A DNA stretch of 64,000 nucleotides from an uncultured Acidobacteriota bacterium (lineage in GTDB: Bacteria > Acidobacteriota > Vicinamibacteria > Vicinamibacterales > CAVVIG01): contig CAVQJU010000001.1 in the NCBI GenBank assembly GCA_963712905.1, positions 64,652-128,651 on the forward strand, in the 5' to 3' direction. Both the position numbers and the translations under genes were made by a program. Below are positions 1-64,000 of the stretch, piece by piece (position 1 is the first letter of the stretch; each line of letters starts with the position of its first letter). Below the pieces are notes generated by a model. It was not told the DNA's origin. It did no database searches and saw nothing but the letters and a program-made list of their open reading frames with translations.

Positions 1-1682
1 TGCACGTCTTCGTCAAGCCGCACCTCTACCTCAACTCGCCCGCCGACCTCAATCGCAACGGGGGCCGTGGGCGCGAGAACGGGGTGACGCGGCGAGCCAG
101 GGTCTGGCTGGGCCCGCCTCGCAGCGGCGCGCGGCAGACCGCGTCGAAGGTGCTCCAGGCGGACGGCGTGCCCGACGAAGACATCGAGACGATCGGGACG
201 AAGCTCAACGACGATCTCAACTGGAACAAAGCGTCGAACTGTCTGCTCGCCAAGGGCGACCAGGCCCTGGTGGCCTACTTCCGGGTGATGGCCGTGCCCA
301 AGCGTGCGCAGCCGTCCAGGCCCGACGACGAAGGCCGGCGTCCGCGATCGATATGTCCGCCCTTCGGCTCGGAAGCGCCGCCGCTATCGGTTGACGATCT
401 GCTGGAGGCCGACTCCCAGATCATGCCGCTGCCGCAGGCGCTGATCGATCGGCTGACCGAAGACAAGCTCTACGTGCCGACCACGATCGATCTCGGGACC
501 TACCGTGAGTTGAAGCGCGGCGTGCCCACGATCGGCATCCCGACCGTGCTGCTGACAAGTCTTCCCGACGACGACACCGCGGCCGCGACGGTGAAGGCGC
601 TGATTGGAGAGATCGAGCGTGGGAAGGGCCAGATCGAGGATCACATCGAGGACGTCGAGCTCGATCAACTCGGCCGGCGCGAGTCGCTCCACGGAATCGA
701 GACTCACCAGGGCGCGAAGAAACATCTCGCGGCCGGCAACCCGACGGTGCTGTGGGCCGGCCTGTTCGCGCTCGGCCTGGCGGTCGCCCATGCACGGCGC
801 AACCCGGGATCGTTCCGGAGGGGCCTGGCGGCCCGCTCGTACCTGCTCGTGCTGAGCGGGTCGCTGACCGGCGTGTGGCTGATGCTCAGCCTCGCGATGA
901 TGCGCGCGGAAGGCCACCTCAATCCGAAATTCCGGACTCTCGGCGCGTCGTTCCGCCACACGTTCCAGATCGTCGCGCGGATGAGCGACGACCGGCTGAT
1001 GACCCCCGAAGGCGAAATCTGGCGCTGGCTCGGCCTGCTGTTGTTCCCGATCATCCTGGGGTGGCTGTTCTCCGACGTTATCAAGGACGCCTTCAGGCTG
1101 TCGGCCGTGAAGCTGGCGCACGTCATTCGGCGCGCCCAGGTGAGCCAGGCGCCGTCGGTGGTCATCACGACCGCGAAGTGCCTTCAACGAATCATCAAGG
1201 GGCTCTTCGGACCACCGCCATCGCCCGGATCGCTGGTGTTCCTCAACTGGAACTGCCGAGCCGAGCAGATCGCCAACGCGTTGCGGAACGACGATCGGCT
1301 GCCGGACGGCCAGGTCGTGGTCGTTGGCCCGTCGGGATCGGGGCCGCAGAATGGCGGCGCGGCCGGCGATTTCAGGTTCGTCGAAGGCGATCCGGCTTCG
1401 AGGGCCGCGATGGAACAGGCAGGCGTGCTCGACGCCAACGCGGTCACGATCGTCTCGGCCTGGACGCCCGCGGATCCGCTCGACCGGAGGCGGCACGTCG
1501 ATCCCGAATTTGCCGACGCGAAGACGCTCCTGGCGCTGCTGGCGATTCGCGCGCTGTGCGAGGACGGCGACCGGTCGCGCGTGCTGCCGATTACCGCCGA
1601 ATTCCGGCTCGCGCGGAATCACCAGGAGGCGAAAAACGCCGTGCAGGGAGGCAAGCTGGCGCTGACGTGCGTCGCGGTCTGA
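1..1682 (+). CDS. Membrane protein with TAXI-like solute-binding domain and C-terminal RCK/TrkA-N-like domain (5' end outside window)
   Basis: The frame of ORF 84..1682 stays open back to base 3, so the gene probably starts upstream. The N-part resembles TAXI/TRAP solute receptors (RVWLGPPRSGARQTA, VPTIGIPTVLLTSLPDDD). Three hydrophobic helices follow. The C-part has Rossmann-like VVVVGPSGSG ... FVEGDPASRAAMEQAGVLDANAVTIV, as in TrkA-N. Assignment is from motif memory only. Confidence 0.5.
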   Translation, partial: HVFVKPHLYLNSPADLNRNGGRGRENGVTRRARVWLGPPRSGARQTASKVLQADGVPDEDIETIGTKLNDDLNWNKASNCLLAKGDQALVAYFRVMAVPKRAQPSRPDDEGRRPRSICPPFGSEAPPLSVDDLLEADSQIMPLPQALIDRLTEDKLYVPTTIDLGTYRELKRGVPTIGIPTVLLTSLPDDDTAAATVKALIGEIERGKGQIEDHIEDVELDQLGRRESLHGIETHQGAKKHLAAGNPTVLWAGLFALGLAVAHARRNPGSFRRGLAARSYLLVLSGSLTGVWLMLSLAMMRAEGHLNPKFRTLGASFRHTFQIVARMSDDRLMTPEGEIWRWLGLLLFPIILGWLFSDVIKDAFRLSAVKLAHVIRRAQVSQAPSVVITTAKCLQRIIKGLFGPPPSPGSLVFLNWNCRAEQIANALRNDDRLPDGQVVVVGPSGSGPQNGGAAGDFRFVEGDPASRAAMEQAGVLDANAVTIVSAWTPADPLDRRRHVDPEFADAKTLLALLAIRALCEDGDRSRVLPITAEFRLARNHQEAKNAVQGGKLALTCVAV

Positions 1683-1687
1683 AAGCA

Positions 1688-1841
1688 GGGCGGGTAGGTC
1701 GGGCAGGTCGGGTAGGTCGGGTAGGTCAGGTAGGTCTGGTGGGTCGGGCAGGCGAGGCGAGTAGCGCGGCGTATGCCCGCGCTGGTTAACCTGCCCACCA
1801 GGCCCACCTGACCCACCTGACCCACCTGACCCACCTGACCT
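1688..1841. repeat. Imperfect long hairpin with tandem-repeat arms, sited between convergent genes
   Basis: The left arm holds about 6 tandem 9-mers (GGTAGGTCG/GGCAGGTCG type). The right arm holds about 5 tandem 9-mers of the near-complement (CCACCTGAC). The core contains a perfect 7-bp hairpin, AGCGCGG-cgtatgc-CCGCGCT. It lies between the stop codons of ORF 84..1682 (+) and 1845..2720 (-). Confidence 0.8.
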
Positions 1842-1844
1842 GTG

Positions 1845-2720
1845 TTAGGCGAGCGCTTTTCCGAACAGAACCAGCAGGCGGCTCCACGCCTTTTCGGCCT
1901 GCGCCTGGTTGTACACCTGCGAATCGGGCGGGCACCAGCCGTGCGCCGCGCCCGCGTACACTTCGATCTCCGCCGGCAGTTTGGCCTTCGCGTACGTCTC
2001 CCGCAGGACGTTCTTGGCTTCCGGATCGCGCATGTCGTCGTTCTCGGCGACCGCGAACAGGAACTGCGCCTTCATCTGCGGGACGAGCAGGTGCGGGCTG
2101 TCTGCCGCCTGCGTCACCAGCCCGCCGCCGTGGAATGACGCGCCGGCGCCGATGCGGTCGGGAACCGCCGCAGCCGTCCTCATGACGATCGGCCCGCCCA
2201 TGCAGTAGCCGGTGGTCCCGATCTTGCGCGTCTTGCTGACAGAGGGCTGCGTGTCGAGCCAGGCCACGAACGCCTTCGCGTCCGCCATGTGCGTCGTCGC
2301 ATTCAGCGCCTGCGCGAGCGGCATCACCGAGTTGCGCACCGCCTCGTTCGCGAAGCTGGCGCCTTCGGGCACGACGGGCGCCTTCTTCCCGCGGTAGAAC
2401 GGGTTCACCACGAGAACCGAGTAGCCGGCTTCGGCGAGCCGCTTGCCCATCTGCCGGAACGCGGGCCGCAGGCCGAGGATGTCGGGCCACACCACCACGC
2501 CCGCGTGCGCACCCGCTGACGGGTGGACGAAGTAGCAATCGGCGGTGCCGTCCGGCGTCTTGATGTTGACCTCGGCGTCCGCGACGTCAAGCGCGTCAGC
2601 CGAGCGCGGCAGCAGCATGGCCATGCCGATGCCGATCGACACGGCGCCGAACTGGCGACGGCTCAGTTCCGGCCGGAGGTACTTCGCAAGATCGTCTTCG
2701 TAATGGTCCTGATCGCACAT
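1845..2720 (-). CDS. Dienelactone hydrolase family protein
   Basis: The 291-aa ORF has the typical DLH layout: GVVVWPDILGLRP, nucleophile-elbow-like GTTGYCMGG, GASFHGG and a C-terminal AAHGW. Confidence 0.9.
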   Translation of the reverse strand: MCDQDHYEDDLAKYLRPELSRRQFGAVSIGIGMAMLLPRSADALDVADAEVNIKTPDGTADCYFVHPSAGAHAGVVVWPDILGLRPAFRQMGKRLAEAGYSVLVVNPFYRGKKAPVVPEGASFANEAVRNSVMPLAQALNATTHMADAKAFVAWLDTQPSVSKTRKIGTTGYCMGGPIVMRTAAAVPDRIGAGASFHGGGLVTQAADSPHLLVPQMKAQFLFAVAENDDMRDPEAKNVLRETYAKAKLPAEIEVYAGAAHGWCPPDSQVYNQAQAEKAWSRLLVLFGKALA

Positions 2721-2815
2721 GGCTCGCTCTCCTTGCTGGCCGGCGAGCCGGAGCGTCCGGCCGCCGTTCCGACCGCCACACTATACATGGTGGAGTCGGA
2801 ATGGCGTCAGCGTGC

Positions 2816-2884
2816 TTGAACGCAGAGATCGCCGAGATCGCAGAAATATCCTTCCTCTGTGTTCTTTGCGATCTCTGCGTTCAA
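2816..2884 (-). terminator. 17-bp perfect inverted repeat (terminator-like hairpin without U-tract) downstream of the CMD gene
   Basis: TTGAACGCAGAGATCGC (2816-2832) pairs perfectly with GCGATCTCTGCGTTCAA (2868-2884), with a 35-nt spacer. It sits 14 nt after the stop of 2898..3371 (-). No T-run follows, so the terminator role is uncertain. Confidence 0.45.
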
Positions 2885-2897
2885 CGTCTGAACTCAG

Positions 2898-3371
2898 CTA
2901 CCGTGCCGCTGCCGCTGCGGCCGCGGGCTGGTAAGCGCCGACCGGCGGCCGGAACGCGATCGACAGCCGGTTCCAGCAGTTGATGACGACGACGCCGAAG
3001 GTGAGCGCAACGAGCTCGGGCTCGCTGAACTGGGCCGAGACGCGCTGGAAGACATCGTCAGGCACGTGCGAATCGCTGACGAGGGTCACGGCCTCCGTCC
3101 ACTCGAGCGCGGCGCGCTCGCGGTCGGTGTAGAACGGGGTTTCGCGCCAGGCGTTGAGCCCGTAGAGGCGCTGCTCGGTTTCGCCGGCGTGCCGGGCGTC
3201 CTTGGTGTGCATGTCGATGCAGTAGGCGCAGCCGTTGATCTGCGACGCCCGGGTCTTCACGAGCTCGAAGAGCCTGGGGTCGAGCTTCGCGGTGGCTTCG
3301 CTCGAGAGCGCGAACATCGCCTTGCCGAGGCCCGAGTTCAGGTATTTGCTGATGTCGATTCTGGTGCTCAT
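2898..3371 (-). CDS. Carboxymuconolactone decarboxylase (AhpD-like) family protein
   Basis: The CMD-family core ELVKTRASQINGCAYCIDMHTKDA carries the CxxC-like motif. I chose the ATG at 3371 because it is preceded by GAGAGGAG; the track ORF starts 6 nt earlier at a TTG. Confidence 0.9.
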   Translation of the reverse strand: MSTRIDISKYLNSGLGKAMFALSSEATAKLDPRLFELVKTRASQINGCAYCIDMHTKDARHAGETEQRLYGLNAWRETPFYTDRERAALEWTEAVTLVSDSHVPDDVFQRVSAQFSEPELVALTFGVVVINCWNRLSIAFRPPVGAYQPAAAAAAAR

Positions 3372-3404
3372 GTGCAATCTCCTCTCATGTGGGTTCAGTG
3401 TTTA

Positions 3405-3430
3405 GACGCGCGAGAGGGTTGTCTGTGACT
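3405..3430 (-). promoter_or_regulatory. Candidate ECF41-type promoter upstream of the CMD gene
   Basis: The minus strand reads AGTCACA-N15-CGTC in the 67-nt gap between the sigma gene stop and the CMD start. The ECF41 target motif as I recall it is TGTCACA-N16-CGTC. Confidence 0.5.
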
Positions 3431-3444
3431 GGCGCCCTGGTTTG

Positions 3445-4386
3445 CTATCTCAGCTTGTCGGGATTGACGACGGCGTAAACGGCGTGGATGTGCTCGCCGT
3501 CGGTGGCGATCGAGATCGTCGCCGTCAGGCGGCCGCCGTCGCGCATGCACAGCGCGGTTTCGCCGTTGACGGTTTCGACATGCAGCGTGCGGTTCGCGGC
3601 CCAGAATTTCTCGCGCAGGCCGATGACGAGGTGGGCGATGCGATCGGCGCCGACGATCGGGTGCAGCCCAGCGGCCGTCCGGCCGCCGCCGTCAGCGGTC
3701 CACGTCGCGTCCTGCGCGAAGAGGGCCAGCAGCGCCTGCTCGTTGCGCGCCTCCATCGCCGCGACGAATTTCTGCAGCATGGCGGCCTTCGCCGATTCGG
3801 TCACCTCGAATCGCTTGCGATCGCTGCGCACGCGCTCGCGGGCGCGGTGCACCACCTGGCGGCACGCCGACTCGCTCTTCTCGAGCACCGACGCGATCTC
3901 GCCATAGCCGACGTCGAAAATGTCGTGCAGCAGGAAGGCGGCTCGCTCCTCCGGAGCGAGGCGCTCGAGGATGGTCAGGAACGCCATCGACAGATCGTCG
4001 GCGAGGTCGAGGTTTCGATCGGGCTGATCGTGCGTCACGATCGGTTCGGGCAGCCACTGACCGACATACGCCTCCCTCTCGGTCTTCAGCCGCCGCAGCC
4101 GATCGATGGCCAGCCGGCCCGTCGTCGTCACCAGCCACGCGTCCGGGTTCTCGATGGTGCGCTGCTGAGCCTGGTGCCAGCGGACATACGCCTCCTGGAC
4201 GATATCCTCGGCGTCGGCGCGCGAGCCGGTCATGCGATACGCGAGGCCGAAGAGGCGTCCGCGGAGCGATTCGAAGACCGTTACCGGAACCTGGGCGGCA
4301 TCCACATCCCTATTCTCCGGTACGAAGACGGATGATGGGAGGGGTTGTGACACAATGGCGGCGCTAATCGACGAGGTGCCGCACAA
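3445..4386 (-). CDS. ECF sigma factor, group ECF41 (SigJ-like, fused SnoaL-like C-terminal domain)
   Basis: Sigma-70 regions 2 and 4 are present (LFGLAYRMTGSRADAEDIVQEAYVRW; ERAAFLLHDIFDVGYGEIASVLEKSESACRQVVHRAR). ECF41 signature motifs WLPEP, DGGGR and C-terminal NPDKL are also present. The true start is probably downstream of 4386, because the track start abuts the divergent gene at 4390. Confidence 0.85.
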   Translation of the reverse strand: MCGTSSISAAIVSQPLPSSVFVPENRDVDAAQVPVTVFESLRGRLFGLAYRMTGSRADAEDIVQEAYVRWHQAQQRTIENPDAWLVTTTGRLAIDRLRRLKTEREAYVGQWLPEPIVTHDQPDRNLDLADDLSMAFLTILERLAPEERAAFLLHDIFDVGYGEIASVLEKSESACRQVVHRARERVRSDRKRFEVTESAKAAMLQKFVAAMEARNEQALLALFAQDATWTADGGGRTAAGLHPIVGADRIAHLVIGLREKFWAANRTLHVETVNGETALCMRDGGRLTATISIATDGEHIHAVYAVVNPDKLR

Positions 4387-4389
4387 GCC

Positions 4390-5244
4390 ATGAGAGAACT
4401 CATCCTGATCACCCTGCAGGTGAGCATCATGTGCACGGTGTTCGGATTTGGCCTGGCGGCGTCAGCGGCAGATCTACTGTATCTGGCGCGCCGGCCGGGA
4501 CTCCTCGCGCGCTCGCTCCTGGCGGTCTTCGTGATCATGCCCATTTTCACGCTGGGCCTGGTTCGTCTGGTGGAATTCCCGCTCACGACGGAGACGGTTC
4601 TGCTCGCGCTTTCGATGTCGGCGGTGCCGCCGCTGCTGCCGATGAAACAGGACAAGGCCGGAGGAAACGCTTCCTACGGCCTGGGACTCATGGTCGTTCT
4701 CTCGTTCGCCTCGATGGCGGCCATCCCCGTCGTCGTGGCCATCATGGAGCGCTTTTTCGAACGGCCGATTGTCGTGGCGCCGGCCGCCATCGCGGGTGTC
4801 GTGATGAAGTCCACGCTCGCTCCGCTTGCAGCCGGCCTCGGCATCCGGGCCATCTGGCCGGCGGTCGCGAGCTGGCTGAAAAAGCCAGTTGGCGTGGTCA
4901 GCAATGTCCTCCTGCCGCTGGCTGTCGTCGCGCTGGTGGTGGGCGGGTTTTCCGAGATCTGGGCCGCAGTGGGGAACGGGACCGTGCTGGCGATCGTCAT
5001 CTTCACGGTCGCCGGGCTGGCGATCGGTCACGTGCTGGGCGGACCCGATCCCGATCACTCCGCCGTGCTGGCGCTCTCGACGGCGTGCCGTCACCCGGCG
5101 ATGGCCCTGGCCATTGCCACCACCGCGATTCCCGACCAACGGTTCGGCGCCACGATCCTGCTGTATCTGCTCGTCAACATCCTCGCCGGCCTGCCCTATA
5201 TCGTGTGGCAACGTCGGCGCACCGCGGCGCCGTCCGGCGCCTGA
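4390..5244 (+). CDS. Bile acid:Na+ symporter (BASS/SBF-like) family membrane transporter
   Basis: A 284-aa polytopic hydrophobic protein whose length and helix pattern resemble SBF-like transporters. The family call is tentative. Confidence 0.6.
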   Translation: MRELILITLQVSIMCTVFGFGLAASAADLLYLARRPGLLARSLLAVFVIMPIFTLGLVRLVEFPLTTETVLLALSMSAVPPLLPMKQDKAGGNASYGLGLMVVLSFASMAAIPVVVAIMERFFERPIVVAPAAIAGVVMKSTLAPLAAGLGIRAIWPAVASWLKKPVGVVSNVLLPLAVVALVVGGFSEIWAAVGNGTVLAIVIFTVAGLAIGHVLGGPDPDHSAVLALSTACRHPAMALAIATTAIPDQRFGATILLYLLVNILAGLPYIVWQRRRTAAPSGA

Positions 5245-5392
5245 CCGCAAGCCGGGGCCTCCGGCATTTCGGACGCGCTCCGACTGCGCGGAGAGATTGG
5301 CCGTGGACTGCGACGTTTTGCCCGGTGTTCGAGGGGCATATACTTTGCCTCACTCGCCGTACCGCCCGGAAACTGTGCACAGGGGGTTAGAA

Positions 5393-7009
5393 ATGACGTC
5401 TGAAAATTCGGACCGCGATGGTGTCGTCCCGTCCGAACAGGAACTTCAGGTCGCCGACGTTCCGGAGGGCGTGGATCGCCGGGCCTTCATGATGCGCAGC
5501 GCCCTCGTCGGCGCGGTGGCGGTCCTCAACGGTTGTTCCCCTGCCACGCCGGCGCAGCAGGCAGCCGCGCCTCCACCGGCGCCGCCCGCGGTGCCGGCCA
5601 GCAAGCTGTCGCCCGAGCTCGACGTCGTCAAGAAGGCGAAGGCGCCCGTGATGACGACGCTCGAGGAGTTCTACAAGGTCGGTCCCGGGCCCTCGAGCTC
5701 GCACACGATTGGCCCGATGCGTATCACCTACGACTTCTATCAGCGCTGCACGAAGCTGCCCGCCGATCAGCTCGCGAAGGTGACCGGATTGAAAGTGCAC
5801 CTGTATGGAAGCTTGAGCGCCACGGGCAAAGGGCACGGCACCGAACGGGCCTCGCTCGCCGGAGTGATCGGCAAGGAGCCCGCGACCGTGGAGCCGGAGT
5901 TTCTCGACGGGCTCGCCGCCAATCCGGATCAGAGCTTCCCCGTGAAGCTGGGAGACAAGACGTTCAACGTCTCGTTGAAGGACATCATCTACGACGCGCC
6001 CAAAGGCGAGTTCCCGCACCCGAACACCATGACGTGCAAGCTGATGGCCGGGGACGCCGTCGTCTACGAGCTCGAGTACTACTCGGTCGGCGGCGGGTTC
6101 ATCGAGTGGAAGGGCTATCAGCCGCCCAGGAAAGGCGCGCCGAAATACCCGTACGCGACGATGAAGGAGCTGCAGGCGCACGCGGAAAGCAACAAGCTGT
6201 CGGTCGCCCAGGTCGTGATGGCAAACGAGGTGGCGGTGTCCGGCAAGAGCGAGGCCGAGGTCACCGCCTTCATCGACAAGATTCACACCGCGATGGTCAA
6301 CATCGTCAAGGCCGGCCTCAAGGCGCCGCAGAGCACGCTGCCCGGCCCGATCAAGCTGAAGACGAAAGCCGGCGACGTGTACGCGCGCGCGATGGACGAC
6401 ACGTACGAGAAACAGCGCGGGCTCGGGGTCGTGGCGGCGTACGCGCTGGCAGGCTCGGAAGAGAACGCTCGCGGCCATCTCGTGGTCACCGCGCCCACCG
6501 GAGGTTCGGCCGGCGTCCTGCCGGCGCTGGTCTACATTCTCGGAGAGGGCGGCCGCAAGATGCCGCAGGCGAAGCTCAGGAACGGTTTCCTCGCCGCCGC
6601 GGCCATTGGCTACCTGTGCAAGCACAACGCGACGCTCTCGGGCGCCGAGGGCGGCTGCCAGGCGGAGATCGGCGTGGCCTCGGCGATGGGCGCCGCGTTC
6701 ATTGCGCAGGCCCACGACTTCAATCATCAGGTCGTCGCGAACGCGGCGGAGTCGTCGCTGCAGCACCATCTCGGCATGACCTGCGATCCGGTGGCCGGCT
6801 TCGTCCAGGTGCCCTGCATCGAACGGTGCGCGTTCGGCGCGGTCAAGGCGTGGACCGGCTTCATGATCGCGAGCAACGAGATCCCGGCGAATCGCCGGGT
6901 CGATTTCGACACCACCGTCGAAGCCATGGCGCTGACCGCGAAAGAGATGAACGCAAAGTACAAGGAGACGTCGGAAGGCGGGCTCGCCGTTTCTGTGGTG
7001 CTCTGTTGA
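5393..7009 (+). CDS. sdaA: L-serine ammonia-lyase (iron-sulfur, single-chain) with N-terminal Tat/lipoprotein-like signal
   Basis: The core FYKVGPGPSSSHTIGPMRI ... SLSATGKGHGT ... GGSAGVLPA ... TLSGAEGGCQAEIGVASAM is typical of SdaA. The ATG at 5393 is in frame with track ORF 4889..7009 and is preceded by AGGGGG. The N-terminus has DRRAFMMRSALVGAVAVLNGC followed by a Pro/Ala linker. Confidence 0.9.
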   Translation: MTSENSDRDGVVPSEQELQVADVPEGVDRRAFMMRSALVGAVAVLNGCSPATPAQQAAAPPPAPPAVPASKLSPELDVVKKAKAPVMTTLEEFYKVGPGPSSSHTIGPMRITYDFYQRCTKLPADQLAKVTGLKVHLYGSLSATGKGHGTERASLAGVIGKEPATVEPEFLDGLAANPDQSFPVKLGDKTFNVSLKDIIYDAPKGEFPHPNTMTCKLMAGDAVVYELEYYSVGGGFIEWKGYQPPRKGAPKYPYATMKELQAHAESNKLSVAQVVMANEVAVSGKSEAEVTAFIDKIHTAMVNIVKAGLKAPQSTLPGPIKLKTKAGDVYARAMDDTYEKQRGLGVVAAYALAGSEENARGHLVVTAPTGGSAGVLPALVYILGEGGRKMPQAKLRNGFLAAAAIGYLCKHNATLSGAEGGCQAEIGVASAMGAAFIAQAHDFNHQVVANAAESSLQHHLGMTCDPVAGFVQVPCIERCAFGAVKAWTGFMIASNEIPANRRVDFDTTVEAMALTAKEMNAKYKETSEGGLAVSVVLC

Positions 7010-7037
7010 AGACGGGCGGCGCATCGGCAAGCGCGTC

Positions 7038-7968
7038 ATGAGCCGCGAACCCGGAACCGGCAAGTACGAGCAGGTGCTGGCGAGATGCCAGAACCTCGCA
7101 CCCGTGCCCACGGCGGTGGCGCATCCGTGCGAGGAGACGGCGCTGTCCGGCGCGGTCGAGGCCGCCGCGAAGGGCCTGATCGCGCCCACCCTGGTCGGGC
7201 CGGCCGCAAAGATCCGCGAGATCGCGAAGCAGCACAACATCGATCTCGGGCAACTCCCGATCATCGATGTTCCCCACAGCCATGCCGCCGCCGCGAAGGC
7301 GGTGGAGCTCGTGCGCCAGGGCTCCGCCGAAATCCTCATGAAGGGGAGTCTGCACACCGACGAGCTGCTCAGCGCCGTGGTCGCGCGGGAAACCGGACTG
7401 CGCACGGGGCGGCGTATCAGCCACGTGTTCATCATGGACGTGCCCACTTATCACAAGGTGCTCGTGGTCACGGACGGCGCGATCAACCTGGCGCCGACGC
7501 TCGAGGACAAAGCCGACATCTGCCAGAACGCGATCGATCTCGCCATCTCGCTCGGAGTCGCCAGGCCGAAGGTGGCGATTCTCGCCGCGGTCGAAACGAT
7601 CAACTCCCGCATGCCGGCGACGATCGATGCGGCGGCGCTGTGCAAGATGGCCGATCGCGGGCAGATCAAAGGCGGCGTCCTGGACGGCCCGCTCGCGTTC
7701 GACAACGCGATCAGCAAGGACGCGGCGCGGATCAAGGGCATCGTGTCGGAGGTCGCGGGCGATCCGGATATTCTCCTGGCCCCGGATCTCGAGGCCGGCA
7801 ACATCCTGGCGAAGCAGCTCATCTTCCTGGCTAACGCTGAAAGCGCCGGTCTCGTGCTCGGCACGCGCGTTCCGATCATCCTGACCAGCCGCGCCGACAG
7901 TGTCCGGTCTCGGATCGCCAGCTGCGCGGTCGCCGCGCTCGTGGCTCACGCCCGCCGCGGATCCCGCA

Positions 7969-7976
<8 letters not shown>
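7038..7976 (+). CDS. pta: Phosphate acetyl/butyryl-transferase family protein (short Pta-like form)
   Basis: PTA_PTB-like sequence is present (AEILMKGSLHTDELL, VTDGAINLAPTLEDK, DGPLAFDNA, LLAPDLEAGNILAKQL). It overlaps the ackA start by 8 nt. Confidence 0.8.
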
Positions 7977-12816
<4,840 letters not shown>

Positions 12817-12820
<4 letters not shown>

Positions 12821-13798
12821 TGGATCTCAGCACGACCTATCTCGGGATGCGGCTGCCACACCCGCTGATTGTCGGCGCCGGACCGCTTTGCGACGAGCTC
12901 GACCGGGTGAAGGCGCTCGAGGATGCCGGCGCGGCCCTGCTGGTGCTGCGATCGCTCTACGAGGAAGAGATCACCGGCGAGCAGATGGACGACTTCTTCC
13001 ACTCCGAAAGCCACAGCGACTCGTTCGCCGAAGCAGAGACCTTCGCGCCCGGAACCCGAGATGGCGCTCGGGCCCGACGAATACCTCGAGCATCTGCGCC
13101 GGGTGAAGGCCGCCGTCCGCATTCCGGTGATGGCCTCGCTCAACGGCGTCACGCCCGGCGGATGGATCGACTACGCGCGCCTGCTCGAGCAGGCCGGCGC
13201 CGACGGGCTCGAGCTGCACATCTACCACGCCGCCAGCGACATGTCGTTGAGCGCGGCCGATGTCGAACGCCAGGCCATCGAGGTCGTGCGCGAGGTGAAG
13301 CGCAGCGTGCGGATTCCGGTCGCCATCAAGATGGCGCCGCTGCTGACTGCGTTCGCGCATTTCGCCGGCCAGCTGGACAAGGCCGGCGCCGACGGGCTGG
13401 TCATGTTCACCCGCTTCCACCGGATCGACATCGACGTCACGGAGCTCGAAGTGATCCGTTCGCTGCCGTTGTCCGATTCGTCGGAGCTGCCGATGCGCCT
13501 CCGCGGCGCGGCCGCGCTGGCCGGGCGCGTCAAGGCCTCGATCGCGCTCACCGGCGGCGTCCACACCGGCCTCGACGTCATCAAGGGGACGATGGCCGGC
13601 GCGCACGCGACGCAGCTGGTGTCCGCGCTCCTTCGCCACGGTCCCGACTACCTGCGCACGGTCCGCCGCGAGGTCGAAGCGTGGATGCAGGAGAACGAGT
13701 GGAATTCGCTCGGCGAGATGCGCGGCAACATGAGCCTGGAGCGAATCCCGGATCCGGCCGCGTACGAGCGGGCGAACTTCCGCATGGCGCTGCGCTGA
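12817..13798 (+). pseudogene. Dihydroorotate dehydrogenase-like (PyrD-fold) protein adjacent to PFOR, one frameshift
   Basis: The N-terminus MDLSTTYLGMRLPHPLIVGAGP sits in ORF 12817... The rest (IPVMASLNG ... IPVAIKMAP ... ALTGGVHTGLDVIK) sits in ORF 12923..13798. A +1 shift lies near 13052. The start overlaps the PFOR stop (GTGATG). Confidence 0.75.
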
Positions 13799-13816
13799 AC
13801 GGCGCCAGGCTCCGAC

Positions 13817-15525
13817 ATGGAACAACTCTCGGCGTTTCTGCACGGGTTTCCCGCGCTGTGTCTGTTCCTGAGCGTTCTGCTCGGGGCCATCATCGGGCGC
13901 TTTCATTTCAAGGGCGTCGGGTTCGGGGCCGTGGTCGGGACGCTGCTTGCCGGCATCCTCATCGGCATCGTCGCGAAACCCGAGCTGCCCGACCTGCTGC
14001 GCTGGACGTTCTTCTACCTGTTCCTGTTCTCGATCGGGTATTCCGTCGGCCCGCAGTTTTTCGGGAGCCTGAAGAAGGACGCGGTGCCGCAGATCGTGCT
14101 GGCGCTGGTCGTGGCGGTCAGCGGCCTGGCCACCGTGATCGCCGTCTCCGCAGTCTTCGGCTTCGACGAAGGCCTGGCGGTGGGGCTGCTCTCGGGCGGC
14201 ATGACCCAGTCGGCGGCGCTTGGCACCGGCCTCAGCGCGATCGCCGAGCTGCCGATACCCGAGGCCGCGAAGACGACGCTCATCGCCAATGCGCCGCTGG
14301 CCGACGCGATTACCTACGGGTTCGGCGACCTCGGCCTGATCCTGTTCCTCACGTGGCTCGGCCCGAAGATCATGAAGGCGGACCTCAAGGCCGACGCGAA
14401 GGCGCTCGAACAGCAGCTCTCGGGCGGCAAGAGCAGCGGGTCGAGCTTTTCCGCGGCTCACTTCAGCCTGCGAGCGCATCGGCTCGAGAACGCCGCCCTG
14501 GCCGGGTCGAGCCTTGCTGCGTTCGAAAAGCACTACGCCGGTGAACGGCTGTCGGTCCACCGTGTGGAACGGGATGGCGGGCTGCTGACGCTGGAGCCGA
14601 CCCTGGCGTTGAAGCGCGGCGATCGGCTCGTCGTCTCGGCACTCCGGGGCGCGTTCCTCCAGGCGGAGCGGGACATCGGGCCCGAGCTCGACGACGCCGC
14701 ACTGCTGTCGGTGCCCGTGCAGACGGTGTCTGCCGTGGTCACCAGCGACGCCGTGAACGGCGCCACCCTCGAGGAGCTGGGACAGGACCCGCACGCGCGC
14801 GGCGTCTACCTCGAATCGCTCCAGCGAGGCGACCGAGCTGATGCCGCGCGAGCCCTGGACGGTCGTGCAGCGCGGCGACATCCTGCGCATCGTCGGCGCG
14901 CCTGACGACGTCGAACGCGCCGGGAAGCACGTCGGGTTCGTCGAGCGCGACCTGTCGAGGACCGACCTGATGTTCGTCGCCGGCGGGATCTGCGCCGGCA
15001 TGCTGCTCGGCCTGCTCAAGCTCAACGCCGGCGGCATCGTCCTCGGGCTCGGCACCGCCGGTTCCATCCTGGTCGTCGGTCTCGTCGCGGGGTGGGCGCG
15101 CAGCCGCTATCCGGTGTTTGGCGCGATACCCGAGCCGGCGCAGCGGCTGCTGATGGACATCGGCCTGATCGTGTTCATCGCCGTCGTCGGCATGCACGCC
15201 GGGCCTCACGCCGTCGAGGCGTATCGCACCAGCGGGGGCGCGTTCTTCGCCAGCATCTTCGTCGCCGGCGTGATCGTCACGGTCGTGCCGTTGGCCGTGG
15301 GCGACCATCGTGGCGCGCTACGTGCTGGGGATGGGCCCGCTGATGACCCTCGGCGGTCTCGCCGGGGCCCAGACCTGCACACCCGGGCTGAACGCGCTGC
15401 GTGAAGCGAGCGGCAGCAACATCGGTTCGCTCGCCTACACCGTGCCGTACGCCATTGGCAACATCCTGCTGACGGTCTGGGGACCGGTCGTTGTCGCGAT
15501 CGTGCACGCGATGAGAGCGCCATGA
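13817..15525 (+). pseudogene. Aspartate:alanine exchanger (AAE; YidE/YbjL/AspT-type) family transporter, two frameshifts
   Basis: The membrane domains and central TrkA-C-like segments are colinear across ORFs 13817.., 14841.. and 15310..15525. Shifts of +1 lie near 14831 and 15303. The stop overlaps the malic-enzyme start (ATGA). Confidence 0.8.
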
Positions 15526-17126
15526 AGAAGACGCGCGGCTTCGACATTCTTCGCGACAAGACGGCCAACCGTTCGATCGCCTTCGGTCCGAAGGAACGGG
15601 ATCGTCTCGGCCTCAGGGGACTGCTGCCGTACCGCGTGGCGTCGCCGAAGCAGATGGTGGAGCGGGTGATGGCGAACCTCGAGCGGCTCCCCCGCGACAT
15701 CGATCGCTACATGCTGCTCTCGGCGCTGCAGGAGAGAAACGAGCAGCTGTTCTACCAGACGGTGATCGCCAACATCGAGCGGATCCTGCCGATCATCTAC
15801 ACGCCGACGGTCGGCGAGGCGTGCCGCGAGTTCTCCCACATCGCGAGGGAGCCCAAGGGTTTCTTCATCACCCCGAAGGATCGCGGACACATCCGCCGGA
15901 TCCTGGCCAACTGGCCGCAGCGTGACATCCGTGTCATCGTCGTCACCGACGGTCAGCGGATCCTCGGCCTTGGCGACCTCGGCGCCAACGGCATGGGCAT
16001 CCCGATCGGAAAGCTCGCGATCTACACCGCCGGCGCCGGCATCGATCCGAACGCGTGCCTGCCGGTGACGCTCGACGTCGGGACCGGCAACGACCAACTG
16101 CGGCACGACGTGCTCTACCTCGGCTACCCGCGGCGGAGGCTGCGGGGCAAGGCGTATTTCGACCTGGTCGAAGAGTTCGTGACCGCGGTGCAGTCGCGCT
16201 ACCCGGATGCGCTGATCCAGTTCGAGGATTTCCTGACGCCGAACGCGTACGCGCTGCTGAACAAGTACCGGGACCGTGTGCTCTGCTTCAACGACGACAT
16301 CCAGGGCACGGCCGCCGTCGCGCTGGCCGGCGTGTTCTCCTCGACGCGCGTCACCGGTGTGCGGTTCAGGGACCTGCGGATCATGTTCCTCGGCGCCGGG
16401 TCGGCGGCGACCGGGATCGCCGATCTGATGACCGCGGCGTTCGTCGAGGCGGGGCTCGTCCCCGACGAAGCCCGGCGCCGCCTCTGGTTCGTGGACGTGA
16501 ACGGCCTGGTCGTGAAGGACCGCACCGACCTGATGGCGCACAACCTGCCGTACGCGCACGACCACCCGCCGCTCGGTTTCGTGGACGCGATCGACGCGAT
16601 CCGTCCCCACGTTCTGATCGGAGCCACCGGCGCTCCGGGGACGTTCACGCAGGCCGTGATCGAGCGGATGAGCGAGATCAACCCGAGGCCGGTGATTTTC
16701 GCCCTGTCGAACCCGACATCGCGGGCCGAATGCACGCCGGAACAGGCGTACGCGTGGTCCGGCGGGCGAGCGCTGTTCACGAGCGGCAGCCCGTTCGCAC
16801 CCGTGACCTACGGCGGCAGGGTGCTCCGGCCGGCGCAGGGGAACAACGCGTACGTGTTCCCCGGCATCGGCCTGGGCGCCGTCGCGTGCCGTGCCCGCAC
16901 GCTGCCCGACGCGCTGTTTCTCGAGGCCGCCGCCACGCTCGCGAAGCTGGTTCGGGGTAAGGATCTCGACGAAGGCGCGCTCTACCCGCCGCTCAAGGAT
17001 CTCCGGAAGATCTCGCTGGCCATCGCGACGAGCGTCGCCACGAAGGCCTATGCGCTGAAGCTGGCGCGAGCGCCGCGCCCCCGGAACATCCGCCGGAGCA
17101 TCGCGGCGCTCATGTACCGCCCCTGA
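15522..17126 (+). CDS. NAD(P)-dependent malic enzyme
   Basis: Contains LLSALQERNEQLFY, IIYTPTVGEAC, VVTDGQRILGLGDLGANGMGIPIGKL, FNDDIQGTAAV and FLGAGSAATGIA. The 534-aa ORF is intact. Confidence 0.9.
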   Translation: MKKTRGFDILRDKTANRSIAFGPKERDRLGLRGLLPYRVASPKQMVERVMANLERLPRDIDRYMLLSALQERNEQLFYQTVIANIERILPIIYTPTVGEACREFSHIAREPKGFFITPKDRGHIRRILANWPQRDIRVIVVTDGQRILGLGDLGANGMGIPIGKLAIYTAGAGIDPNACLPVTLDVGTGNDQLRHDVLYLGYPRRRLRGKAYFDLVEEFVTAVQSRYPDALIQFEDFLTPNAYALLNKYRDRVLCFNDDIQGTAAVALAGVFSSTRVTGVRFRDLRIMFLGAGSAATGIADLMTAAFVEAGLVPDEARRRLWFVDVNGLVVKDRTDLMAHNLPYAHDHPPLGFVDAIDAIRPHVLIGATGAPGTFTQAVIERMSEINPRPVIFALSNPTSRAECTPEQAYAWSGGRALFTSGSPFAPVTYGGRVLRPAQGNNAYVFPGIGLGAVACRARTLPDALFLEAAATLAKLVRGKDLDEGALYPPLKDLRKISLAIATSVATKAYALKLARAPRPRNIRRSIAALMYRP

Positions 17127-17295
17127 CTGGTCCCTTGGGCCTTGGTACTTGGTTCTTAGTCCGTCCCTGGTCCGTCCTTCGTCCTTGGAGCTTGGTCCCT
17201 CCGCCGATCGCGCCCTCAGAGGACCACGGACCGAGGACCAAGGACGGACGAAGGACCATGGACGGACCAAGACCCAGGGCCCAAGGACCAAGGAC
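17127..17295. repeat. Imperfect long hairpin with GGTCC-type tandem-repeat arms, sited between convergent genes
   Basis: The left arm is rich in GGTCCnT / TTGGTnC units (17127-17200). The right arm is the approximate complement, rich in GGACC / AAGGAC units (17222-17295). The element begins immediately after the malic-enzyme stop and ends 14 nt before the ansB stop. Confidence 0.8.
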
Positions 17296-17308
17296 TGTGT
17301 GATTGCAT

Positions 17309-18397
17309 CTAGTACTCGGCGAACAACCGCTGCACGTCGGTGACGCTGCGCGACTTGAGCAGCGCCAGCCGCAGCAGCACGCGCGCCTTCTGCGGGTTCT
17401 TGTCGAGCGCTGCTACGAACCCGAGCTTGTCGTCTTCGAGCTCAACGTTGCGGCCTACGCGGCCAGTTGTCACCCGGCTCGCGCGCACGCAGACCACGCC
17501 CTTCTTTGCGACGGCCGCCAGCGCGTCCACGGCCGGTTTCGTCAGGTTGCCGTTGCCGACGCCGGCAATCACGATCCCCTTGGCGCCGGCCGCGACCGCC
17601 GCGTTGATCAGCGCGCCGTCCATGTTCTCGTGCGCCATGATGATGTCCACCCGCGGCAGCGCCGTCACACCCTGCAGCGAGAATTCCGACGTCGCCGTGT
17701 TCTTGCCGATGGGCATGCGGTAGAAGTCGGCCTTCCCGTAGGCGACCGTGCCGATCAGGCCTTCGAGCGGCGACATGAACGTCTGCACGGCCGTCGTGCT
17801 CGTCTTGGTCAGCGACTCGGCGTCGTGAATCCAGTCGTTGACGACCACCAGGACGCCCCGGCCGGCCGCGTTCTTGTCGGCGGCCACCGCGACGGCGTTG
17901 AAGAAGTTCAGCGGGCCGTCGGCCGACAGCGCGGTCGCCGGCCGCATCGCCGCCGTGAGCACGACGGGCTTGCGCGACTTGACGACCAGGTTCAGGAAAT
18001 ACGCCGTCTCCTCGATCGTGTCCGTGCCGTGCGTGATGACCACGCCCGCCACGTCAGCCTGGGCGACCAGCGCGTTGACGCGGTTGGCGAGCTTCAGCCA
18101 GACCTCGTCGTTCATGTCCTGCGACCCGATGTTCGAGATCTGCTCGCCCTTGAGCGTGGCGAGCTTCTTGGCCTCCGGGACCGCCGCGATCAGCTGGTCC
18201 ACGCCGACCTGGCCCGATGTGTATCCCGCCTGGACATTGCTCGCCGCCGCGCCGGCTATCGTACCGCCGGTGGCCAGCACGACGACCGTGGGCAGCGCCG
18301 GCTTGGCCTGCGCGCTGAGGCGCACCGGCGTGACGCCGTCCGCGGCGAACGTCAGGAGCGATGTGAGGACGAACAGTGCGAATCTGCGACGTGACAT
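17309..18397 (-). CDS. ansB: L-asparaginase type II, secreted
   Basis: A signal peptide is followed by VVVLATGGTIAG, GVVITHGTDTIEETAYFL and the characteristic C-terminal region. Confidence 0.92.
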   Translation of the reverse strand: MSRRRFALFVLTSLLTFAADGVTPVRLSAQAKPALPTVVVLATGGTIAGAAASNVQAGYTSGQVGVDQLIAAVPEAKKLATLKGEQISNIGSQDMNDEVWLKLANRVNALVAQADVAGVVITHGTDTIEETAYFLNLVVKSRKPVVLTAAMRPATALSADGPLNFFNAVAVAADKNAAGRGVLVVVNDWIHDAESLTKTSTTAVQTFMSPLEGLIGTVAYGKADFYRMPIGKNTATSEFSLQGVTALPRVDIIMAHENMDGALINAAVAAGAKGIVIAGVGNGNLTKPAVDALAAVAKKGVVCVRASRVTTGRVGRNVELEDDKLGFVAALDKNPQKARVLLRLALLKSRSVTDVQRLFAEY

Positions 18398-18424
18398 ATG
18401 AGCCTCTCTTCTAATAAGGACATT

Positions 18425-19832
18425 TCAGCGCACCGTCAGCCACAGCCACCCGGTGCCGACGACGGCGTAGATCGCGAAACTCGCGGCGGTGGTGATCGCG
18501 CCGAATTTATAGAGATCGCCCTGGGACAGATACCCGCTGCCGGCAAACAGCAGGTTCGCGCTCGATCCCTGCGGCGTGAGCAGCGAGAAGTAGTTCGTCG
18601 CGAACAGCAGCTGGAACGCGAGCATGGCCGGGTTGACGCCGAGCTTGACGCCGACGTCGAGGAACACGCCGAAGAGCGCCAGCATGTGCGCGGTCTGGCT
18701 CACGAACAGGTAGTGCAGCAGGATGTACGCGGCGACCAGGACGAGTCCGGCGGTCGGCGACGCGAGGCCGGCCAGCCGGCCCGCCAGCCGGCGCCCGAGA
18801 AATCCCATGAACCCGAGCTCGTTGAGCTGGCTGCTGAGCGTGAAGAGTACGGCAAACCAGATGAAGGTCGCAAGCACGTCGCCCTGCTTCGCGATATCCG
18901 CGAGCGTGATCACGCCGGTCGCGAGGAGCACGCCCAGGCCGAGAAACGCGACGGCCGTCGAATCGATGCCGAGCGTCGCCGCCAGTCCCCACAGCGCCAC
19001 CATGCCGGCGAAGACGACGAGGACGATCCATTCGGCGCGCGTGAACGGTCCGAGCGCGTCGAGCGCCTTCCGGGCGGCGGCCGGCGCCTCGGGCGTGGAC
19101 CGCACTTCGGGCCCGATGAGCCAGTAGAGCAGCGGCGGCAGCAGCGCGATCGCGCAGATCGTCGGGACACAGGCGGCCAGCAGCCACCGGCCGAACCCGA
19201 TCTCGACGCCGACCCCGCGCGCAACCTCGCCGCCGAGCGGGTTGGCCGCCATGGCCGTCAGCCACAACGCGGACGACACGCTGAGGCTCGCAATCCCGGA
19301 AAACATCAGGAACGCCCCGACCCGCTGGCGTCCCGGCTGATCCGGCCTGGCGCCGGCGGCGTCGGCCAGCGAGAACGCGAGCGGATACAGCACGCCCGAG
19401 CGCGCGGTGTTGCTGGGAAAGGCGGGCGCGATGACGGCGTCCAGCAGGAAGATCGAATAGGACAGGCCCAGCGTCGACCGGCCGAACCGGCTGACGATCC
19501 AGTGGCCGGCGCGTTTGCCGAGCCCGCATTTCACGACGGCGTCCGCCACCAGAAACGCGATGACGATGAGCAGGATGGTCGCCGTTGCCGAAGCCGGCGT
19601 ATGCGTCCGCCGGCTCGAGCAGGCCGGTGAGCACGGATGCGGCGACCGCGAGCACGGATGCCGTCAGGATCGGCAGCGCGTTGACGACGACCGAGAAAAT
19701 TGCGGCCACGAAGACGGCAAACAGCCGCCAGGCCTGCAGGCTCAGCCCCTCGGGCGGCGCCGTCCACCACAGCGCCGCCACCAGAGCCGCGGTGGCGATC
19801 CGCGCCACGAGAGTCCGGTGGCGGTCGAGCAC
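18425..19832 (-). pseudogene. DASS-family anion/dicarboxylate transporter, one frameshift
   Basis: The C-terminal 374 aa lie in ORF 18425..19549. The N-terminal helices (LSLQAWRLFAVFVAAIFSVVVNALPILTASV) lie in the frame of ORF 18507..20135. A +1 shift falls near 19577-19583. The putative GTG start at 19832 overlaps the aspA stop (TAGTG). Confidence 0.8.
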
Positions 19833-21240
19833 TAGCGTCCGGCCTGTCCGGTCATCGCGACCGGATCGAGCACCTCGGCAATCTGCTGCTCGGTCAGGAT
19901 CTTCTTCTCGCGAATCAGCTCCAGGATGCCGCGGCCGGTCTTCATCGCCTCGGCTGCGAGCTCGGTCGAGCGCTCGTAGCCGATGACCGGATTGAGGGCC
20001 GTCACGGTGCCGATGCTGTACTCGACATAGTGGCGGCACACCTCGGGTTCGCGGTGATGCCCTCGACGCAGTGCACCCGCAGCGTGCGGGCTGCGTTGAT
20101 GAACATCGTCTGTGCCTCGAAGATGCACGCGGCAATCACCGGCTCGAAGACGTTCAGCTGCAGCTGCCCGCCCTCGGCGGCCATCGAGACCGTCAGGTCG
20201 CTGCCGATGACCCGGAAGCAGACCATGTTGACGACTTCGGGAATGACCGGGTTGACCTTGCCGGGCATGATCGACGAGCCGGGCTGCTTCGGCGGCAGGT
20301 TGATCTCGCGCAGGCCGCAGCGCGGGCCCGACGACAGCAGCCGGAGGTCGTTGCAGACCTTCGACAGCTTGATCGCGAGGCTCTTCATGCACGACGAGTA
20401 GAGCACGAAGGCCTGCGTGTCCTGCGTCGCCTCGATCAGGTTTTCCGCCAGGTAGATCGGCAGTCCGGTGATCGTCGCGAGGTGCTGCGTGCACTTCGGC
20501 CGCGTAGCCGGCCGGCGCGTTCAGGCCGGTGCCGATGGCCGTCGCGCCCATGTTCACCTCGCAGAGGACCCGCTGGATCGCGCTCGAGCGCGTGCACCTC
20601 GCCGGCCAGCGTCGCGGCGAACGCCTCGAACTCCTGGCCGAGCGTCATCGGCACGGCGTCCTGCAGCTGCGTGCGCCCCATCTTCACGATCGCGCCGAAC
20701 TCCTTGCCCTTCTTCCGGAACGCGGCGATCAGCTCGTTCACGGCGGCGACCAGCTGCTGGTTGCCGAGCGCCATGCCGACGTGGAGCGACGGAGGGATAG
20801 GCGTCGTTGGTGGACTGCGAGCAGTTGACGTGATCGTGCGGATCGCAGTGCTTGTATTCGCCCTTCTTGTGGCCCATCAGCTCCAGCGCGCGATTGGCGA
20901 TGACTTCGTTCGCGTTCATGTTGGTCGACGTGCCGGCGCCGCCCTGGAAGACGTCGAGCCGGAACTGGTCGTGCAGCTTGCCGTCGATGATTTCCTGGCA
21001 GGCGCCCTCGATGCCGGCGAGGATCTCCTTGCTGAACTGCCCGCAGTCGAAGTTGGCGCGCGCCGCGGCCAGCTTCACCATCGCGAAGGCTTTGATCAGG
21101 TTCGGATAGAGCTGCAGCTGAACCCCGGAGATGTGGAAGTTCTCGAGCGCGCGGGCGGTCTGCACGCCGTAGTAGGCGTCGGCGGGCACGGCCTTGTCGC
21201 CCAGGAGATCGTGCTCGAGGCGGGTGGCAGTATTCGACAT
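19832..21240 (-). pseudogene. aspA: Aspartate ammonia-lyase, four frameshifts
   Basis: Colinear aspartase sequence spans ORFs 20554..21240 (GTSTNMNANEV, SQSTNDAYP), 20436..20774 (KMGRTQLQDAVPMTLGQEF), 19832..20557 ([12 protein letters not shown]; C-terminus) and 20002..20406 ([15 protein letters not shown] signature). Junctions lie near 20790, 20579 and 20491 (all +1) and near 20044 (-1). Confidence 0.9.
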
Positions 21241-21290
21241 GGAATCCTCATTCGGAAACAGGGCTATCGGACGGATCGACAGAGGTGGGC

Positions 21291-21306
21291 TGCAAGACCA
21301 ATACCG
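21291..21306 (-). promoter_or_regulatory. Weak candidate sigma-54 promoter upstream of aspA
   Basis: The minus strand reads CGGTAT-TGGTC-TTGCA. The GG-N10-GC spacing is correct and the -12 TTGCA is good, but the -24 element is poor. It sits about 50 nt upstream of the aspA ATG. Confidence 0.3.
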
Positions 21307-21334
21307 CGATGGAAGCGTCGCGGCAGAACGGCCG

Positions 21335-21357
21335 TTCCGTGGCAGGAATCCACGGAA
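21335..21357. promoter_or_regulatory. Perfect inverted repeat TTCCGTGG-N7-CCACGGAA (candidate activator binding site)
   Basis: An 8-bp perfect palindromic pair in the aspA upstream region, about 30 nt upstream of the candidate -24 element. Confidence 0.3.
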
Positions 21358-21375
21358 GTTTCTGCGGCGCGCGTG

Positions 21376-21405
21376 AAAAACTCCGACGGACCGGAGGCGT
21401 CGGAG
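21376..21405 (-). terminator. Rho-independent terminator after the sigma-54 activator gene
   Basis: The minus strand reads CTCCGACG-cctccggtc-CGTCGGAG followed by TTTTT, starting 13 nt after the stop at 21418. Confidence 0.7.
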
Positions 21406-21417
21406 GGCGGGCTTCTG

Positions 21418-22932
21418 TCAGCGCGCCGGCCGCGCCAGCCCCAGTTTGGCCATCCGGCTCTCGAGCGTCGTCGGCTTGAGCCCGAGGCGCTCGGCGGCGC
21501 CCGCGGCGCCGCGAATCCGCCAGTTGGTGGCGTCGAGCGTCGCGCGGATGTGGTCCGCCTCGAAGCTGGCGAGCGTCGTCGGTTTCTGGACCTCGCGGTC
21601 GCCGCACGGCTGCGGCATGGGCACCGTCAGGTGAGGTCCGGTTGCCAGGATGACCGCGCGCTCGATGACGTTGCGCAACTCGCGCACGTTACCCGGCCAG
21701 GAGTAGCGCTCCAGCTCGCTGACGGATTCCCGGGCAATCGACTCGATGGGCTTGCCGAACGACCTGGAGAACTCGTCCACGAATTCCCACGCGAGCGCCG
21801 GGATGTCCTCCACCCGCTCGCGCAGCGGCGGCACGACGATGGGGAAGACGTTGAGCCGGTAGAACAGATCCTCGCGGAACGACTTGTCCTCGACGGCTTT
21901 CTCGAGATTGCGGTTGGTGGCGGCGATGATCCGGACGTCAACCTTGATCGGCTGCGAGCTGCCGAGGCGCTCGACAATGCGTTCCTGAAGGACGCCGAGC
22001 AGCTTGACCTGGACTTCCGCCGGCAGCTCGCCGATCTCGTCGAGAAAGATCGTCGACATGTTGGCGGCCTCGAAGCGGCCGATCTGGCGCGCGACGGCGC
22101 CCGTGTAGGCGCCGCGCTCCCGGCCGAACAGCTCGCTCTCGATCAGGGCGCCCGGGATGGCGCCGCAGTTCACACGAATCATCGGGCGTTTACCGCGGGG
22201 GCTGCGCTCGTGGATCGCGTGGGCGAACACCTCTTTGCCAACCCCGGTCTCCCCGAGCAGCAGAACGGTCGCCGGCGTCGGCGCAACCTGTTCGGCCTGG
22301 GCCAGGGCCTGGCGGATCGACCGGCTTCCGGACACGATCAGGCGGGAGCCGCTCAGCCCCCTCACACGCGGCTGGCGGCACTCCGCGCTGGCGGGCGCGG
22401 GCTCGCGCAGCTGCTGGAGCTCGTCGAGCGCGCGCTGCAGCGCCTCGTGGCCGGCCTTCCGCACCAGCGCCTGGCCGAACACGCCCGAGGCGACCCGCAG
22501 CTGCTCGATGATCGCGGGCGTCCAGTCGTATTCACGCGTCGAGGAACTGAACGCCAGGCCGGCGGCCTCACCGGCGCCGGCTGCCAGCGGCACGGGGAAC
22601 ATCGCGGCCGACTTGATGCCCTGGCGCAGGAAGGCGCCGCGATCGACGGGGTTGTCCAGCTCGTCGAGCCGCGTGAAGAAGGAGGATTCGCCCGTCAGCA
22701 GCGTCGCGGCGGCAAGAGGGGTCAGCTCCGTTTGCGGCGGCTCCGGGCGCAGCCGATGCGGATTCCTGTTCCAGCAGTGCGAGGCCTCGCCAGCCTCGCC
22801 CCCGATCGTCTGCCACAGCATTGCCTGATCGAGCTGCAGTGCCTCACCGACACGGCCCAGGCCGTCCCGGATGGCGTCGTCGATGCGATCCGGCTCGACG
22901 GTCGTGAGTGTGGCTGCCAGGTCGGCGATCAT
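21418..22932 (-). CDS. Sigma-54-dependent transcriptional activator (GAF-like sensor, AAA+, Fis-type HTH)
   Basis: Contains Walker A GETGVGKE, GAFTGA-like ERGAYTGA, ELFGRERGAYTG, DEIGELP, RIIAATN, FREDLFYRLNVF and a C-terminal HTH. I preferred the start at ATG 22932 (MIADLAATL). An upstream ATG at 23067 is possible. Confidence 0.88.
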   Translation of the reverse strand: MIADLAATLTTVEPDRIDDAIRDGLGRVGEALQLDQAMLWQTIGGEAGEASHCWNRNPHRLRPEPPQTELTPLAAATLLTGESSFFTRLDELDNPVDRGAFLRQGIKSAAMFPVPLAAGAGEAAGLAFSSSTREYDWTPAIIEQLRVASGVFGQALVRKAGHEALQRALDELQQLREPAPASAECRQPRVRGLSGSRLIVSGSRSIRQALAQAEQVAPTPATVLLLGETGVGKEVFAHAIHERSPRGKRPMIRVNCGAIPGALIESELFGRERGAYTGAVARQIGRFEAANMSTIFLDEIGELPAEVQVKLLGVLQERIVERLGSSQPIKVDVRIIAATNRNLEKAVEDKSFREDLFYRLNVFPIVVPPLRERVEDIPALAWEFVDEFSRSFGKPIESIARESVSELERYSWPGNVRELRNVIERAVILATGPHLTVPMPQPCGDREVQKPTTLASFEADHIRATLDATNWRIRGAAGAAERLGLKPTTLESRMAKLGLARPAR

Positions 22933-23050
22933 CGCCTGAACTTCGAGGTGGGTCCTGGTGGCAGAGGACGGCCGGACATCGACACGCCGCCCGGTGGTCG
23001 GAACAGGGCCACGGTCGCTGAGGCATGGAGTCCGTCTTTCGGCGGCGTAT

Positions 23051-23482
23051 TCACCAGTGATAAGCATGGACCTGCTCCGTGGTTTGCGGTGTGTCTGCGG
23101 CTGTCCAGCGCCGGAGAGTGCCTCGCAACGTTGCCGATGGCGTTTCCCCGAACGCTTCCTTGTAAGACGCGGCGAACCGTCCGAGCTCGTAGAAGCCGTA
23201 GCGCGTGGCCACGCCCGTGACCGTCGTGCCGCTCTGGCGGCCGTCGCAGAGCGCGCGGCGGGCATCCTCGAGACGCTCCGCGATGAAACGGCGCTTGGGG
23301 CTCATCCCGCGCACGCCGTAGAACGCATTGCGGAGACCGCGCTCGCTCAGCCCCACCATGCGGGAGAGCCTGGAGATCGGAACAGACGTCCCCGGGTGGG
23401 TGCGCACGTAGGCTTCAGCGCGCTCGACGGCCTCGAGTCTGGACGCGGTCCTGTGAAGACGTCCACGTCTGACTGATTCCAT
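23051..23482 (-). CDS. AraC-family HTH protein (short, DNA-binding domain only)
   Basis: The C-terminal 143 aa of track ORF 23051..23737 carry the AraC HTH pair (ISRLSRMVGLSERGLRNAF ... VTGVATRYGFYELGRFAASYKEAFGETP). The start is taken at ATG 23482. Confidence 0.7.
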   Translation of the reverse strand: MESVRRGRLHRTASRLEAVERAEAYVRTHPGTSVPISRLSRMVGLSERGLRNAFYGVRGMSPKRRFIAERLEDARRALCDGRQSGTTVTGVATRYGFYELGRFAASYKEAFGETPSATLRGTLRRWTAADTPQTTEQVHAYHW

Positions 23483-23646
23483 GGACGCATACCCTACCTG
23501 CCGCCCCCGGCACGGCGGAACTGGGTGAACTGGCAGGGTCAACCAGTAAAACTGACAGGGGGAGCCCCCGTGCTTTACTAGGCAGACGCGATCTACGATG
23601 ATCACCCCCGTCGTTTTGACCTGATCTGCGCGGCGGCGGGACTCCG

Positions 23647-26600
23647 ATGAAGACACTCGTGTTCCTCGCCTGCATGGCCTGCGTGCCTTTTGTGCCAGGG
23701 CCCGCGTTCGCGCAGGCCGCCATTGGCGGCTCTGCAAGCGACTCCTCCGGCGCGCCGGTACCGGGTGTGCTCGTCGAAGCTGCCAGCCCCGCCCTCATCG
23801 AGCAAACTCGAACCGCCGTCACCGACGGCACGGGGCAGTACCGCATTGAAGATCTGCGGCCGGGTGTGTATACCGTCCGGTTCTCTCTCGAGCACTGGAA
23901 TTCCGTGCAACGCGAACACGTGGAACTGACGGGGTCGATCACGGCGATCGTCAACGCCGTTCTGACGGTGGGGCCGCTCGCGGAGACCGTCACCGTGAGC
24001 GGCGAGAGTCCCATCGTGGACGTCCGCAGCGCGCGGCACGAGGTCACGCTCACGGGCGAGCTCGTGCGTTCCGTGCCCACGGTTCGGAGCTACAACGCGC
24101 TGCTGGTTCTCGTGCCGGGCGTGACCACGAACACCAACGATACCGTCACGGGAACGGCGAGCACGTCGTTCCCGATCCATGGCGGCCGGACGAACGAGGG
24201 CCGTCTGACGCTCGACGGGTTGAATATCGGCAGCCCGCCGAGCGGCAACTCGGCGACGAGCTACGTCGTCGATACGGGCAACGCCCAGGAAGTCACGTTC
24301 ACGACGTCAGGCGCGCTCGGCGAGGCCGAAACCGCCGGCGTGGTGATGAACATCGTGCCGAAGACCGGCGGCAATGCCTTCGAGACCTCGTTCTTCGCGA
24401 GTGGCACGGGAGGGACGTTGCAGTCCGACAACCTGACGGCGTCACTCAGGAGCCAGGGTGTCGCGGCCGCCAGCCCGCTGACCAGGGTGTACGACGTGTC
24501 CGGAGTTTCCGGCGGGCCGATCGTGCGGAACCGCCTTTGGTACTTCGCCAACGCGCATGCGGGCGGCAGCACCCGGGAGAGCGCCAACGTTTACTACAAC
24601 CTCAACGCCGGCGATCCGGCACGCTGGCTCTACGCGCCGGACGTCAGCCGCCGCGAGTATTCCGACCGGACGTTCGAGAACGCCAGCGGCCGGGTGACAT
24701 GGCAGGTCACGCCGCGTAACCGTCTCAGCGGCTTCTGGGACGAGCAGAGCCTCTGCCGGAATTGCACAGGGGCTACGCCCGGTCTCGCGGAGCCGCAGCA
24801 GATTTCGCCCGAGGCGGTAGGTGTCCTGGGACGTCCGCTCCGGGTGTCGCAGGCCAGGTGGTGGTCGCCGATCACGAACCGCCTGTTTGTCGAGGCCGGT
24901 TACGGCGGGACGTCGTTCGGCGTCGGCAACTTCGAGCGGTCGCCGAACCCGACGCGCGATCTGATTCGCGTGACCGAACAGTGCGCCAGCGGCTGCGCGG
25001 CCAACGGCAACATACCGGGACTGGTCTACCGATCGCAGGATTTCAGCGTGGCCAATACGGGCTCGTATCTGTGGGCCGGCTCGCTGTCCTACATCACCGG
25101 CGCGCACTCGCTGAAGGTCGGCTATCAGCGCACGCTGATGACCGACGACCGGACGTGGTACACCAACGACCAGAACCTGGCCTACCGTTTCAACAACGGC
25201 GTGCCGAACCAGCTGACCGAGTCGATCTCGCCCTGGGTGAACAATGCGCGGGCCGCCTGGGACGGACTGTTCGTCCAGGAACAGTGGACGCACCGCCGTC
25301 TCACGTTGCAGGCGGCAATCCGGTTCGATTCTTCGCGCAGCTGGTTTCCTGCGCAACAGGAAGGTCCCTCGAGGTTCCTGCCCGCGCCGATTGTGATTCC
25401 GGAAACCCGCGGCGTCGACGGGTACAGTGACCTCGCGCCACGGGTCGGCGTCGCGTACGACCTGTCCGGAACGGGCAGGACGGCGATCAGGATGAACATC
25501 GGAAAATACCTGGAAGGCGTCGGCGTCTCTGGAACCTACGCCAACACCAACCCGACGCTCCGGATGCCGCAGACCACGTCCACGTTCGGCACTGCCGGCG
25601 TGACGAGGGCGTGGACCGACGCCAACGGAAATCTGAAGCCCGACTGCGACCTGCTGAACCCTGCGGCCCAGGATTTCCGGCCGTCCGGCGGCGACATGTG
25701 CGGCGTCATTTCCAATACGAGCTTCGGCCGGAACGTGCTGACCAACAATTTCGCGGCCGGGACGCTCGGCGGCTGGGGTGTGCGTCCGTCGGACTGGAAC
25801 GTCGGGCTCTCGATCGAGCAGCAGATCGGCACGAAGTCGTCGGTCGAAGTCACGTACACGCGCCGGACCTACAATGGTTTCTTCGTCGCGGACAACCTGG
25901 CGCTGCAGCCGTCGGATTTGACGCCGTACAGTATCGTGGCTCCGGTAGACCCCCGGCTGCCCGGCGGCGGCGGCTACGTCGTTTCCGGACTCTACGACGT
26001 CGTGCCGGCGAAGTCCGGGCAGGTGGACAACCTTGTCGACAGCGCGGAACGGTACGGCGCGTGGTCGCAGTCCTTCAACGGCGTGGACGTGACGACTCAC
26101 GTCCGGGTTGGCAGCCGCTTCGTGCTCGTTGGCGGAGCGAGCACGGGGCAGACCGTCGCCGACAACTGCGACGTTCGCGCTCGGCTGCCGGAGCTCGCGA
26201 CGACGACGACCGGGACGAGCGCGTTCGGCGCGGGGCTGAACGGCTCGGCGGTGACGGCCGTGAGCCCGTACTGCCACGCCGCTTACGGGTGGCTCACGCA
26301 GGCGCGGGGCCTCACGTCGTACGTGGTGCCGAAGGCCGAAGTCGAGCTGTCGGCGACGTTCCAGAGCAAGCCGGGAGCGATGCTGGCGGCCAACTACGCG
26401 GCGCCGAACTCGGCGGTCGCGCCGTCGCTCGGGAGAAATCTTTCCGGCAACGCGGCCAATGTGACGGTGAATCTCGTGGCGCCCGGCGAGATGTACGGCG
26501 ATCGCATCAACCAGTTCGACCTCCGTGTCGGCAAGATGCTGAAGCTGGGCCGCTCGCGAACGCGGCTGGCGTTGGACGTCTACAACGCGCTCAACTCCAG

Positions 26601-26709
26601 CGCTGTCCTGACGTACAACAACGCGTACGTTCCCGGCGGGACATGGCTGCAGCCGATGACGATCCTCACGCCGCGGTTGTTCCGGCTCTCCGCCGAGGTC
26701 GACTTCTGA
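23647..26709 (+). CDS. TonB-dependent-receptor-like outer-membrane protein with carboxypeptidase-regulatory-like N-domain
   Basis: A signal peptide is followed by a CarboxypepD_reg-like segment (PVPGVLVEAAS...TDGTGQYRIEDLRPGVYTVRF). Then comes about 900 aa of beta-strand-rich sequence ending in an aromatic residue (AEVDF). The 1020-aa ORF is intact. Confidence 0.85.
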   Translation: MKTLVFLACMACVPFVPGPAFAQAAIGGSASDSSGAPVPGVLVEAASPALIEQTRTAVTDGTGQYRIEDLRPGVYTVRFSLEHWNSVQREHVELTGSITAIVNAVLTVGPLAETVTVSGESPIVDVRSARHEVTLTGELVRSVPTVRSYNALLVLVPGVTTNTNDTVTGTASTSFPIHGGRTNEGRLTLDGLNIGSPPSGNSATSYVVDTGNAQEVTFTTSGALGEAETAGVVMNIVPKTGGNAFETSFFASGTGGTLQSDNLTASLRSQGVAAASPLTRVYDVSGVSGGPIVRNRLWYFANAHAGGSTRESANVYYNLNAGDPARWLYAPDVSRREYSDRTFENASGRVTWQVTPRNRLSGFWDEQSLCRNCTGATPGLAEPQQISPEAVGVLGRPLRVSQARWWSPITNRLFVEAGYGGTSFGVGNFERSPNPTRDLIRVTEQCASGCAANGNIPGLVYRSQDFSVANTGSYLWAGSLSYITGAHSLKVGYQRTLMTDDRTWYTNDQNLAYRFNNGVPNQLTESISPWVNNARAAWDGLFVQEQWTHRRLTLQAAIRFDSSRSWFPAQQEGPSRFLPAPIVIPETRGVDGYSDLAPRVGVAYDLSGTGRTAIRMNIGKYLEGVGVSGTYANTNPTLRMPQTTSTFGTAGVTRAWTDANGNLKPDCDLLNPAAQDFRPSGGDMCGVISNTSFGRNVLTNNFAAGTLGGWGVRPSDWNVGLSIEQQIGTKSSVEVTYTRRTYNGFFVADNLALQPSDLTPYSIVAPVDPRLPGGGGYVVSGLYDVVPAKSGQVDNLVDSAERYGAWSQSFNGVDVTTHVRVGSRFVLVGGASTGQTVADNCDVRARLPELATTTTGTSAFGAGLNGSAVTAVSPYCHAAYGWLTQARGLTSYVVPKAEVELSATFQSKPGAMLAANYAAPNSAVAPSLGRNLSGNAANVTVNLVAPGEMYGDRINQFDLRVGKMLKLGRSRTRLALDVYNALNSSAVLTYNNAYVPGGTWLQPMTILTPRLFRLSAEVDF

Positions 26710-28574
26710 TGCCCCGCGCGCCGATCGGACCGGGTCGTGCCGCCGTTCGCCGATGCCTGATGGTTGCGCTCGGCGCCGCCCTGGCGCTCGGCGCGCAGCG
26801 GGTCTCGGCGGCGGAGGGCGTGAAAGAAGTGCTGGTCCTCTATTCCACCAACCGGGAGGCGCAGATCGCCGTCATCGGCGAGCGCGAGATGCCGCGAACC
26901 CTCGAACAGGGCCTGGGCCAGGGCCAGGTCCTCGATTACTACTCCGAGTACATCGATCGGGCGAGGTTTCCCGACGAAAAATACAGGAACGGCTTTCGCG
27001 AATTCCTGCGCGTGAAATACAACGGCCGGAAATTCGACGTCATCATCGCCATGCAGGACCTCGCCCTCGAGTTGGTCGGCGGCAGCCGGAACGAACTGTT
27101 TCCCGGAACGCCGGTCGTGTTCTTCGCGACGTCCGAGGCCACCAAACGCATCCCGAATTCGACCGGACTGATTGCCCATCTGAACTTCGCCGGCACGCTC
27201 GAACTGGCCGGCCGGATGCAGCCGGAGGTCCGGAACGTGTTCGTCGTTGCCGGCGCCGACCCGGGGTCGCTCGAGTACGTGGCAGCGGCAAAGGAACAGT
27301 TCCGGCCGTTCGCCGGGCGGTTCGCGATCACCTACCTGACCGGCCTGCCGACGCAGCAGCTCGAAGCCCGGCTCTCGACGCTGCCGCCGAATTCCATCAT
27401 CTACTACCTGCTGGTCTACCGGGACGGCGCGGGCGAGAATTTCAATCCGCTCGACTATGTCGAGCGCCTGAGCGGCGTGGCCAACGCGCCAATCTATTCC
27501 TGGGTGGATTCGACGATGGATCGCCGGACCGTCGGTGGCAGCCTCAAGAGCCAGGTGGCCGAAGTCGACGCGGTCGCGGGTCTGGCGTTGCGCGTGCTGA
27601 AAGGGGAGCGGGCCGACGACGTCCCGATGTCGACCCACGATCTGAACATCAACCAGGTCGATTGGCGCGAGTTGAAGCGATGGGGGATCAGCGAGGCGCT
27701 CCTGCCTCCCGGCACGCTCGTCGCGCACCGGCAGCCCTCGATCTGGGATCGCTACGGCTTGTACATCCTGGGGGCCCTGGCGCTGCTGGGTGCTCAGACG
27801 GTGCTGATCGCGGCCTTGCTGGTTCAACGGACGAGACGGCGGCAGGCCGAAGAGCGCGTAATCGGAGGCCAGGAGGCGCTGCGTACGAGCTACGAACGAA
27901 TTCGCGATCTGGGCGGCAGACTCCTGAGCGCCCAGGAAACGGAGCGGTCGCGCATCGCCCGCGAGCTGCACGACGACATCAGCCAGCAGGTCGCGCTGCT
28001 GTCGATCGATCTCGAGCTGCTGGACGGGAAAGCCGGCGGCGCCGGGCAGCAGCTCGCCGGCGACGCGCTCAATCGCACGCAGCAGATCGCGAAGAGCCTG
28101 CACGATCTGTCGCACCGGCTGCACCCCGCCAAGCTGCGGCTGATCGGCCTGGTCCCCGCCATCAACGGCCTCCGCCAGGAACTTGCGCAGTCCGGCATCG
28201 CCGTCACGCTCACCCACGAGAACGTGCCGCCCGTGCTCCCGCCCGATGTCACCTTGTGCCTGTTCCGCATCGTCCAGGAGGCGCTGCAGAACGCGCTCAA
28301 ACACGGGCGCGCGCGGAAGGTCTCGGTGGACTTGAGGGCCAGCACCGGCGCGCTGGTCCTGACGATTGTCGATGACGGCGTAGGGTTTGACGTCAATGCG
28401 GCCTGGGGGCGCGGGCTCGGCTTGATCAGCATGAACGAGCGTGTCGAGGCCATCGGGGGATCGATGACGATTGGCTCGCATCCGGGCTCGGGGACCCGCC
28501 TCGAGGTCGCCGTGCCCGTGGACGCGATGGAGGACGCCATCGGGGCCGGCTTACGGGATGCCGATTCTGCATAG
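26709..28574 (+). CDS. Sensor histidine kinase (periplasmic ABC-substrate-binding-like domain, HisKA_3, HATPase)
   Basis: A signal/TM segment is followed by about 330 aa of periplasmic domain, then a TM helix (LYILGALALLGAQTVLIAALLV). The H-box is ERSRIARELHDDISQ, with an N-box and G-box (DDGVGF, GLGLISMNERV). The ATG at 26709 overlaps the receptor stop (TGATG). Confidence 0.85.
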   Translation: MPRAPIGPGRAAVRRCLMVALGAALALGAQRVSAAEGVKEVLVLYSTNREAQIAVIGEREMPRTLEQGLGQGQVLDYYSEYIDRARFPDEKYRNGFREFLRVKYNGRKFDVIIAMQDLALELVGGSRNELFPGTPVVFFATSEATKRIPNSTGLIAHLNFAGTLELAGRMQPEVRNVFVVAGADPGSLEYVAAAKEQFRPFAGRFAITYLTGLPTQQLEARLSTLPPNSIIYYLLVYRDGAGENFNPLDYVERLSGVANAPIYSWVDSTMDRRTVGGSLKSQVAEVDAVAGLALRVLKGERADDVPMSTHDLNINQVDWRELKRWGISEALLPPGTLVAHRQPSIWDRYGLYILGALALLGAQTVLIAALLVQRTRRRQAEERVIGGQEALRTSYERIRDLGGRLLSAQETERSRIARELHDDISQQVALLSIDLELLDGKAGGAGQQLAGDALNRTQQIAKSLHDLSHRLHPAKLRLIGLVPAINGLRQELAQSGIAVTLTHENVPPVLPPDVTLCLFRIVQEALQNALKHGRARKVSVDLRASTGALVLTIVDDGVGFDVNAAWGRGLGLISMNERVEAIGGSMTIGSHPGSGTRLEVAVPVDAMEDAIGAGLRDADSA

Positions 28575-28673
28575 CGTCGTCACCCGCCTGTTTCGTAACG
28601 TGCAAGCGTGTGGATGCCGGACGCGAGTGCCACTGCCGATCGTGCAGCCCTGGTGAACTGTACACTAGCGATC

Positions 28674-29303
28674 ATGGCGCCCCCTCGAGTCCTGCTTGCC
28701 GACGATCACGTGCTGCTGCTCGGCGCTTTTGCGAAGCTGCTGATGGAGGACTGCGACATCGTCGGCCAGGTGTCGGACGGTCGCGCGCTGGTGGCCGCGG
28801 CCGAGACGCTGAAGCCCGACGTCATCGTTCTCGACATCGCGATGCCGCTGCTCAACGGCCTCGAGGCCGGACGGCAGATCAAACAGAAGCTGCGGCACGT
28901 CAAGCTGGTCTTCCTGACCATGAACGAAGACGGCGACCTGGCGGCCGAAGCGTTCCGGTCCGGCGCGTCCGCGTACTTGCTGAAGCGGTCGGCGGCATCC
29001 GAGTTGCAAGTGGCGATCCGCGAAGTCATGCAGGGACGTACGTACATCACGCCGCTCGTGGCCGAGGGTCTCGTCGGCTCGTTCGTGCATGCCGGCGAGC
29101 CCGGTCCCTCCGACGAGTTGACGCCGCGGCAGCGGGAAGTCCTGCAGTTGCTTGCAGAAGGCCGTTCGATGAAGGAGGTCGGCACCGTGCTGAATCTCAC
29201 CGCCCGGACGGTTGCGTTTCACAAGTACCGGATCATGGAACAGCTGAAAGTGAAAACCACCGCCGAGCTGATTCGCTATGCCGTCAAACACCACATTGTC
29301 TGA
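28674..29303 (+). CDS. NarL/FixJ (LuxR-type HTH) response regulator
   Basis: A receiver domain (VLLADDH ... VIVLDIAMP ... VFLTM) is joined to a LuxR HTH (LTPRQREVLQLLAEGRSMKEVGTVLNLTARTVAFHKYRIMEQL). The start is taken at ATG 28674. Confidence 0.9.
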   Translation: MAPPRVLLADDHVLLLGAFAKLLMEDCDIVGQVSDGRALVAAAETLKPDVIVLDIAMPLLNGLEAGRQIKQKLRHVKLVFLTMNEDGDLAAEAFRSGASAYLLKRSAASELQVAIREVMQGRTYITPLVAEGLVGSFVHAGEPGPSDELTPRQREVLQLLAEGRSMKEVGTVLNLTARTVAFHKYRIMEQLKVKTTAELIRYAVKHHIV

Positions 29304-29697
29304 GATCGTCGGAATCGCGCGCGTGCTCCTCGTTGACGACAACGAGGCGATGCTCGCTCGCGCGGCGGCGGTGCTCGCCTCCGGCTGCGACGTCGTTGGA
29401 ACGGCCAGGGACGGTCAGGCCGCACTGGCGGCGGCCGAGGCGCTCGACCCGGATGTGATCGTGCTCGACATCTCCATGCCCGGCATGAGCGGGCTCGAGG
29501 TGGCGGCGCGCCTCCGCAGATCCGGATCGAGGGCCGGCCTGGTATTCCTCACCGTGCACGACGAAGAGGAGTTCGTTCTGGCGGCAAAGGCCGCAGGCGG
29601 CAAGGGCTACGTGGTCAAGGGGCGGCTGGTGTCCGATCTGCTGACCGCCGTGCGGGAGGTTCGAGCGGGAGGCTCGTTCGTTTCAGCGATCCGCTGA
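29278..29697 (+). CDS. Single-domain response regulator (CheY-like)
   Basis: Receiver motifs are present (VLLVDDNEAML, DVIVLDISMPGMSG, VFLTVHDEE, GYVVKG) with no output domain. The start is uncertain, since it overlaps the previous gene by 26 nt. Confidence 0.8.
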   Translation: MPSNTTLSEIVGIARVLLVDDNEAMLARAAAVLASGCDVVGTARDGQAALAAAEALDPDVIVLDISMPGMSGLEVAARLRRSGSRAGLVFLTVHDEEEFVLAAKAAGGKGYVVKGRLVSDLLTAVREVRAGGSFVSAIR

Positions 29698-30015
29698 GTC
29701 CCGCTCGCGGATTTCGGTGATGTAATCCAGCCCGCGCGTCGAAGACAGAAAGTCGAACCTGACTTCCGGCGTTTTTTCCGCCGCTTCGACGATGCCGAGC
29801 ACTGATGTGAACGTGTCCGACCGCACCCGCCGCTGCATATCCTGCTCGGTGGCCCATTCCTCGAGGTAGTGCACGGTTGAATCGGGCTCGGACCAGGCCG
29901 TGCACAGCAGACATCCCTGCTCGAGGCGCGTCGGCACCATCAGCGACCACAGCGCATCCATCAGGCGCGGGGCGCGGGACGGGGAGACGGCCAGGACCAT
30001 CGAGAGTCGCACCAT
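29683..30015 (-). CDS. Antibiotic-biosynthesis-monooxygenase (ABM/YgiN-like) domain protein
   Basis: About 100-aa ferredoxin-like fold pattern (C-terminal half HYLEEWATEQDMQRRVRSDTF). The assignment is tentative. Confidence 0.55.
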   Translation of the reverse strand: MVRLSMVLAVSPSRAPRLMDALWSLMVPTRLEQGCLLCTAWSEPDSTVHYLEEWATEQDMQRRVRSDTFTSVLGIVEAAEKTPEVRFDFLSSTRGLDYITEIRERDSADR

Positions 30016-30280
30016 AAGCCACGCATAAGCACTACCCGTTCCACGTCTTCCACAACGACACGCTGACCCTTTTGAGGATTGCTGCGTCAGTTGCTAATTG
30101 CCGAGCCGGGCCTTCGCCTGTCGAGGCCTCCGATATCCCGGAGTTACTCCGCGTAACCGGTGTGCAAGATGGGACGCGCAACAGGAATAATCTGCGCGCC
30201 GTTCGGGTTATGCTGTGAATTCCGCCGAGAATCCGTCGAAGTCAGGGTCGAGGGTTCGTTCCGACGGGACGCTGCACGAC

Positions 30281-30295
30281 GGCACGACGCGTGCT
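30281..30295 (+). promoter_or_regulatory. Sigma-54 (-24/-12) promoter of the first DUF3011-porin gene
   Basis: GGCACGACGCGTGCT matches GGCACG-N4-(T)TGCW with the correct GG-N10-GC spacing. It lies 50 nt upstream of the ATG at 30345. A near-identical copy lies at 32201. Confidence 0.6.
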
Positions 30296-30344
30296 GCAAG
30301 CCCTGTCGTGCCGGTGCGCCTGAAGCCCTGCAAGGAGATCCTGT

Positions 30345-31952
30345 TTGAATTCACGTGCGATTCTCGCGATGACGAAGGTGTGCGTTCTCGTGCTGGTGAC
30401 GGCTTCAACGGCGCGGGCACAGTCTGCTGACGCCGCCGGCCAGCCGATTGTGGCTGAGGAGGTCTCTCCATTTGCGGCTGACCAGGCGGCTGCGCCTGCG
30501 GGTGGTCAGGCCGCATTGCCTTCGGGCGGCCAGGCGGCCAACCTCGTGACCTGCTCGTCGCAACTTGGTCAGCGCATCCAGTGTTCGTTCGACACCTCAA
30601 AGGGCGTCGCGCTCGTCCGATCGAGGGGCGCCGCTCCATGTCTCTTCGGCGACACGTGGGGCTTCGACGCCGCGGGCATCTGGGTCTCGGACGGTTGCAG
30701 CGGCGTATTCCTTGTCGGCGGGGTGGCGCAGGTGCAGACGACGGAGGTCAAGCAGAAGGCGCCTTCGTATGTGCCGAACGGGGGATTCCTGCTCTACGAC
30801 GGCGAAAAGGGACAGGTCTACTTCCGGCTGATGACCTACGCGCGCTATCTGAATCAGCGGAACCTCGACGAGACGTACGTGGACGCCTTCGGCAACACGA
30901 AGTCGGTGCAGCGGCGCCAGGACATGCAGCTCCAGAAATTCTTCGCGCCGTTTTCAGGCTGGTTCCTCGATCCCCGGTTCCGGTATTACTTGTACGTCTG
31001 GTCGTCGAACGCGGCTCAGGGCGATCCGGCACAGGTGGTCGGCGCCGGCAACATCAGCTGGACGTGGAACCGGTTCGCCACCGCCGGCTTCGGCATCACC
31101 TCGCTGCCGTCCGTCCGCAGTACCGAGGGGCAGTTCCCGTACTGGCTCGGCGTAGACGACCGCCTCATCGCCGACGAGTTCTTCCGCGGTTCGTACACGA
31201 CCGGCGCCTGGCTGGGGGGCGAGATCGCCGCGAACGTGAAGTACAAGGCGATGGTCGGCAACAACCTGAGCACGCTGGGCGTCAGCGCGGCGCAGCTCGA
31301 CAACAAGTTCAACACCCAGGCCTTTGTGCTCACGTGGCTGCCGACGACGGGTGAGTTCGGGTTGTACAGCACCTTCGGCGACTACGACGATCACCAGAAG
31401 GTCGCCACCAGGGCCGGCTGGCACTACACGCACAGCGTCGAGGACAAACAGTCCCAGCCCGGCACCGAGGGCATCGAGAACAGCCAGATCCGGCTCACCG
31501 ACGGCAGCGTCATCTTCACGCCGAATCTGTTCGGCGCCGGCACCACCGTGAACGAGGTGAACTACCAGATGATGAGCATCGACGGTGGGGTGAAATACAA
31601 GGGCATGTCAGTCGAGGGCGAGTACTACCGCCGCTGGCTGAACAACTACGTCGGCGTCAACACCGGGGGGATCCCCGACATCAGCGACAACGGCTATCAG
31701 ATGCAGACGTCGGCGATGGCGGTGCCGAAGACGCTCCAGCTGTACTTCAGCTGGTCGCAGATATTCGGCAACTACGGCAATCCGTGGGAGTGGCGAGCGG
31801 GCGAGAACTGGTACTTCCTGAAGCAGCGCGGCGTTCGCGTCAACGCCGAGTTCATCCACGTCAACAAGAGCCCGGTCGGCTATACGTCGTACCCGATGCC
31901 GGTCGGCGCGAACGGCAACATCATTCACCTCAATCTCGAGATGAACTTCTGA
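30345..31952 (+). CDS. DUF3011-domain / porin-like beta-barrel fusion protein
   Basis: A signal peptide and low-complexity linker are followed by a Cys-rich module (VTCSSQLGQRIQCSFD...APCLFGDTWGFDAAGIWVSDGCSGVF) that matches my memory of DUF3011. About 400 aa of porin-like sequence then ends in ...LNLEMNF. The ORF is intact. Confidence 0.8.
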   Translation: MNSRAILAMTKVCVLVLVTASTARAQSADAAGQPIVAEEVSPFAADQAAAPAGGQAALPSGGQAANLVTCSSQLGQRIQCSFDTSKGVALVRSRGAAPCLFGDTWGFDAAGIWVSDGCSGVFLVGGVAQVQTTEVKQKAPSYVPNGGFLLYDGEKGQVYFRLMTYARYLNQRNLDETYVDAFGNTKSVQRRQDMQLQKFFAPFSGWFLDPRFRYYLYVWSSNAAQGDPAQVVGAGNISWTWNRFATAGFGITSLPSVRSTEGQFPYWLGVDDRLIADEFFRGSYTTGAWLGGEIAANVKYKAMVGNNLSTLGVSAAQLDNKFNTQAFVLTWLPTTGEFGLYSTFGDYDDHQKVATRAGWHYTHSVEDKQSQPGTEGIENSQIRLTDGSVIFTPNLFGAGTTVNEVNYQMMSIDGGVKYKGMSVEGEYYRRWLNNYVGVNTGGIPDISDNGYQMQTSAMAVPKTLQLYFSWSQIFGNYGNPWEWRAGENWYFLKQRGVRVNAEFIHVNKSPVGYTSYPMPVGANGNIIHLNLEMNF

Positions 31953-32053
31953 TCCATGCCGGCCTGCACAGCCGCTCGATTCGTCGACTGCACTGGGGGG
32001 AGCCGGGGAACCGGCAGCGACGCTCCACGCCTAATGGGGGAGTCGAGCCACCC

Positions 32054-32084
32054 GGACTTTCCGGCGGGGCCGGTGGAAAAGTCC
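32054..32084 (+). terminator. Possible terminator hairpin between the two DUF3011-porin genes
   Basis: GGACTTTCC-ggcggggccggt-GGAAAAGTCC forms 9 bp with one bulge, about 100 nt after the stop at 31952. No U-tract follows. Confidence 0.3.
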
Positions 32085-32200
32085 CCGGCAGTACGAGCTC
32101 GGACGCGGGAGGGCTTCTGGTGCCCCGCCAATTCGTCAGAAATCCTAGCGTTTCTGCGTGACCTTGCGTCAGCGGCCCCGCGGACCGTTTGGTCGTCAAC

Positions 32201-32215
32201 GGCACGGCGCGTGCT
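32201..32215 (+). promoter_or_regulatory. Sigma-54 (-24/-12) promoter of the second DUF3011-porin gene / downstream operon
   Basis: GGCACGGCGCGTGCT differs from the 30281 copy at a single spacer position. Confidence 0.6.
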
Positions 32216-32227
32216 CCCGCCGGGTGT

Positions 32228-33852
32228 ATGCCGTCTACAACGGGTGTGTGGCGATTCAGCCGGGACGCGTTTCGACGTTGGGGCGCTCTCATCGTCCGGC
32301 CGGTCTTGTGTGGGCTGCTGATGGCGGGAACAGCCAGCGGCCAGTCGTCGAGTGGTGCCGGAAGTGGGGACAAGGGCGACCGCGGCGCCATCCAGCCTCC
32401 GGCGTCCATCGTCTGTGAATCCACGGGCAACCAACGCAACCACTGCGACGCCGACACGTCGGCGGGCGTTGCGCTGATGCGATCGACCGGCAGCGGAGCG
32501 TGTCTCCTGGGCAAGACCTGGGGCTACGACGACACCGGCGTGTGGGTGTCGGATAAATGCGGCGGCGAGTTCGGTCTGGGTCAGTCCGGAGTGCAAGCAA
32601 GGCCAGCCACCGAACCCGGGCCGTCCTCCTGGCGCGCCACCGCCGCATCGAGACGTGGGGCGAGTTCGATCCCGGCGAGGGATTCCTGGTCGGCCGGAGC
32701 GAAGCGGCGGCGAGCTGTCGATCAGCGCCTACGCGCTGATTCGCTACATCAACCAGATGCCCGCCACGCAGACGTTCACGGACCATCTGGGCATCGAGCA
32801 CTCGGTGGACGGCCGCAACGACCTGTTCCCGCACCGCATCATGGTCTTCATGAAGGGCTGGCTCGGCAATCCGAAACTCGTCTACAACATCTTCTTCTGG
32901 ACCGTGAATCCGACGGACCAGAAGAACATCTTCGCGGTCATGGGCTACCAGTTCTCGCGCCGCTTCAGCCTGTATGCCGGCCTCAACGGGTTGCCAGGCA
33001 CGCGTTCGCTGCAGGGCTCGCACCCGTACTGGCTCGGGCACGACCGCGTGATGGCCGACGAGTTCTTCCGGCCGTACTTCTCGAACGGGATCTGGGCGCA
33101 GGGCGAGGTCACTCCGGGGCTCTGGTACAACGTCATGGCCGCCAACAACCTGAGCGCGCTTGGCTTCAAGGCGACGCAACTGGACCGGACGATGGGGCAC
33201 CGGCGGCTCGATGTGGTGGATGCCGACGACGAAGGAGTTCGGACCGACGGGCGCGTACGGCGACTGCGAGATGCACGAGAAGCTCGCCACCCGGTTCGGC
33301 TTCTCCACCACCTACGCCCCTCAGGAGCAGCGCTACACGGATTCGGTGACGGGCGCGACAGGCAGCACGCTCATCAAGCTGGCGGACAGCCTGAACGTCT
33401 TCGACACGGGCGCGCTGGCGCCGGGCGTCACGGTGCAGAACGTGAACTACCGGCTGCTGTCGTTCGATGCCGGCATGAAATACAAGGGGTTCTTCCTGCA
33501 GACCGAGATCTACAACCGGTGGCTCGACGGCTTCAAGGCCGACGGGCCGCTGCCGGTCAGCTCGATCCACGACTCCGGCTTCTACGTGCAGGGCGCGTTC
33601 TACCCGATTCCGAAGAAGCTGGAGATCTACGGCGCGACGTCGCAGATTTTCGGCGACACGTCGGCCGGCTTCAGCACGAGCAGCGAATACATCGGCGGCG
33701 GGAACTTCTATCCCTTCGACACGCGCAACCATCCGGTTGAACGTGCAAGTCCAGAAAGTGAATCGACTCGCCGGTCGGCAGCACGTTCGGCTACTACGTC
33801 GGCGGCCAGACACGGCACGACGTTCTCGACGGCGTTCTCGGTGTTCTTCTGA
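32228..33852 (+). pseudogene. Second DUF3011-domain / porin-like fusion protein (paralog of 30345..31952), multiple frameshifts
   Basis: The DUF3011-like module (IVCESTGNQRNHCDAD...ACLLGKTWGYDDTGVWVSDKCGGEF) lies in ORF 32189... The barrel is colinear with the paralog but spread over ORFs 32557.., 32655.. and 33160... Breaks fall near 32.60-32.71 kb (at least two), near 33193, and at three closely spaced sites near 33731, 33765 and 33815. The start must lie downstream of the promoter at 32201 (ATG 32228 or GTG near 32246). Confidence 0.75.
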
Positions 33853-33873
33853 AGACACGAGGAGGTTACGACG

Positions 33874-35018
33874 ATGACCTCGCGCGTCCGGCGTTCATCG
33901 ACGGCATGGTGATTCTCGCGGCGTGCGTCGTGCTGGCCTGGCTCGCTGTCGGCGCGAGCGCCGGTGGCGCGCACAGAGCCAGGCCGCGCCGCGTCGGGCG
34001 CGGCCAACGAGTTCTACGACTCGCACTTCCACCTGACCAACTACATCCAGCAGGGCATCACGCCGCGCAGTTCCTGCAGATCATGGGCACGCGCGTCGGC
34101 CGCTCGACGCTGTTCGGCATCCCGCTGCAGCAGCAGTGGTCGTACGCGCAACTCGGGGGACTTCGCGCCCACGTACTACCTGCAGAGCGACGCGCCGCTC
34201 TACTACTACTCGTTCACCGACGCCTACATCGCGAGCGTCTACAAGTCGCTGACGCCGGCCGAGCAGGCGCGCTTCGATCCGATGATCACCGGCTTCAACC
34301 CGGCGGACATGTACGGCGTCGATCACATCCGGCGGGTGCTGCAGATGTTTCCCGGCGTGTTCACCGGCATCGGCGAGTTCAGCATCCACAAGGAGTTCGT
34401 CTCGGCGAAGATCTCCGGCGAGACCGCCAGCCTCACCAATCCGGCGCTCGACCGCATGCTCGACTTCGCCGCCGAGTCGGGCCTCGTCGTGATCCTGCAC
34501 AACGACATCGACATGCCGTTCGCCAAGGTGGATGCCGAACCGGTGTATCTGACGCAGATCAAGGACGTCCTGCGTCGTCATCCGCAACGCATCGATCATC
34601 TGGGCGCACACCGGCCTGGGACGTATCGTGCACCCGGTGCAGGTATCGGCGGAAACGGCCGAGCGCGATCCGAATCACATCGGCGTCGTCGAAGCGATGC
34701 TCACGGACCCGACGCTCGCTCACGTCAACTTCGACATCTCGTGGGACGAAGTGGCGAAGTACGCGGTGGCGTCGCCGCAGGCGACGGCGCGCGTGGCGAC
34801 CATGCTCAACCGCTATCCCGATCGATTCCTGTTCGGGACCGACACCGTCGCGCCGGCCGAGCGCGGCGGCCTATTTCGCGGTGTTCGACATGTGGGAACC
34901 GGTCTGGCGGCAGCTGACGCCCGACGCCAGCCTGAAAGTCCGGAAGGGCAACTACGAGCGGATCTTCAACGAGGGACGCAGGCGCGTCCGCGCGTGGGAA
35001 CGACTCAACGTGAAATAG
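33874..35018 (+). pseudogene. Amidohydrolase-2-type (TIM-barrel, metal-dependent) hydrolase with signal peptide, about five frameshifts
   Basis: Colinear sequence alternates between ORFs 33906.., 33964.. and 34628... It includes FYDSHFHL, FPGVFTGIGEFSIHKE, VVILHNDIDMP, IIWAHTGLG, FDISWDE and FLFGTDT. Junctions lie near 33963, 34068 (-1), 34160, 34587 and 34872. GGAGG precedes ATG 33874. ATG 33906 (MVILAACVVLAWLAVGASA) is the alternative start. Confidence 0.7.
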
Positions 35019-35046
35019 CGGCGGGATATTACAAGGAGCGATCACA

Positions 35047-36322
35047 ATGTTTTTGACACGAAGGTTTGGAACGGCTGCGGTGCTGGGGCGGCGGGCTGAC
35101 GTTGCTGACGCTCGTCGGCGTCGCCGGGGCCGCTGGGGCTGAAGAACCGGGCGCGCCGCCTGCGGCGCAGGTGTCGCAGGACGAGAAGGGCACCCTCGAA
35201 ATCTACGGCTTCGGGCAGGCCGACGCCATTGCCGACTTCAAGCAGAACAACCCCGACTGGTACGACGTCAACAGGCCTTCCCGGTTGCCGAACGTCGCCA
35301 ACCAGTTCGGGAATGACGGCCACTTCTACCTGAGCGCACGGCAGAGCCGCCTGGGCGTCCGGGGCGAGGTGCCGACCGCCAACGGCCCGGTAAAGGGGCA
35401 GTTCGAGATTCGACATGTTCGGCGTCGGCGGGGACGCCGGCCAGACGACGATCCGCTTGCGCCATGCGTGGGGCCAGTACAAACAGATTGGCGCGGGCCA
35501 GACCAACAGCCAGTTCATGGACGTGGACGTCTTCCCGAACGTCCTCGACTACTGGGGCCCGAACGGGATGCTGTTCTTCCGGAACGTGCAGGTGTTCTGG
35601 GAACCGTTCAACGACGGCAGCTCGAACGCGCGCATCGCGATCGAGGCGCCGGGCGCGAGCGGCGACGCCGGGGTGCTCGCCGACCGCGTGGAGCTGCAGA
35701 ACGTGAAGCCGCGGTTCCCGTCGCCGGATTTCACGGGCGCACTATCGCCTGGGCGGCAAGAAATGGGGCTACGTCCAGCTGGGCGGCGCCCTGCGCAAGA
35801 TCGCCTACGACGACCTCCTGCCGAACGACAGGTTCGACCTGAACGGCAGCGTCTGGGGCTGGGGCATCAGCGTGAGCTCGAACGTGAAGCTCGGCTCGAA
35901 CGACACCCTGCGGCTCCAGCTGGTCGACGGCGCGGGCGTCGAGAACTACTTCAACGACGCGCCCGTGGACGTCGCGATCAAGAGCAACCCCGGCAACGCG
36001 GTGACACCGGTCGTCGGCGAGGCCCTGCACGATCTCGGCGTGGTCATCTATCTCGATCACAACTGGAATGCGAAGTACTCGAGCGCGATCGGGTACTCGC
36101 GCGTCGACATCACCAACAGCGACGGCCAGGCGGCCAACGCGTACAAGAACGGCGACTACATCAGCGGGAACCTGCTGGTGACGCCGGCGAAGAACGTGAT
36201 GATGGGCGGCGAGTTCCAGTGACGCGCACCGGGAAAACAACTCGGACGGCTTCGCCGTCAGCGACTACCGGCTGCAGTTCTCGTTCAAATACAGCTTCGG
36301 CTACAAGCTAGGAGGACAGTGA
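35047..36322 (+). pseudogene. Outer-membrane porin-like beta-barrel (DcaP-like?), four frameshifts
   Basis: AAGGAG precedes ATG 35047 by 8 nt (MFLTRRFGTAAVLG...). The sequence continues through ORFs 35066.., 35415.. and 35872.., then back to the first frame, ending ...YRLQFSFKYSFGYKLGGQ. Shifts of +1 lie near 35085, 35408, 35745 and 36222. The family name is tentative. Confidence 0.6.
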
Positions 36323-37365
36323 TGTTCAGGAACCTGCTCGTAACGCGGCGCCGCCGCTTCATGGCGGTGATTGCCGCCAGTGTCATGGCCGGCGGGCTCG
36401 TGCTCACCGCCCAGGGCCCCGATCCGCAGACTGCCGTCAACAACGCGTTCAACCAGTTCAAGGCCCTCAAGGAAGGCAAGAACGCGGACTACATCCCGGC
36501 GCTGGCCAAGGTGGATCCGAACCTGTACGGGATCGCGTTGATCACCGTGGACGGCAAGGTCTATACGGCCGGCGACATCAAGACCGAGGTCTCGATTCAG
36601 TCGATTTCCAAGGTCTTCACGATGGCGCAGGTCATCCAGGAGCAGGGCCTCGACGCGATCGAGAAGCGGATCGGCGTCGATGCGACCGGCGCGCGGTTCA
36701 ATTCGATTATCGCTGTCGAGGGCGTGAAGGTAGTGGCCGGAGCGGGCGCGCCGGAGATGAACCCGCTCGTCAATCCGGGTGCGATCTCGGCGACCAGCAT
36801 GGTCACCGGCGCCAACTCCGACGCCGTGTGGAAGAAGATCATCGGCACCTACAACGACTACGCCGGCCGTAACCTGACCGTGCTGCAGGACGTGTACAAG
36901 TCGGAATCCGACTCCAACCAGCGCAACCAGGCGATCGGCGCCCTGATGCTCGCCTACGGCTACATCAAGTCCAACTGGCCGCAGGCCGTCGATCTCTACA
37001 CCCGGCAGTGCTCGGTCGGCGTCAACGCCAAGGATCTGGCGATGATGGCCGCGACGCTGGCCGCGGGCGGAAAGAACCCGGTCACCGGCAAGGTGGTACT
37101 CGATCCGGCGAAGGTCCCGGGCGTCCTGGCGGTGATGGCGACGGCTGGCCTGTATGACGACTCCGGCAAGTGGCTCTACCATACCGGCCTGCCCGCGAAG
37201 AGCGGCGTCGGCGGCGGGATCATCGCCGTGGCCCCCGGCAAATTCGGGATCGCGGTCATCTCCCCCCCGCTCGACGATGCGGGCAACAGCATTCGTGCGC
37301 AGCGCGCGATTGCCGCCATCTCGAATGCGCTCGGCGCCAATCCGTACGCCGCCCGGCCGAAGTAG
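36319..37365 (+). CDS. glsA: Glutaminase A with twin-arginine signal peptide
   Basis: Core glutaminase sequence is present (YIPALAKVDPNLYGIALITVDGKVY, SIQSISKVFT, NPLVNPGAI, SGVGGGIIAV). The N-terminus TRRRRFMAVIAASVMAGGLVLTAQG looks like a Tat signal. An RBS AGGAGGA lies upstream. Confidence 0.9.
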   Translation: MMFRNLLVTRRRRFMAVIAASVMAGGLVLTAQGPDPQTAVNNAFNQFKALKEGKNADYIPALAKVDPNLYGIALITVDGKVYTAGDIKTEVSIQSISKVFTMAQVIQEQGLDAIEKRIGVDATGARFNSIIAVEGVKVVAGAGAPEMNPLVNPGAISATSMVTGANSDAVWKKIIGTYNDYAGRNLTVLQDVYKSESDSNQRNQAIGALMLAYGYIKSNWPQAVDLYTRQCSVGVNAKDLAMMAATLAAGGKNPVTGKVVLDPAKVPGVLAVMATAGLYDDSGKWLYHTGLPAKSGVGGGIIAVAPGKFGIAVISPPLDDAGNSIRAQRAIAAISNALGANPYAARPK

Positions 37366-37382
37366 GGCGCGTGCGGTACGGA

Positions 37383-37420
37383 CCCGCGGGGCGGCCGGGG
37401 GGCAGCCCCGCGGGTGTTTT
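37383..37420 (+). terminator. Rho-independent terminator after glsA
   Basis: A perfect 9-bp GC stem, CCCGCGGGG (37383-91) / CCCCGCGGG (37406-14), encloses a 14-nt loop and is followed by TGTTTT. Confidence 0.75.
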
Positions 37421-37449
37421 GACGGGCCGGCCTTCTCAACGGCTACAAT
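37419..37449 (+). promoter_or_regulatory. Candidate sigma-70-type promoter for the 37502 gene
   Basis: TTGACG (37419-24) and TACAAT (37444-49). The 19-nt spacer is longer than optimal. Confidence 0.3.
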
Positions 37450-37501
37450 CGTTGGGCCGCTCGACCTGATTCAAGACGTTGGCATTGCACCAGAGGGTTT
37501 C

Positions 37502-39823
37502 ATGAGGATTCACCGTCGTTCTTTCCACACCGTCGTCGCGCTGGTCACGGCTGCCAGCGTGCTGTTCACGCCGATCGTCCCCGTCCTTCGCGCGCAGACC
37601 GCCGCCGCGCCGAAGACCACCACCGCTGCCAAGCCCGCGGCTGCCGCCAGCACCGCCAATGCGGCGGCGGTTGACGGCGGATGGCCGCGGGACTACGTCA
37701 CCGCCACCGGCGGCGCGCTGCGGGTCTTCCAGCCGCAGATCGCCAGCTGGGACGGCCAGCGCAAGATGGTGGCTTATTCGGCAGTGTCGTTCATCCCGAA
37801 GGGTGCATCGAAGCAGACGATGGGCACCGTCAAGTTCGAAGGCGACACGTCGGTCGCGGTCGACCAGCGCCTGGTCAACTTCACCGAGGTGAAGGTGACG
37901 GAGTCGAGCTTTCCGAACGCGTCGAACGATCAGATCAAGGAAATCACGGGCGAGATCGTCAAAAACGGGCCGCAGGGCGAGATGATCATCGCGCTCGACC
38001 GCGTCCTCGCCCGGCTGGACAAGAGCCAGATTATTCCGAAGAACGTCGCGGACGTGAAGGCGGACCCGCCGCCGATCTTCTACAGCGCGTCGGACGCCAT
38101 CCTCGTGAACATCGACAGCGATCCGATCTGGAGCCCGATCATGGGCAACGATCTCAAGTTCGCCGTCAACACCAACTGGGACCTGTTCCAGCACTCGCAG
38201 ACCAACACGTACTACCTGCGCTACAACGAGAGCTGGCTGTCTGCCACCGACATCAAAGGCGAGTGGAAGCCCGCTGGCAAGCTCCCCGACAGTTTCAAAG
38301 AGCTGCCAGGGGAGAAGGACAAGGACACGGACAACTGGAAGGAAGTGAGGGACGCGCTTCCGGGCAAGTCGCTGAAACCCTCGCAGGTACCCAAGGTGTT
38401 CGTGAGCACGACGCCGGCCGAGATGATCTTGCTGCGCGGCCCGGCGAGCTACGTGACGGTTGGGAACACGCAGCTGCTCTGGGTGAACAACACGGAGAGT
38501 GACGTATTCCGGATGGGCAGGACGGGCCCCGTCTACTTCCTGATTTCGGGCCGCTGGTTCAGCGCCCCCGACTTCACGGGCCCGTGGACGTTCGCGACGC
38601 TGTCGCTGCCGCCGGAGTTCAAGCAGATCCCGCTCTCGCACGACCGGTCGCGCGTGCTCGCGTCGGTGCCGGGCACCGACCAGGCCGCCGAGGCGGTGCT
38701 GCTCGCGCAGATCCCGCAGATCGCCACGGTGAACAAGAAACAGATCAAAGCGCCCGAAGTGGCGTACGACGGCGGCATGCCGACGTTCCAGCCGATCGAG
38801 AAGACGAACCTGCAGCGCGCCGCGAACACCGACAAAGACATCATCAAGGTCGGCGACCTCTATTACATGTGCTTCCAGGGCGTCTGGTTCATGGGCAAGA
38901 GCCCGACCGGTCCGTGGGAAGCGACAGGTTCCGTGCCGGGTGAGATCTACACGATTCCGGCGAGCTCGCCCTCGCACAACGTCACCTACGTGACGGTGCA
39001 GGAAGACAAGGACGATACGGCCGTGTACGTCGCCGCTGCGGCTTACACCGGCATGATGATCGCGTGGGGCTGCGTCGTCTGGGGGAGCGGGTATTACTAC
39101 CCGCCGTACATGTACCCGTACGGAGGCTTCTACCCGGTCTATCGTCCGTACTACCCGTCCTACGGCTACCACGCGTCCTACAACCCGTGGACCGGCGCCT
39201 ACAGCCGCGGCGTGTCGGCCTACGGTCCGTACGGCGGGGCCGGCGTCGGCGCGAGCTACAACCCCAGGACCGGGACGTACGCGCGGGGCGCCGCGGCCTA
39301 CGGTCCGTACGGGGCGCGAGGCGCGGCGAGTGCGTACAACCCGCGGACCGGCGCGGTCGGCGCGACACGACAGGGGTCGAACGTCTACGGCAGCTGGGGA
39401 TCGACGGCCGTTGCGCGCGGCGATCAGTGGGCATCGACGTCTCGCGTCACGAACAACCGGACCGGCAACACCACCCGCGTCACGCAGGGCAGCGGCGGCG
39501 GCGAGGCGATTTCGCGCAACACGCCCGGACCGGGCGGCGGCACCGTTGCGCGGACGGGCAGCGGCGACGTGTACGCAGGCCGCGACGGGAACGTCTACAA
39601 GAAGGATGCGGGCGGCGGCTGGTCGGAAGCGAACGGCAACAACGCCCGTCCCGACACCTCCACGGCCGGGCAGCTCAATCGTGATTCGGCCGCGCGTGCC
39701 GAAGGTGCCCAGCGCACGCGCGATTACAGCAGCTCGAGCGGCGGACGGACGGGAGGATCGAGCTACCGCCCGAGCAGCGGCGGGATGTCGCGGGGTGGCG
39801 GCGGCGGCGGACGACGGCGATAA
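37502..39823 (+). CDS. Large secreted protein of unknown function with Tyr/Gly/Pro-rich repetitive C-terminal region
   Basis: The ATG at 37502 is in frame with track ORF 37154..39823. A signal peptide (VALVTAASVLFTPIVPVLRAQ) is followed by about 520 aa of non-repetitive region. Next come YYYPPYMYPYGGFYPVYRPYYPSYGY and three repeats of about 26 aa of the type SYNP(W/R)TG.Y.RG..AYGPYG. A Gly/Ser/Arg tail ends GGGGGGRRR. Confidence 0.75.
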   Translation: MRIHRRSFHTVVALVTAASVLFTPIVPVLRAQTAAAPKTTTAAKPAAAASTANAAAVDGGWPRDYVTATGGALRVFQPQIASWDGQRKMVAYSAVSFIPKGASKQTMGTVKFEGDTSVAVDQRLVNFTEVKVTESSFPNASNDQIKEITGEIVKNGPQGEMIIALDRVLARLDKSQIIPKNVADVKADPPPIFYSASDAILVNIDSDPIWSPIMGNDLKFAVNTNWDLFQHSQTNTYYLRYNESWLSATDIKGEWKPAGKLPDSFKELPGEKDKDTDNWKEVRDALPGKSLKPSQVPKVFVSTTPAEMILLRGPASYVTVGNTQLLWVNNTESDVFRMGRTGPVYFLISGRWFSAPDFTGPWTFATLSLPPEFKQIPLSHDRSRVLASVPGTDQAAEAVLLAQIPQIATVNKKQIKAPEVAYDGGMPTFQPIEKTNLQRAANTDKDIIKVGDLYYMCFQGVWFMGKSPTGPWEATGSVPGEIYTIPASSPSHNVTYVTVQEDKDDTAVYVAAAAYTGMMIAWGCVVWGSGYYYPPYMYPYGGFYPVYRPYYPSYGYHASYNPWTGAYSRGVSAYGPYGGAGVGASYNPRTGTYARGAAAYGPYGARGAASAYNPRTGAVGATRQGSNVYGSWGSTAVARGDQWASTSRVTNNRTGNTTRVTQGSGGGEAISRNTPGPGGGTVARTGSGDVYAGRDGNVYKKDAGGGWSEANGNNARPDTSTAGQLNRDSAARAEGAQRTRDYSSSSGGRTGGSSYRPSSGGMSRGGGGGGRRR

Positions 39824-39852
39824 CAAACACGCAGAGATGAAGGGGTGATGAC

Positions 39853-40389
39853 ATGAGAACGATCGGGATGTTCGCAGTAACCGGGATGCTGGCCCTGGCG
39901 GCGGTGCCCGCCTCGGCGCAAACCAAGACCCTCACCGGCGAAACGAAGACGGTCACCGCCAGCGTCGAGGCCATCGACAAGCCTGGGCGGGCAGTCACCG
40001 TGAAGAAGCCGGACGGAACGTACGACGTGTTCTACTTTCCGGAGACCATCAGGCGGTTCGACGCGTTGAAGGTGGGCGACAAGATCACCGCCAAGTACTA
40101 CGAGAACCTCGTGCTGCGGGTGAAGGCGCCAGGCGAGAAGGACGTCAACAGCGCGTCGGGCGGGACCGTCAGGGCCGAAGGCAAGCTGGCCGGCACCACG
40201 TCGCGTCAACGCACGATTACGGCGACCATCGCGGCCATCGATCAAGCGGTGCCCTCGATCACCTTCACCGGTCCCAACGGCTGGAAGTACAGCAGCCGCG
40301 TGGAGGACAAGAAGGCGCTGGAGAAGGTCAAGGTGGGCGACAGGCTCGACATCACCTGGACCGAGGCTCTGATCCTGTCCGTCGAGTAA
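39853..40389 (+). CDS. Secreted two-repeat protein of unknown function (paralog 1 of 3)
   Basis: A signal peptide is followed by two modules of about 70 aa with the pattern T(V/I)TA.V.AID...R.VT...P.G......V......F..LKVGD.I...Y. Paralogs lie at 41503 and 42238. Confidence 0.75.
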   Translation: MRTIGMFAVTGMLALAAVPASAQTKTLTGETKTVTASVEAIDKPGRAVTVKKPDGTYDVFYFPETIRRFDALKVGDKITAKYYENLVLRVKAPGEKDVNSASGGTVRAEGKLAGTTSRQRTITATIAAIDQAVPSITFTGPNGWKYSSRVEDKKALEKVKVGDRLDITWTEALILSVE

Positions 40390-40455
40390 GTGATCGCGGC
40401 CGTCATCCGGGGAAGCCGGTGTATATTGCCGCCGGATTTCCCTGGAAGGCGGTCG

Positions 40456-41493
40456 ATGCTCTCTCGCTGGTCCGCGCGCGCTGCCCTGACGCTGACGCTG
40501 TTCGTTGTCCTGGCCGGCACGGCACGCGCGCAGCCGAAGGCGGACGTCGTCCGTCTGGCCAACGGCGACCACATCACGGGCGAGGTGAAGAACCTCAATC
40601 GCGGCCAGCTCGAGCTCTCGACCGACGATGTGGGGACTATCTATTTCGAATGGGACAAGGTCGTGTCCCTCTCGGCCGTGGGGCAGTTCGATGTGACAAC
40701 CACCGACGGTCGCCGCTTCCTGGGCGGCCTGGCGGCCGGCGATCCGAAAACCCTCGTCATCGTCGAAGTGGCGACCCGGGTGCCGCTGCCGATGATCGAG
40801 GTCGCGACGATCACGCCGATCGGCGCCAGTTTCTGGAAGAAGCTGGACGGGTCGTTCGACATGGGCTTCAGCTACACCAAGTCGAGCGAGGTTTCCACGC
40901 TCAACGTCAACTCGAGCACCCTGTATCGCAGGCCGGCGTTCGAAGGGCGGCTCACCGCGTCGGCCACGCTGACGACGAACGGGGATGACGGCCAGCGCGA
41001 CGATCGCGGTTCGATTCAGGCTTCGTATGTGCGATATCGCGGCCAACGGCTGTTTGTCGCGTCCGCCGTCGGGTTCGACAGCAACGAAAGCCTCGGGCTG
41101 CTTCTGCGCTCGCAGGTCGCCGTCGCCGTGGGTCCGCGCCTGATCAACAACAACCGGGCTCAGCTGTCCATCGCCGGCGGGATTGCGGCCAACGACGAAC
41201 GCAACGTGGACGCCGCTCCGACGCAGAACCTGGAAGCGCTCTTCACGTTCCGCCAGTCGTATTACAGGTACGATCGTCCGAAAACCAACATCGATACCAG
41301 CTTCCAGTACTACCCCAGTCTGACCAACTGGGGCCGCCAGCGCATCCAGCTCGACGCCAGCGCCAGGAGAGAGGTCTTGAAGGACTTCTTCCTCGCGATC
41401 AACATGTTCGATACGTTCGACAGCCGGCCGCCCAGCCCGGACGCGGCGAAAAACGACGTTGGCGTCTCGTTTTCCATCGGCTGGAGTTATTAG
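40456..41493 (+). CDS. DUF481-family outer-membrane beta-barrel protein
   Basis: A signal peptide is followed by VVRLANGDHITGEVKNLNRGQLEL (typical DUF481 N-terminus), alternating beta-strand sequence and a C-terminal ...VSFSIGWSY. The start is taken at ATG 40456. Confidence 0.8.
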   Translation: MLSRWSARAALTLTLFVVLAGTARAQPKADVVRLANGDHITGEVKNLNRGQLELSTDDVGTIYFEWDKVVSLSAVGQFDVTTTDGRRFLGGLAAGDPKTLVIVEVATRVPLPMIEVATITPIGASFWKKLDGSFDMGFSYTKSSEVSTLNVNSSTLYRRPAFEGRLTASATLTTNGDDGQRDDRGSIQASYVRYRGQRLFVASAVGFDSNESLGLLLRSQVAVAVGPRLINNNRAQLSIAGGIAANDERNVDAAPTQNLEALFTFRQSYYRYDRPKTNIDTSFQYYPSLTNWGRQRIQLDASARREVLKDFFLAINMFDTFDSRPPSPDAAKNDVGVSFSIGWSY

Positions 41494-41502
41494 GGGGCGA
41501 CC

Positions 41503-42090
41503 ATGAAAGGTCCTTGGTCCCTGGTTCCTGGTTCCTGGTCCGTCCGTGGTCCCTGGTCCGTGGTCCTGCTGATCGCGTGCCTGTGGCCGGCTGGTGCGGT
41601 GGCGCAGGATTCCAAGGTGACCACGCGCGAGGTGGCGCTCGTCGCCGGAAAAGTAGAACGTCTCGATCCGTTTGCGCGCTCCGTGACGCTGCGGACGCCC
41701 GAAGGCCTGCTGCACACGGTCTACGCCGGGAAGGAACTGAAGACGTTCGACGAGCTGCGATCGGGAGACAACATCACCGTGCGCGTCAGCGAGTCGGTCG
41801 TCGTCGCCGTGCGGCCGAACGCGAAGATGACCGTCATCGAGGACAGCACAGCGGCGGCGAAGAAAGGGCCTGACGCGGCCGGCGCCGACGTCATCCAGCA
41901 GCTGAAGGCCGTGGTGCGGGTCGAGACCGTCGATCTGGCGAGTCAGGTCATCACCTACAGGACCGCCGACAACCGCAACGTGATGCGCCAGGTGACGGAC
42001 CGCAAGCTGCTCGAAGGCCTCAAGCGCGGGGACACCATCGAGATCACCTATACGCGCGAGCGCGCGATCGAGATTACGAAAAACCGGTAG
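41503..42090 (+). CDS. Secreted two-repeat protein of unknown function (paralog 2 of 3)
   Basis: It has the same two-module architecture as 39853..40389. The first ~22 codons are encoded by a GGTCC-type tandem repeat, so the true start may be internal. Confidence 0.7.
   Translation: MKGPWSLVPGSWSVRGPWSVVLLIACLWPAGAVAQDSKVTTREVALVAGKVERLDPFARSVTLRTPEGLLHTVYAGKELKTFDELRSGDNITVRVSESVVVAVRPNAKMTVIEDSTAAAKKGPDAAGADVIQQLKAVVRVETVDLASQVITYRTADNRNVMRQVTDRKLLEGLKRGDTIEITYTRERAIEITKNR
41509..41568. repeat. Solo GGTCC-type tandem-repeat arm (no complementary partner arm nearby)
   Basis: GGTCCTTGGTCCCTGGTTCCTGGTTCCTGGTCCGTCCGTGGTCCCTGGTCCGTGGTCCTG has the same unit type as the left arms at 17127 and 44369. 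It lies inside the 5' end of ORF 41503. Confidence 0.7.
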
Positions 42091-42237
42091 TCCTCCTCAG
42101 CGAGATCCGGTCCTCTGACTCCCCCAAATGGGGGATGCCCAAGGCATCGTTTGCCTGATTTTTGCAATTGACTGATCCATATCGTGGCCGGCGCGAGTTA
42201 GTCTGATGGCTTCACGTTTGTGAAAAAGGAGAAGGAC

Positions 42238-42789
42238 ATGGCGAATCGACTCATCACGCTCATCGGCCTGTTGTGCCTGGCCGGCGCATCCCCCCTGCAG
42301 GCCCAGAAAACCGTGAGCAAGGCGAACACGATCACCGCAACCGCCACCGTCGAGGCCGTCGACTACAGCGCCCGCCGCGTGATGCTGAAAAACGAAAAAG
42401 GCGAGACCGACTCGTACGTGGTGGATCCAGCCATCAAGCGGTTCGATTCCGTGAAGGTCGGCGACAAGGTGAGGCTGACGTACTACGAGTCGCTGGTCTT
42501 CCAGCTGGTCAAGCCGGGCCAGAAGTCGAGCGGCGCGAGCGACGAGGCGGCCCTGACCCGCGCAAAAGGCGCGCTGCCCGCCGGCTCGATCGCCACGCAG
42601 GAAAAGCGGACCGTGACGGTGAAGGCCGTCGATCCGGCCGTGCCCTCGATTACCGTGACGACCGATGACGGCCGGACCGTGTCCCGCAAGGTCGAAGACA
42701 AGAAGAACATCGAAGGGGTCAAGGCGGGCGACAAGATCGACATCACCTATACCCAGGCGCTGCTGACGAGCATCGAGGCGGCGAAGTAG
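42238..42789 (+). CDS. Secreted two-repeat protein of unknown function (paralog 3 of 3)
   Basis: I chose ATG 42238 because AGGAG lies just upstream; the track ORF starts at GTG 42220. It has a signal peptide and the same two modules (TATVEAVDYSARRVMLKNEKG...FDSVKVGDKVRLTYYE; VTVKAVDPAVPSITVTTDDG...EGVKAGDKIDITY). Confidence 0.75.
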   Translation: MANRLITLIGLLCLAGASPLQAQKTVSKANTITATATVEAVDYSARRVMLKNEKGETDSYVVDPAIKRFDSVKVGDKVRLTYYESLVFQLVKPGQKSSGASDEAALTRAKGALPAGSIATQEKRTVTVKAVDPAVPSITVTTDDGRTVSRKVEDKKNIEGVKAGDKIDITYTQALLTSIEAAK

Positions 42790-42801
42790 AGGAGACGCGC
42801 G

Positions 42802-44355
42802 ATGGCCAAGACTGCGAAGACGGACAAGCCGAACATCCTGGTGATCTGGGGCGACGACATCGGGATTTCGAACTTGAGCTGCTACTCGCACGGCCTCATG
42901 GGATATGAGACGCCCAACATCGATCGGCTCGCGAAGGAAGGCATGATGTTCATCGACTCCTACGGTGAGCAATCCTGCACGGCAGGGCGGTCGGCGTTCA
43001 TCTCGGGCCAGAGCGTGTTTCGCACGGGCCTCTCCAAGGTCGGCGCCCCCGCCGCCCCGGTCGGCATGAACGAGAAGATTCTGACGATCGCCGGCGCTCT
43101 GAAGAACCAGGGCTACGCCACGGGACAGTTCGGCAAGAACCATCTCGGCGATCTCAACCACATGCTGCCGACCAACCACGGGTTCGACGAGTTCTACGGG
43201 AACCTGTACCACCTGAACGCCGAAGAAGAACCGGAAATGCACGACTACTTTCCGGAGAAGGATTTTCCGAACTACAAGAAGAACTTCGGCCCCCGCGGCG
43301 TCATCCATTCGTATGCGACCGACAAGGACGATCCCACCGAGGAGCATCGCTGGGGGCGGGTGGGCAAGCAGCGGATCGAGGACACCGGCCCGCTGACCCG
43401 GACGCGGATGGAGACGTGCGACGACGACTTCGTGGACAAGGCCAAGGACTTCATCAAGCGCCAGGAGGCGGACGGCAAGCCCTTCTTCGTGTGGCTCAAC
43501 TTCACCCACATGCACCTCTACACCCACCCGAAGCCGTCGAGCGTCGGCCAGGCGGGGCGGTGGCAGTCCATTTATCACGACACGATGATCGACCACGACA
43601 AGAACGTCGGGCAGATGCTCGACTACCTCGACGAGCTCGGCATCGCCGAGAACACCTTCGTCATGTATTCCACCGACAACGGGCCGCACCGCAACTCGTG
43701 GCCCGACGGCGGCATGACACCGTTCCGCAGCGAGAAGAACACGAATTGGGAAGGCGCCTTCCGCATCCCGCTGGTGGTGCGCTGGCCCGGCAAGATCAAA
43801 GCCGGTTCCGTCTCCCGCGAGATCATCCAGCATCACGACTGGTTCCCGACGTTTCTGGCCATGGCCGGCGAGCCCGACGTCGTGGAGAAGGCGAAGAAGG
43901 GGTACCAGGCGATCGGCCGCACCTACAAGAACCACATCGACGGCTACAATCTCCTTCCGTACCTCACGGGCAAGGAGAAAGAAAGCCCGCGCAAGCTGTT
44001 CTTCTACATCAGCGACGACGGCGACGTGCTCGCGATCCGCTACGACAACTGGAAGATCGTGTTCATGGAGCAACGGTGCCACGGCACCATGCAGGTCTGG
44101 TCGGAGCCGTTCACCCGGCTGCGGCTGCCGAAGCTCTTCAATCTCAGGACCGACCCGTACGAGTTCGCCGACATCACGTCGAACACCTACTACGAGTGGT
44201 TCATCCGCCGGAACTACATCGTGTTCGGGGCGATGATTCTCGCGAACAAGTTCGCGGATACGTTCAAGGAATTCCCGCCGATCCAGAAGCCCAACAGCTT
44301 CACGATCGACGACGCCATCAACGCGATGGCCGATGTCTCGGGGGCGAATCACTGA
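42802..44355 (+). CDS. Arylsulfatase (Cys-type, formylglycine-dependent), no signal peptide
   Basis: Contains NILVIWGDDIG, the FGly motif SCTAGRSAF (C-x-A-x-R), GKNHLGD and YSTDNGP. The N-terminus has no hydrophobic signal. Confidence 0.9.
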   Translation: MAKTAKTDKPNILVIWGDDIGISNLSCYSHGLMGYETPNIDRLAKEGMMFIDSYGEQSCTAGRSAFISGQSVFRTGLSKVGAPAAPVGMNEKILTIAGALKNQGYATGQFGKNHLGDLNHMLPTNHGFDEFYGNLYHLNAEEEPEMHDYFPEKDFPNYKKNFGPRGVIHSYATDKDDPTEEHRWGRVGKQRIEDTGPLTRTRMETCDDDFVDKAKDFIKRQEADGKPFFVWLNFTHMHLYTHPKPSSVGQAGRWQSIYHDTMIDHDKNVGQMLDYLDELGIAENTFVMYSTDNGPHRNSWPDGGMTPFRSEKNTNWEGAFRIPLVVRWPGKIKAGSVSREIIQHHDWFPTFLAMAGEPDVVEKAKKGYQAIGRTYKNHIDGYNLLPYLTGKEKESPRKLFFYISDDGDVLAIRYDNWKIVFMEQRCHGTMQVWSEPFTRLRLPKLFNLRTDPYEFADITSNTYYEWFIRRNYIVFGAMILANKFADTFKEFPPIQKPNSFTIDDAINAMADVSGANH

Positions 44356-44368
44356 CGATTGACAGCAT

Positions 44369-44506
44369 GGTCCCTGGTTCTTGGGCCTTGGTTCTTGGTC
44401 CGTCCCTGGTCCCCGGTCCTTGGTGCGCGGACTGAGAGTGGGGCAGGATGGACGAAGGACTGAGGACCAGGGACGGACCAGGCACCAAGAACGAAGGACC
44501 AAGGAC
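44369..44506. repeat. Imperfect long hairpin with GGTCC/GGACC tandem-repeat arms, sited between sulfatase and FGE genes
   Basis: The left arm (44369-44430) carries GGTCCCTGGTTCTTGGGCCTTGGTTCTTGGTCCGTCCCTGGTCCCCGGTCCTTGG. The right arm (44452-44506) is rich in GGACGAAGGAC/GAGGACCAGGGACGGACC. The element fills almost the whole 155-nt gap between two co-oriented genes. Confidence 0.8.
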
Positions 44507-44510
44507 GACG

Positions 44511-45380
44511 ATGATCGATGGAATGGTCGGGATCCCGGGCGGCACGTTCCGCATGGGATCCGACCATCACTACCCCGAGGAGGCGCCGGCGCGTCAGGCG
44601 ACCGTCGGCGCGTTCTGGATGGACCCGCATGTTGTCACCAACGCCGAGTTCGCCCGGTTTGTCGACGCGACGATGCACGTCACCCTCGCCGAACGTCCGG
44701 TCGATCCGGCCACCTATCCCGACGCCAAACCTGAACTGCTGATTCCATCGTCGGTGGTGTTTCAGAAGGCCGCCGGGCCGGTGGACATGAGCAACCACTT
44801 CAACTGGTGGACCTACGTGCCGGGCGCCGACTGGCGGCACCCGCGCGGCCCGGAGAGCTCCATCGACGGTCTCGCCGACCACCCCGTCGTGCACGTCGCG
44901 TTCGAGGACGCCGAGGCCTACGCGAAGTGGGCCGGCAAGGAACTGCCGACCGAAGCGGAATGGGAGTTCGCCGCGCGCGGCGGCCTCGACGGCGCGTCGT
45001 ACGTCTGGGGCGAGGAGTTCATGCCCGGCGGCAAGGCGATGGCGAACACCTGGCAGGGTTCGTTTCCGTGGCAGAACCTGCTCATGGACGGCTACGAGTG
45101 GACCGCGCCGGTCGGTTCGTTTCCGCCCAACGGCTACGGGCTGTACGACATGGCCGGCAACGTCTGGGAATGGACGACGGACTGGTATCCGGACGGGCCG
45201 GCGCCGGCGAAGTCGTGCTGCACGGCGGGGAATGGCGGGCCGAAGCGCAAGGTGATGAAGGGCGGTTCGTACTTGTGCGCGCCGAACTACTGCCGCCGCT
45301 ACCGTCCGGCGGCGCGGATGGCGCAGGAAGCGGACAGCGCGGCATGCCACCTCGGTTTCCGCTGCATAATCAGGGCGTGA
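44511..45380 (+). CDS. Formylglycine-generating enzyme (SUMF1/FGE family)
   Basis: Contains GGTFRMGS, HPVVHVAFEDAEAYAKWAGKELPTEAEWEFAARGG, YDMAGNVWEWT, RKVMKGGSYLC and GFRC. The start is taken at ATG 44511, because the upstream part of the track ORF is repeat-encoded. Confidence 0.9.
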   Translation: MIDGMVGIPGGTFRMGSDHHYPEEAPARQATVGAFWMDPHVVTNAEFARFVDATMHVTLAERPVDPATYPDAKPELLIPSSVVFQKAAGPVDMSNHFNWWTYVPGADWRHPRGPESSIDGLADHPVVHVAFEDAEAYAKWAGKELPTEAEWEFAARGGLDGASYVWGEEFMPGGKAMANTWQGSFPWQNLLMDGYEWTAPVGSFPPNGYGLYDMAGNVWEWTTDWYPDGPAPAKSCCTAGNGGPKRKVMKGGSYLCAPNYCRRYRPAARMAQEADSAACHLGFRCIIRA

Positions 45381-45387
45381 GCCACGG

Positions 45388-46059
45388 GTGGCGAGCCAGA
45401 TAGAAAGCCTGCTCCGCATGACGGCGCTGGCGGTCGCGGCGCTGCTGCCGATCGTCAACCCGCCCGGGTGCGCGCCCGTGTTCCTGTCGATGACGCCGGG
45501 GCTTTCCGACGCGACGCGCACTCTCCTTGCCCGTCGCGCGGCGACCAACGGGTCCCTGCTGCTCGTCGCGGCGATGCTCATCGGGTCGTACGTGCTCGGG
45601 TTCTTCGGCCTGTCGCTGTCGGTCGTCAAGATCGCCGGCGGGCTGCTCGTGATTGCCACGGGCTGGAAGCTGCTGAACGCGGAAGGTACGGCCGAGTCCG
45701 CGTCGATGACGCCGAAGGTGACATGGCCGGCTGACGAGATCACCAGGCGCAGCTTCTACCCGATCACGTTTCCCCTGACCGTCGGTCCCGGTTCGCTCTC
45801 CGTCGCCCTCACGCTCGGAGCCGGTACGCGTGGGGCCGACGTGTCCGTCCCGATCGGTGTTGCCGGCGCCGTGATCGGCATTGCGATCGTCGGGGTCACG
45901 ATCTACCTGTGTTATCGCTTTGCGGCAGCGGTGATGGCGATGCTCGGCGCGACGGGCACGGCCGTGCTCCTGCGCATGTCTGCGTTCATCCTGCTCGCCG
46001 TCGGCGTCGAGATTTTCTGCAACGGCCTCGCCGAGCGATTCGCCCTGTTCCGTTCGTAA
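45388..46059 (+). CDS. MarC-family (UPF0056) integral membrane protein
   Basis: Contains LLPIVNPPGCAPVFLSMT plus six hydrophobic segments, as is typical of MarC/NAAT. Confidence 0.85.
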   Translation: MASQIESLLRMTALAVAALLPIVNPPGCAPVFLSMTPGLSDATRTLLARRAATNGSLLLVAAMLIGSYVLGFFGLSLSVVKIAGGLLVIATGWKLLNAEGTAESASMTPKVTWPADEITRRSFYPITFPLTVGPGSLSVALTLGAGTRGADVSVPIGVAGAVIGIAIVGVTIYLCYRFAAAVMAMLGATGTAVLLRMSAFILLAVGVEIFCNGLAERFALFRS

Positions 46060-46075
46060 CGATGCTGCACACCCA

Positions 46076-47020
46076 ATGATGATGATGAACCAGCTCGACT
46101 CGTGGAACGACGGTCCTTCGAGACAGGCGATCGAAGATTTCGTGAAACGTGTGAGCACATCCGGCTCGCGCGATTTCGTCGCGCCCGAGGAACGAATTGC
46201 CGTGTTCGACAACGACGGCACGCTGTGGTGCGAGAAGCCGATGCCGGTCGAGCTCGGCTTCATTCTGCAGCGGCTCTCCGCGATGGCCCTCGAAGACGCG
46301 TCGCTGCGCGACAAGCAGCCGTGGAAGGCGGCGTACGAGAAGGACTACGCCTGGTTCGGCGGGGTCATCACGAAGCACTATCACGGGGACGACAGCGAGG
46401 TGAAGGTCCTCATCGGCGGCATCCTCAAGGCGTTCGGCGGCATGTCCGTTGACGCCTACCAGTCGTCCGCCGAGTCCTTCCTGCAGAAGGCGCAACACCC
46501 GACCCTCGGACGCCGGTTTCGCGATGGTGCCTACGGCCCGATGATCGAGCTGCTGCGGTATCTCGAGGCGCACGGGTTCACCAACTACATCGCGTCAGGC
46601 GGCGACCGCGATTTCATGCGCGTCGTCACCGACGAGATCTACGGGATCCCTGCCGAGCGCGTCGTCGGGAGCTCGAACGCGCTGTGCTACACCGAAAACG
46701 AGGAGTGCGGCTCGGTCGCCTACCTCGCCAAGCCCGATGTCTTCGACGATGGCCCGGCCAAGCCGGTCCGGATCTGGAGCCGGATTGGACGGCGTCCGAT
46801 CCTGGCTTTCGGCAACTCGAACGGGGACATCCAGATGCTGCAGTTCACCGGCGGGACCAACCGGCCCGCGCTGCGGCTGCTCCTGCTGCACGATGACAAG
46901 GCGCGTGAGTTCGACTACACGGCGGGGGCCGAGAAATCGCTGCAGCTCGCACGGGCCCGGGGCTGGACCGTGGTCAGCATGAAGAACGACTGGAAGAACG
47001 TGTTCGTGCCGGTGGCGTAG
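46076..47020 (+). CDS. HAD-superfamily hydrolase
   Basis: Motif I is VFDNDGTLW. ASGGDRDF and GNSNGDIQML (motif IV-like) are also present. Confidence 0.8.
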   Translation: MMMMNQLDSWNDGPSRQAIEDFVKRVSTSGSRDFVAPEERIAVFDNDGTLWCEKPMPVELGFILQRLSAMALEDASLRDKQPWKAAYEKDYAWFGGVITKHYHGDDSEVKVLIGGILKAFGGMSVDAYQSSAESFLQKAQHPTLGRRFRDGAYGPMIELLRYLEAHGFTNYIASGGDRDFMRVVTDEIYGIPAERVVGSSNALCYTENEECGSVAYLAKPDVFDDGPAKPVRIWSRIGRRPILAFGNSNGDIQMLQFTGGTNRPALRLLLLHDDKAREFDYTAGAEKSLQLARARGWTVVSMKNDWKNVFVPVA

Positions 47021-47045
47021 TGCAGGCCTCGAAGGCCTGCACTAC
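47017..47045. terminator. Perfect 13-bp hairpin between convergent genes (bidirectional terminator candidate)
   Basis: GTAGTGCAGGCCT-cga-AGGCCTGCACTAC. It includes the TAG stop of the HAD gene and ends 13 nt before the stop of the minus-strand barrel gene. Confidence 0.7.
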
Positions 47046-47057
47046 GTCGGAAGGAAA

Positions 47058-47723
47058 CTAGAAGCGGAAGGTGATGCCGCCCTGGAGTTCGAACTGGTTC
47101 GAGTACTTCGCGTCGCCCACCAGGTAGCAGCCCCAGTAGGGATCGCACCAGTAGCCGACCGCTTCGGAGTTGATATACGTCGGTGTCAAGCGGACGCCGA
47201 CGCGCGCCGCCGACCTTCGACCATCCGTAGAACTTCGCGCCGGCGCCCCAGGTGCTGGAGAACCTCGTCTGAGCTGTTGATCGTCCCGGGCCCCCTGCCT
47301 CCGGTGTAGTCGACCGAGCCGAAGCTCGTGGCGCCGAGACCGACCATGACGTACGGACGGACGGCCGCGTCGGCACTCGCCGAAGTTGTACGTGAACGTG
47401 CCGTGGTAGGTGCTGACGGTCATGTCGCCGACGTCTACTTCGTCGTCGTGCCGCTGACCTGCAGCGTCGAGAGCTGTTGACCGTAGAGGAACCCCACTTC
47501 GGAGTTCGGCGAGATGAAGAACCCGAGGTCGATGCCCCAGCCGAAGGAGTCCTTGGGATCGACGCGGCTGTAAACGCCCCCGGGGGCAACGACGTTGGCT
47601 GCCGAAATCGACACCGTCGGAGAGGACCCAGCCGAAGGTGACGCCAACCTCGGCCTTCTGGGCGAAGGCGGGCATGGCCGCCAGCATGACCATGAACGCA
47701 ATGAGAGAGATTCGCTTGAGCAT
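47058..47723 (-). pseudogene. Small outer-membrane beta-barrel protein (OmpA-beta-barrel/OmpW-like), about five frameshifts
   Basis: The start MLKRISLIAFMVMLAAMPAFAQ (ATG 47723) and the end ...NQFELQGGITFRF share a frame. The middle lies in two other frames (ORFs 47435..47701 and 46915..47589). By frame order I infer four +1 shifts and one -1 shift. Confidence 0.6.
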
Positions 47724-48078
47724 TCGTCGAAATCCTTTCGTAGAGAGGGAGATTCCCGGGTATGCCGGGTCTCGAGATAGGACGACCGCGACCGTACCCC
47801 GGTTCTCGATTATGTCTCGGTCCGCGATCTTCGTTGGGGTGAATTGCACAAGATTGCCTGGAGGCCGGCCCGAAGTACGAACAATTGGATCTGTGGCCGA
47901 TATGGTCGAGCCGCTCCGCCGGCTCCTCTGAGCAGATTTCGTGCCGCTGGTGCGGAGAAGACCGACGCGGCCCTCCTTGCGGAATTGCCAGTAAAACGCG
48001 ACCTCGGGACCCGCCGGGGATCTCCGGCCCTCCAATATGTCGGAGGTTGCCGGCCGAATTGAGCTTGAGCCGAGGCCC

Positions 48079-48849
48079 CTACCAGACCCTCTTGACCTGG
48101 AAGTTGATGATGTTTTCGCTGGTCGTAAAAGGTTCGTCAGTGGTATCCCGGGAACGGGTCCAGATGTAGAGCCCGGTATAGCGCCAGGATCGGTTTCGGC
48201 GGTATCCGGTTCCGAACCGGACGCGCTGACGGTTGGCGAACCGCTCGCTCGGATCGGCAATCGGGATGAACCACTCCCAGTCCGCGATCGCGTGAATCGT
48301 GCCGTCGGCGCTCAAGTTCCCGCGGTTGATGGGGTACAGAAGCTCGAGGCGATTCCTGAACCGGCCCGTCGAAGAGTTTGGCTGGTCGTCGGTGTAGAAG
48401 AAGTTCCGCCACTCCCAGCGCGCGAGATCGCGGATCACCAGGCGCCGTTTCGGCAGCTGCTCGTGCCGCACCAGGCGCTCCTGCCTCGAAAACAGATGAA
48501 AGCGCACGCCGCCTCGCAGTGTCAGCTCGGTGCTCGACACATCGTCGGTCTGATGCGTCATGCCGGCAATCAGGTCGCCGACGACGTCCAGCCATTTCTT
48601 CGGCGAGTATTCGATGGACGGCGTGATGTCGAGGTTCCTCCATCCGGGCTGATCCGGCGGCGCCGAGAGCAGCACTTTCGGCTCGACATCCAGTGAGTAC
48701 GTCAGGCGGTCTGTCTTCACCCAATCGAACGTCGTGTTAATCCAGAGCTGAGTCGTGCTCTGAGCGGCGGCTGGATTCGACGCTGCCAGCAGGAGAATCA
48801 ACAACCCGGCACGAACGCGTCGCCCCGATCGGCCGCTCCGGGAAGTCAT
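48079..48849 (-). CDS. Outer-membrane protein, DUF2490-like (tentative)
   Basis: A signal peptide (GLLILLLAASNPAAAQ) is followed by an aromatic-rich alternating pattern, with C-terminal ...INFQVKRVW. The start is taken at ATG 48849. The family name comes from memory only. Confidence 0.6.
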   Translation of the reverse strand: MTSRSGRSGRRVRAGLLILLLAASNPAAAQSTTQLWINTTFDWVKTDRLTYSLDVEPKVLLSAPPDQPGWRNLDITPSIEYSPKKWLDVVGDLIAGMTHQTDDVSSTELTLRGGVRFHLFSRQERLVRHEQLPKRRLVIRDLARWEWRNFFYTDDQPNSSTGRFRNRLELLYPINRGNLSADGTIHAIADWEWFIPIADPSERFANRQRVRFGTGYRRNRSWRYTGLYIWTRSRDTTDEPFTTSENIINFQVKRVW

Positions 48850-48907
48850 GCGGCCAATATATACGGTTACGCTCCGCGCCTGAGAAGGTCTGCTAGGATT
48901 TGGCGCG

Positions 48908-49990
48908 ATGCTGAAGAGACATCGGATCATTCTGCTCCTGCTGCTCACGTGGGTGCCGCTGGTGATCCTCTCGGCATTTGGCGACGTCAGGTCGGGTGGC
49001 AGGGTCACCCTGTCCCTGCTGGTCGACTACACGGTGTACGTCCGGTTCCTGCTCGCGGTGCCCGTGCTGGTGCTCGCCGAGGGTGTCATCTGGCCGCGGG
49101 TCGTCGATCTGTTCCACTATCTCGTGGGGGCCGGTGTGGTCGCCGAGGCCGGCGTGCCTGCGCTCGAACAGCTGATCAAGCGGTTCGACGCGCTGCGCCG
49201 GTCCTGGATGGTGCTTGCCGCCTCGGCCTTCTGCGTCGTGTTCGGCATGCGGTTCCTGCGTACCGACCTCCTGGGCGATACCGCGGCGTGGCAGTTCGCG
49301 TCCGCCTCCTCTGGATCGGCACGGTCCCTGGCCGGATGGTGGTATCTCGTTGTCTGCGTTCCGATCTTTCAGTTCCTGGTCTTCCTCTGGGCCTGCCGCT
49401 ACGCGATCTGGTGCGGCTTTCTGTTCCGTTTGTCCCGCCTCGACCTCGATCTGCTCCCCACGCATCCCGATCGCTCGGCCGGGCTGCGGCCGATCGGCCA
49501 GGTGCACCAGTATTGGGCGATCGTGGTGTTCGCCGTGTCGTCGCTGGTGGCGGTCCACATCGGCCTGGAACTGTTTGCACACGGCCGGTCCCTCCTGGAC
49601 TATCGGCTGCAGCTGGCCGCGTTTCTGGGAATGAGCCTCGTCGTCCTGTTCGCCCCGTTCCTGGCGTTCTCGGGCAAACTGCTCGCCGCGCGACACCGCG
49701 GCCTGCTCGAATACGGGCGGTTCGCCGCCGCGTATGCCCGCGCGTTCAACGCGAAATGGATCGACGGTGCGCCGTCCGATCCGGGCCGCCTGCTGGGGAC
49801 CGGCGACATCCAGTCGCTCGCCGATCTGGCGAACAGCTACGCAGTCGTGCACGAAGTCCGGATGGTCCCCTTCGATCTGGTCAACGTCCTGGTTATCGTG
49901 GCGGCGGTCGCGATTCCGTTCTTCCCGCTGGTATTCGCCGTGCTCTCGCCGGTCGAGGCGATTAAACAGGTGATTCAGATTCTGCTGTGA
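48908..49990 (+). CDS. Polytopic membrane protein of unknown function
   Basis: The 360-aa ORF has 7 or more hydrophobic segments and coding-like codon usage. No family was recognised. Confidence 0.6.
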   Translation: MLKRHRIILLLLLTWVPLVILSAFGDVRSGGRVTLSLLVDYTVYVRFLLAVPVLVLAEGVIWPRVVDLFHYLVGAGVVAEAGVPALEQLIKRFDALRRSWMVLAASAFCVVFGMRFLRTDLLGDTAAWQFASASSGSARSLAGWWYLVVCVPIFQFLVFLWACRYAIWCGFLFRLSRLDLDLLPTHPDRSAGLRPIGQVHQYWAIVVFAVSSLVAVHIGLELFAHGRSLLDYRLQLAAFLGMSLVVLFAPFLAFSGKLLAARHRGLLEYGRFAAAYARAFNAKWIDGAPSDPGRLLGTGDIQSLADLANSYAVVHEVRMVPFDLVNVLVIVAAVAIPFFPLVFAVLSPVEAIKQVIQILL

Positions 49991-49997
49991 GGATGCC

Positions 49998-50393
49998 GTG
50001 ACCGAGACTGCCGTGCCGCACACGCTCAACGCCGATGACATGGCCCGGGAGCGGACGATCCTGGCCGCCGATCGCACGCTGATGGCCTGGATCCGGACGA
50101 CGCTCTCGATGATCAGCTTCGGGTTCACGATCTACAAGTTCCTGCAGGCGATGTTCGAGTCGGGGAAGTCCGCGCTCGTGGCGGGCCCCACCGGCCCGCG
50201 GAACTTCGGTCTCGCGCTGATCTCTCTGGGCGTCTGGGCACTCGCGATCGCGTGCCTGCAGTACCGGCGCGAGATGCGGCGTTTCAATCCGGGACGCACG
50301 CCCTTCTCGCTGACGCTGGCTGTTGCCGGCTTCGTCGCATTGTTCGGGATCCTGGCGCTGATGAACCTGCTGTTTCACATCGGGCCGTTCTGA
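49998..50393 (+). CDS. DUF202 (YidH-like) membrane protein
   Basis: Contains the ARERTILAADRTLMAWIRT motif plus three TM segments in 131 aa. Confidence 0.8.
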   Translation: MTETAVPHTLNADDMARERTILAADRTLMAWIRTTLSMISFGFTIYKFLQAMFESGKSALVAGPTGPRNFGLALISLGVWALAIACLQYRREMRRFNPGRTPFSLTLAVAGFVALFGILALMNLLFHIGPF

Positions 50394-50407
50394 CGAGGCT
50401 GGTGGCC

Positions 50408-51544
50408 ATGCTCGAGAGCTTCGTCGGAGCGCTGTTTCTGGCCGCCGTCCTGGTCGCAGGCTGGCGGCTGACCGCGTCGCTGACCGTGGGCCGGCGGCGG
50501 GTCGCGTCGGCCTCGGCCGGCGTGGCGGTCGCGTACGTCTTCGTCTACATGCTGCCGGAGCTCAACGAAGCAGGCAGCACGTTTGTCGACGCCACGCGGA
50601 ATCTGGGGCTGCCGCTGCCGGAGTACCGCGTGTACGTCGCCGCGCTCGTCGGCTTCGTGCTGCTGTACGGCGTCGAACATCTGCGCAAGTGGTCGCGCGG
50701 GAACCCGGAACCGGCGGGTGAGTCGGCGGTGGATCGGACGTTCGTCCTGCACGTCGGCGGGTTTGCCGCCTACGTCCTGCTGGTCACGCTGACGATGGCC
50801 GAGAGCGCGGCGCGAGGGGAGCTGCCGACCGCGCTCTTCTGCCTCGCGATGGGATTGCACTTTCTCGGCATCGCTGGCGATCTGTTCAAGGAGCACGGTG
50901 CGCTTTACCTCAACCCCGGCCGGTACATCATGGCGGCGGCAGTTTTCGCCGGCTGGATGATCGGCGCCCACATGCCGGTGCCTCCGGCGACGCTGGCCAC
51001 GCTGCTCGGTGTCGTGTCGGGCGGCGTCGTGGTCAACAGCATGATCATGGAGCTGCCGAGCGAGAAGAACGGCCGTTTCGGGTCGTTCGTGCTCGGTGCG
51101 GGCGGCTACGCGCTGATCCTGCTGCTGCTCGCCAGCGTCCGCATTGACGGAACCGGAGGGCCGCCGTTTCAGCTGATGAGCGCGGTGATCGATCAGATGG
51201 CGGCGCGCCTGACCGGGCCGATGAACTTCCGGTTCGTGCTGCAGCCGGTGGTCGCGATCGCCCTCGGCGTACGCGACGGCCGCCTCGACGCCAGGGCCGG
51301 CGCCCCGCCGTTCGTGCTCGACGTCCTGTTCGGGTCCGAACGGCGCCGCCAGGACCTGGCGAGCGCGTTGACGAGTCTCGGCAAGCCGGTGCTGCTCGGC
51401 ACCGTCCTCGACGCGATCGCGCAGTACCAGATCTTCGGACACGTCAGGCCGATCGCCGCCGTGCTCGTCGGCGCCGGCGTCATCGGCGTGCCGTATGCGC
51501 TCGCGCGCGGGTTGGCCAACCGCTTCAGCGGCACTCGACTGTGA
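50408..51544 (+). CDS. Polytopic membrane protein of unknown function
   Basis: The ATG at 50408 is in frame with track ORF 50252..51544. The protein is hydrophobic throughout. No family was recognised. Confidence 0.6.
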   Translation: MLESFVGALFLAAVLVAGWRLTASLTVGRRRVASASAGVAVAYVFVYMLPELNEAGSTFVDATRNLGLPLPEYRVYVAALVGFVLLYGVEHLRKWSRGNPEPAGESAVDRTFVLHVGGFAAYVLLVTLTMAESAARGELPTALFCLAMGLHFLGIAGDLFKEHGALYLNPGRYIMAAAVFAGWMIGAHMPVPPATLATLLGVVSGGVVVNSMIMELPSEKNGRFGSFVLGAGGYALILLLLASVRIDGTGGPPFQLMSAVIDQMAARLTGPMNFRFVLQPVVAIALGVRDGRLDARAGAPPFVLDVLFGSERRRQDLASALTSLGKPVLLGTVLDAIAQYQIFGHVRPIAAVLVGAGVIGVPYALARGLANRFSGTRL

Positions 51545-52191
51545 TACGCTCCGGCTCCGGAGGAGATGTGATCATCCGCCGTTCGTTTCTCTTGTTCACG
51601 CTGCTGCTGGCGCTGCCCGCCGGCGCCCTGGCTCAGACGTTCACGGCGACCTGGAAGAACCCGGCGGCCGCGAACGTCGTCTACGCGGGCAAGAAGATCG
51701 TCGGCCTCATCGTCAGCGACGACATGCCGCTTCGGCAGAGCGCGGAAGAAGCGTTGGCGCGCGAGCTGACCGCGAGAGGCGTGAAGGGCATTCCCGCCTA
51801 TCAGATGATCCCGAAGGAAGAGGTTCGCGACAAGGATCGCGCGAAGGCGTGGTTCGAGCGGACCGACACCGCCGCGGTCGTCATCATGCGGCTGGTGGAC
51901 ATCAGCAAGGAAACCCGCCCGACGGTCGTCGCCTGGCAGAGCGCGCCGTACTACGGATCGCTCTGGGGCTACTATCCCTACGCCTGGGGCGCGACCATCG
52001 ATCTCACCCCCAACAAGACCACCGTGACGGTCGTTGTCGAGACGCTGGTATTCGACGTGACCGGCAACCGCCTGCTCTGGGCCGGCACGAGCGAGACGAC
52101 CAACGCCAAAGGGGCGCAGGAGCTCGTGAAGAAGCTCGTGAATGCCGCCGCCGAGCAGATGCGGAAAGACGGCCTCATCCGCAAGAACTAA
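51541..52191 (+). CDS. Secreted protein, DUF4136-like (tentative); paralog of 56435..57055
   Basis: It has a signal peptide (FLLFTLLLALPAGALAQ). It shares ...YYGSLWGYYPYAWG...TVVVETLVFDVTGNRLLWAGTSETTN... with the minus-strand lipoprotein at 56435. The start is either GTG 51541 (GTGA overlap) or GTG 51568. Confidence 0.6.
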   Translation: MIRSGSGGDVIIRRSFLLFTLLLALPAGALAQTFTATWKNPAAANVVYAGKKIVGLIVSDDMPLRQSAEEALARELTARGVKGIPAYQMIPKEEVRDKDRAKAWFERTDTAAVVIMRLVDISKETRPTVVAWQSAPYYGSLWGYYPYAWGATIDLTPNKTTVTVVVETLVFDVTGNRLLWAGTSETTNAKGAQELVKKLVNAAAEQMRKDGLIRKN

Positions 52192-52206
52192 CCGACGGAG
52201 GATTCG

Positions 52207-53578
52207 ATGACTGGACGGGCCGCGCTGGTGGTGTTGGCTGTCGTTTGCGCGCCAGCAGCCGCCAGGGCGCAGGGATCGCCAAGCGCTGACGTGGTGACGC
52301 CGCCGGCCAACGTGCTGCTTCCGAACTACGACAGCGTGCCCGTGGGCCCCAACGCGGGCCTCGAGGGCACCGCGTACGTGGCGCGCGTGGCCGATCCGTC
52401 GGCGGCGTGGATCAACCCGGCCGGCCTCGCGCGCGCGACCGCCTCCGAGGTCAGCGGCAGCTCGGGGCTGTTCCAGATCTCGAACGTGTCACCGTCCGCG
52501 CTGCCGGACACGGGCGGTTCCGTTCAGCAGCTGCCGAGCCTGGTCGGGTTCACCGCGGCGAACGTGCTGCGCAAAGGCTTCACGCTTGGCCTCAGCATCC
52601 TGACCTCCAGTTCGTGGACGCAGCAGACCAACTCGCAGCTCGTCCTCGACCGCGGAACCGCGCGCGAGCGGTTCGCCTACTCGGCCGATTCCGAATTCCA
52701 GCAGCATGTCGGCGCAGCGTCAGTCGGGTTCACCTCGGGGCGCGTGCGCCTCGGCGGCGGCCTCGCGTTCGTCTTCACGGACGTGGTGAAGAACGACGTG
52801 ATCAGCGACCGGCTGGGCGAGCGCGACGTCGCTGCGATCGCTCATCATCGAGACCCGGGCCTCCGGCTCGGCCTTTCAAGTGCGGCCGCTGTTCGGCGCG
52901 CAGTTCGACCTGTCGCCGCACGTGCACGTCGGGGGCACGATCCGGACGCCTGCGCTGACGTTGTTCAAGGGCGTGTCGGCGACGGAGGAAAGCCTCGCGG
53001 ACAACGGATCGGCGTCGGTCGGCGCGTCGTTCTTCGACTCCGACGCGGCCTTTACGTACCGCCAGCCGTTCGAGTTCCACGGCGGCGTCGCCTACACGGC
53101 CGCCCGCGGCGAGATCGAGGTCGACGTGCACGGGTATACCCCGATCTCCGCCTACGCGATGATCGCCAGCGATCAGCCGATCGTCACGTACACCAACCCC
53201 GGCGCGGGCTCGGCGCCGGCAGTGTCGAGCCGGCCGTACGGCGGGGCGATTTCACAGTCGCGCGGGCTGGCCAACGTCGCGGTGGGGGGCCATCTGGTGC
53301 TCAACTCGAACGGCGTCTGGCGCCTGCACTACGGGGCGGGCACCGACTTCTCGCCCGTCGGCGACGAAGATACGGTCTTCACGAAACTGAACCGGTTCAG
53401 CTGGTCGATTGGAGTCAGCGGCACGAAGGGACCGCTGCAGTTCACGGCGGGCGTGAACTACCGTTCAGGGTCGTCGGACGAGGTCGTCATCCGCAACCTG
53501 CAGAACGGCGAGCCGGTCAATTCAACCATTCACGTCGAGACGCTGGGGCTGATCTACTCGCTGTCCTACAAGTTCTAG
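52207..53578 (+). pseudogene. Outer-membrane transport barrel (FadL/OMPP1-like), one frameshift
   Basis: A signal peptide and NAGLEGTAYVARVADPSAAWINPAGLA (FadL-like N-terminus) lie in ORF 52207... The remainder lies in ORF 52880..53578 and ends ...IYSLSYKF. A +1 shift falls near 52828. Confidence 0.6.
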
Positions 53579-55083
53579 CTGCCGGCCTTGGCCTTTGCCC
53601 TCAGTTCCTGCTGCTCGGTGAGCATCTTGTAGCCGAGGTAGTACTTGTAGATGTTCGACACGTACTGCACGGTCTCACGTCCGATGGATTCGGCGGCGAT
53701 GAGCTCGACGTTGTTGAACCACTGGTTGGGGTCCAGCCCGCGTTTGGCCGCCCGCTCGCGCAGTTGCCGGATGCGGTTCGGCCCGGCGTTGTACGACGCG
53801 AACGTGAACAGGCCCTTGTTCAGCCGGTCCATCGGTTCGTCCGCGTAGTAGCTGTCCATCATGAAGCGCATGTACTTCACACCGGCGTGAATATTCGCGT
53901 CAAGCTTGGTGATGTCGCCGACCTTCATGTCCGCCCCGGTGGCGGGCATCACCTGCATGACGCCGATCGCGCCCACGGGACTCTTCCGGCTCTGGTCGAG
54001 GCCCGATTCCTGGTAACCCTGGGCGGCCATCAGCAGGTAGTCCAGCTTGTACTGATCGCTGTACTTGCGCAGGTACGCCACGGTCTTCCGGAATCGTTCG
54101 ACCTCCGCCTGCGACGTGGCGCCCTTCGCGTACTTGGCGCTCTTCCAGTATTTCTGCGTGAGGACGTTGCGCTGCAGCGACCCCTCCGGATACTTCTTGA
54201 GGAACCCGTTCAGCTCGGCCATCAGCTGCGGGCTGTTCTTGCGGACCATCATTGCCGTCTCGCCGTCGGTCTTGACCGCGGCGGCCGTGTTGAGCACCAG
54301 ATCCGGGTACACCTGCTGCCAGAACTCCGCGACGTAGTCGTCCACCATCGTCATGGGCGCGAGCCCGGCGTTGACCATCTCGAGGAGGTCTTCGTCGGAG
54401 AGCACTTCGGGCGCCGGCCGGATGGTGACCGGAGGCTTGCCGGCCTTGGCGAGCTCCGCGTTGAACCGCGCGACGTTGGGCGCTGACACGTCGGAGGCCC
54501 GGAGGTAGACCTCCTTGCCGCCCAGATCGGCGACGCTCGCGATCGGCGGCATGCCCGGGCCAGAGACGATGATCGTGGAAATGCCGGTGCGGGTCGCGTT
54601 CGTGAAGTCGATCTGCTCCTTACGCCATGCGGTGACCAGTTTGCCGGCGGCGACGACGTCGCCCCGCCCGTCGAGGAGCGCCGGGATCAGCTCGTTGGCG
54701 GCGACCGGCACGAAGATGACGCGGATCCGGACGTGCTTCGCGTTGAGCTTCTTGTTCAGGTCGTCTTCGAACAGCTTGAACGCCTCGGGGACCTGTCCCA
54801 GCTGCGCGCCCTTGTCCACGAAGAACGTCGTCTTCGAGTAGACCGTGAGGACGCGAATCACTTTGCGCTCGATCATGCCGTCGAGATCGCCGGTCCATTT
54901 GCCGACGAGCGCGGAGGCGACGGCGTTGTCCAGGGACCGGATTTCAGCGGCCGTCTCGGAGCCCGCGGCGCCCTCGGTCGTCTGCGCGGGCGGGGGAGTC
55001 GCGTTCCCGCAGGCGGCGGCGGCGACGGCCAGCAGGAATACGCCGAACAGAACGAGCGGCCGGTGCGTGAGTGTTTTCAGCAT
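53575..55083 (-). CDS. mltF: Membrane-bound lytic murein transglycosylase F-like (SBP_bac_3 + SLT domains)
   Basis: A lipoprotein-type signal (AAAACG) is followed by a periplasmic binding-protein domain. The SLT domain carries the catalytic QGYQESGLDQ and GVMQVMPAT. Confidence 0.85.
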   Translation of the reverse strand: MLKTLTHRPLVLFGVFLLAVAAAACGNATPPPAQTTEGAAGSETAAEIRSLDNAVASALVGKWTGDLDGMIERKVIRVLTVYSKTTFFVDKGAQLGQVPEAFKLFEDDLNKKLNAKHVRIRVIFVPVAANELIPALLDGRGDVVAAGKLVTAWRKEQIDFTNATRTGISTIIVSGPGMPPIASVADLGGKEVYLRASDVSAPNVARFNAELAKAGKPPVTIRPAPEVLSDEDLLEMVNAGLAPMTMVDDYVAEFWQQVYPDLVLNTAAAVKTDGETAMMVRKNSPQLMAELNGFLKKYPEGSLQRNVLTQKYWKSAKYAKGATSQAEVERFRKTVAYLRKYSDQYKLDYLLMAAQGYQESGLDQSRKSPVGAIGVMQVMPATGADMKVGDITKLDANIHAGVKYMRFMMDSYYADEPMDRLNKGLFTFASYNAGPNRIRQLRERAAKRGLDPNQWFNNVELIAAESIGRETVQYVSNIYKYYLGYKMLTEQQELRAKAKAGS

Positions 55084-55178
55084 CTCTGCAGGAACTCTGA
55101 AGGCGGACAGTCGCTGTTGGAGTGAAACAGGGCAATCAAGGATAGCAGGATCGGCAGCCCGGGAGGCGATGCTTTATC

Positions 55179-56438
55179 ATGGCTTCCGCCGTGACACTCA
55201 ACCCGTTCCAAAGGCGCGAGTTCCACCTGCTGTCGAAGCCCACGGGCGCCGTCTGCAACCTCGACTGCAAATACTGCTTCTTCCTTTCGAAGGAGATGCT
55301 CTACCCGGGCAGCCGCTTCCGCATGGCCGACGACATGCTGGAGACCTACATCCGGCAGCTGCTCGAGTCGCAGCCTGGTCCCGAGGTCGCGGTCGCGTGG
55401 CAGGGCGGCGAGCCCACGCTCATGGGCCTCGACTTCTTCAAGCGGTCCGTCGAGCTCGTCGAGCGGCACCGGCGGCCGGCCCAGCGCGTCGCGTACACGC
55501 TGCAGACCAACGGCACGAAGATCGACGACGAGTGGGCCGCTTTCCTGGCCGAGCACAAGTTCCTGATCGGCCTGAGCGTGGACGGCCCGCGTGATCTGCA
55601 CGACCTGTATCGCGTCGACAAAGGCGGCCAGGGCAGCTTCGATCAGGTCATGGAGGGGTGGCGCGCCCTCGCGGCGAGGAACGTCGACGTGAACATCCTG
55701 TGCACCGTGCACAACGCCAACGGCGACCACCCGCTCGACGTCTACAGGTTCTTTCGCGACGAGATCGGCGCCAAGTACGTCCAGTTCATCCCGATCGTCG
55801 AGCGGGTCACCTCGGAGCTGCTGCCGATCGCGAACATGGGCTGGGGCGAGCGAGGCAGCGATCCGCGTCCGCTGTACATCACCGAGGGGCACCACGTCAC
55901 CGACCGTTCCGTCGGCTCGGAGCAGTGGGGGCGATTCCTGATCGGCGTCTTCGACGAGTGGATCAAGAAGGACGTCGGGACCGTGTTCGTGCAGATGTTC
56001 GACGCCGCGCTGGCGTCGTGGGTCGGCGCGCCGGCGTCGATGTGCGTGTTCGCGGAGACGTGCGGCAACGCCCTCGCCCTCGAGCACAACGGCGACCTCT
56101 ACTCCTGCGATCACTTCGTCGAGCCGAAGCACCTGCTGGGGAACATCAAGGACGTCCACATGCTGGAGCTCGTGTCGTCGCCGCAGCAGGTGGCGTTCGG
56201 CCTGGCGAAGCGCGACACGCTACCGAAGTACTGCCGCGAGTGCGAGGTGCGCTTCGCCTGTCACGGCGAGTGCCCGAAGAACCGGTTCATCAACACGCCT
56301 GACGGAGAACCCGGCTTGAACTACCTCTGTGCCGGCTACATGGCGTTCTTCAAGCACGTCGATCGCCCGATGAAGATGATGGCCGACCTGCTGAAGCGCG
56401 GCCGCTACGCCGACGAGGTCATGGCGCTCCTGTCCTAG
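55179..56438 (+). CDS. Anaerobic sulfatase-maturating enzyme (radical SAM/SPASM)
   Basis: The radical-SAM CNLDCKYC is followed by GGEPTL. The C-terminal SPASM Cys clusters are present (CVFAETCG, CDHF, CRECEVRFACHGECPKNR). Confidence 0.9.
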   Translation: MASAVTLNPFQRREFHLLSKPTGAVCNLDCKYCFFLSKEMLYPGSRFRMADDMLETYIRQLLESQPGPEVAVAWQGGEPTLMGLDFFKRSVELVERHRRPAQRVAYTLQTNGTKIDDEWAAFLAEHKFLIGLSVDGPRDLHDLYRVDKGGQGSFDQVMEGWRALAARNVDVNILCTVHNANGDHPLDVYRFFRDEIGAKYVQFIPIVERVTSELLPIANMGWGERGSDPRPLYITEGHHVTDRSVGSEQWGRFLIGVFDEWIKKDVGTVFVQMFDAALASWVGAPASMCVFAETCGNALALEHNGDLYSCDHFVEPKHLLGNIKDVHMLELVSSPQQVAFGLAKRDTLPKYCRECEVRFACHGECPKNRFINTPDGEPGLNYLCAGYMAFFKHVDRPMKMMADLLKRGRYADEVMALLS

Positions 56439-57055
56439 AGGAGTCCCACTTTCTTCATCTCGCGCACCGCTCCGGCTGCCAGTTCCTTCACGAAGGCATC
56501 GACGTTCGAGGGATTGGTCGTCTTGCTCTGGCCCGCCCACAACAGCTTGTTCTGTTTGAGGGAGTACACGAGCGTCTCGACGGTCACGATGGTGTCTGTG
56601 CGGATGTCGGTTCCCGTGCCCCAGGCGCCGCCCCAGCCGTATCCGTAGTAGCCGCCCCAGTAGGGTCCGTACATCGGTCCGGTGTACACCGACGGCGTGC
56701 TGGTGATGGCCTTGTCTTTGGCCAGCGGGCGCATGACAACGACGCCGGCCGCCCCCGATGCTTCGACGGCGGTGCGGACCCTGGCTTCGTTGGCGACGAT
56801 GTCGTCGCTCGCGATGGTGTAGCCCGGCACACCCTGCCCGCCCTGCGCTGTTATCGCGGCTGCCAGCGTGTCTTCAGCGGAGCGGCGCGCCGCGGTGTTC
56901 TTGGTCACCACCATCGCGATGACCTTCTGCCCGTTCAGCGACCCGATCGGCTGCGCGTCCGGCGCCCGCCAGCTCGAGTCGTAGGTCGTAGTGGCGCAGC
57001 CGACGAGAACGATTGAACCGAGAACCACGAGCGTTCGCTTGAGAATCGTCAACAT
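56435..57055 (-). CDS. Lipoprotein, DUF4136-like (tentative); paralog of 51541..52191
   Basis: A lipobox (LVGCATT) follows MLTILKRTLVVLGSIV. The start is taken at ATG 57055. See the paralog for the shared motifs. Confidence 0.65.
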   Translation of the reverse strand: MLTILKRTLVVLGSIVLVGCATTTYDSSWRAPDAQPIGSLNGQKVIAMVVTKNTAARRSAEDTLAAAITAQGGQGVPGYTIASDDIVANEARVRTAVEASGAAGVVVMRPLAKDKAITSTPSVYTGPMYGPYWGGYYGYGWGGAWGTGTDIRTDTIVTVETLVYSLKQNKLLWAGQSKTTNPSNVDAFVKELAAGAVREMKKVGLL

Positions 57056-57161
57056 GGAGCACCTCACAACCGCGTTCACGCCCGCGGCATTGGCGAGGCA
57101 GGGTGGCACCAGCCCTCATCCGGCATTATGCATCACGGTGTCGTAGACGTTGCCGGCCTCC

Positions 57162-57746
57162 TCAGCTCGCGCGTGCAAGACCAGCGTGCTCGGCGACGAA
57201 CCGGACGAACCCATCCACGGCCTGCCAGTCAGTGAACTCCCAGTCGCGCGAGGTGTCGGTGGACGCGCCGTTGTGCCTGGCGATTTGTTTCATCGCCAGC
57301 TTTACCAGGAAGTTGTATTTCGAGTAGGCGAGCGCTCCGGCGACCGGGAGCGTATAGGCCGGCGTCCAACCGGTGTCGGCAGCGAACACATCAATCATGT
57401 GGCGGACGTCGGCGGATGCCTGACGGCGCCTGTCGGGCGGCGCCGCCTCATCCTGGGCGCCGGCCTGCGACAGCGACAACGAGAGCAATGCGGCGCCCGC
57501 AGCCTCGAGCTCGCGGCGGTATTGCGTCACGAAGCGCCGCATCTCGCGCTCGTGGCGGCCAAGGTGCACGGACGCGACGACGAAGATGGCGCGGTAGGCC
57601 TGCCACGAGATGCGATCGTTCAGGGTGCGGACGTCGAAGAGATCGACGTCGAGACCCTGCGCCTGCAGACCGGCGGCGGCGCGCTCGGCCACCCGCCGCG
57701 CCTGGCCTTCACGGGTGGCGTAGAAGACGGCTGCGCTGGGTGTCAT
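57162..57746 (-). CDS. hemG: Flavodoxin-like protoporphyrinogen oxidase (HemG-like)
   Basis: AVFYATREGQARRVAE ... FVVASVHLGRH ... AGALAYSKYNFLVKLAMKQIA ... EFTDWQAVDGF is colinear with HemG as I remember it. Confidence 0.7.
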   Translation of the reverse strand: MTPSAAVFYATREGQARRVAERAAAGLQAQGLDVDLFDVRTLNDRISWQAYRAIFVVASVHLGRHEREMRRFVTQYRRELEAAGAALLSLSLSQAGAQDEAAPPDRRRQASADVRHMIDVFAADTGWTPAYTLPVAGALAYSKYNFLVKLAMKQIARHNGASTDTSRDWEFTDWQAVDGFVRFVAEHAGLARAS

Positions 57747-57892
57747 GGCGTCCTCCTTGGAGGCCAGGCTCTTGCGTTTTGCACACTCGATAACGACGCA
57801 AACATCGTTCCGGAAGGCGCTGCCGAGATTTCGTCACGTTGTGATTGCTATCGTGTTAGGTTACGTTTCATCTCTCGCTCAAGGAGGCCCGC

Positions 57893-58213
57893 ATGCTTCG
57901 CACGGGATTGATCGTGCTCGCCATCAGCGCGTTCGCCGCCGCAGCGGCAGCCCAGGATGCCGCCGCCGGCGCCAAGGTGTACGTGGATCAGAAGTGCTCC
58001 GTCTGCCACTCGATCGCCGGCAAGGGTAACGCCAAGGGACCGCTAGACGACGTGGGCAAGATGCCCGCCGACGATATCCGGGCGTGGATCACCGACGCGA
58101 AGGGCATGACCGAAAAGACCAAAGCACCCCGGAAGCCCGTGATGAAGCAGTACGCGCTCCCCAAGGGCGACGTGGACGCGCTCGTGGCCTACCTGTCGAC
58201 GCTCAAGAAGTAA
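57893..58213 (+). CDS. Monoheme class I c-type cytochrome
   Basis: It has a signal peptide, a single CSVCH and a distal Met region (KPVMKQY) in 106 aa. An RBS AAGGAGG lies upstream. Confidence 0.85.
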   Translation: MLRTGLIVLAISAFAAAAAAQDAAAGAKVYVDQKCSVCHSIAGKGNAKGPLDDVGKMPADDIRAWITDAKGMTEKTKAPRKPVMKQYALPKGDVDALVAYLSTLKK

Positions 58214-58217
58214 TCCA

Positions 58218-59564
58218 GTGACGGGCGACGTCCGGCTGATCCGCAGCCCGATTTCGGTTGCGGGCATGGTGTTGACCACGATCAGCGCCGTGGTGTTTCT
58301 CGTCGTGTTCCTGGCCGACCTGTTCGGCCTTCACACGAACCCGTACCTCGGCATCGTCTTTTTCGTCGTGGTGCCCGCGCTGTTCCTCGGCGGACTCCTG
58401 CTGATTCCGCTGGGGGCCTGGAGAGAGCGCCACCGTCGCGCTGCCGGCAAAGCGCCCTCGGCGGTGCAGTGGCCGCGCGTGGACCTGAACGACGCGCGCC
58501 AGCGGCGGATTGCCGTCATCGCGTTTACGTTGACGATGGCGAACATCGTGATCGTGTCGCTGGCGGCGTACGGCGGCGTCGAATACATGGATTCGGTGGG
58601 GTTTTGCACGCAGGTCTGCCACCCGATGAAGCCGGAGCTCCGCGCGCACCGGCAGGGGCCGCACGTGCGGGCCCGCTGCGTGGAATGCCATATCGCGCCG
58701 GGCGCGTCGGGCTTCGTCGCCGCCAAGGCCGCGGGCACCCGGCAGCTCGTGTCGATCGCCTTCGGGACCTACCCCCGTCCGATTACCGCCGAGGCGGACG
58801 ATCTCGTCTCGGCGGGCCAGACCTGCGAGCGCTGCCACTTCTCCGGCGGCTATCACGCCGAGGTCCTGCGCAGCGTGGTCGAGTACGGCGATGACGAGGC
58901 GAATACGCGCACAGTGACGAACCTCCAGATGCACGTCGGCGGGGGCGAAGGGCGGCTGGCGGCGGTCCGCGGCATTCACTGGCACGCGAACCCGGGCACG
59001 CGGGTCGAGTACATCGCCACCGATGAAACGCGACAGACGATTCCTTACGTCAAGGTGACGGCCGCCGACGGCGCCGTCCGCGAGTACAAGGCCGAAGGCG
59101 CAACGTCCGAGCTCGTCGCGGCAGGAAAGCGCCGCCGCATGGAGTGTCTGGACTGTCACAATCGCGCCGGGCATCCGACGCCGGCGACGGCCGCGCGGGC
59201 GGTCAACGAAGCCCTGGCGCGGAACGCGATTCCGGCGACGCTGCCCTTCGTGCATCGCGAGGCCGCGAAGGCGCTCACCGCCAGCTACCCGTCGGAGGAC
59301 GCCGCCCTCGGCGAGATCGCGCGCGCGCTGAAGGCGTTCTACCAGACACAGCAGGCGACGGAGGTCGAGCGGACGATTGCGACGGTGCAGCAGCTGTACC
59401 TCCGCAGCGTCGTCCCGGAAATGAACGTGAAGTTCGGCACCTATCCCGACAACGTGGGTCACATCGATTTCCCTGGCTGCTTCCGCTGCCACGACGACGA
59501 GCACAAGACCTCGGATGGCCGGGCGATCGGCCAGGACTGCGAAACATGCCACAAGATCGAGTAA
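58218..59564 (+). CDS. Inner-membrane multiheme c-type cytochrome (NapC/NirT- or ImcH-like), three N-terminal TM helices
   Basis: Three hydrophobic helices lie in the first ~130 aa. They are followed by CTQVCH (CxxxCH) and five CxxCH motifs (CVECH, CERCH, CLDCH, CFRCH, CETCH). Confidence 0.8.
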   Translation: MTGDVRLIRSPISVAGMVLTTISAVVFLVVFLADLFGLHTNPYLGIVFFVVVPALFLGGLLLIPLGAWRERHRRAAGKAPSAVQWPRVDLNDARQRRIAVIAFTLTMANIVIVSLAAYGGVEYMDSVGFCTQVCHPMKPELRAHRQGPHVRARCVECHIAPGASGFVAAKAAGTRQLVSIAFGTYPRPITAEADDLVSAGQTCERCHFSGGYHAEVLRSVVEYGDDEANTRTVTNLQMHVGGGEGRLAAVRGIHWHANPGTRVEYIATDETRQTIPYVKVTAADGAVREYKAEGATSELVAAGKRRRMECLDCHNRAGHPTPATAARAVNEALARNAIPATLPFVHREAAKALTASYPSEDAALGEIARALKAFYQTQQATEVERTIATVQQLYLRSVVPEMNVKFGTYPDNVGHIDFPGCFRCHDDEHKTSDGRAIGQDCETCHKIE

Positions 59565-59596
59565 CCACCGCCCCTCCCGCAAAGGCGCGGCACACC

Positions 59597-60502
59597 ATGA
59601 AATGGCTTCTCGCGGCGGCGATATCCGTATGGGCCGTGACGGTCTATGCGCAGCGGCCGGCCCAGCCCGCGCCTCCGGCAGCCGACGCGTTTGCCGGCGA
59701 CGATACGTGTGTCGCGTGTCACGAAACCGAGGGCAAGCGGCTGTCCACGACGCTCCACGGCCGGGCGCAGAACGTTCGAACCCCTTCGGGGAACAAGAAC
59801 CAGTCCTGTGAAACCTGCCACGGGCCGGGCAAGGAACACTCGGAGAGCGGCGACAAGACGAAGATTCGTGTCTTCCCGGCAATGGCCCCGCGCGACGCGT
59901 CGGCGGTCTGCACGACCTGCCACAGCCGCGGCGCCCATGCCCAGTGGAAGGGCAGCATGCACGACGCCCGCAACCTGAGCTGCGTCACCTGCCATTCCGT
60001 CCACAGTCCGAAGGCCGAGCACGCGCAGCTCAAGGAAGCCACCATCACCGACACCTGCGTGGCCTGTCACAAGACCCAGGTCGCCAAGCAGCAGCGCTTC
60101 GGCCACATGCCCCTTCGCGAGGGGAAGATGGAGTGCAGCGCCTGCCACAACCCGCACGGATCGACGAACCTCAAGATGCTGAAAGTCGGCAACTTCGTCA
60201 ACGAGACGTGCGTGAGCTGCCACACCGAGAAGCGCGGGCCGTTCCTCTGGGATCACGCGCCGGTGCGCGAAGCGTGCAACACCTGCCACGACCCGCACGG
60301 ATCGAACAACGAGCGGATGCTCGTGGCCAAGCTGCCCATGATGTGCCAACGCTGTCACATCGGCACGCGGCATCCCTCGACGATTTACGACGCCAACCAG
60401 CTCGCGTCGCGCAGCAATCGGCTCATCGGCCGTGGCTGTGTGAACTGTCATTCCCAGATTCACGGGTCGAACAGCCCCGCGGGCAACACGTTTCTCAGGT
60501 AG
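59597..60502 (+). CDS. Periplasmic decaheme c-type cytochrome, MtrA/DmsE/PioA/MtoA family
   Basis: The ATG at 59597 is in frame with track ORF 59144..60502. It has a signal peptide (AISVWAVTVYAQ) and exactly ten CxxCH motifs in 301 aa, with the closely spaced pattern typical of MtrA. Confidence 0.9.
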   Translation: MKWLLAAAISVWAVTVYAQRPAQPAPPAADAFAGDDTCVACHETEGKRLSTTLHGRAQNVRTPSGNKNQSCETCHGPGKEHSESGDKTKIRVFPAMAPRDASAVCTTCHSRGAHAQWKGSMHDARNLSCVTCHSVHSPKAEHAQLKEATITDTCVACHKTQVAKQQRFGHMPLREGKMECSACHNPHGSTNLKMLKVGNFVNETCVSCHTEKRGPFLWDHAPVREACNTCHDPHGSNNERMLVAKLPMMCQRCHIGTRHPSTIYDANQLASRSNRLIGRGCVNCHSQIHGSNSPAGNTFLR

Positions 60503-60505
60503 GCC

Positions 60506-62713
60506 ATGATCATGCGACTGCGATGCTCACTCGCTCTCGTCACGTGCCTCCTGGCGCCGGCCACGCTCCTGGCTCAGGAGCCGCCGGCCGCGCCGCCACT
60601 CTCGCCTGATTCCTTCGAGAATTATGCGGAGTTCACGGTCCGTGGCACCGCCTTCGCCGAAGGGTCGGACGAGGCGCGCTTCATGCGGTATCGCGACCTG
60701 CGGAACGGCGGCACCCTCGACATTCTCCGGATGACGAGGGCGTCCGATTCGAAATGGTTCAACCTCCAGGCCGACCACGTGGGCTACCGCGATCAGCGGT
60801 TCTCCGCGGCGATGAACGACTACGGCAAGGTGAAGCTGTCGTTTGAATGGAACCAGATCCCGCTGTTCTTCAGCCAGGACACCAGGACGCTGTTCACGAC
60901 GACGACACCGCTTGGCGAGTTGCGGATCAGCGATCCGATCCAGAGCGCGGCCCAGAGCAACCCGCAGAGCATCCGGGTCGCGGCCGGCACCCTGGCGCAA
61001 CCCTTCGACCTGCGGCTCAAGCGAAGCATCGCCGACGTGAGGGCCCTTTACAGCGTCAACGAGAACCTGGACCTGAGCCTGATCTACCGGAGCACCGGGA
61101 AGACCGGATCGCAGCCGTGGGCCGGCACGTTCGGCTTCGGCGACGCCGTGGAACTGGCCGTCCCGGTTCAAACGCGCACCAACGAAGTCGGCGTTGCCGG
61201 CGAGTGGGCGAACCCGCGCGGGCTGGTGCGCGTCGGCTACGACGGCTCGTTCTTCCGGAACGACACCAACCTCGTCTGGGACAACCCGCTCCGCATCACG
61301 GATTCGCCGACGGCGGGACCGTTCCAGGGCCGCATGTCGCTCTGGCCCGACAGCAACATGAACGCGGCGAACGTCTCGGGCATGGTGAACCTGCCGAAGA
61401 ACAGCCGGGCGACGGCGTATCTGTCGGTAGGCAGCTGGACCCAGAACGACATCCTGATTCCTTTCACGATCAACACCGCGTTGCCGACGATTCCGCTCGA
61501 TCGCGCCACCGCCGACACGCAGGCGCGCGTGACGAGCATGAACTACACGTTCAACTCGCGCCCGACCAGCACCGTGTGGTTCTCCGCCCGATACTGGACC
61601 TACGATTTCGACAACCACACGCCGGAGTTTCATGTAGGCCAGACGGTGACCTACGACACCACGGTCGCGACGTTCGCCGAAGGCGCGACCAGCCCGTACA
61701 GCCTGAATCGGAAGACGTTCGACGCCGACGTGTCGTTCACCCCGTGGAAACACAGCGCGTTCCGCGCCGGCTACACCAGGGCCAACGTGAGCCAGACGTT
61801 TCGCTCCGTCGACGAGACCGGCGACAACATCTTCCGGTTGTCGGCCGACACGTCCGGGCTCGAGTGGGTCATGCTCCGGGCCGTCTACGAACACTCGAAT
61901 CGCACGGGCTCCGGGTTCGACGACCAGGTGCTGGACGAAATCGGCGAACAGGACTCGCTGCGCCAGTTCGACATCTCCGACCGCACGGCGAACCGCGTGT
62001 CGTTCCTGGTGCAGGTCACGCCCGTGTCGCCGCTCTCGCTCCACGCCACGGTCTCGGTCGGCAACGAGGACCGGCCCGAGACCGTCAACACGGGCGCCGG
62101 CGGAAAGCCCGAGCCGGTCTTCGGCCTGCTCAGCAACGATAATCACTCATACTCGATCGGGGCCGATTACGTGCCGCGTCAGGACGTGTCGTTCGGCGCC
62201 GAGTACGTGTGGGAGCGCTACAGCACGCTGCAGAAGTCGCGGCAGGCCAACCCGGGCGTGCAGTTCGACGACCCGACCAGAGACTGGACGACCGACGGCT
62301 CCGACAAGGCGAACACGTTCACCGTCTCGATGGACCTGCTCAAGCTGCTGCAGAAGAAGACCGACTTCCGCGCGACCTACGACTACAGCCACGCCGAAAC
62401 GCAGTACATCTACGGCCTCGCGCCCAACACCACATTGCCCCCGGTCAGCCAGCTGCCGCCGGTCGTCAACACACTGCAGCGGGCGACCGCCGACCTGCGC
62501 TACCACTTCACGTCGCACTTTGGCGCCGGCTTCGTCTACTGGTTCGACAAGTACACCGTGAACGACTTCGCATCCGGCGCCGAGACGCTGACGAGCATCG
62601 TGCAGCCGACGGTGGCGGCGCCACAACCGGTGCCAAACTTCCTGATGATTGGGTATCTGACGCGGCCGTACACCGCCCACACCTTCTCGGGGCGGTTCAC
62701 GTACTACTGGTAG
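60506..62713 (+). CDS. MtrB/PioB-family outer-membrane beta-barrel (decaheme-associated)
   Basis: The 735-aa protein has a signal peptide and an N-terminal RYRDLRNGG region. A long alternating beta-strand pattern ends ...GRFTYYW. The gene starts 3 nt after the decaheme gene stop. Confidence 0.85.
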   Translation: MIMRLRCSLALVTCLLAPATLLAQEPPAAPPLSPDSFENYAEFTVRGTAFAEGSDEARFMRYRDLRNGGTLDILRMTRASDSKWFNLQADHVGYRDQRFSAAMNDYGKVKLSFEWNQIPLFFSQDTRTLFTTTTPLGELRISDPIQSAAQSNPQSIRVAAGTLAQPFDLRLKRSIADVRALYSVNENLDLSLIYRSTGKTGSQPWAGTFGFGDAVELAVPVQTRTNEVGVAGEWANPRGLVRVGYDGSFFRNDTNLVWDNPLRITDSPTAGPFQGRMSLWPDSNMNAANVSGMVNLPKNSRATAYLSVGSWTQNDILIPFTINTALPTIPLDRATADTQARVTSMNYTFNSRPTSTVWFSARYWTYDFDNHTPEFHVGQTVTYDTTVATFAEGATSPYSLNRKTFDADVSFTPWKHSAFRAGYTRANVSQTFRSVDETGDNIFRLSADTSGLEWVMLRAVYEHSNRTGSGFDDQVLDEIGEQDSLRQFDISDRTANRVSFLVQVTPVSPLSLHATVSVGNEDRPETVNTGAGGKPEPVFGLLSNDNHSYSIGADYVPRQDVSFGAEYVWERYSTLQKSRQANPGVQFDDPTRDWTTDGSDKANTFTVSMDLLKLLQKKTDFRATYDYSHAETQYIYGLAPNTTLPPVSQLPPVVNTLQRATADLRYHFTSHFGAGFVYWFDKYTVNDFASGAETLTSIVQPTVAAPQPVPNFLMIGYLTRPYTAHTFSGRFTYYW

Positions 62714-62762
62714 GGTTAGAGGTTAGAGGTTAGGGACTGGGGGCTGGGGGCTGGGGAGTGTG
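62714..62762. repeat. Tandem 7-mer array after the mtrB-like gene
   Basis: GGTTAGA appears three times, then GGCTGGG-type units three times, starting directly after the stop codon. No complementary arm is evident. Confidence 0.7.
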
Positions 62763-62763
62763 G

Positions 62764-62784
62764 GGCGGCCCTTTCAGGGCCGCC
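62764..62784. terminator. 8-bp GC hairpin between convergent genes
   Basis: GGCGGCCC-tttca-GGGCCGCC. The stop codon of the minus-strand cytochrome c' gene lies in the loop. Confidence 0.55.
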
Positions 62785-63169
62785 GATTCGCAATCCGCAG
62801 GTCCTTCAGCCGCCGATGGCACTGGTAGCAGGACGTCGTCAGCGCGTTGTACTGCACGGCGGCGGCGTCGAAGTCGTTCCGTTTCGCCGCCGCGTCGAGT
62901 TCCGCCACCGCCTTCAGGAAGCTGTCGGTGTAGATCCCCAGCTCACGTGTCCTCAGTTCCGCCCACCGCGGCGATTTCGCGATAACGACGAGCGCACCGC
63001 TTTCCGCCGTCAGCAGATCGCGGTTGCTCGTCGTCAGCGCTTCGAGGATCTTCTGCGCGTGCGTGAGCTTTTCGCGCATCATTGCGCCCGTCCGCGCCGT
63101 TTGAGCGGCCGGGCTGCCGGCCGAGAGGGTGAGGATGGCGGCCATGAGCAGAGCGGTACGGATAGTCAC
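62774..63169 (-). CDS. Cytochrome c' (class II, four-helix-bundle type)
   Basis: About 130 aa with a signal peptide (ALLMAAILTLSAGSPAAQ), helical sequence and a single CYQCH close to the C-terminus. The GTG start at 63169 overlaps the upstream stop (GTGA). Confidence 0.7.
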   Translation of the reverse strand: MTIRTALLMAAILTLSAGSPAAQTARTGAMMREKLTHAQKILEALTTSNRDLLTAESGALVVIAKSPRWAELRTRELGIYTDSFLKAVAELDAAAKRNDFDAAAVQYNALTTSCYQCHRRLKDLRIANRRP

Positions 63170-63591
63170 TTTTGAATCGACTCCAGGTAGGCGACAACGT
63201 TGAAGATACGGACGGTCACGACCTTGTCGTTCGGGTCCAGGGCGGTGAACGTGGGTCCCCAGACAGGCATGTCGGTGGATCCGTGCGCGGGTATCGCCCG
63301 CTCGCCCGTCGTGACGAACGCGCGGACGCGGTCTTTCGGAAACACGCCGCCGTTGCGCGCGGACAGCGTCGTCAGATCCGCGGGAAGCGTCTTCAGCGCC
63401 TCGGCCACGGGGCCGCGGCCCCTGCCGTCCTTTCCGTGGCACGGGGCGCAGTAGAAGGCGTACGTGTCGCCGCCGACGAGGGACGGGTTGGCCAGCGACG
63501 GTGAGATGTCCACCGTGGATCGCTGGCCTCCGGCTCCCGCCGCCGCCATCGCGACTACGAATCCCGCGGCCATCAGGCCCTTCAGCACCAT
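63166..63591 (-). CDS. Monoheme class I c-type cytochrome
   Basis: It has an N-terminal hydrophobic anchor/signal, CAPCH and a distal MPVWG region. Confidence 0.8.
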   Translation of the reverse strand: MVLKGLMAAGFVVAMAAAGAGGQRSTVDISPSLANPSLVGGDTYAFYCAPCHGKDGRGRGPVAEALKTLPADLTTLSARNGGVFPKDRVRAFVTTGERAIPAHGSTDMPVWGPTFTALDPNDKVVTVRIFNVVAYLESIQK

Positions 63592-63610
63592 CGCGAGCTC
63601 CCTCCGTGCG

Positions 63611-64000
63611 TCACGCCCGGGCGGCTGCGACCACCTGCAGCGTGTCCGGCTTCACGAACTCGTGCTCGGGATGCCGCACGGTCAGCACCGGGCACGATGC
63701 CAGCCGGACGACACGCTCGGCGACGCTGCCCATCACGAGGTGCGCGAGCGCGCCTCGGCCGTGCGTCCCCATGACGATGAGGTCGATGCCGTGGTCCCGC
63801 GCGTAGTCGACGATGGCGTAGGCTGCCGAGCTGGACGTCAGCACGACGGTCCTGGTGCGTGGGCCGCTGCCGTCGCTGTCGATGACCGCTTCGGCCAGCC
63901 GCTTCTTCGCGGCGTTTTCGATTTCCTGCTGCATCTCGGGCACGATCGCCGCGTACGTCTCGGCGCCAAACGTCGTGACGTATACGTTTTCCGCAACGTT
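63611..64000 (-). CDS. Universal stress protein (UspA family), N-terminus outside window
   Basis: The C-terminal USP signature is present (DLIVMGTHGRGALAHLVMGSVAERVVRLASCPVLTV). The frame stays open to the window edge. Confidence 0.75.
   Translation of the reverse strand, partial: NVAENVYVTTFGAETYAAIVPEMQQEIENAAKKRLAEAVIDSDGSGPRTRTVVLTSSSAAYAIVDYARDHGIDLIVMGTHGRGALAHLVMGSVAERVVRLASCPVLTVRHPEHEFVKPDTLQVVAAARA

Follow-up and report, generated by a model that had tools for sequence, protein, structure and literature searches.

The window, a 64-kb stretch of DNA whose presumed Acidobacteriota background is confirmed, carries four cytochrome and porin genes, here called g1–g4, in the following setting:

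57162–57746, − strand: HemG-like flavodoxin gene
57747..57892: intergenic region between the divergent HemG-like gene and g1, probable site of the operon promoter
57893–58213, + strand: g1, 106 aa, secreted class I monoheme cytochrome c
58218–59564, + strand: g2, 448 aa, GTG start, assigned to the ImcH family of inner-membrane cytochromes, hexaheme
59597–60502, + strand: g3, 301 aa, MtrA/MtoA-type periplasmic decaheme cytochrome
60506–62713, + strand: g4, 735 aa, MtrB/PioB-type outer-membrane porin
62764..62784: hairpin, 9-bp G+C stem GGCGGCCCU-UUC-AGGGCCGCC, in the spacer where g4 and the cytochrome c' gene converge
~62774–63169, − strand: cytochrome c'-like gene
63166–63591, − strand: class I cytochrome c gene, convergent with g4
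from 63611, − strand: USP gene

All four open reading frames are intact, and their spacing (gaps of 4, 32 and 3 nt), common orientation and heme counts are as originally predicted for 57893–62713. The g1–g4 products agree in length with their homologs (106/106, 448/455, 301/301 and 735/735 residues), and GC3 in g1, g2 and g4 is 0.86–0.91. A Shine–Dalgarno sequence, AAGGAGG, precedes g1 (~57882–57888). The operon promoter can only be placed in the intergenic region 57747..57892 by inference, since a sigma-70 consensus scan of that region found nothing above shuffled expectation.

The outer-membrane part of the cluster is formed by g3 and g4. The g3 protein has a signal peptide and exactly ten CxxCH motifs, scores 251 bits (cut-off 192) against TIGR03508, the NCBIfam model of the DmsE/MtrA family, and matches MtrA of PDB entry 6R2Q (6r2q_A, E 4e-59) with 41% identity over 271 columns and all ten heme motifs aligned, in keeping with the predicted MtrA/DmsE/PioA/MtoA pattern. 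The g4 protein has a signal peptide, a C-terminal β-signal (...FTYYW) and no CxxCH motif. Its two cysteines both fall inside the signal peptide, so the mature protein is cysteine-free and without the CXXC that Shewanella MtrB has at its N-terminal end. The expected MtrB/PioB-like barrel of 735 residues is borne out by the match to Pfam PF11854 (MtrB_PioB, 274 bits, profile positions 4–635 of 635) and by an AlphaFold2 model of modest confidence (pLDDT 63), a barrel of 26 long strands, but not at the level of NCBIfam TIGR03509, where the score of 205.6 stays under the cut-off of 240. A sequence search of the PDB with g4 gave no match; Foldseek with the model ranked 6r2q_B (MtrB) first (E 8e-22, TM 0.66/0.73), the following matches having TM ≤0.40. 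Homologs of g4 are named MtrB/PioB by JGI and NCBI.

On sequence grounds, g2 is a member of the ImcH family, which is defined by three transmembrane helices, one CX3CH and five CX2CH motifs (Zhong & Shi 2018). Its heme motifs are CTQVCH at residue 130 and CxxCH at 154, 203, 310, 421 and 441. Hydropathy gives three hydrophobic segments, with which the helices 11–35, 42–75 and 93–134 of a low-confidence AlphaFold2 model (pLDDT 54) agree, so that the three predicted N-terminal transmembrane helices stand. Besides this architecture, the assignment draws on the heme spacing (24/49/107/111/20 versus 25/49/106/117/20 in Geobacter sulfurreducens ImcH, GSU3259, from positions in Zhong & Shi 2018, Table S3), on 49% identity to OFW24447.1, an ImcH homolog listed in the same paper, on a NapC/NirT region (Pfam 30.8 bits, cut-off 24.1) and on the ImcH quinone-site residues K173, Y188 and Q179, which correspond to K170, Y185 and Q176 of g2, as E127 does to D125, when matched by position offset instead of direct alignment. 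Position 176 is Gln in just 10 of 24 family members. The membrane-proximal CX3CH heme 1 is a putative quinone site. The earlier view that g2 stands nearer to ImcH than to CymA is upheld by the published ImcH signature, the heme spacing and the identity to the listed homolog.

Weak matches of g2 to the NrfH model (56 bits) and of g3 to the NrfB model (55 bits), and the DmsE name of the family model that g3 passes, would fit a DmsEF- or Nrf-like module, in which MtrAB homologs or NrfH/NrfB-like cytochromes supply one specific terminal reductase (for DMSO, iodate or nitrite) and not general extracellular electron transfer. We regard such a module as highly improbable. Both Nrf scores are far below their cut-offs (134 and 184 bits, respectively), and the conserved unit comprises the four cytochrome/porin genes only. 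The genes that flank the module in the window include neither a molybdopterin reductase nor NrfA nor any further catalytic subunit, and such a subunit is likewise absent within 10 kb to both sides of g4 in the closest relative and from the gene tables of related loci L004–L009.

The g1 protein has a single CSVCH motif (C35-S-V-C38-H39) and one His in its whole length, and matches Pfam Cytochrom_C with 44 bits. C35, C38, H39, W65 and M84 are conserved across 42 homologs, and Met84 is likely the sixth heme ligand. Presumably, g1 acts as a periplasmic electron shuttle. The original prediction likened it to MtoD of Sideroxydans, a parallel that fails: g1 has no detectable sequence similarity to MtoD, and MtoD is bis-His. 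PmcA, the His/Met monoheme cytochrome that shuttles between MtoA and ImoA in Sideroxydans and whose gene adjoins imoA, is the better counterpart; its match to g1 is confined to the heme-motif region (E 0.002).

The same four genes occur on soil-metagenome contigs (g2 identity 63–89%) and, in shuffled order (g1-g2-g3-g4, g3-g4-g1-g2 and one convergent form), in numerous genomes of Acidobacteriota, the majority of them labelled Vicinamibacterales. Because they recur together in this way, the cluster is not a chance arrangement. Of 80 species-representative genomes, 21 have an MtrB-family gene as a neighbour of the ImcH-like gene. The g1–g2 pair is the most constant unit: its members are usually adjacent among relatives. 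Of 89 loci, 61 have a g1 homolog, and in 40 of the 80 genome loci such a homolog immediately precedes the ImcH-like gene. The two-component layout without MtrC, proposed for this locus, extends to its relatives. An MtrC-like gene is absent from the 64-kb window, where all c-type cytochrome ORFs lie within 57.9–63.6 kb; the 25 MtrB-containing loci of relatives that were scanned hold no MtrC-like or other MtrC-sized multiheme gene, and in the closest relative no other MtrC-sized multiheme gene lies within 10 kb on either side of g4.

In our judgement, g1–g4 very likely constitute one operon for a complete envelope-spanning conduit that leads from the quinone pool to the cell surface. MtrAB is missing from some loci in which a class I cytochrome c gene precedes an ImcH-like gene (L001, L010, L017, L020, L023 and L034), and 37 of 89 loci carry instead a gene pair for a 9- to 11-heme cytochrome and a cytochrome b, three loci having both this pair and MtrB-family genes. 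Thus, g1 and g2 may serve further partners. They could mainly be a general quinol:cytochrome c oxidoreductase for several periplasmic partners or oxidases, mtrAB being one interchangeable output module and not part of a dedicated four-part machine. We consider this rather unlikely, as the MtrB-family gene keeps its place beside the ImcH-like gene, here and in those 21 genomes, despite the permuted order, and g1–g4 are only 3–32 nt apart in one transcriptional direction. It is compatible with the conduit explanation, which it refines.

The HemG-like gene and the two small cytochrome genes are accessory neighbours shared by close relatives only. The divergent gene upstream, originally called hemG, is only HemG-like: it matches Pfam Flavodoxin_5 with 93 bits and NCBIfam NF008316 (HemG) with 100 bits, below the cut-off of 142. 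It possibly encodes a menaquinone-dependent, O2-independent protoporphyrinogen oxidase, and is in the same position in L004–L006 and L090. Downstream, the cytochrome c', cytochrome c and USP genes are convergent with g4, as predicted. The cytochrome c'-like protein scores 23.7 bits in Pfam, just under the gathering score, and has a C-terminal CYQCH motif. The synteny of the two cytochrome genes is kept in L004, L005 and L090 and not in L007 or L009. Tandem repeats of 7 nt (62714–62756) precede the hairpin at 62764..62784. The hairpin may be a bidirectional terminator, a reading of low confidence because the spacer as a whole does not reach a significant fold z-score and a T-run is lacking.

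The order of electron transfer that we infer for the conduit starts at g2, which, anchored in the inner membrane by its three helices, would exchange electrons with the (mena)quinone pool at the membrane-proximal CX3CH heme. Soluble His/Met g1 would ferry electrons across the periplasm, and the g3 decaheme, threaded through the 26-strand g4 porin, would move them with g4 across the outer membrane. As the module has no surface cytochrome of the MtrC type, electrons are probably exchanged outside the cell with a soluble or small redox partner able to approach the decaheme at its outer end; chelates of Fe(II)/Fe(III), humic quinones and Mn species are examples.

The chain is in principle reversible, and phylogeny cannot tell the direction of flow or favour either one (Baker et al. 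2022), in agreement with the earlier statement that direction is not readable from the sequence. We slightly favour an outward flow, in which quinol would be oxidised and its electrons passed to extracellular acceptors under O2 scarcity. Quinol oxidation is the only demonstrated ImcH activity, and the HemG-like, cytochrome c' and USP neighbours in close relatives suggest a low-oxygen setting. Counting against this lean, the known oxidising systems are MtoAB and PioAB, which lack MtrC and have small periplasmic carriers. Electrons from extracellular Fe(II), reduced humics or minerals might accordingly enter through the MtrAB-type conduit and pass via the monoheme to an ImcH-type quinone reductase and/or a terminal oxidase, with lithotrophic or mixotrophic energy gain. 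We give such uptake a real, though less than even, chance. Besides the two-component layout without MtrC, shared with PioAB and MtoAB, it is favoured by the small monoheme carrier gene within the cluster (compare pmcA and mtoD in Sideroxydans) and by the missing CXXC of g4, whose C42 in Shewanella MtrB is required for Fe(III) reduction. MtoB and PioB reportedly lack this N-terminal motif as well. MtrC may give reductive capacity to an oxidatively inclined MtrAB core (Baker et al. 2022), and the NapC/NirT-type ImoA may run both ways. On the other hand, the sole characterised ImcH is a quinol oxidase, the family was known in 2018 from Fe(III) reducers only, and the hemes of Geobacter ImcH lie at −358 to −150 mV, so their reduction by Fe(II) would be uphill. 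The 64-kb window also shows no sign of autotrophy or of a dedicated oxidase, and the HemG-like and USP neighbours point to low-oxygen expression.

The cluster shares with Shewanella MtrCAB–CymA the logic of a quinol oxidoreductase, a periplasmic carrier and an outer-membrane conduit, in addition to the similarity of g3 to MtrA and of the g4 model to MtrB, its best superposition. MtrC, OmcA, CymA and the porin CXXC are all absent from the g1–g4 module, and the periplasmic carrier is a monoheme cytochrome instead of the tetrahemes STC and FccA. Rhodopseudomonas palustris PioABC is likewise a two-component decaheme–porin system with a small soluble periplasmic carrier. However, this carrier is a HiPIP (PioC) and not a cytochrome c, and the published pioABC operon encodes no inner-membrane cytochrome. 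PioA is also much longer than the 301-residue g3. Within the phylum Acidobacteriota, MtrAB homologs are found in the Acidobacteriia 'Group 5' MtrCAB clusters (Baker et al. 2022), but these have MtrC and a tetraheme cytochrome and no nearby inner-membrane quinone oxidoreductase, whereas the g1–g4 module has no MtrC and includes an ImcH-type protein.

Geobacter ImcH, which oxidises menaquinol electroneutrally and passes the electrons to periplasmic cytochromes, resembles g2 in its three N-terminal helices, CX3CH heme 1, NapC/NirT-like region, almost equal distances between hemes 1–6 and offset-matched Lys, Tyr and Gln. It has seven hemes; g2, which lacks the C-terminal segment with heme 7, has six. 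Geobacter imcH is monocistronic and its product works with PpcA and Geobacter-type conduits, whereas g2 shares its cluster with genes for a monoheme cytochrome and for homologs of MtrAB. Functionally, the nearest analogue is the PmcA–ImoA–MtoA–MtoB pathway of Sideroxydans lithotrophicus ES-1. There too, a single cluster codes for a decaheme of the MtrA type, a porin of the MtrB type with no MtrC, an inner-membrane multiheme that interacts with quinone and a small periplasmic monoheme, PmcA. Like g1, PmcA is His/Met; its gene adjoins that of the inner-membrane cytochrome, and the protein makes contact with ImoA as well as MtoA. Unlike g2, a 3-TM ImcH-family hexaheme, ImoA is a tetraheme NapC/NirT protein; bis-His MtoD has no equivalent in the g1–g4 module; and the host is a betaproteobacterial lithoautotroph, not a heterotroph-like acidobacterium. 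A survey of 2018 found no mtrAB or mtoAB adjoining imcH (Zhong & Shi 2018), and a survey of 2022 found no inner-membrane oxidoreductase beside acidobacterial mtrCAB (Baker et al. 2022). Known parts are thus combined in a new way in this module of ImcH-type and MtrAB-type proteins: within one gene cluster of a soil acidobacterium, an inner-membrane cytochrome of the Geobacter type is paired with an outer-membrane porin–cytochrome of the Shewanella/Sideroxydans type.

The original prediction placed four co-oriented genes of a porin-cytochrome conduit at 57893–62713. The coordinates of the four open reading frames match exactly, as do the gaps of 4, 32 and 3 nt between them, and a motif scan returns the same numbers of heme motifs in the first three. 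The genes, here called g1 to g4 and collectively the module, are:

57893–58213, + strand: g1, a secreted monoheme cytochrome c (106 aa; one CSVCH)
58218–59564, + strand: g2, a predicted ImcH-family hexaheme cytochrome (448 aa, GTG start; CTQVCH and five CxxCH)
59597–60502, + strand: g3, an MtrA-type decaheme cytochrome (301 aa; ten CxxCH)
60506–62713, + strand: g4, a porin of the MtrB/PioB type (735 aa)

The N-termini of g1, g3 and g4 are signal-peptide-like, the sequence AAGGAGG sits ahead of g1, and the third-position GC of g1, g2 and g4 (0.86–0.91) is like that of other real genes of the window. A HemG-like gene diverges upstream of g1, and genes for cytochrome c', another cytochrome c and a USP converge on the module downstream of g4. 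Directly after the g4 stop codon (62714–62784) there are two 7-nt tandem arrays, GGTTAGA (2.9 copies) and GGGGCTG (3.4 copies), and after them a perfect 9-bp G+C hairpin, which overlaps the cytochrome c' gene, convergent with g4, at its stop codon. Scans of the sequence for promoter and terminator consensus motifs gave counts no higher than in shuffled sequence.

The predicted outer-membrane pair is formed by g3 and g4. The g3 protein, with its ten CXXCH motifs and signal peptide, passes the NCBIfam model of the DmsE/MtrA family (TIGR03508, 251.2 bits against a cut-off of 192.2) and aligns with MtrA of the solved MtrCAB complex (6r2q_A, E 4e-59) at 41% identity over 271 columns, all ten heme motifs included. 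The assignment of g4 to the MtrB/PioB family stands by Pfam PF11854 (MtrB_PioB), which covers the full length with 273.8 bits (gathering score 23), but not by the stricter NCBIfam TIGR03509, where the 205.6 bits of g4 fall below the cut-off of 240.05. The g4 sequence finds nothing in the PDB at E ≤ 1, so the Pfam profile and the fold alone reveal its kinship with MtrB. The AF2 model of g4 (36 homologs; pLDDT 63, strands mostly 80–92) contains 26 long antiparallel strands, in agreement with the barrel that had been proposed, and the top Foldseek match is MtrB (6r2q_B, E 8e-22, TM 0.66/0.73), followed by 22-strand TonB-dependent receptors at TM ≤ 0.40. The protein collection contains many MtrB homologs of the g4 type, chiefly from metagenome-derived sources, and these carry the name "MtrB/PioB family" at JGI and, in Vicinamibacterales MAGs, at NCBI. 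The only cysteines of g4, C7 and C14, are both inside the signal peptide; unlike the MtrB of metal-reducing gammaproteobacteria, g4 has no N-terminal CXXC.

Two other assignments of the pair were considered. A Geobacter-type conduit (GSU2203/GSU2204, Pcc/Ext) was rejected on scores under the cut-offs of the corresponding models, with 240.8 bits against 325 for g3 (NF041028) and 36.5 against 350 for g4 (NF041027). A DmsEF-like or Nrf-like module was likewise dropped: the surroundings of the module, both here and in those relatives that were inspected, yielded no reductase gene, and the profile matches to Nrf models are far under their cut-offs. The layout had also been described as devoid of an MtrC/OmcA-type surface decaheme, which is borne out here on a wider scale. 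The 64-kb window contains no multiheme ORF beyond those of the module, and no MtrC-sized protein was found in 25 related loci that contain an MtrB gene or in the 10 kb flanking g4 on each side in the closest relative. The only multihemes of relevant size in the 25 loci are the hexaheme and the decaheme, apart from a periplasmic cytochrome with 9 to 11 hemes in three loci.

Judged by motif coordinates and a published table of homologs, through which it was compared with GSU3259 (ImcH of Geobacter sulfurreducens), g2 belongs to the ImcH family, as the original prediction had suggested. Its three N-terminal transmembrane helices are found both by hydropathy (segments at about 10–42, 38–69 and 97–121) and by AF2 (11–35, 42–75 and 93–134; the model has a pLDDT of 54 and leaves the heme domain unmodelled), and those of GSU3259 are at 13–35, 45–67 and 100–122 (Zhong & Shi 2018, Table S3). 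The family is characterized by a CX3CH first heme next to the transmembrane domain followed by 5–9 CX2CH motifs (Levar 2014; Zhong & Shi 2018), and g2 carries CTQVCH at 130 and CxxCH at 154, 203, 310, 421 and 441. The resulting spacing of 24/49/107/111/20 compares with 25/49/106/117/20/38 in GSU3259 (Zhong & Shi 2018, Table S3), whose seventh heme is the only one missing in g2. The ImcH-like protein of locus L023 (Acidobacteria bacterium RIFCSPLOWO2_12_FULL_66_21, 455 aa) is 49% identical to g2 (451 bits), and its length, organism and motif positions agree with those of OFW24447.1 in the same table, so we take it to be that tabulated ImcH homolog. A NapC/NirT-like region of g2 is recognized by Pfam PF03264 (30.8 bits, cut-off 24.1). 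The family is large, with more than 3,300 matches in a 90%-clustered database and 635 representatives at 50% identity at E ≤ 1e-30; among the best 150 cluster representatives, none shows the heme positions or the C-terminus of GSU3259.

In a 2023 preprint on purified ImcH, heme 1 is ligated by H137 and Q179, and E127, K173 and Y188 are conserved residues of the quinone site. The g2 counterparts, matched by position offset and not by direct alignment, would be H135, Q176, D125 (or E122), K170 and Y185. Across the 24 aligned family members, K170 and D125 never vary and 23 have Y185, and residue 176 is divided between Gln (10 members) and Arg (14). Two more features are invariant in the family: an H-x-N-P-Y motif (g2 residues 39–43) in the short loop that joins TM1 and TM2 on the periplasmic side, and a Met after the CX3CH (residues 135–137), here in the sequence C-H-P-M. 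NrfH shows the same CHxM pattern at its heme 1, which is Met-ligated. The motif and the Met may both be part of the quinone and heme-1 site.

The g1 protein is a class I cytochrome c by Pfam (44 bits). It contains a single His, and C35, C38, H39, W65 and M84 are conserved among 42 homologs; His/Met ligation is therefore predicted from H39 and M84. The monoheme gene had been likened to MtoD of the Sideroxydans Mto pathway, a parallel that does not hold: MtoD is a bis-His class I monoheme, g1 has one His, and the sequence comparison detects no similarity between them. Another Mto protein, PmcA, is a His/Met monoheme whose gene lies beside imoA and whose partners are both ImoA and MtoA. By its sequence, g1 is neither MtoD nor clearly PmcA. 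The idea that His/Met ligation gives g1 a high potential, and hence implies the oxidising direction, was dropped, since the His/Met protein PmcA has a potential of −143 mV and shows that such ligation need not mean a high one.

Among the closest relatives are three soil-metagenome contigs (L004–L006), where g2, g3 and g4 are 88%, 92% and 78% identical to those of the window and the entire neighbourhood, including the HemG-like, cytochrome c', cytochrome c and USP genes, is retained. The same is true of an ENA contig (L090), with 89% identity in g4. More distant contigs retain the four genes alone in variable order, e.g. c–ImcH–MtrA–MtrB in L007 and MtrA–MtrB–c–ImcH in L009. That the linkage outlasts permutation of gene order provides good evidence that the genes work as a unit. 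Relatives of g2 are encoded by at least 581 species-representative genomes. The best 80, in which the context was counted, are mostly Acidobacteriota (Vicinamibacterales, Terriglobia and Bryobacterales); the remainder include Ignavibacteriota, Zixibacteria and KSB1. In 40 of these 80, the gene immediately upstream of the ImcH-like gene encodes a class I cytochrome c, and 21, mostly labelled Vicinamibacterales, have an MtrB-family gene in the flank.

The regulators beside the module differ between lineages: a sigma-54-dependent response regulator in L007 (6029–7396), and an ECF sigma/anti-sigma pair with PAS sensor and response-regulator genes in L009 (2566–3967 and 14815–17371). USP genes recur near the module (the window, L004, L007, L009 and L090). 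Three module contigs (L015, L026 and L038) and L055, an ImcH-like multiheme cluster in which no MtrB gene was detected, are labelled "Bifidobacteriaceae", "Acidimicrobiia" or "Patescibacteria". The module implies a diderm cell with an outer membrane, and these labels are therefore doubtful and probably reflect binning or labelling errors.

Some ImcH-like loci have a different composition. In 37 of 89, genes for a 9- to 11-heme periplasmic cytochrome and a cytochrome b561-like protein (Ni_hydr_CYTB) directly precede the ImcH-like gene (L001, 6148–9371; L010, L011, L013, L017, L020, L023, L025 and others), and in L022 the two are apparently fused. The pair looks like a split quinol oxidoreductase of the CbcL type. 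L011, L013 and L025 combine the pair with MtrB-family genes, so that counterparts of the two alternative quinol oxidases of Geobacter would lie next to each other; no MtrA-type decaheme was detected in L025. A Terriglobia-type layout, exemplified by an Acidobacteriaceae MAG chromosome (L076, 2199–8416), consists of genes for an MtrA-like decaheme, a large protein, two class I cytochromes c and an ImcH-like protein, and recurs in L049, L050, L057, L058, L062, L063, L070, L072, L080 and L086. The large protein (730–980 aa) has no Pfam match and ends in an outer-membrane-protein-like Y-x-F. The initial hhalign probability, 96.5%, was obtained with an alignment that contained a contaminating ImcH ORF; the cleaned alignment gives 75.9% (E 2e-5, 223 columns) and the reversed control 0.6%. 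This protein may be a very divergent porin of the MtrB type, a link that is tentative.

Elsewhere in the window, a radical SAM/SPASM gene (55179–56438) was considered as a cytochrome maturase and rejected, as it matches the anaerobic sulfatase maturase TIGR03942 (476 bits, cut-off 349). It is assigned to the same set as the sulfatase and FGE genes lying upstream (42790–45380). With its O2-dependent FGE-type sulfatase-modifying enzyme and the O2-independent maturase, the organism would seem to be prepared for oxic as well as anoxic conditions. Two neighbouring paralogous ORFs (30324–31952 and 32189–33349) have an N-terminal DUF3011, and several large ORFs without a Pfam match lie near them (e.g. 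37136–39823, 895 aa).

By analogy with NrfH and ImcH, heme 1 of g2 would be the point of electron exchange with the quinone pool, and g1, like PmcA, would ferry electrons over the periplasm to or from g3, which inside g4 would cross the outer membrane in the way seen in 6R2Q. Because MtrC is absent, the external partner of g3 and g4 is probably small or soluble. The direction of flow had been held to be unreadable from the sequence, consistent with MtrA and MtrB trees that have no function-specific clades (Baker et al. 2022). Within the conduit model we lean slightly towards outward flow. Menaquinol oxidation towards extracellular acceptors is the only demonstrated ImcH activity and argues for this direction, as do the HemG-like (O2-independent), cytochrome c' and USP neighbours in close relatives. 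Inward flow is suggested by a layout that has a small carrier but no MtrC, as in Mto and in PioABC of Rhodopseudomonas palustris, and by the absence of a CXXC from the porin, which sets g4 apart from metal-reducing MtrB.

Vicinamibacterales and related Acidobacteriota are common soil bacteria. It is conceivable, if rather doubtful, that ImcH–cytochrome c–MtrAB is their main route of extracellular electron exchange, maybe running inward from Fe(II) or reduced humics. If it does run inward, g2 would be the first quinone reductase of the ImcH family, and an unrecognised iron- or humic-oxidising guild would exist among supposedly plain aerobic heterotrophs. An active module would be relevant to how iron, manganese and humics are cycled between redox states in ordinary soils.

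Every part of the module comes from a known family; what is new is the combination. A 2018 survey did not find mtrAB/mtoAB adjacent to imcH (Zhong & Shi 2018), no inner-membrane quinone oxidoreductase is encoded near the mtrCAB clusters of acidobacteria (Baker et al. 2022), and imcH is monocistronic in Geobacter (Levar et al.). The literature searched contains neither a description of the module in Vicinamibacteria nor a link of Vicinamibacter to MtoA, MtrA or ImcH. Few gateways are known by which electrons of the quinone pool reach extracellular acceptors, and ImcH is one of them. The Geobacter gene is a solitary one and it took biochemistry to find the partners of the protein; knowing its interactors would greatly improve sequence-based prediction (Levar et al.). 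Here, candidate partners are encoded right beside g2, and the interest of the module lies mainly in them and in its host phylum, which is ecologically dominant in soil. With 17 hemes in four genes, it is also a small cassette for heterologous testing.

The module shows that parts of Geobacter-type and Shewanella/Sideroxydans-type pathways can be combined. It differs from Shewanella-type MtrCAB, in which the surface decaheme MtrC/OmcA is encoded together with mtrAB. By analogy, it appears to resemble the Sideroxydans Mto pathway in its working. There, however, the inner-membrane component is the tetraheme ImoA/CymA and the monoheme is the bis-His MtoD, whereas here they are a hexaheme with three transmembrane helices and a single-His cytochrome. 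Since g2 is not ImoA/CymA and g1 matches neither Mto monoheme clearly, the module is placed outside Mto.
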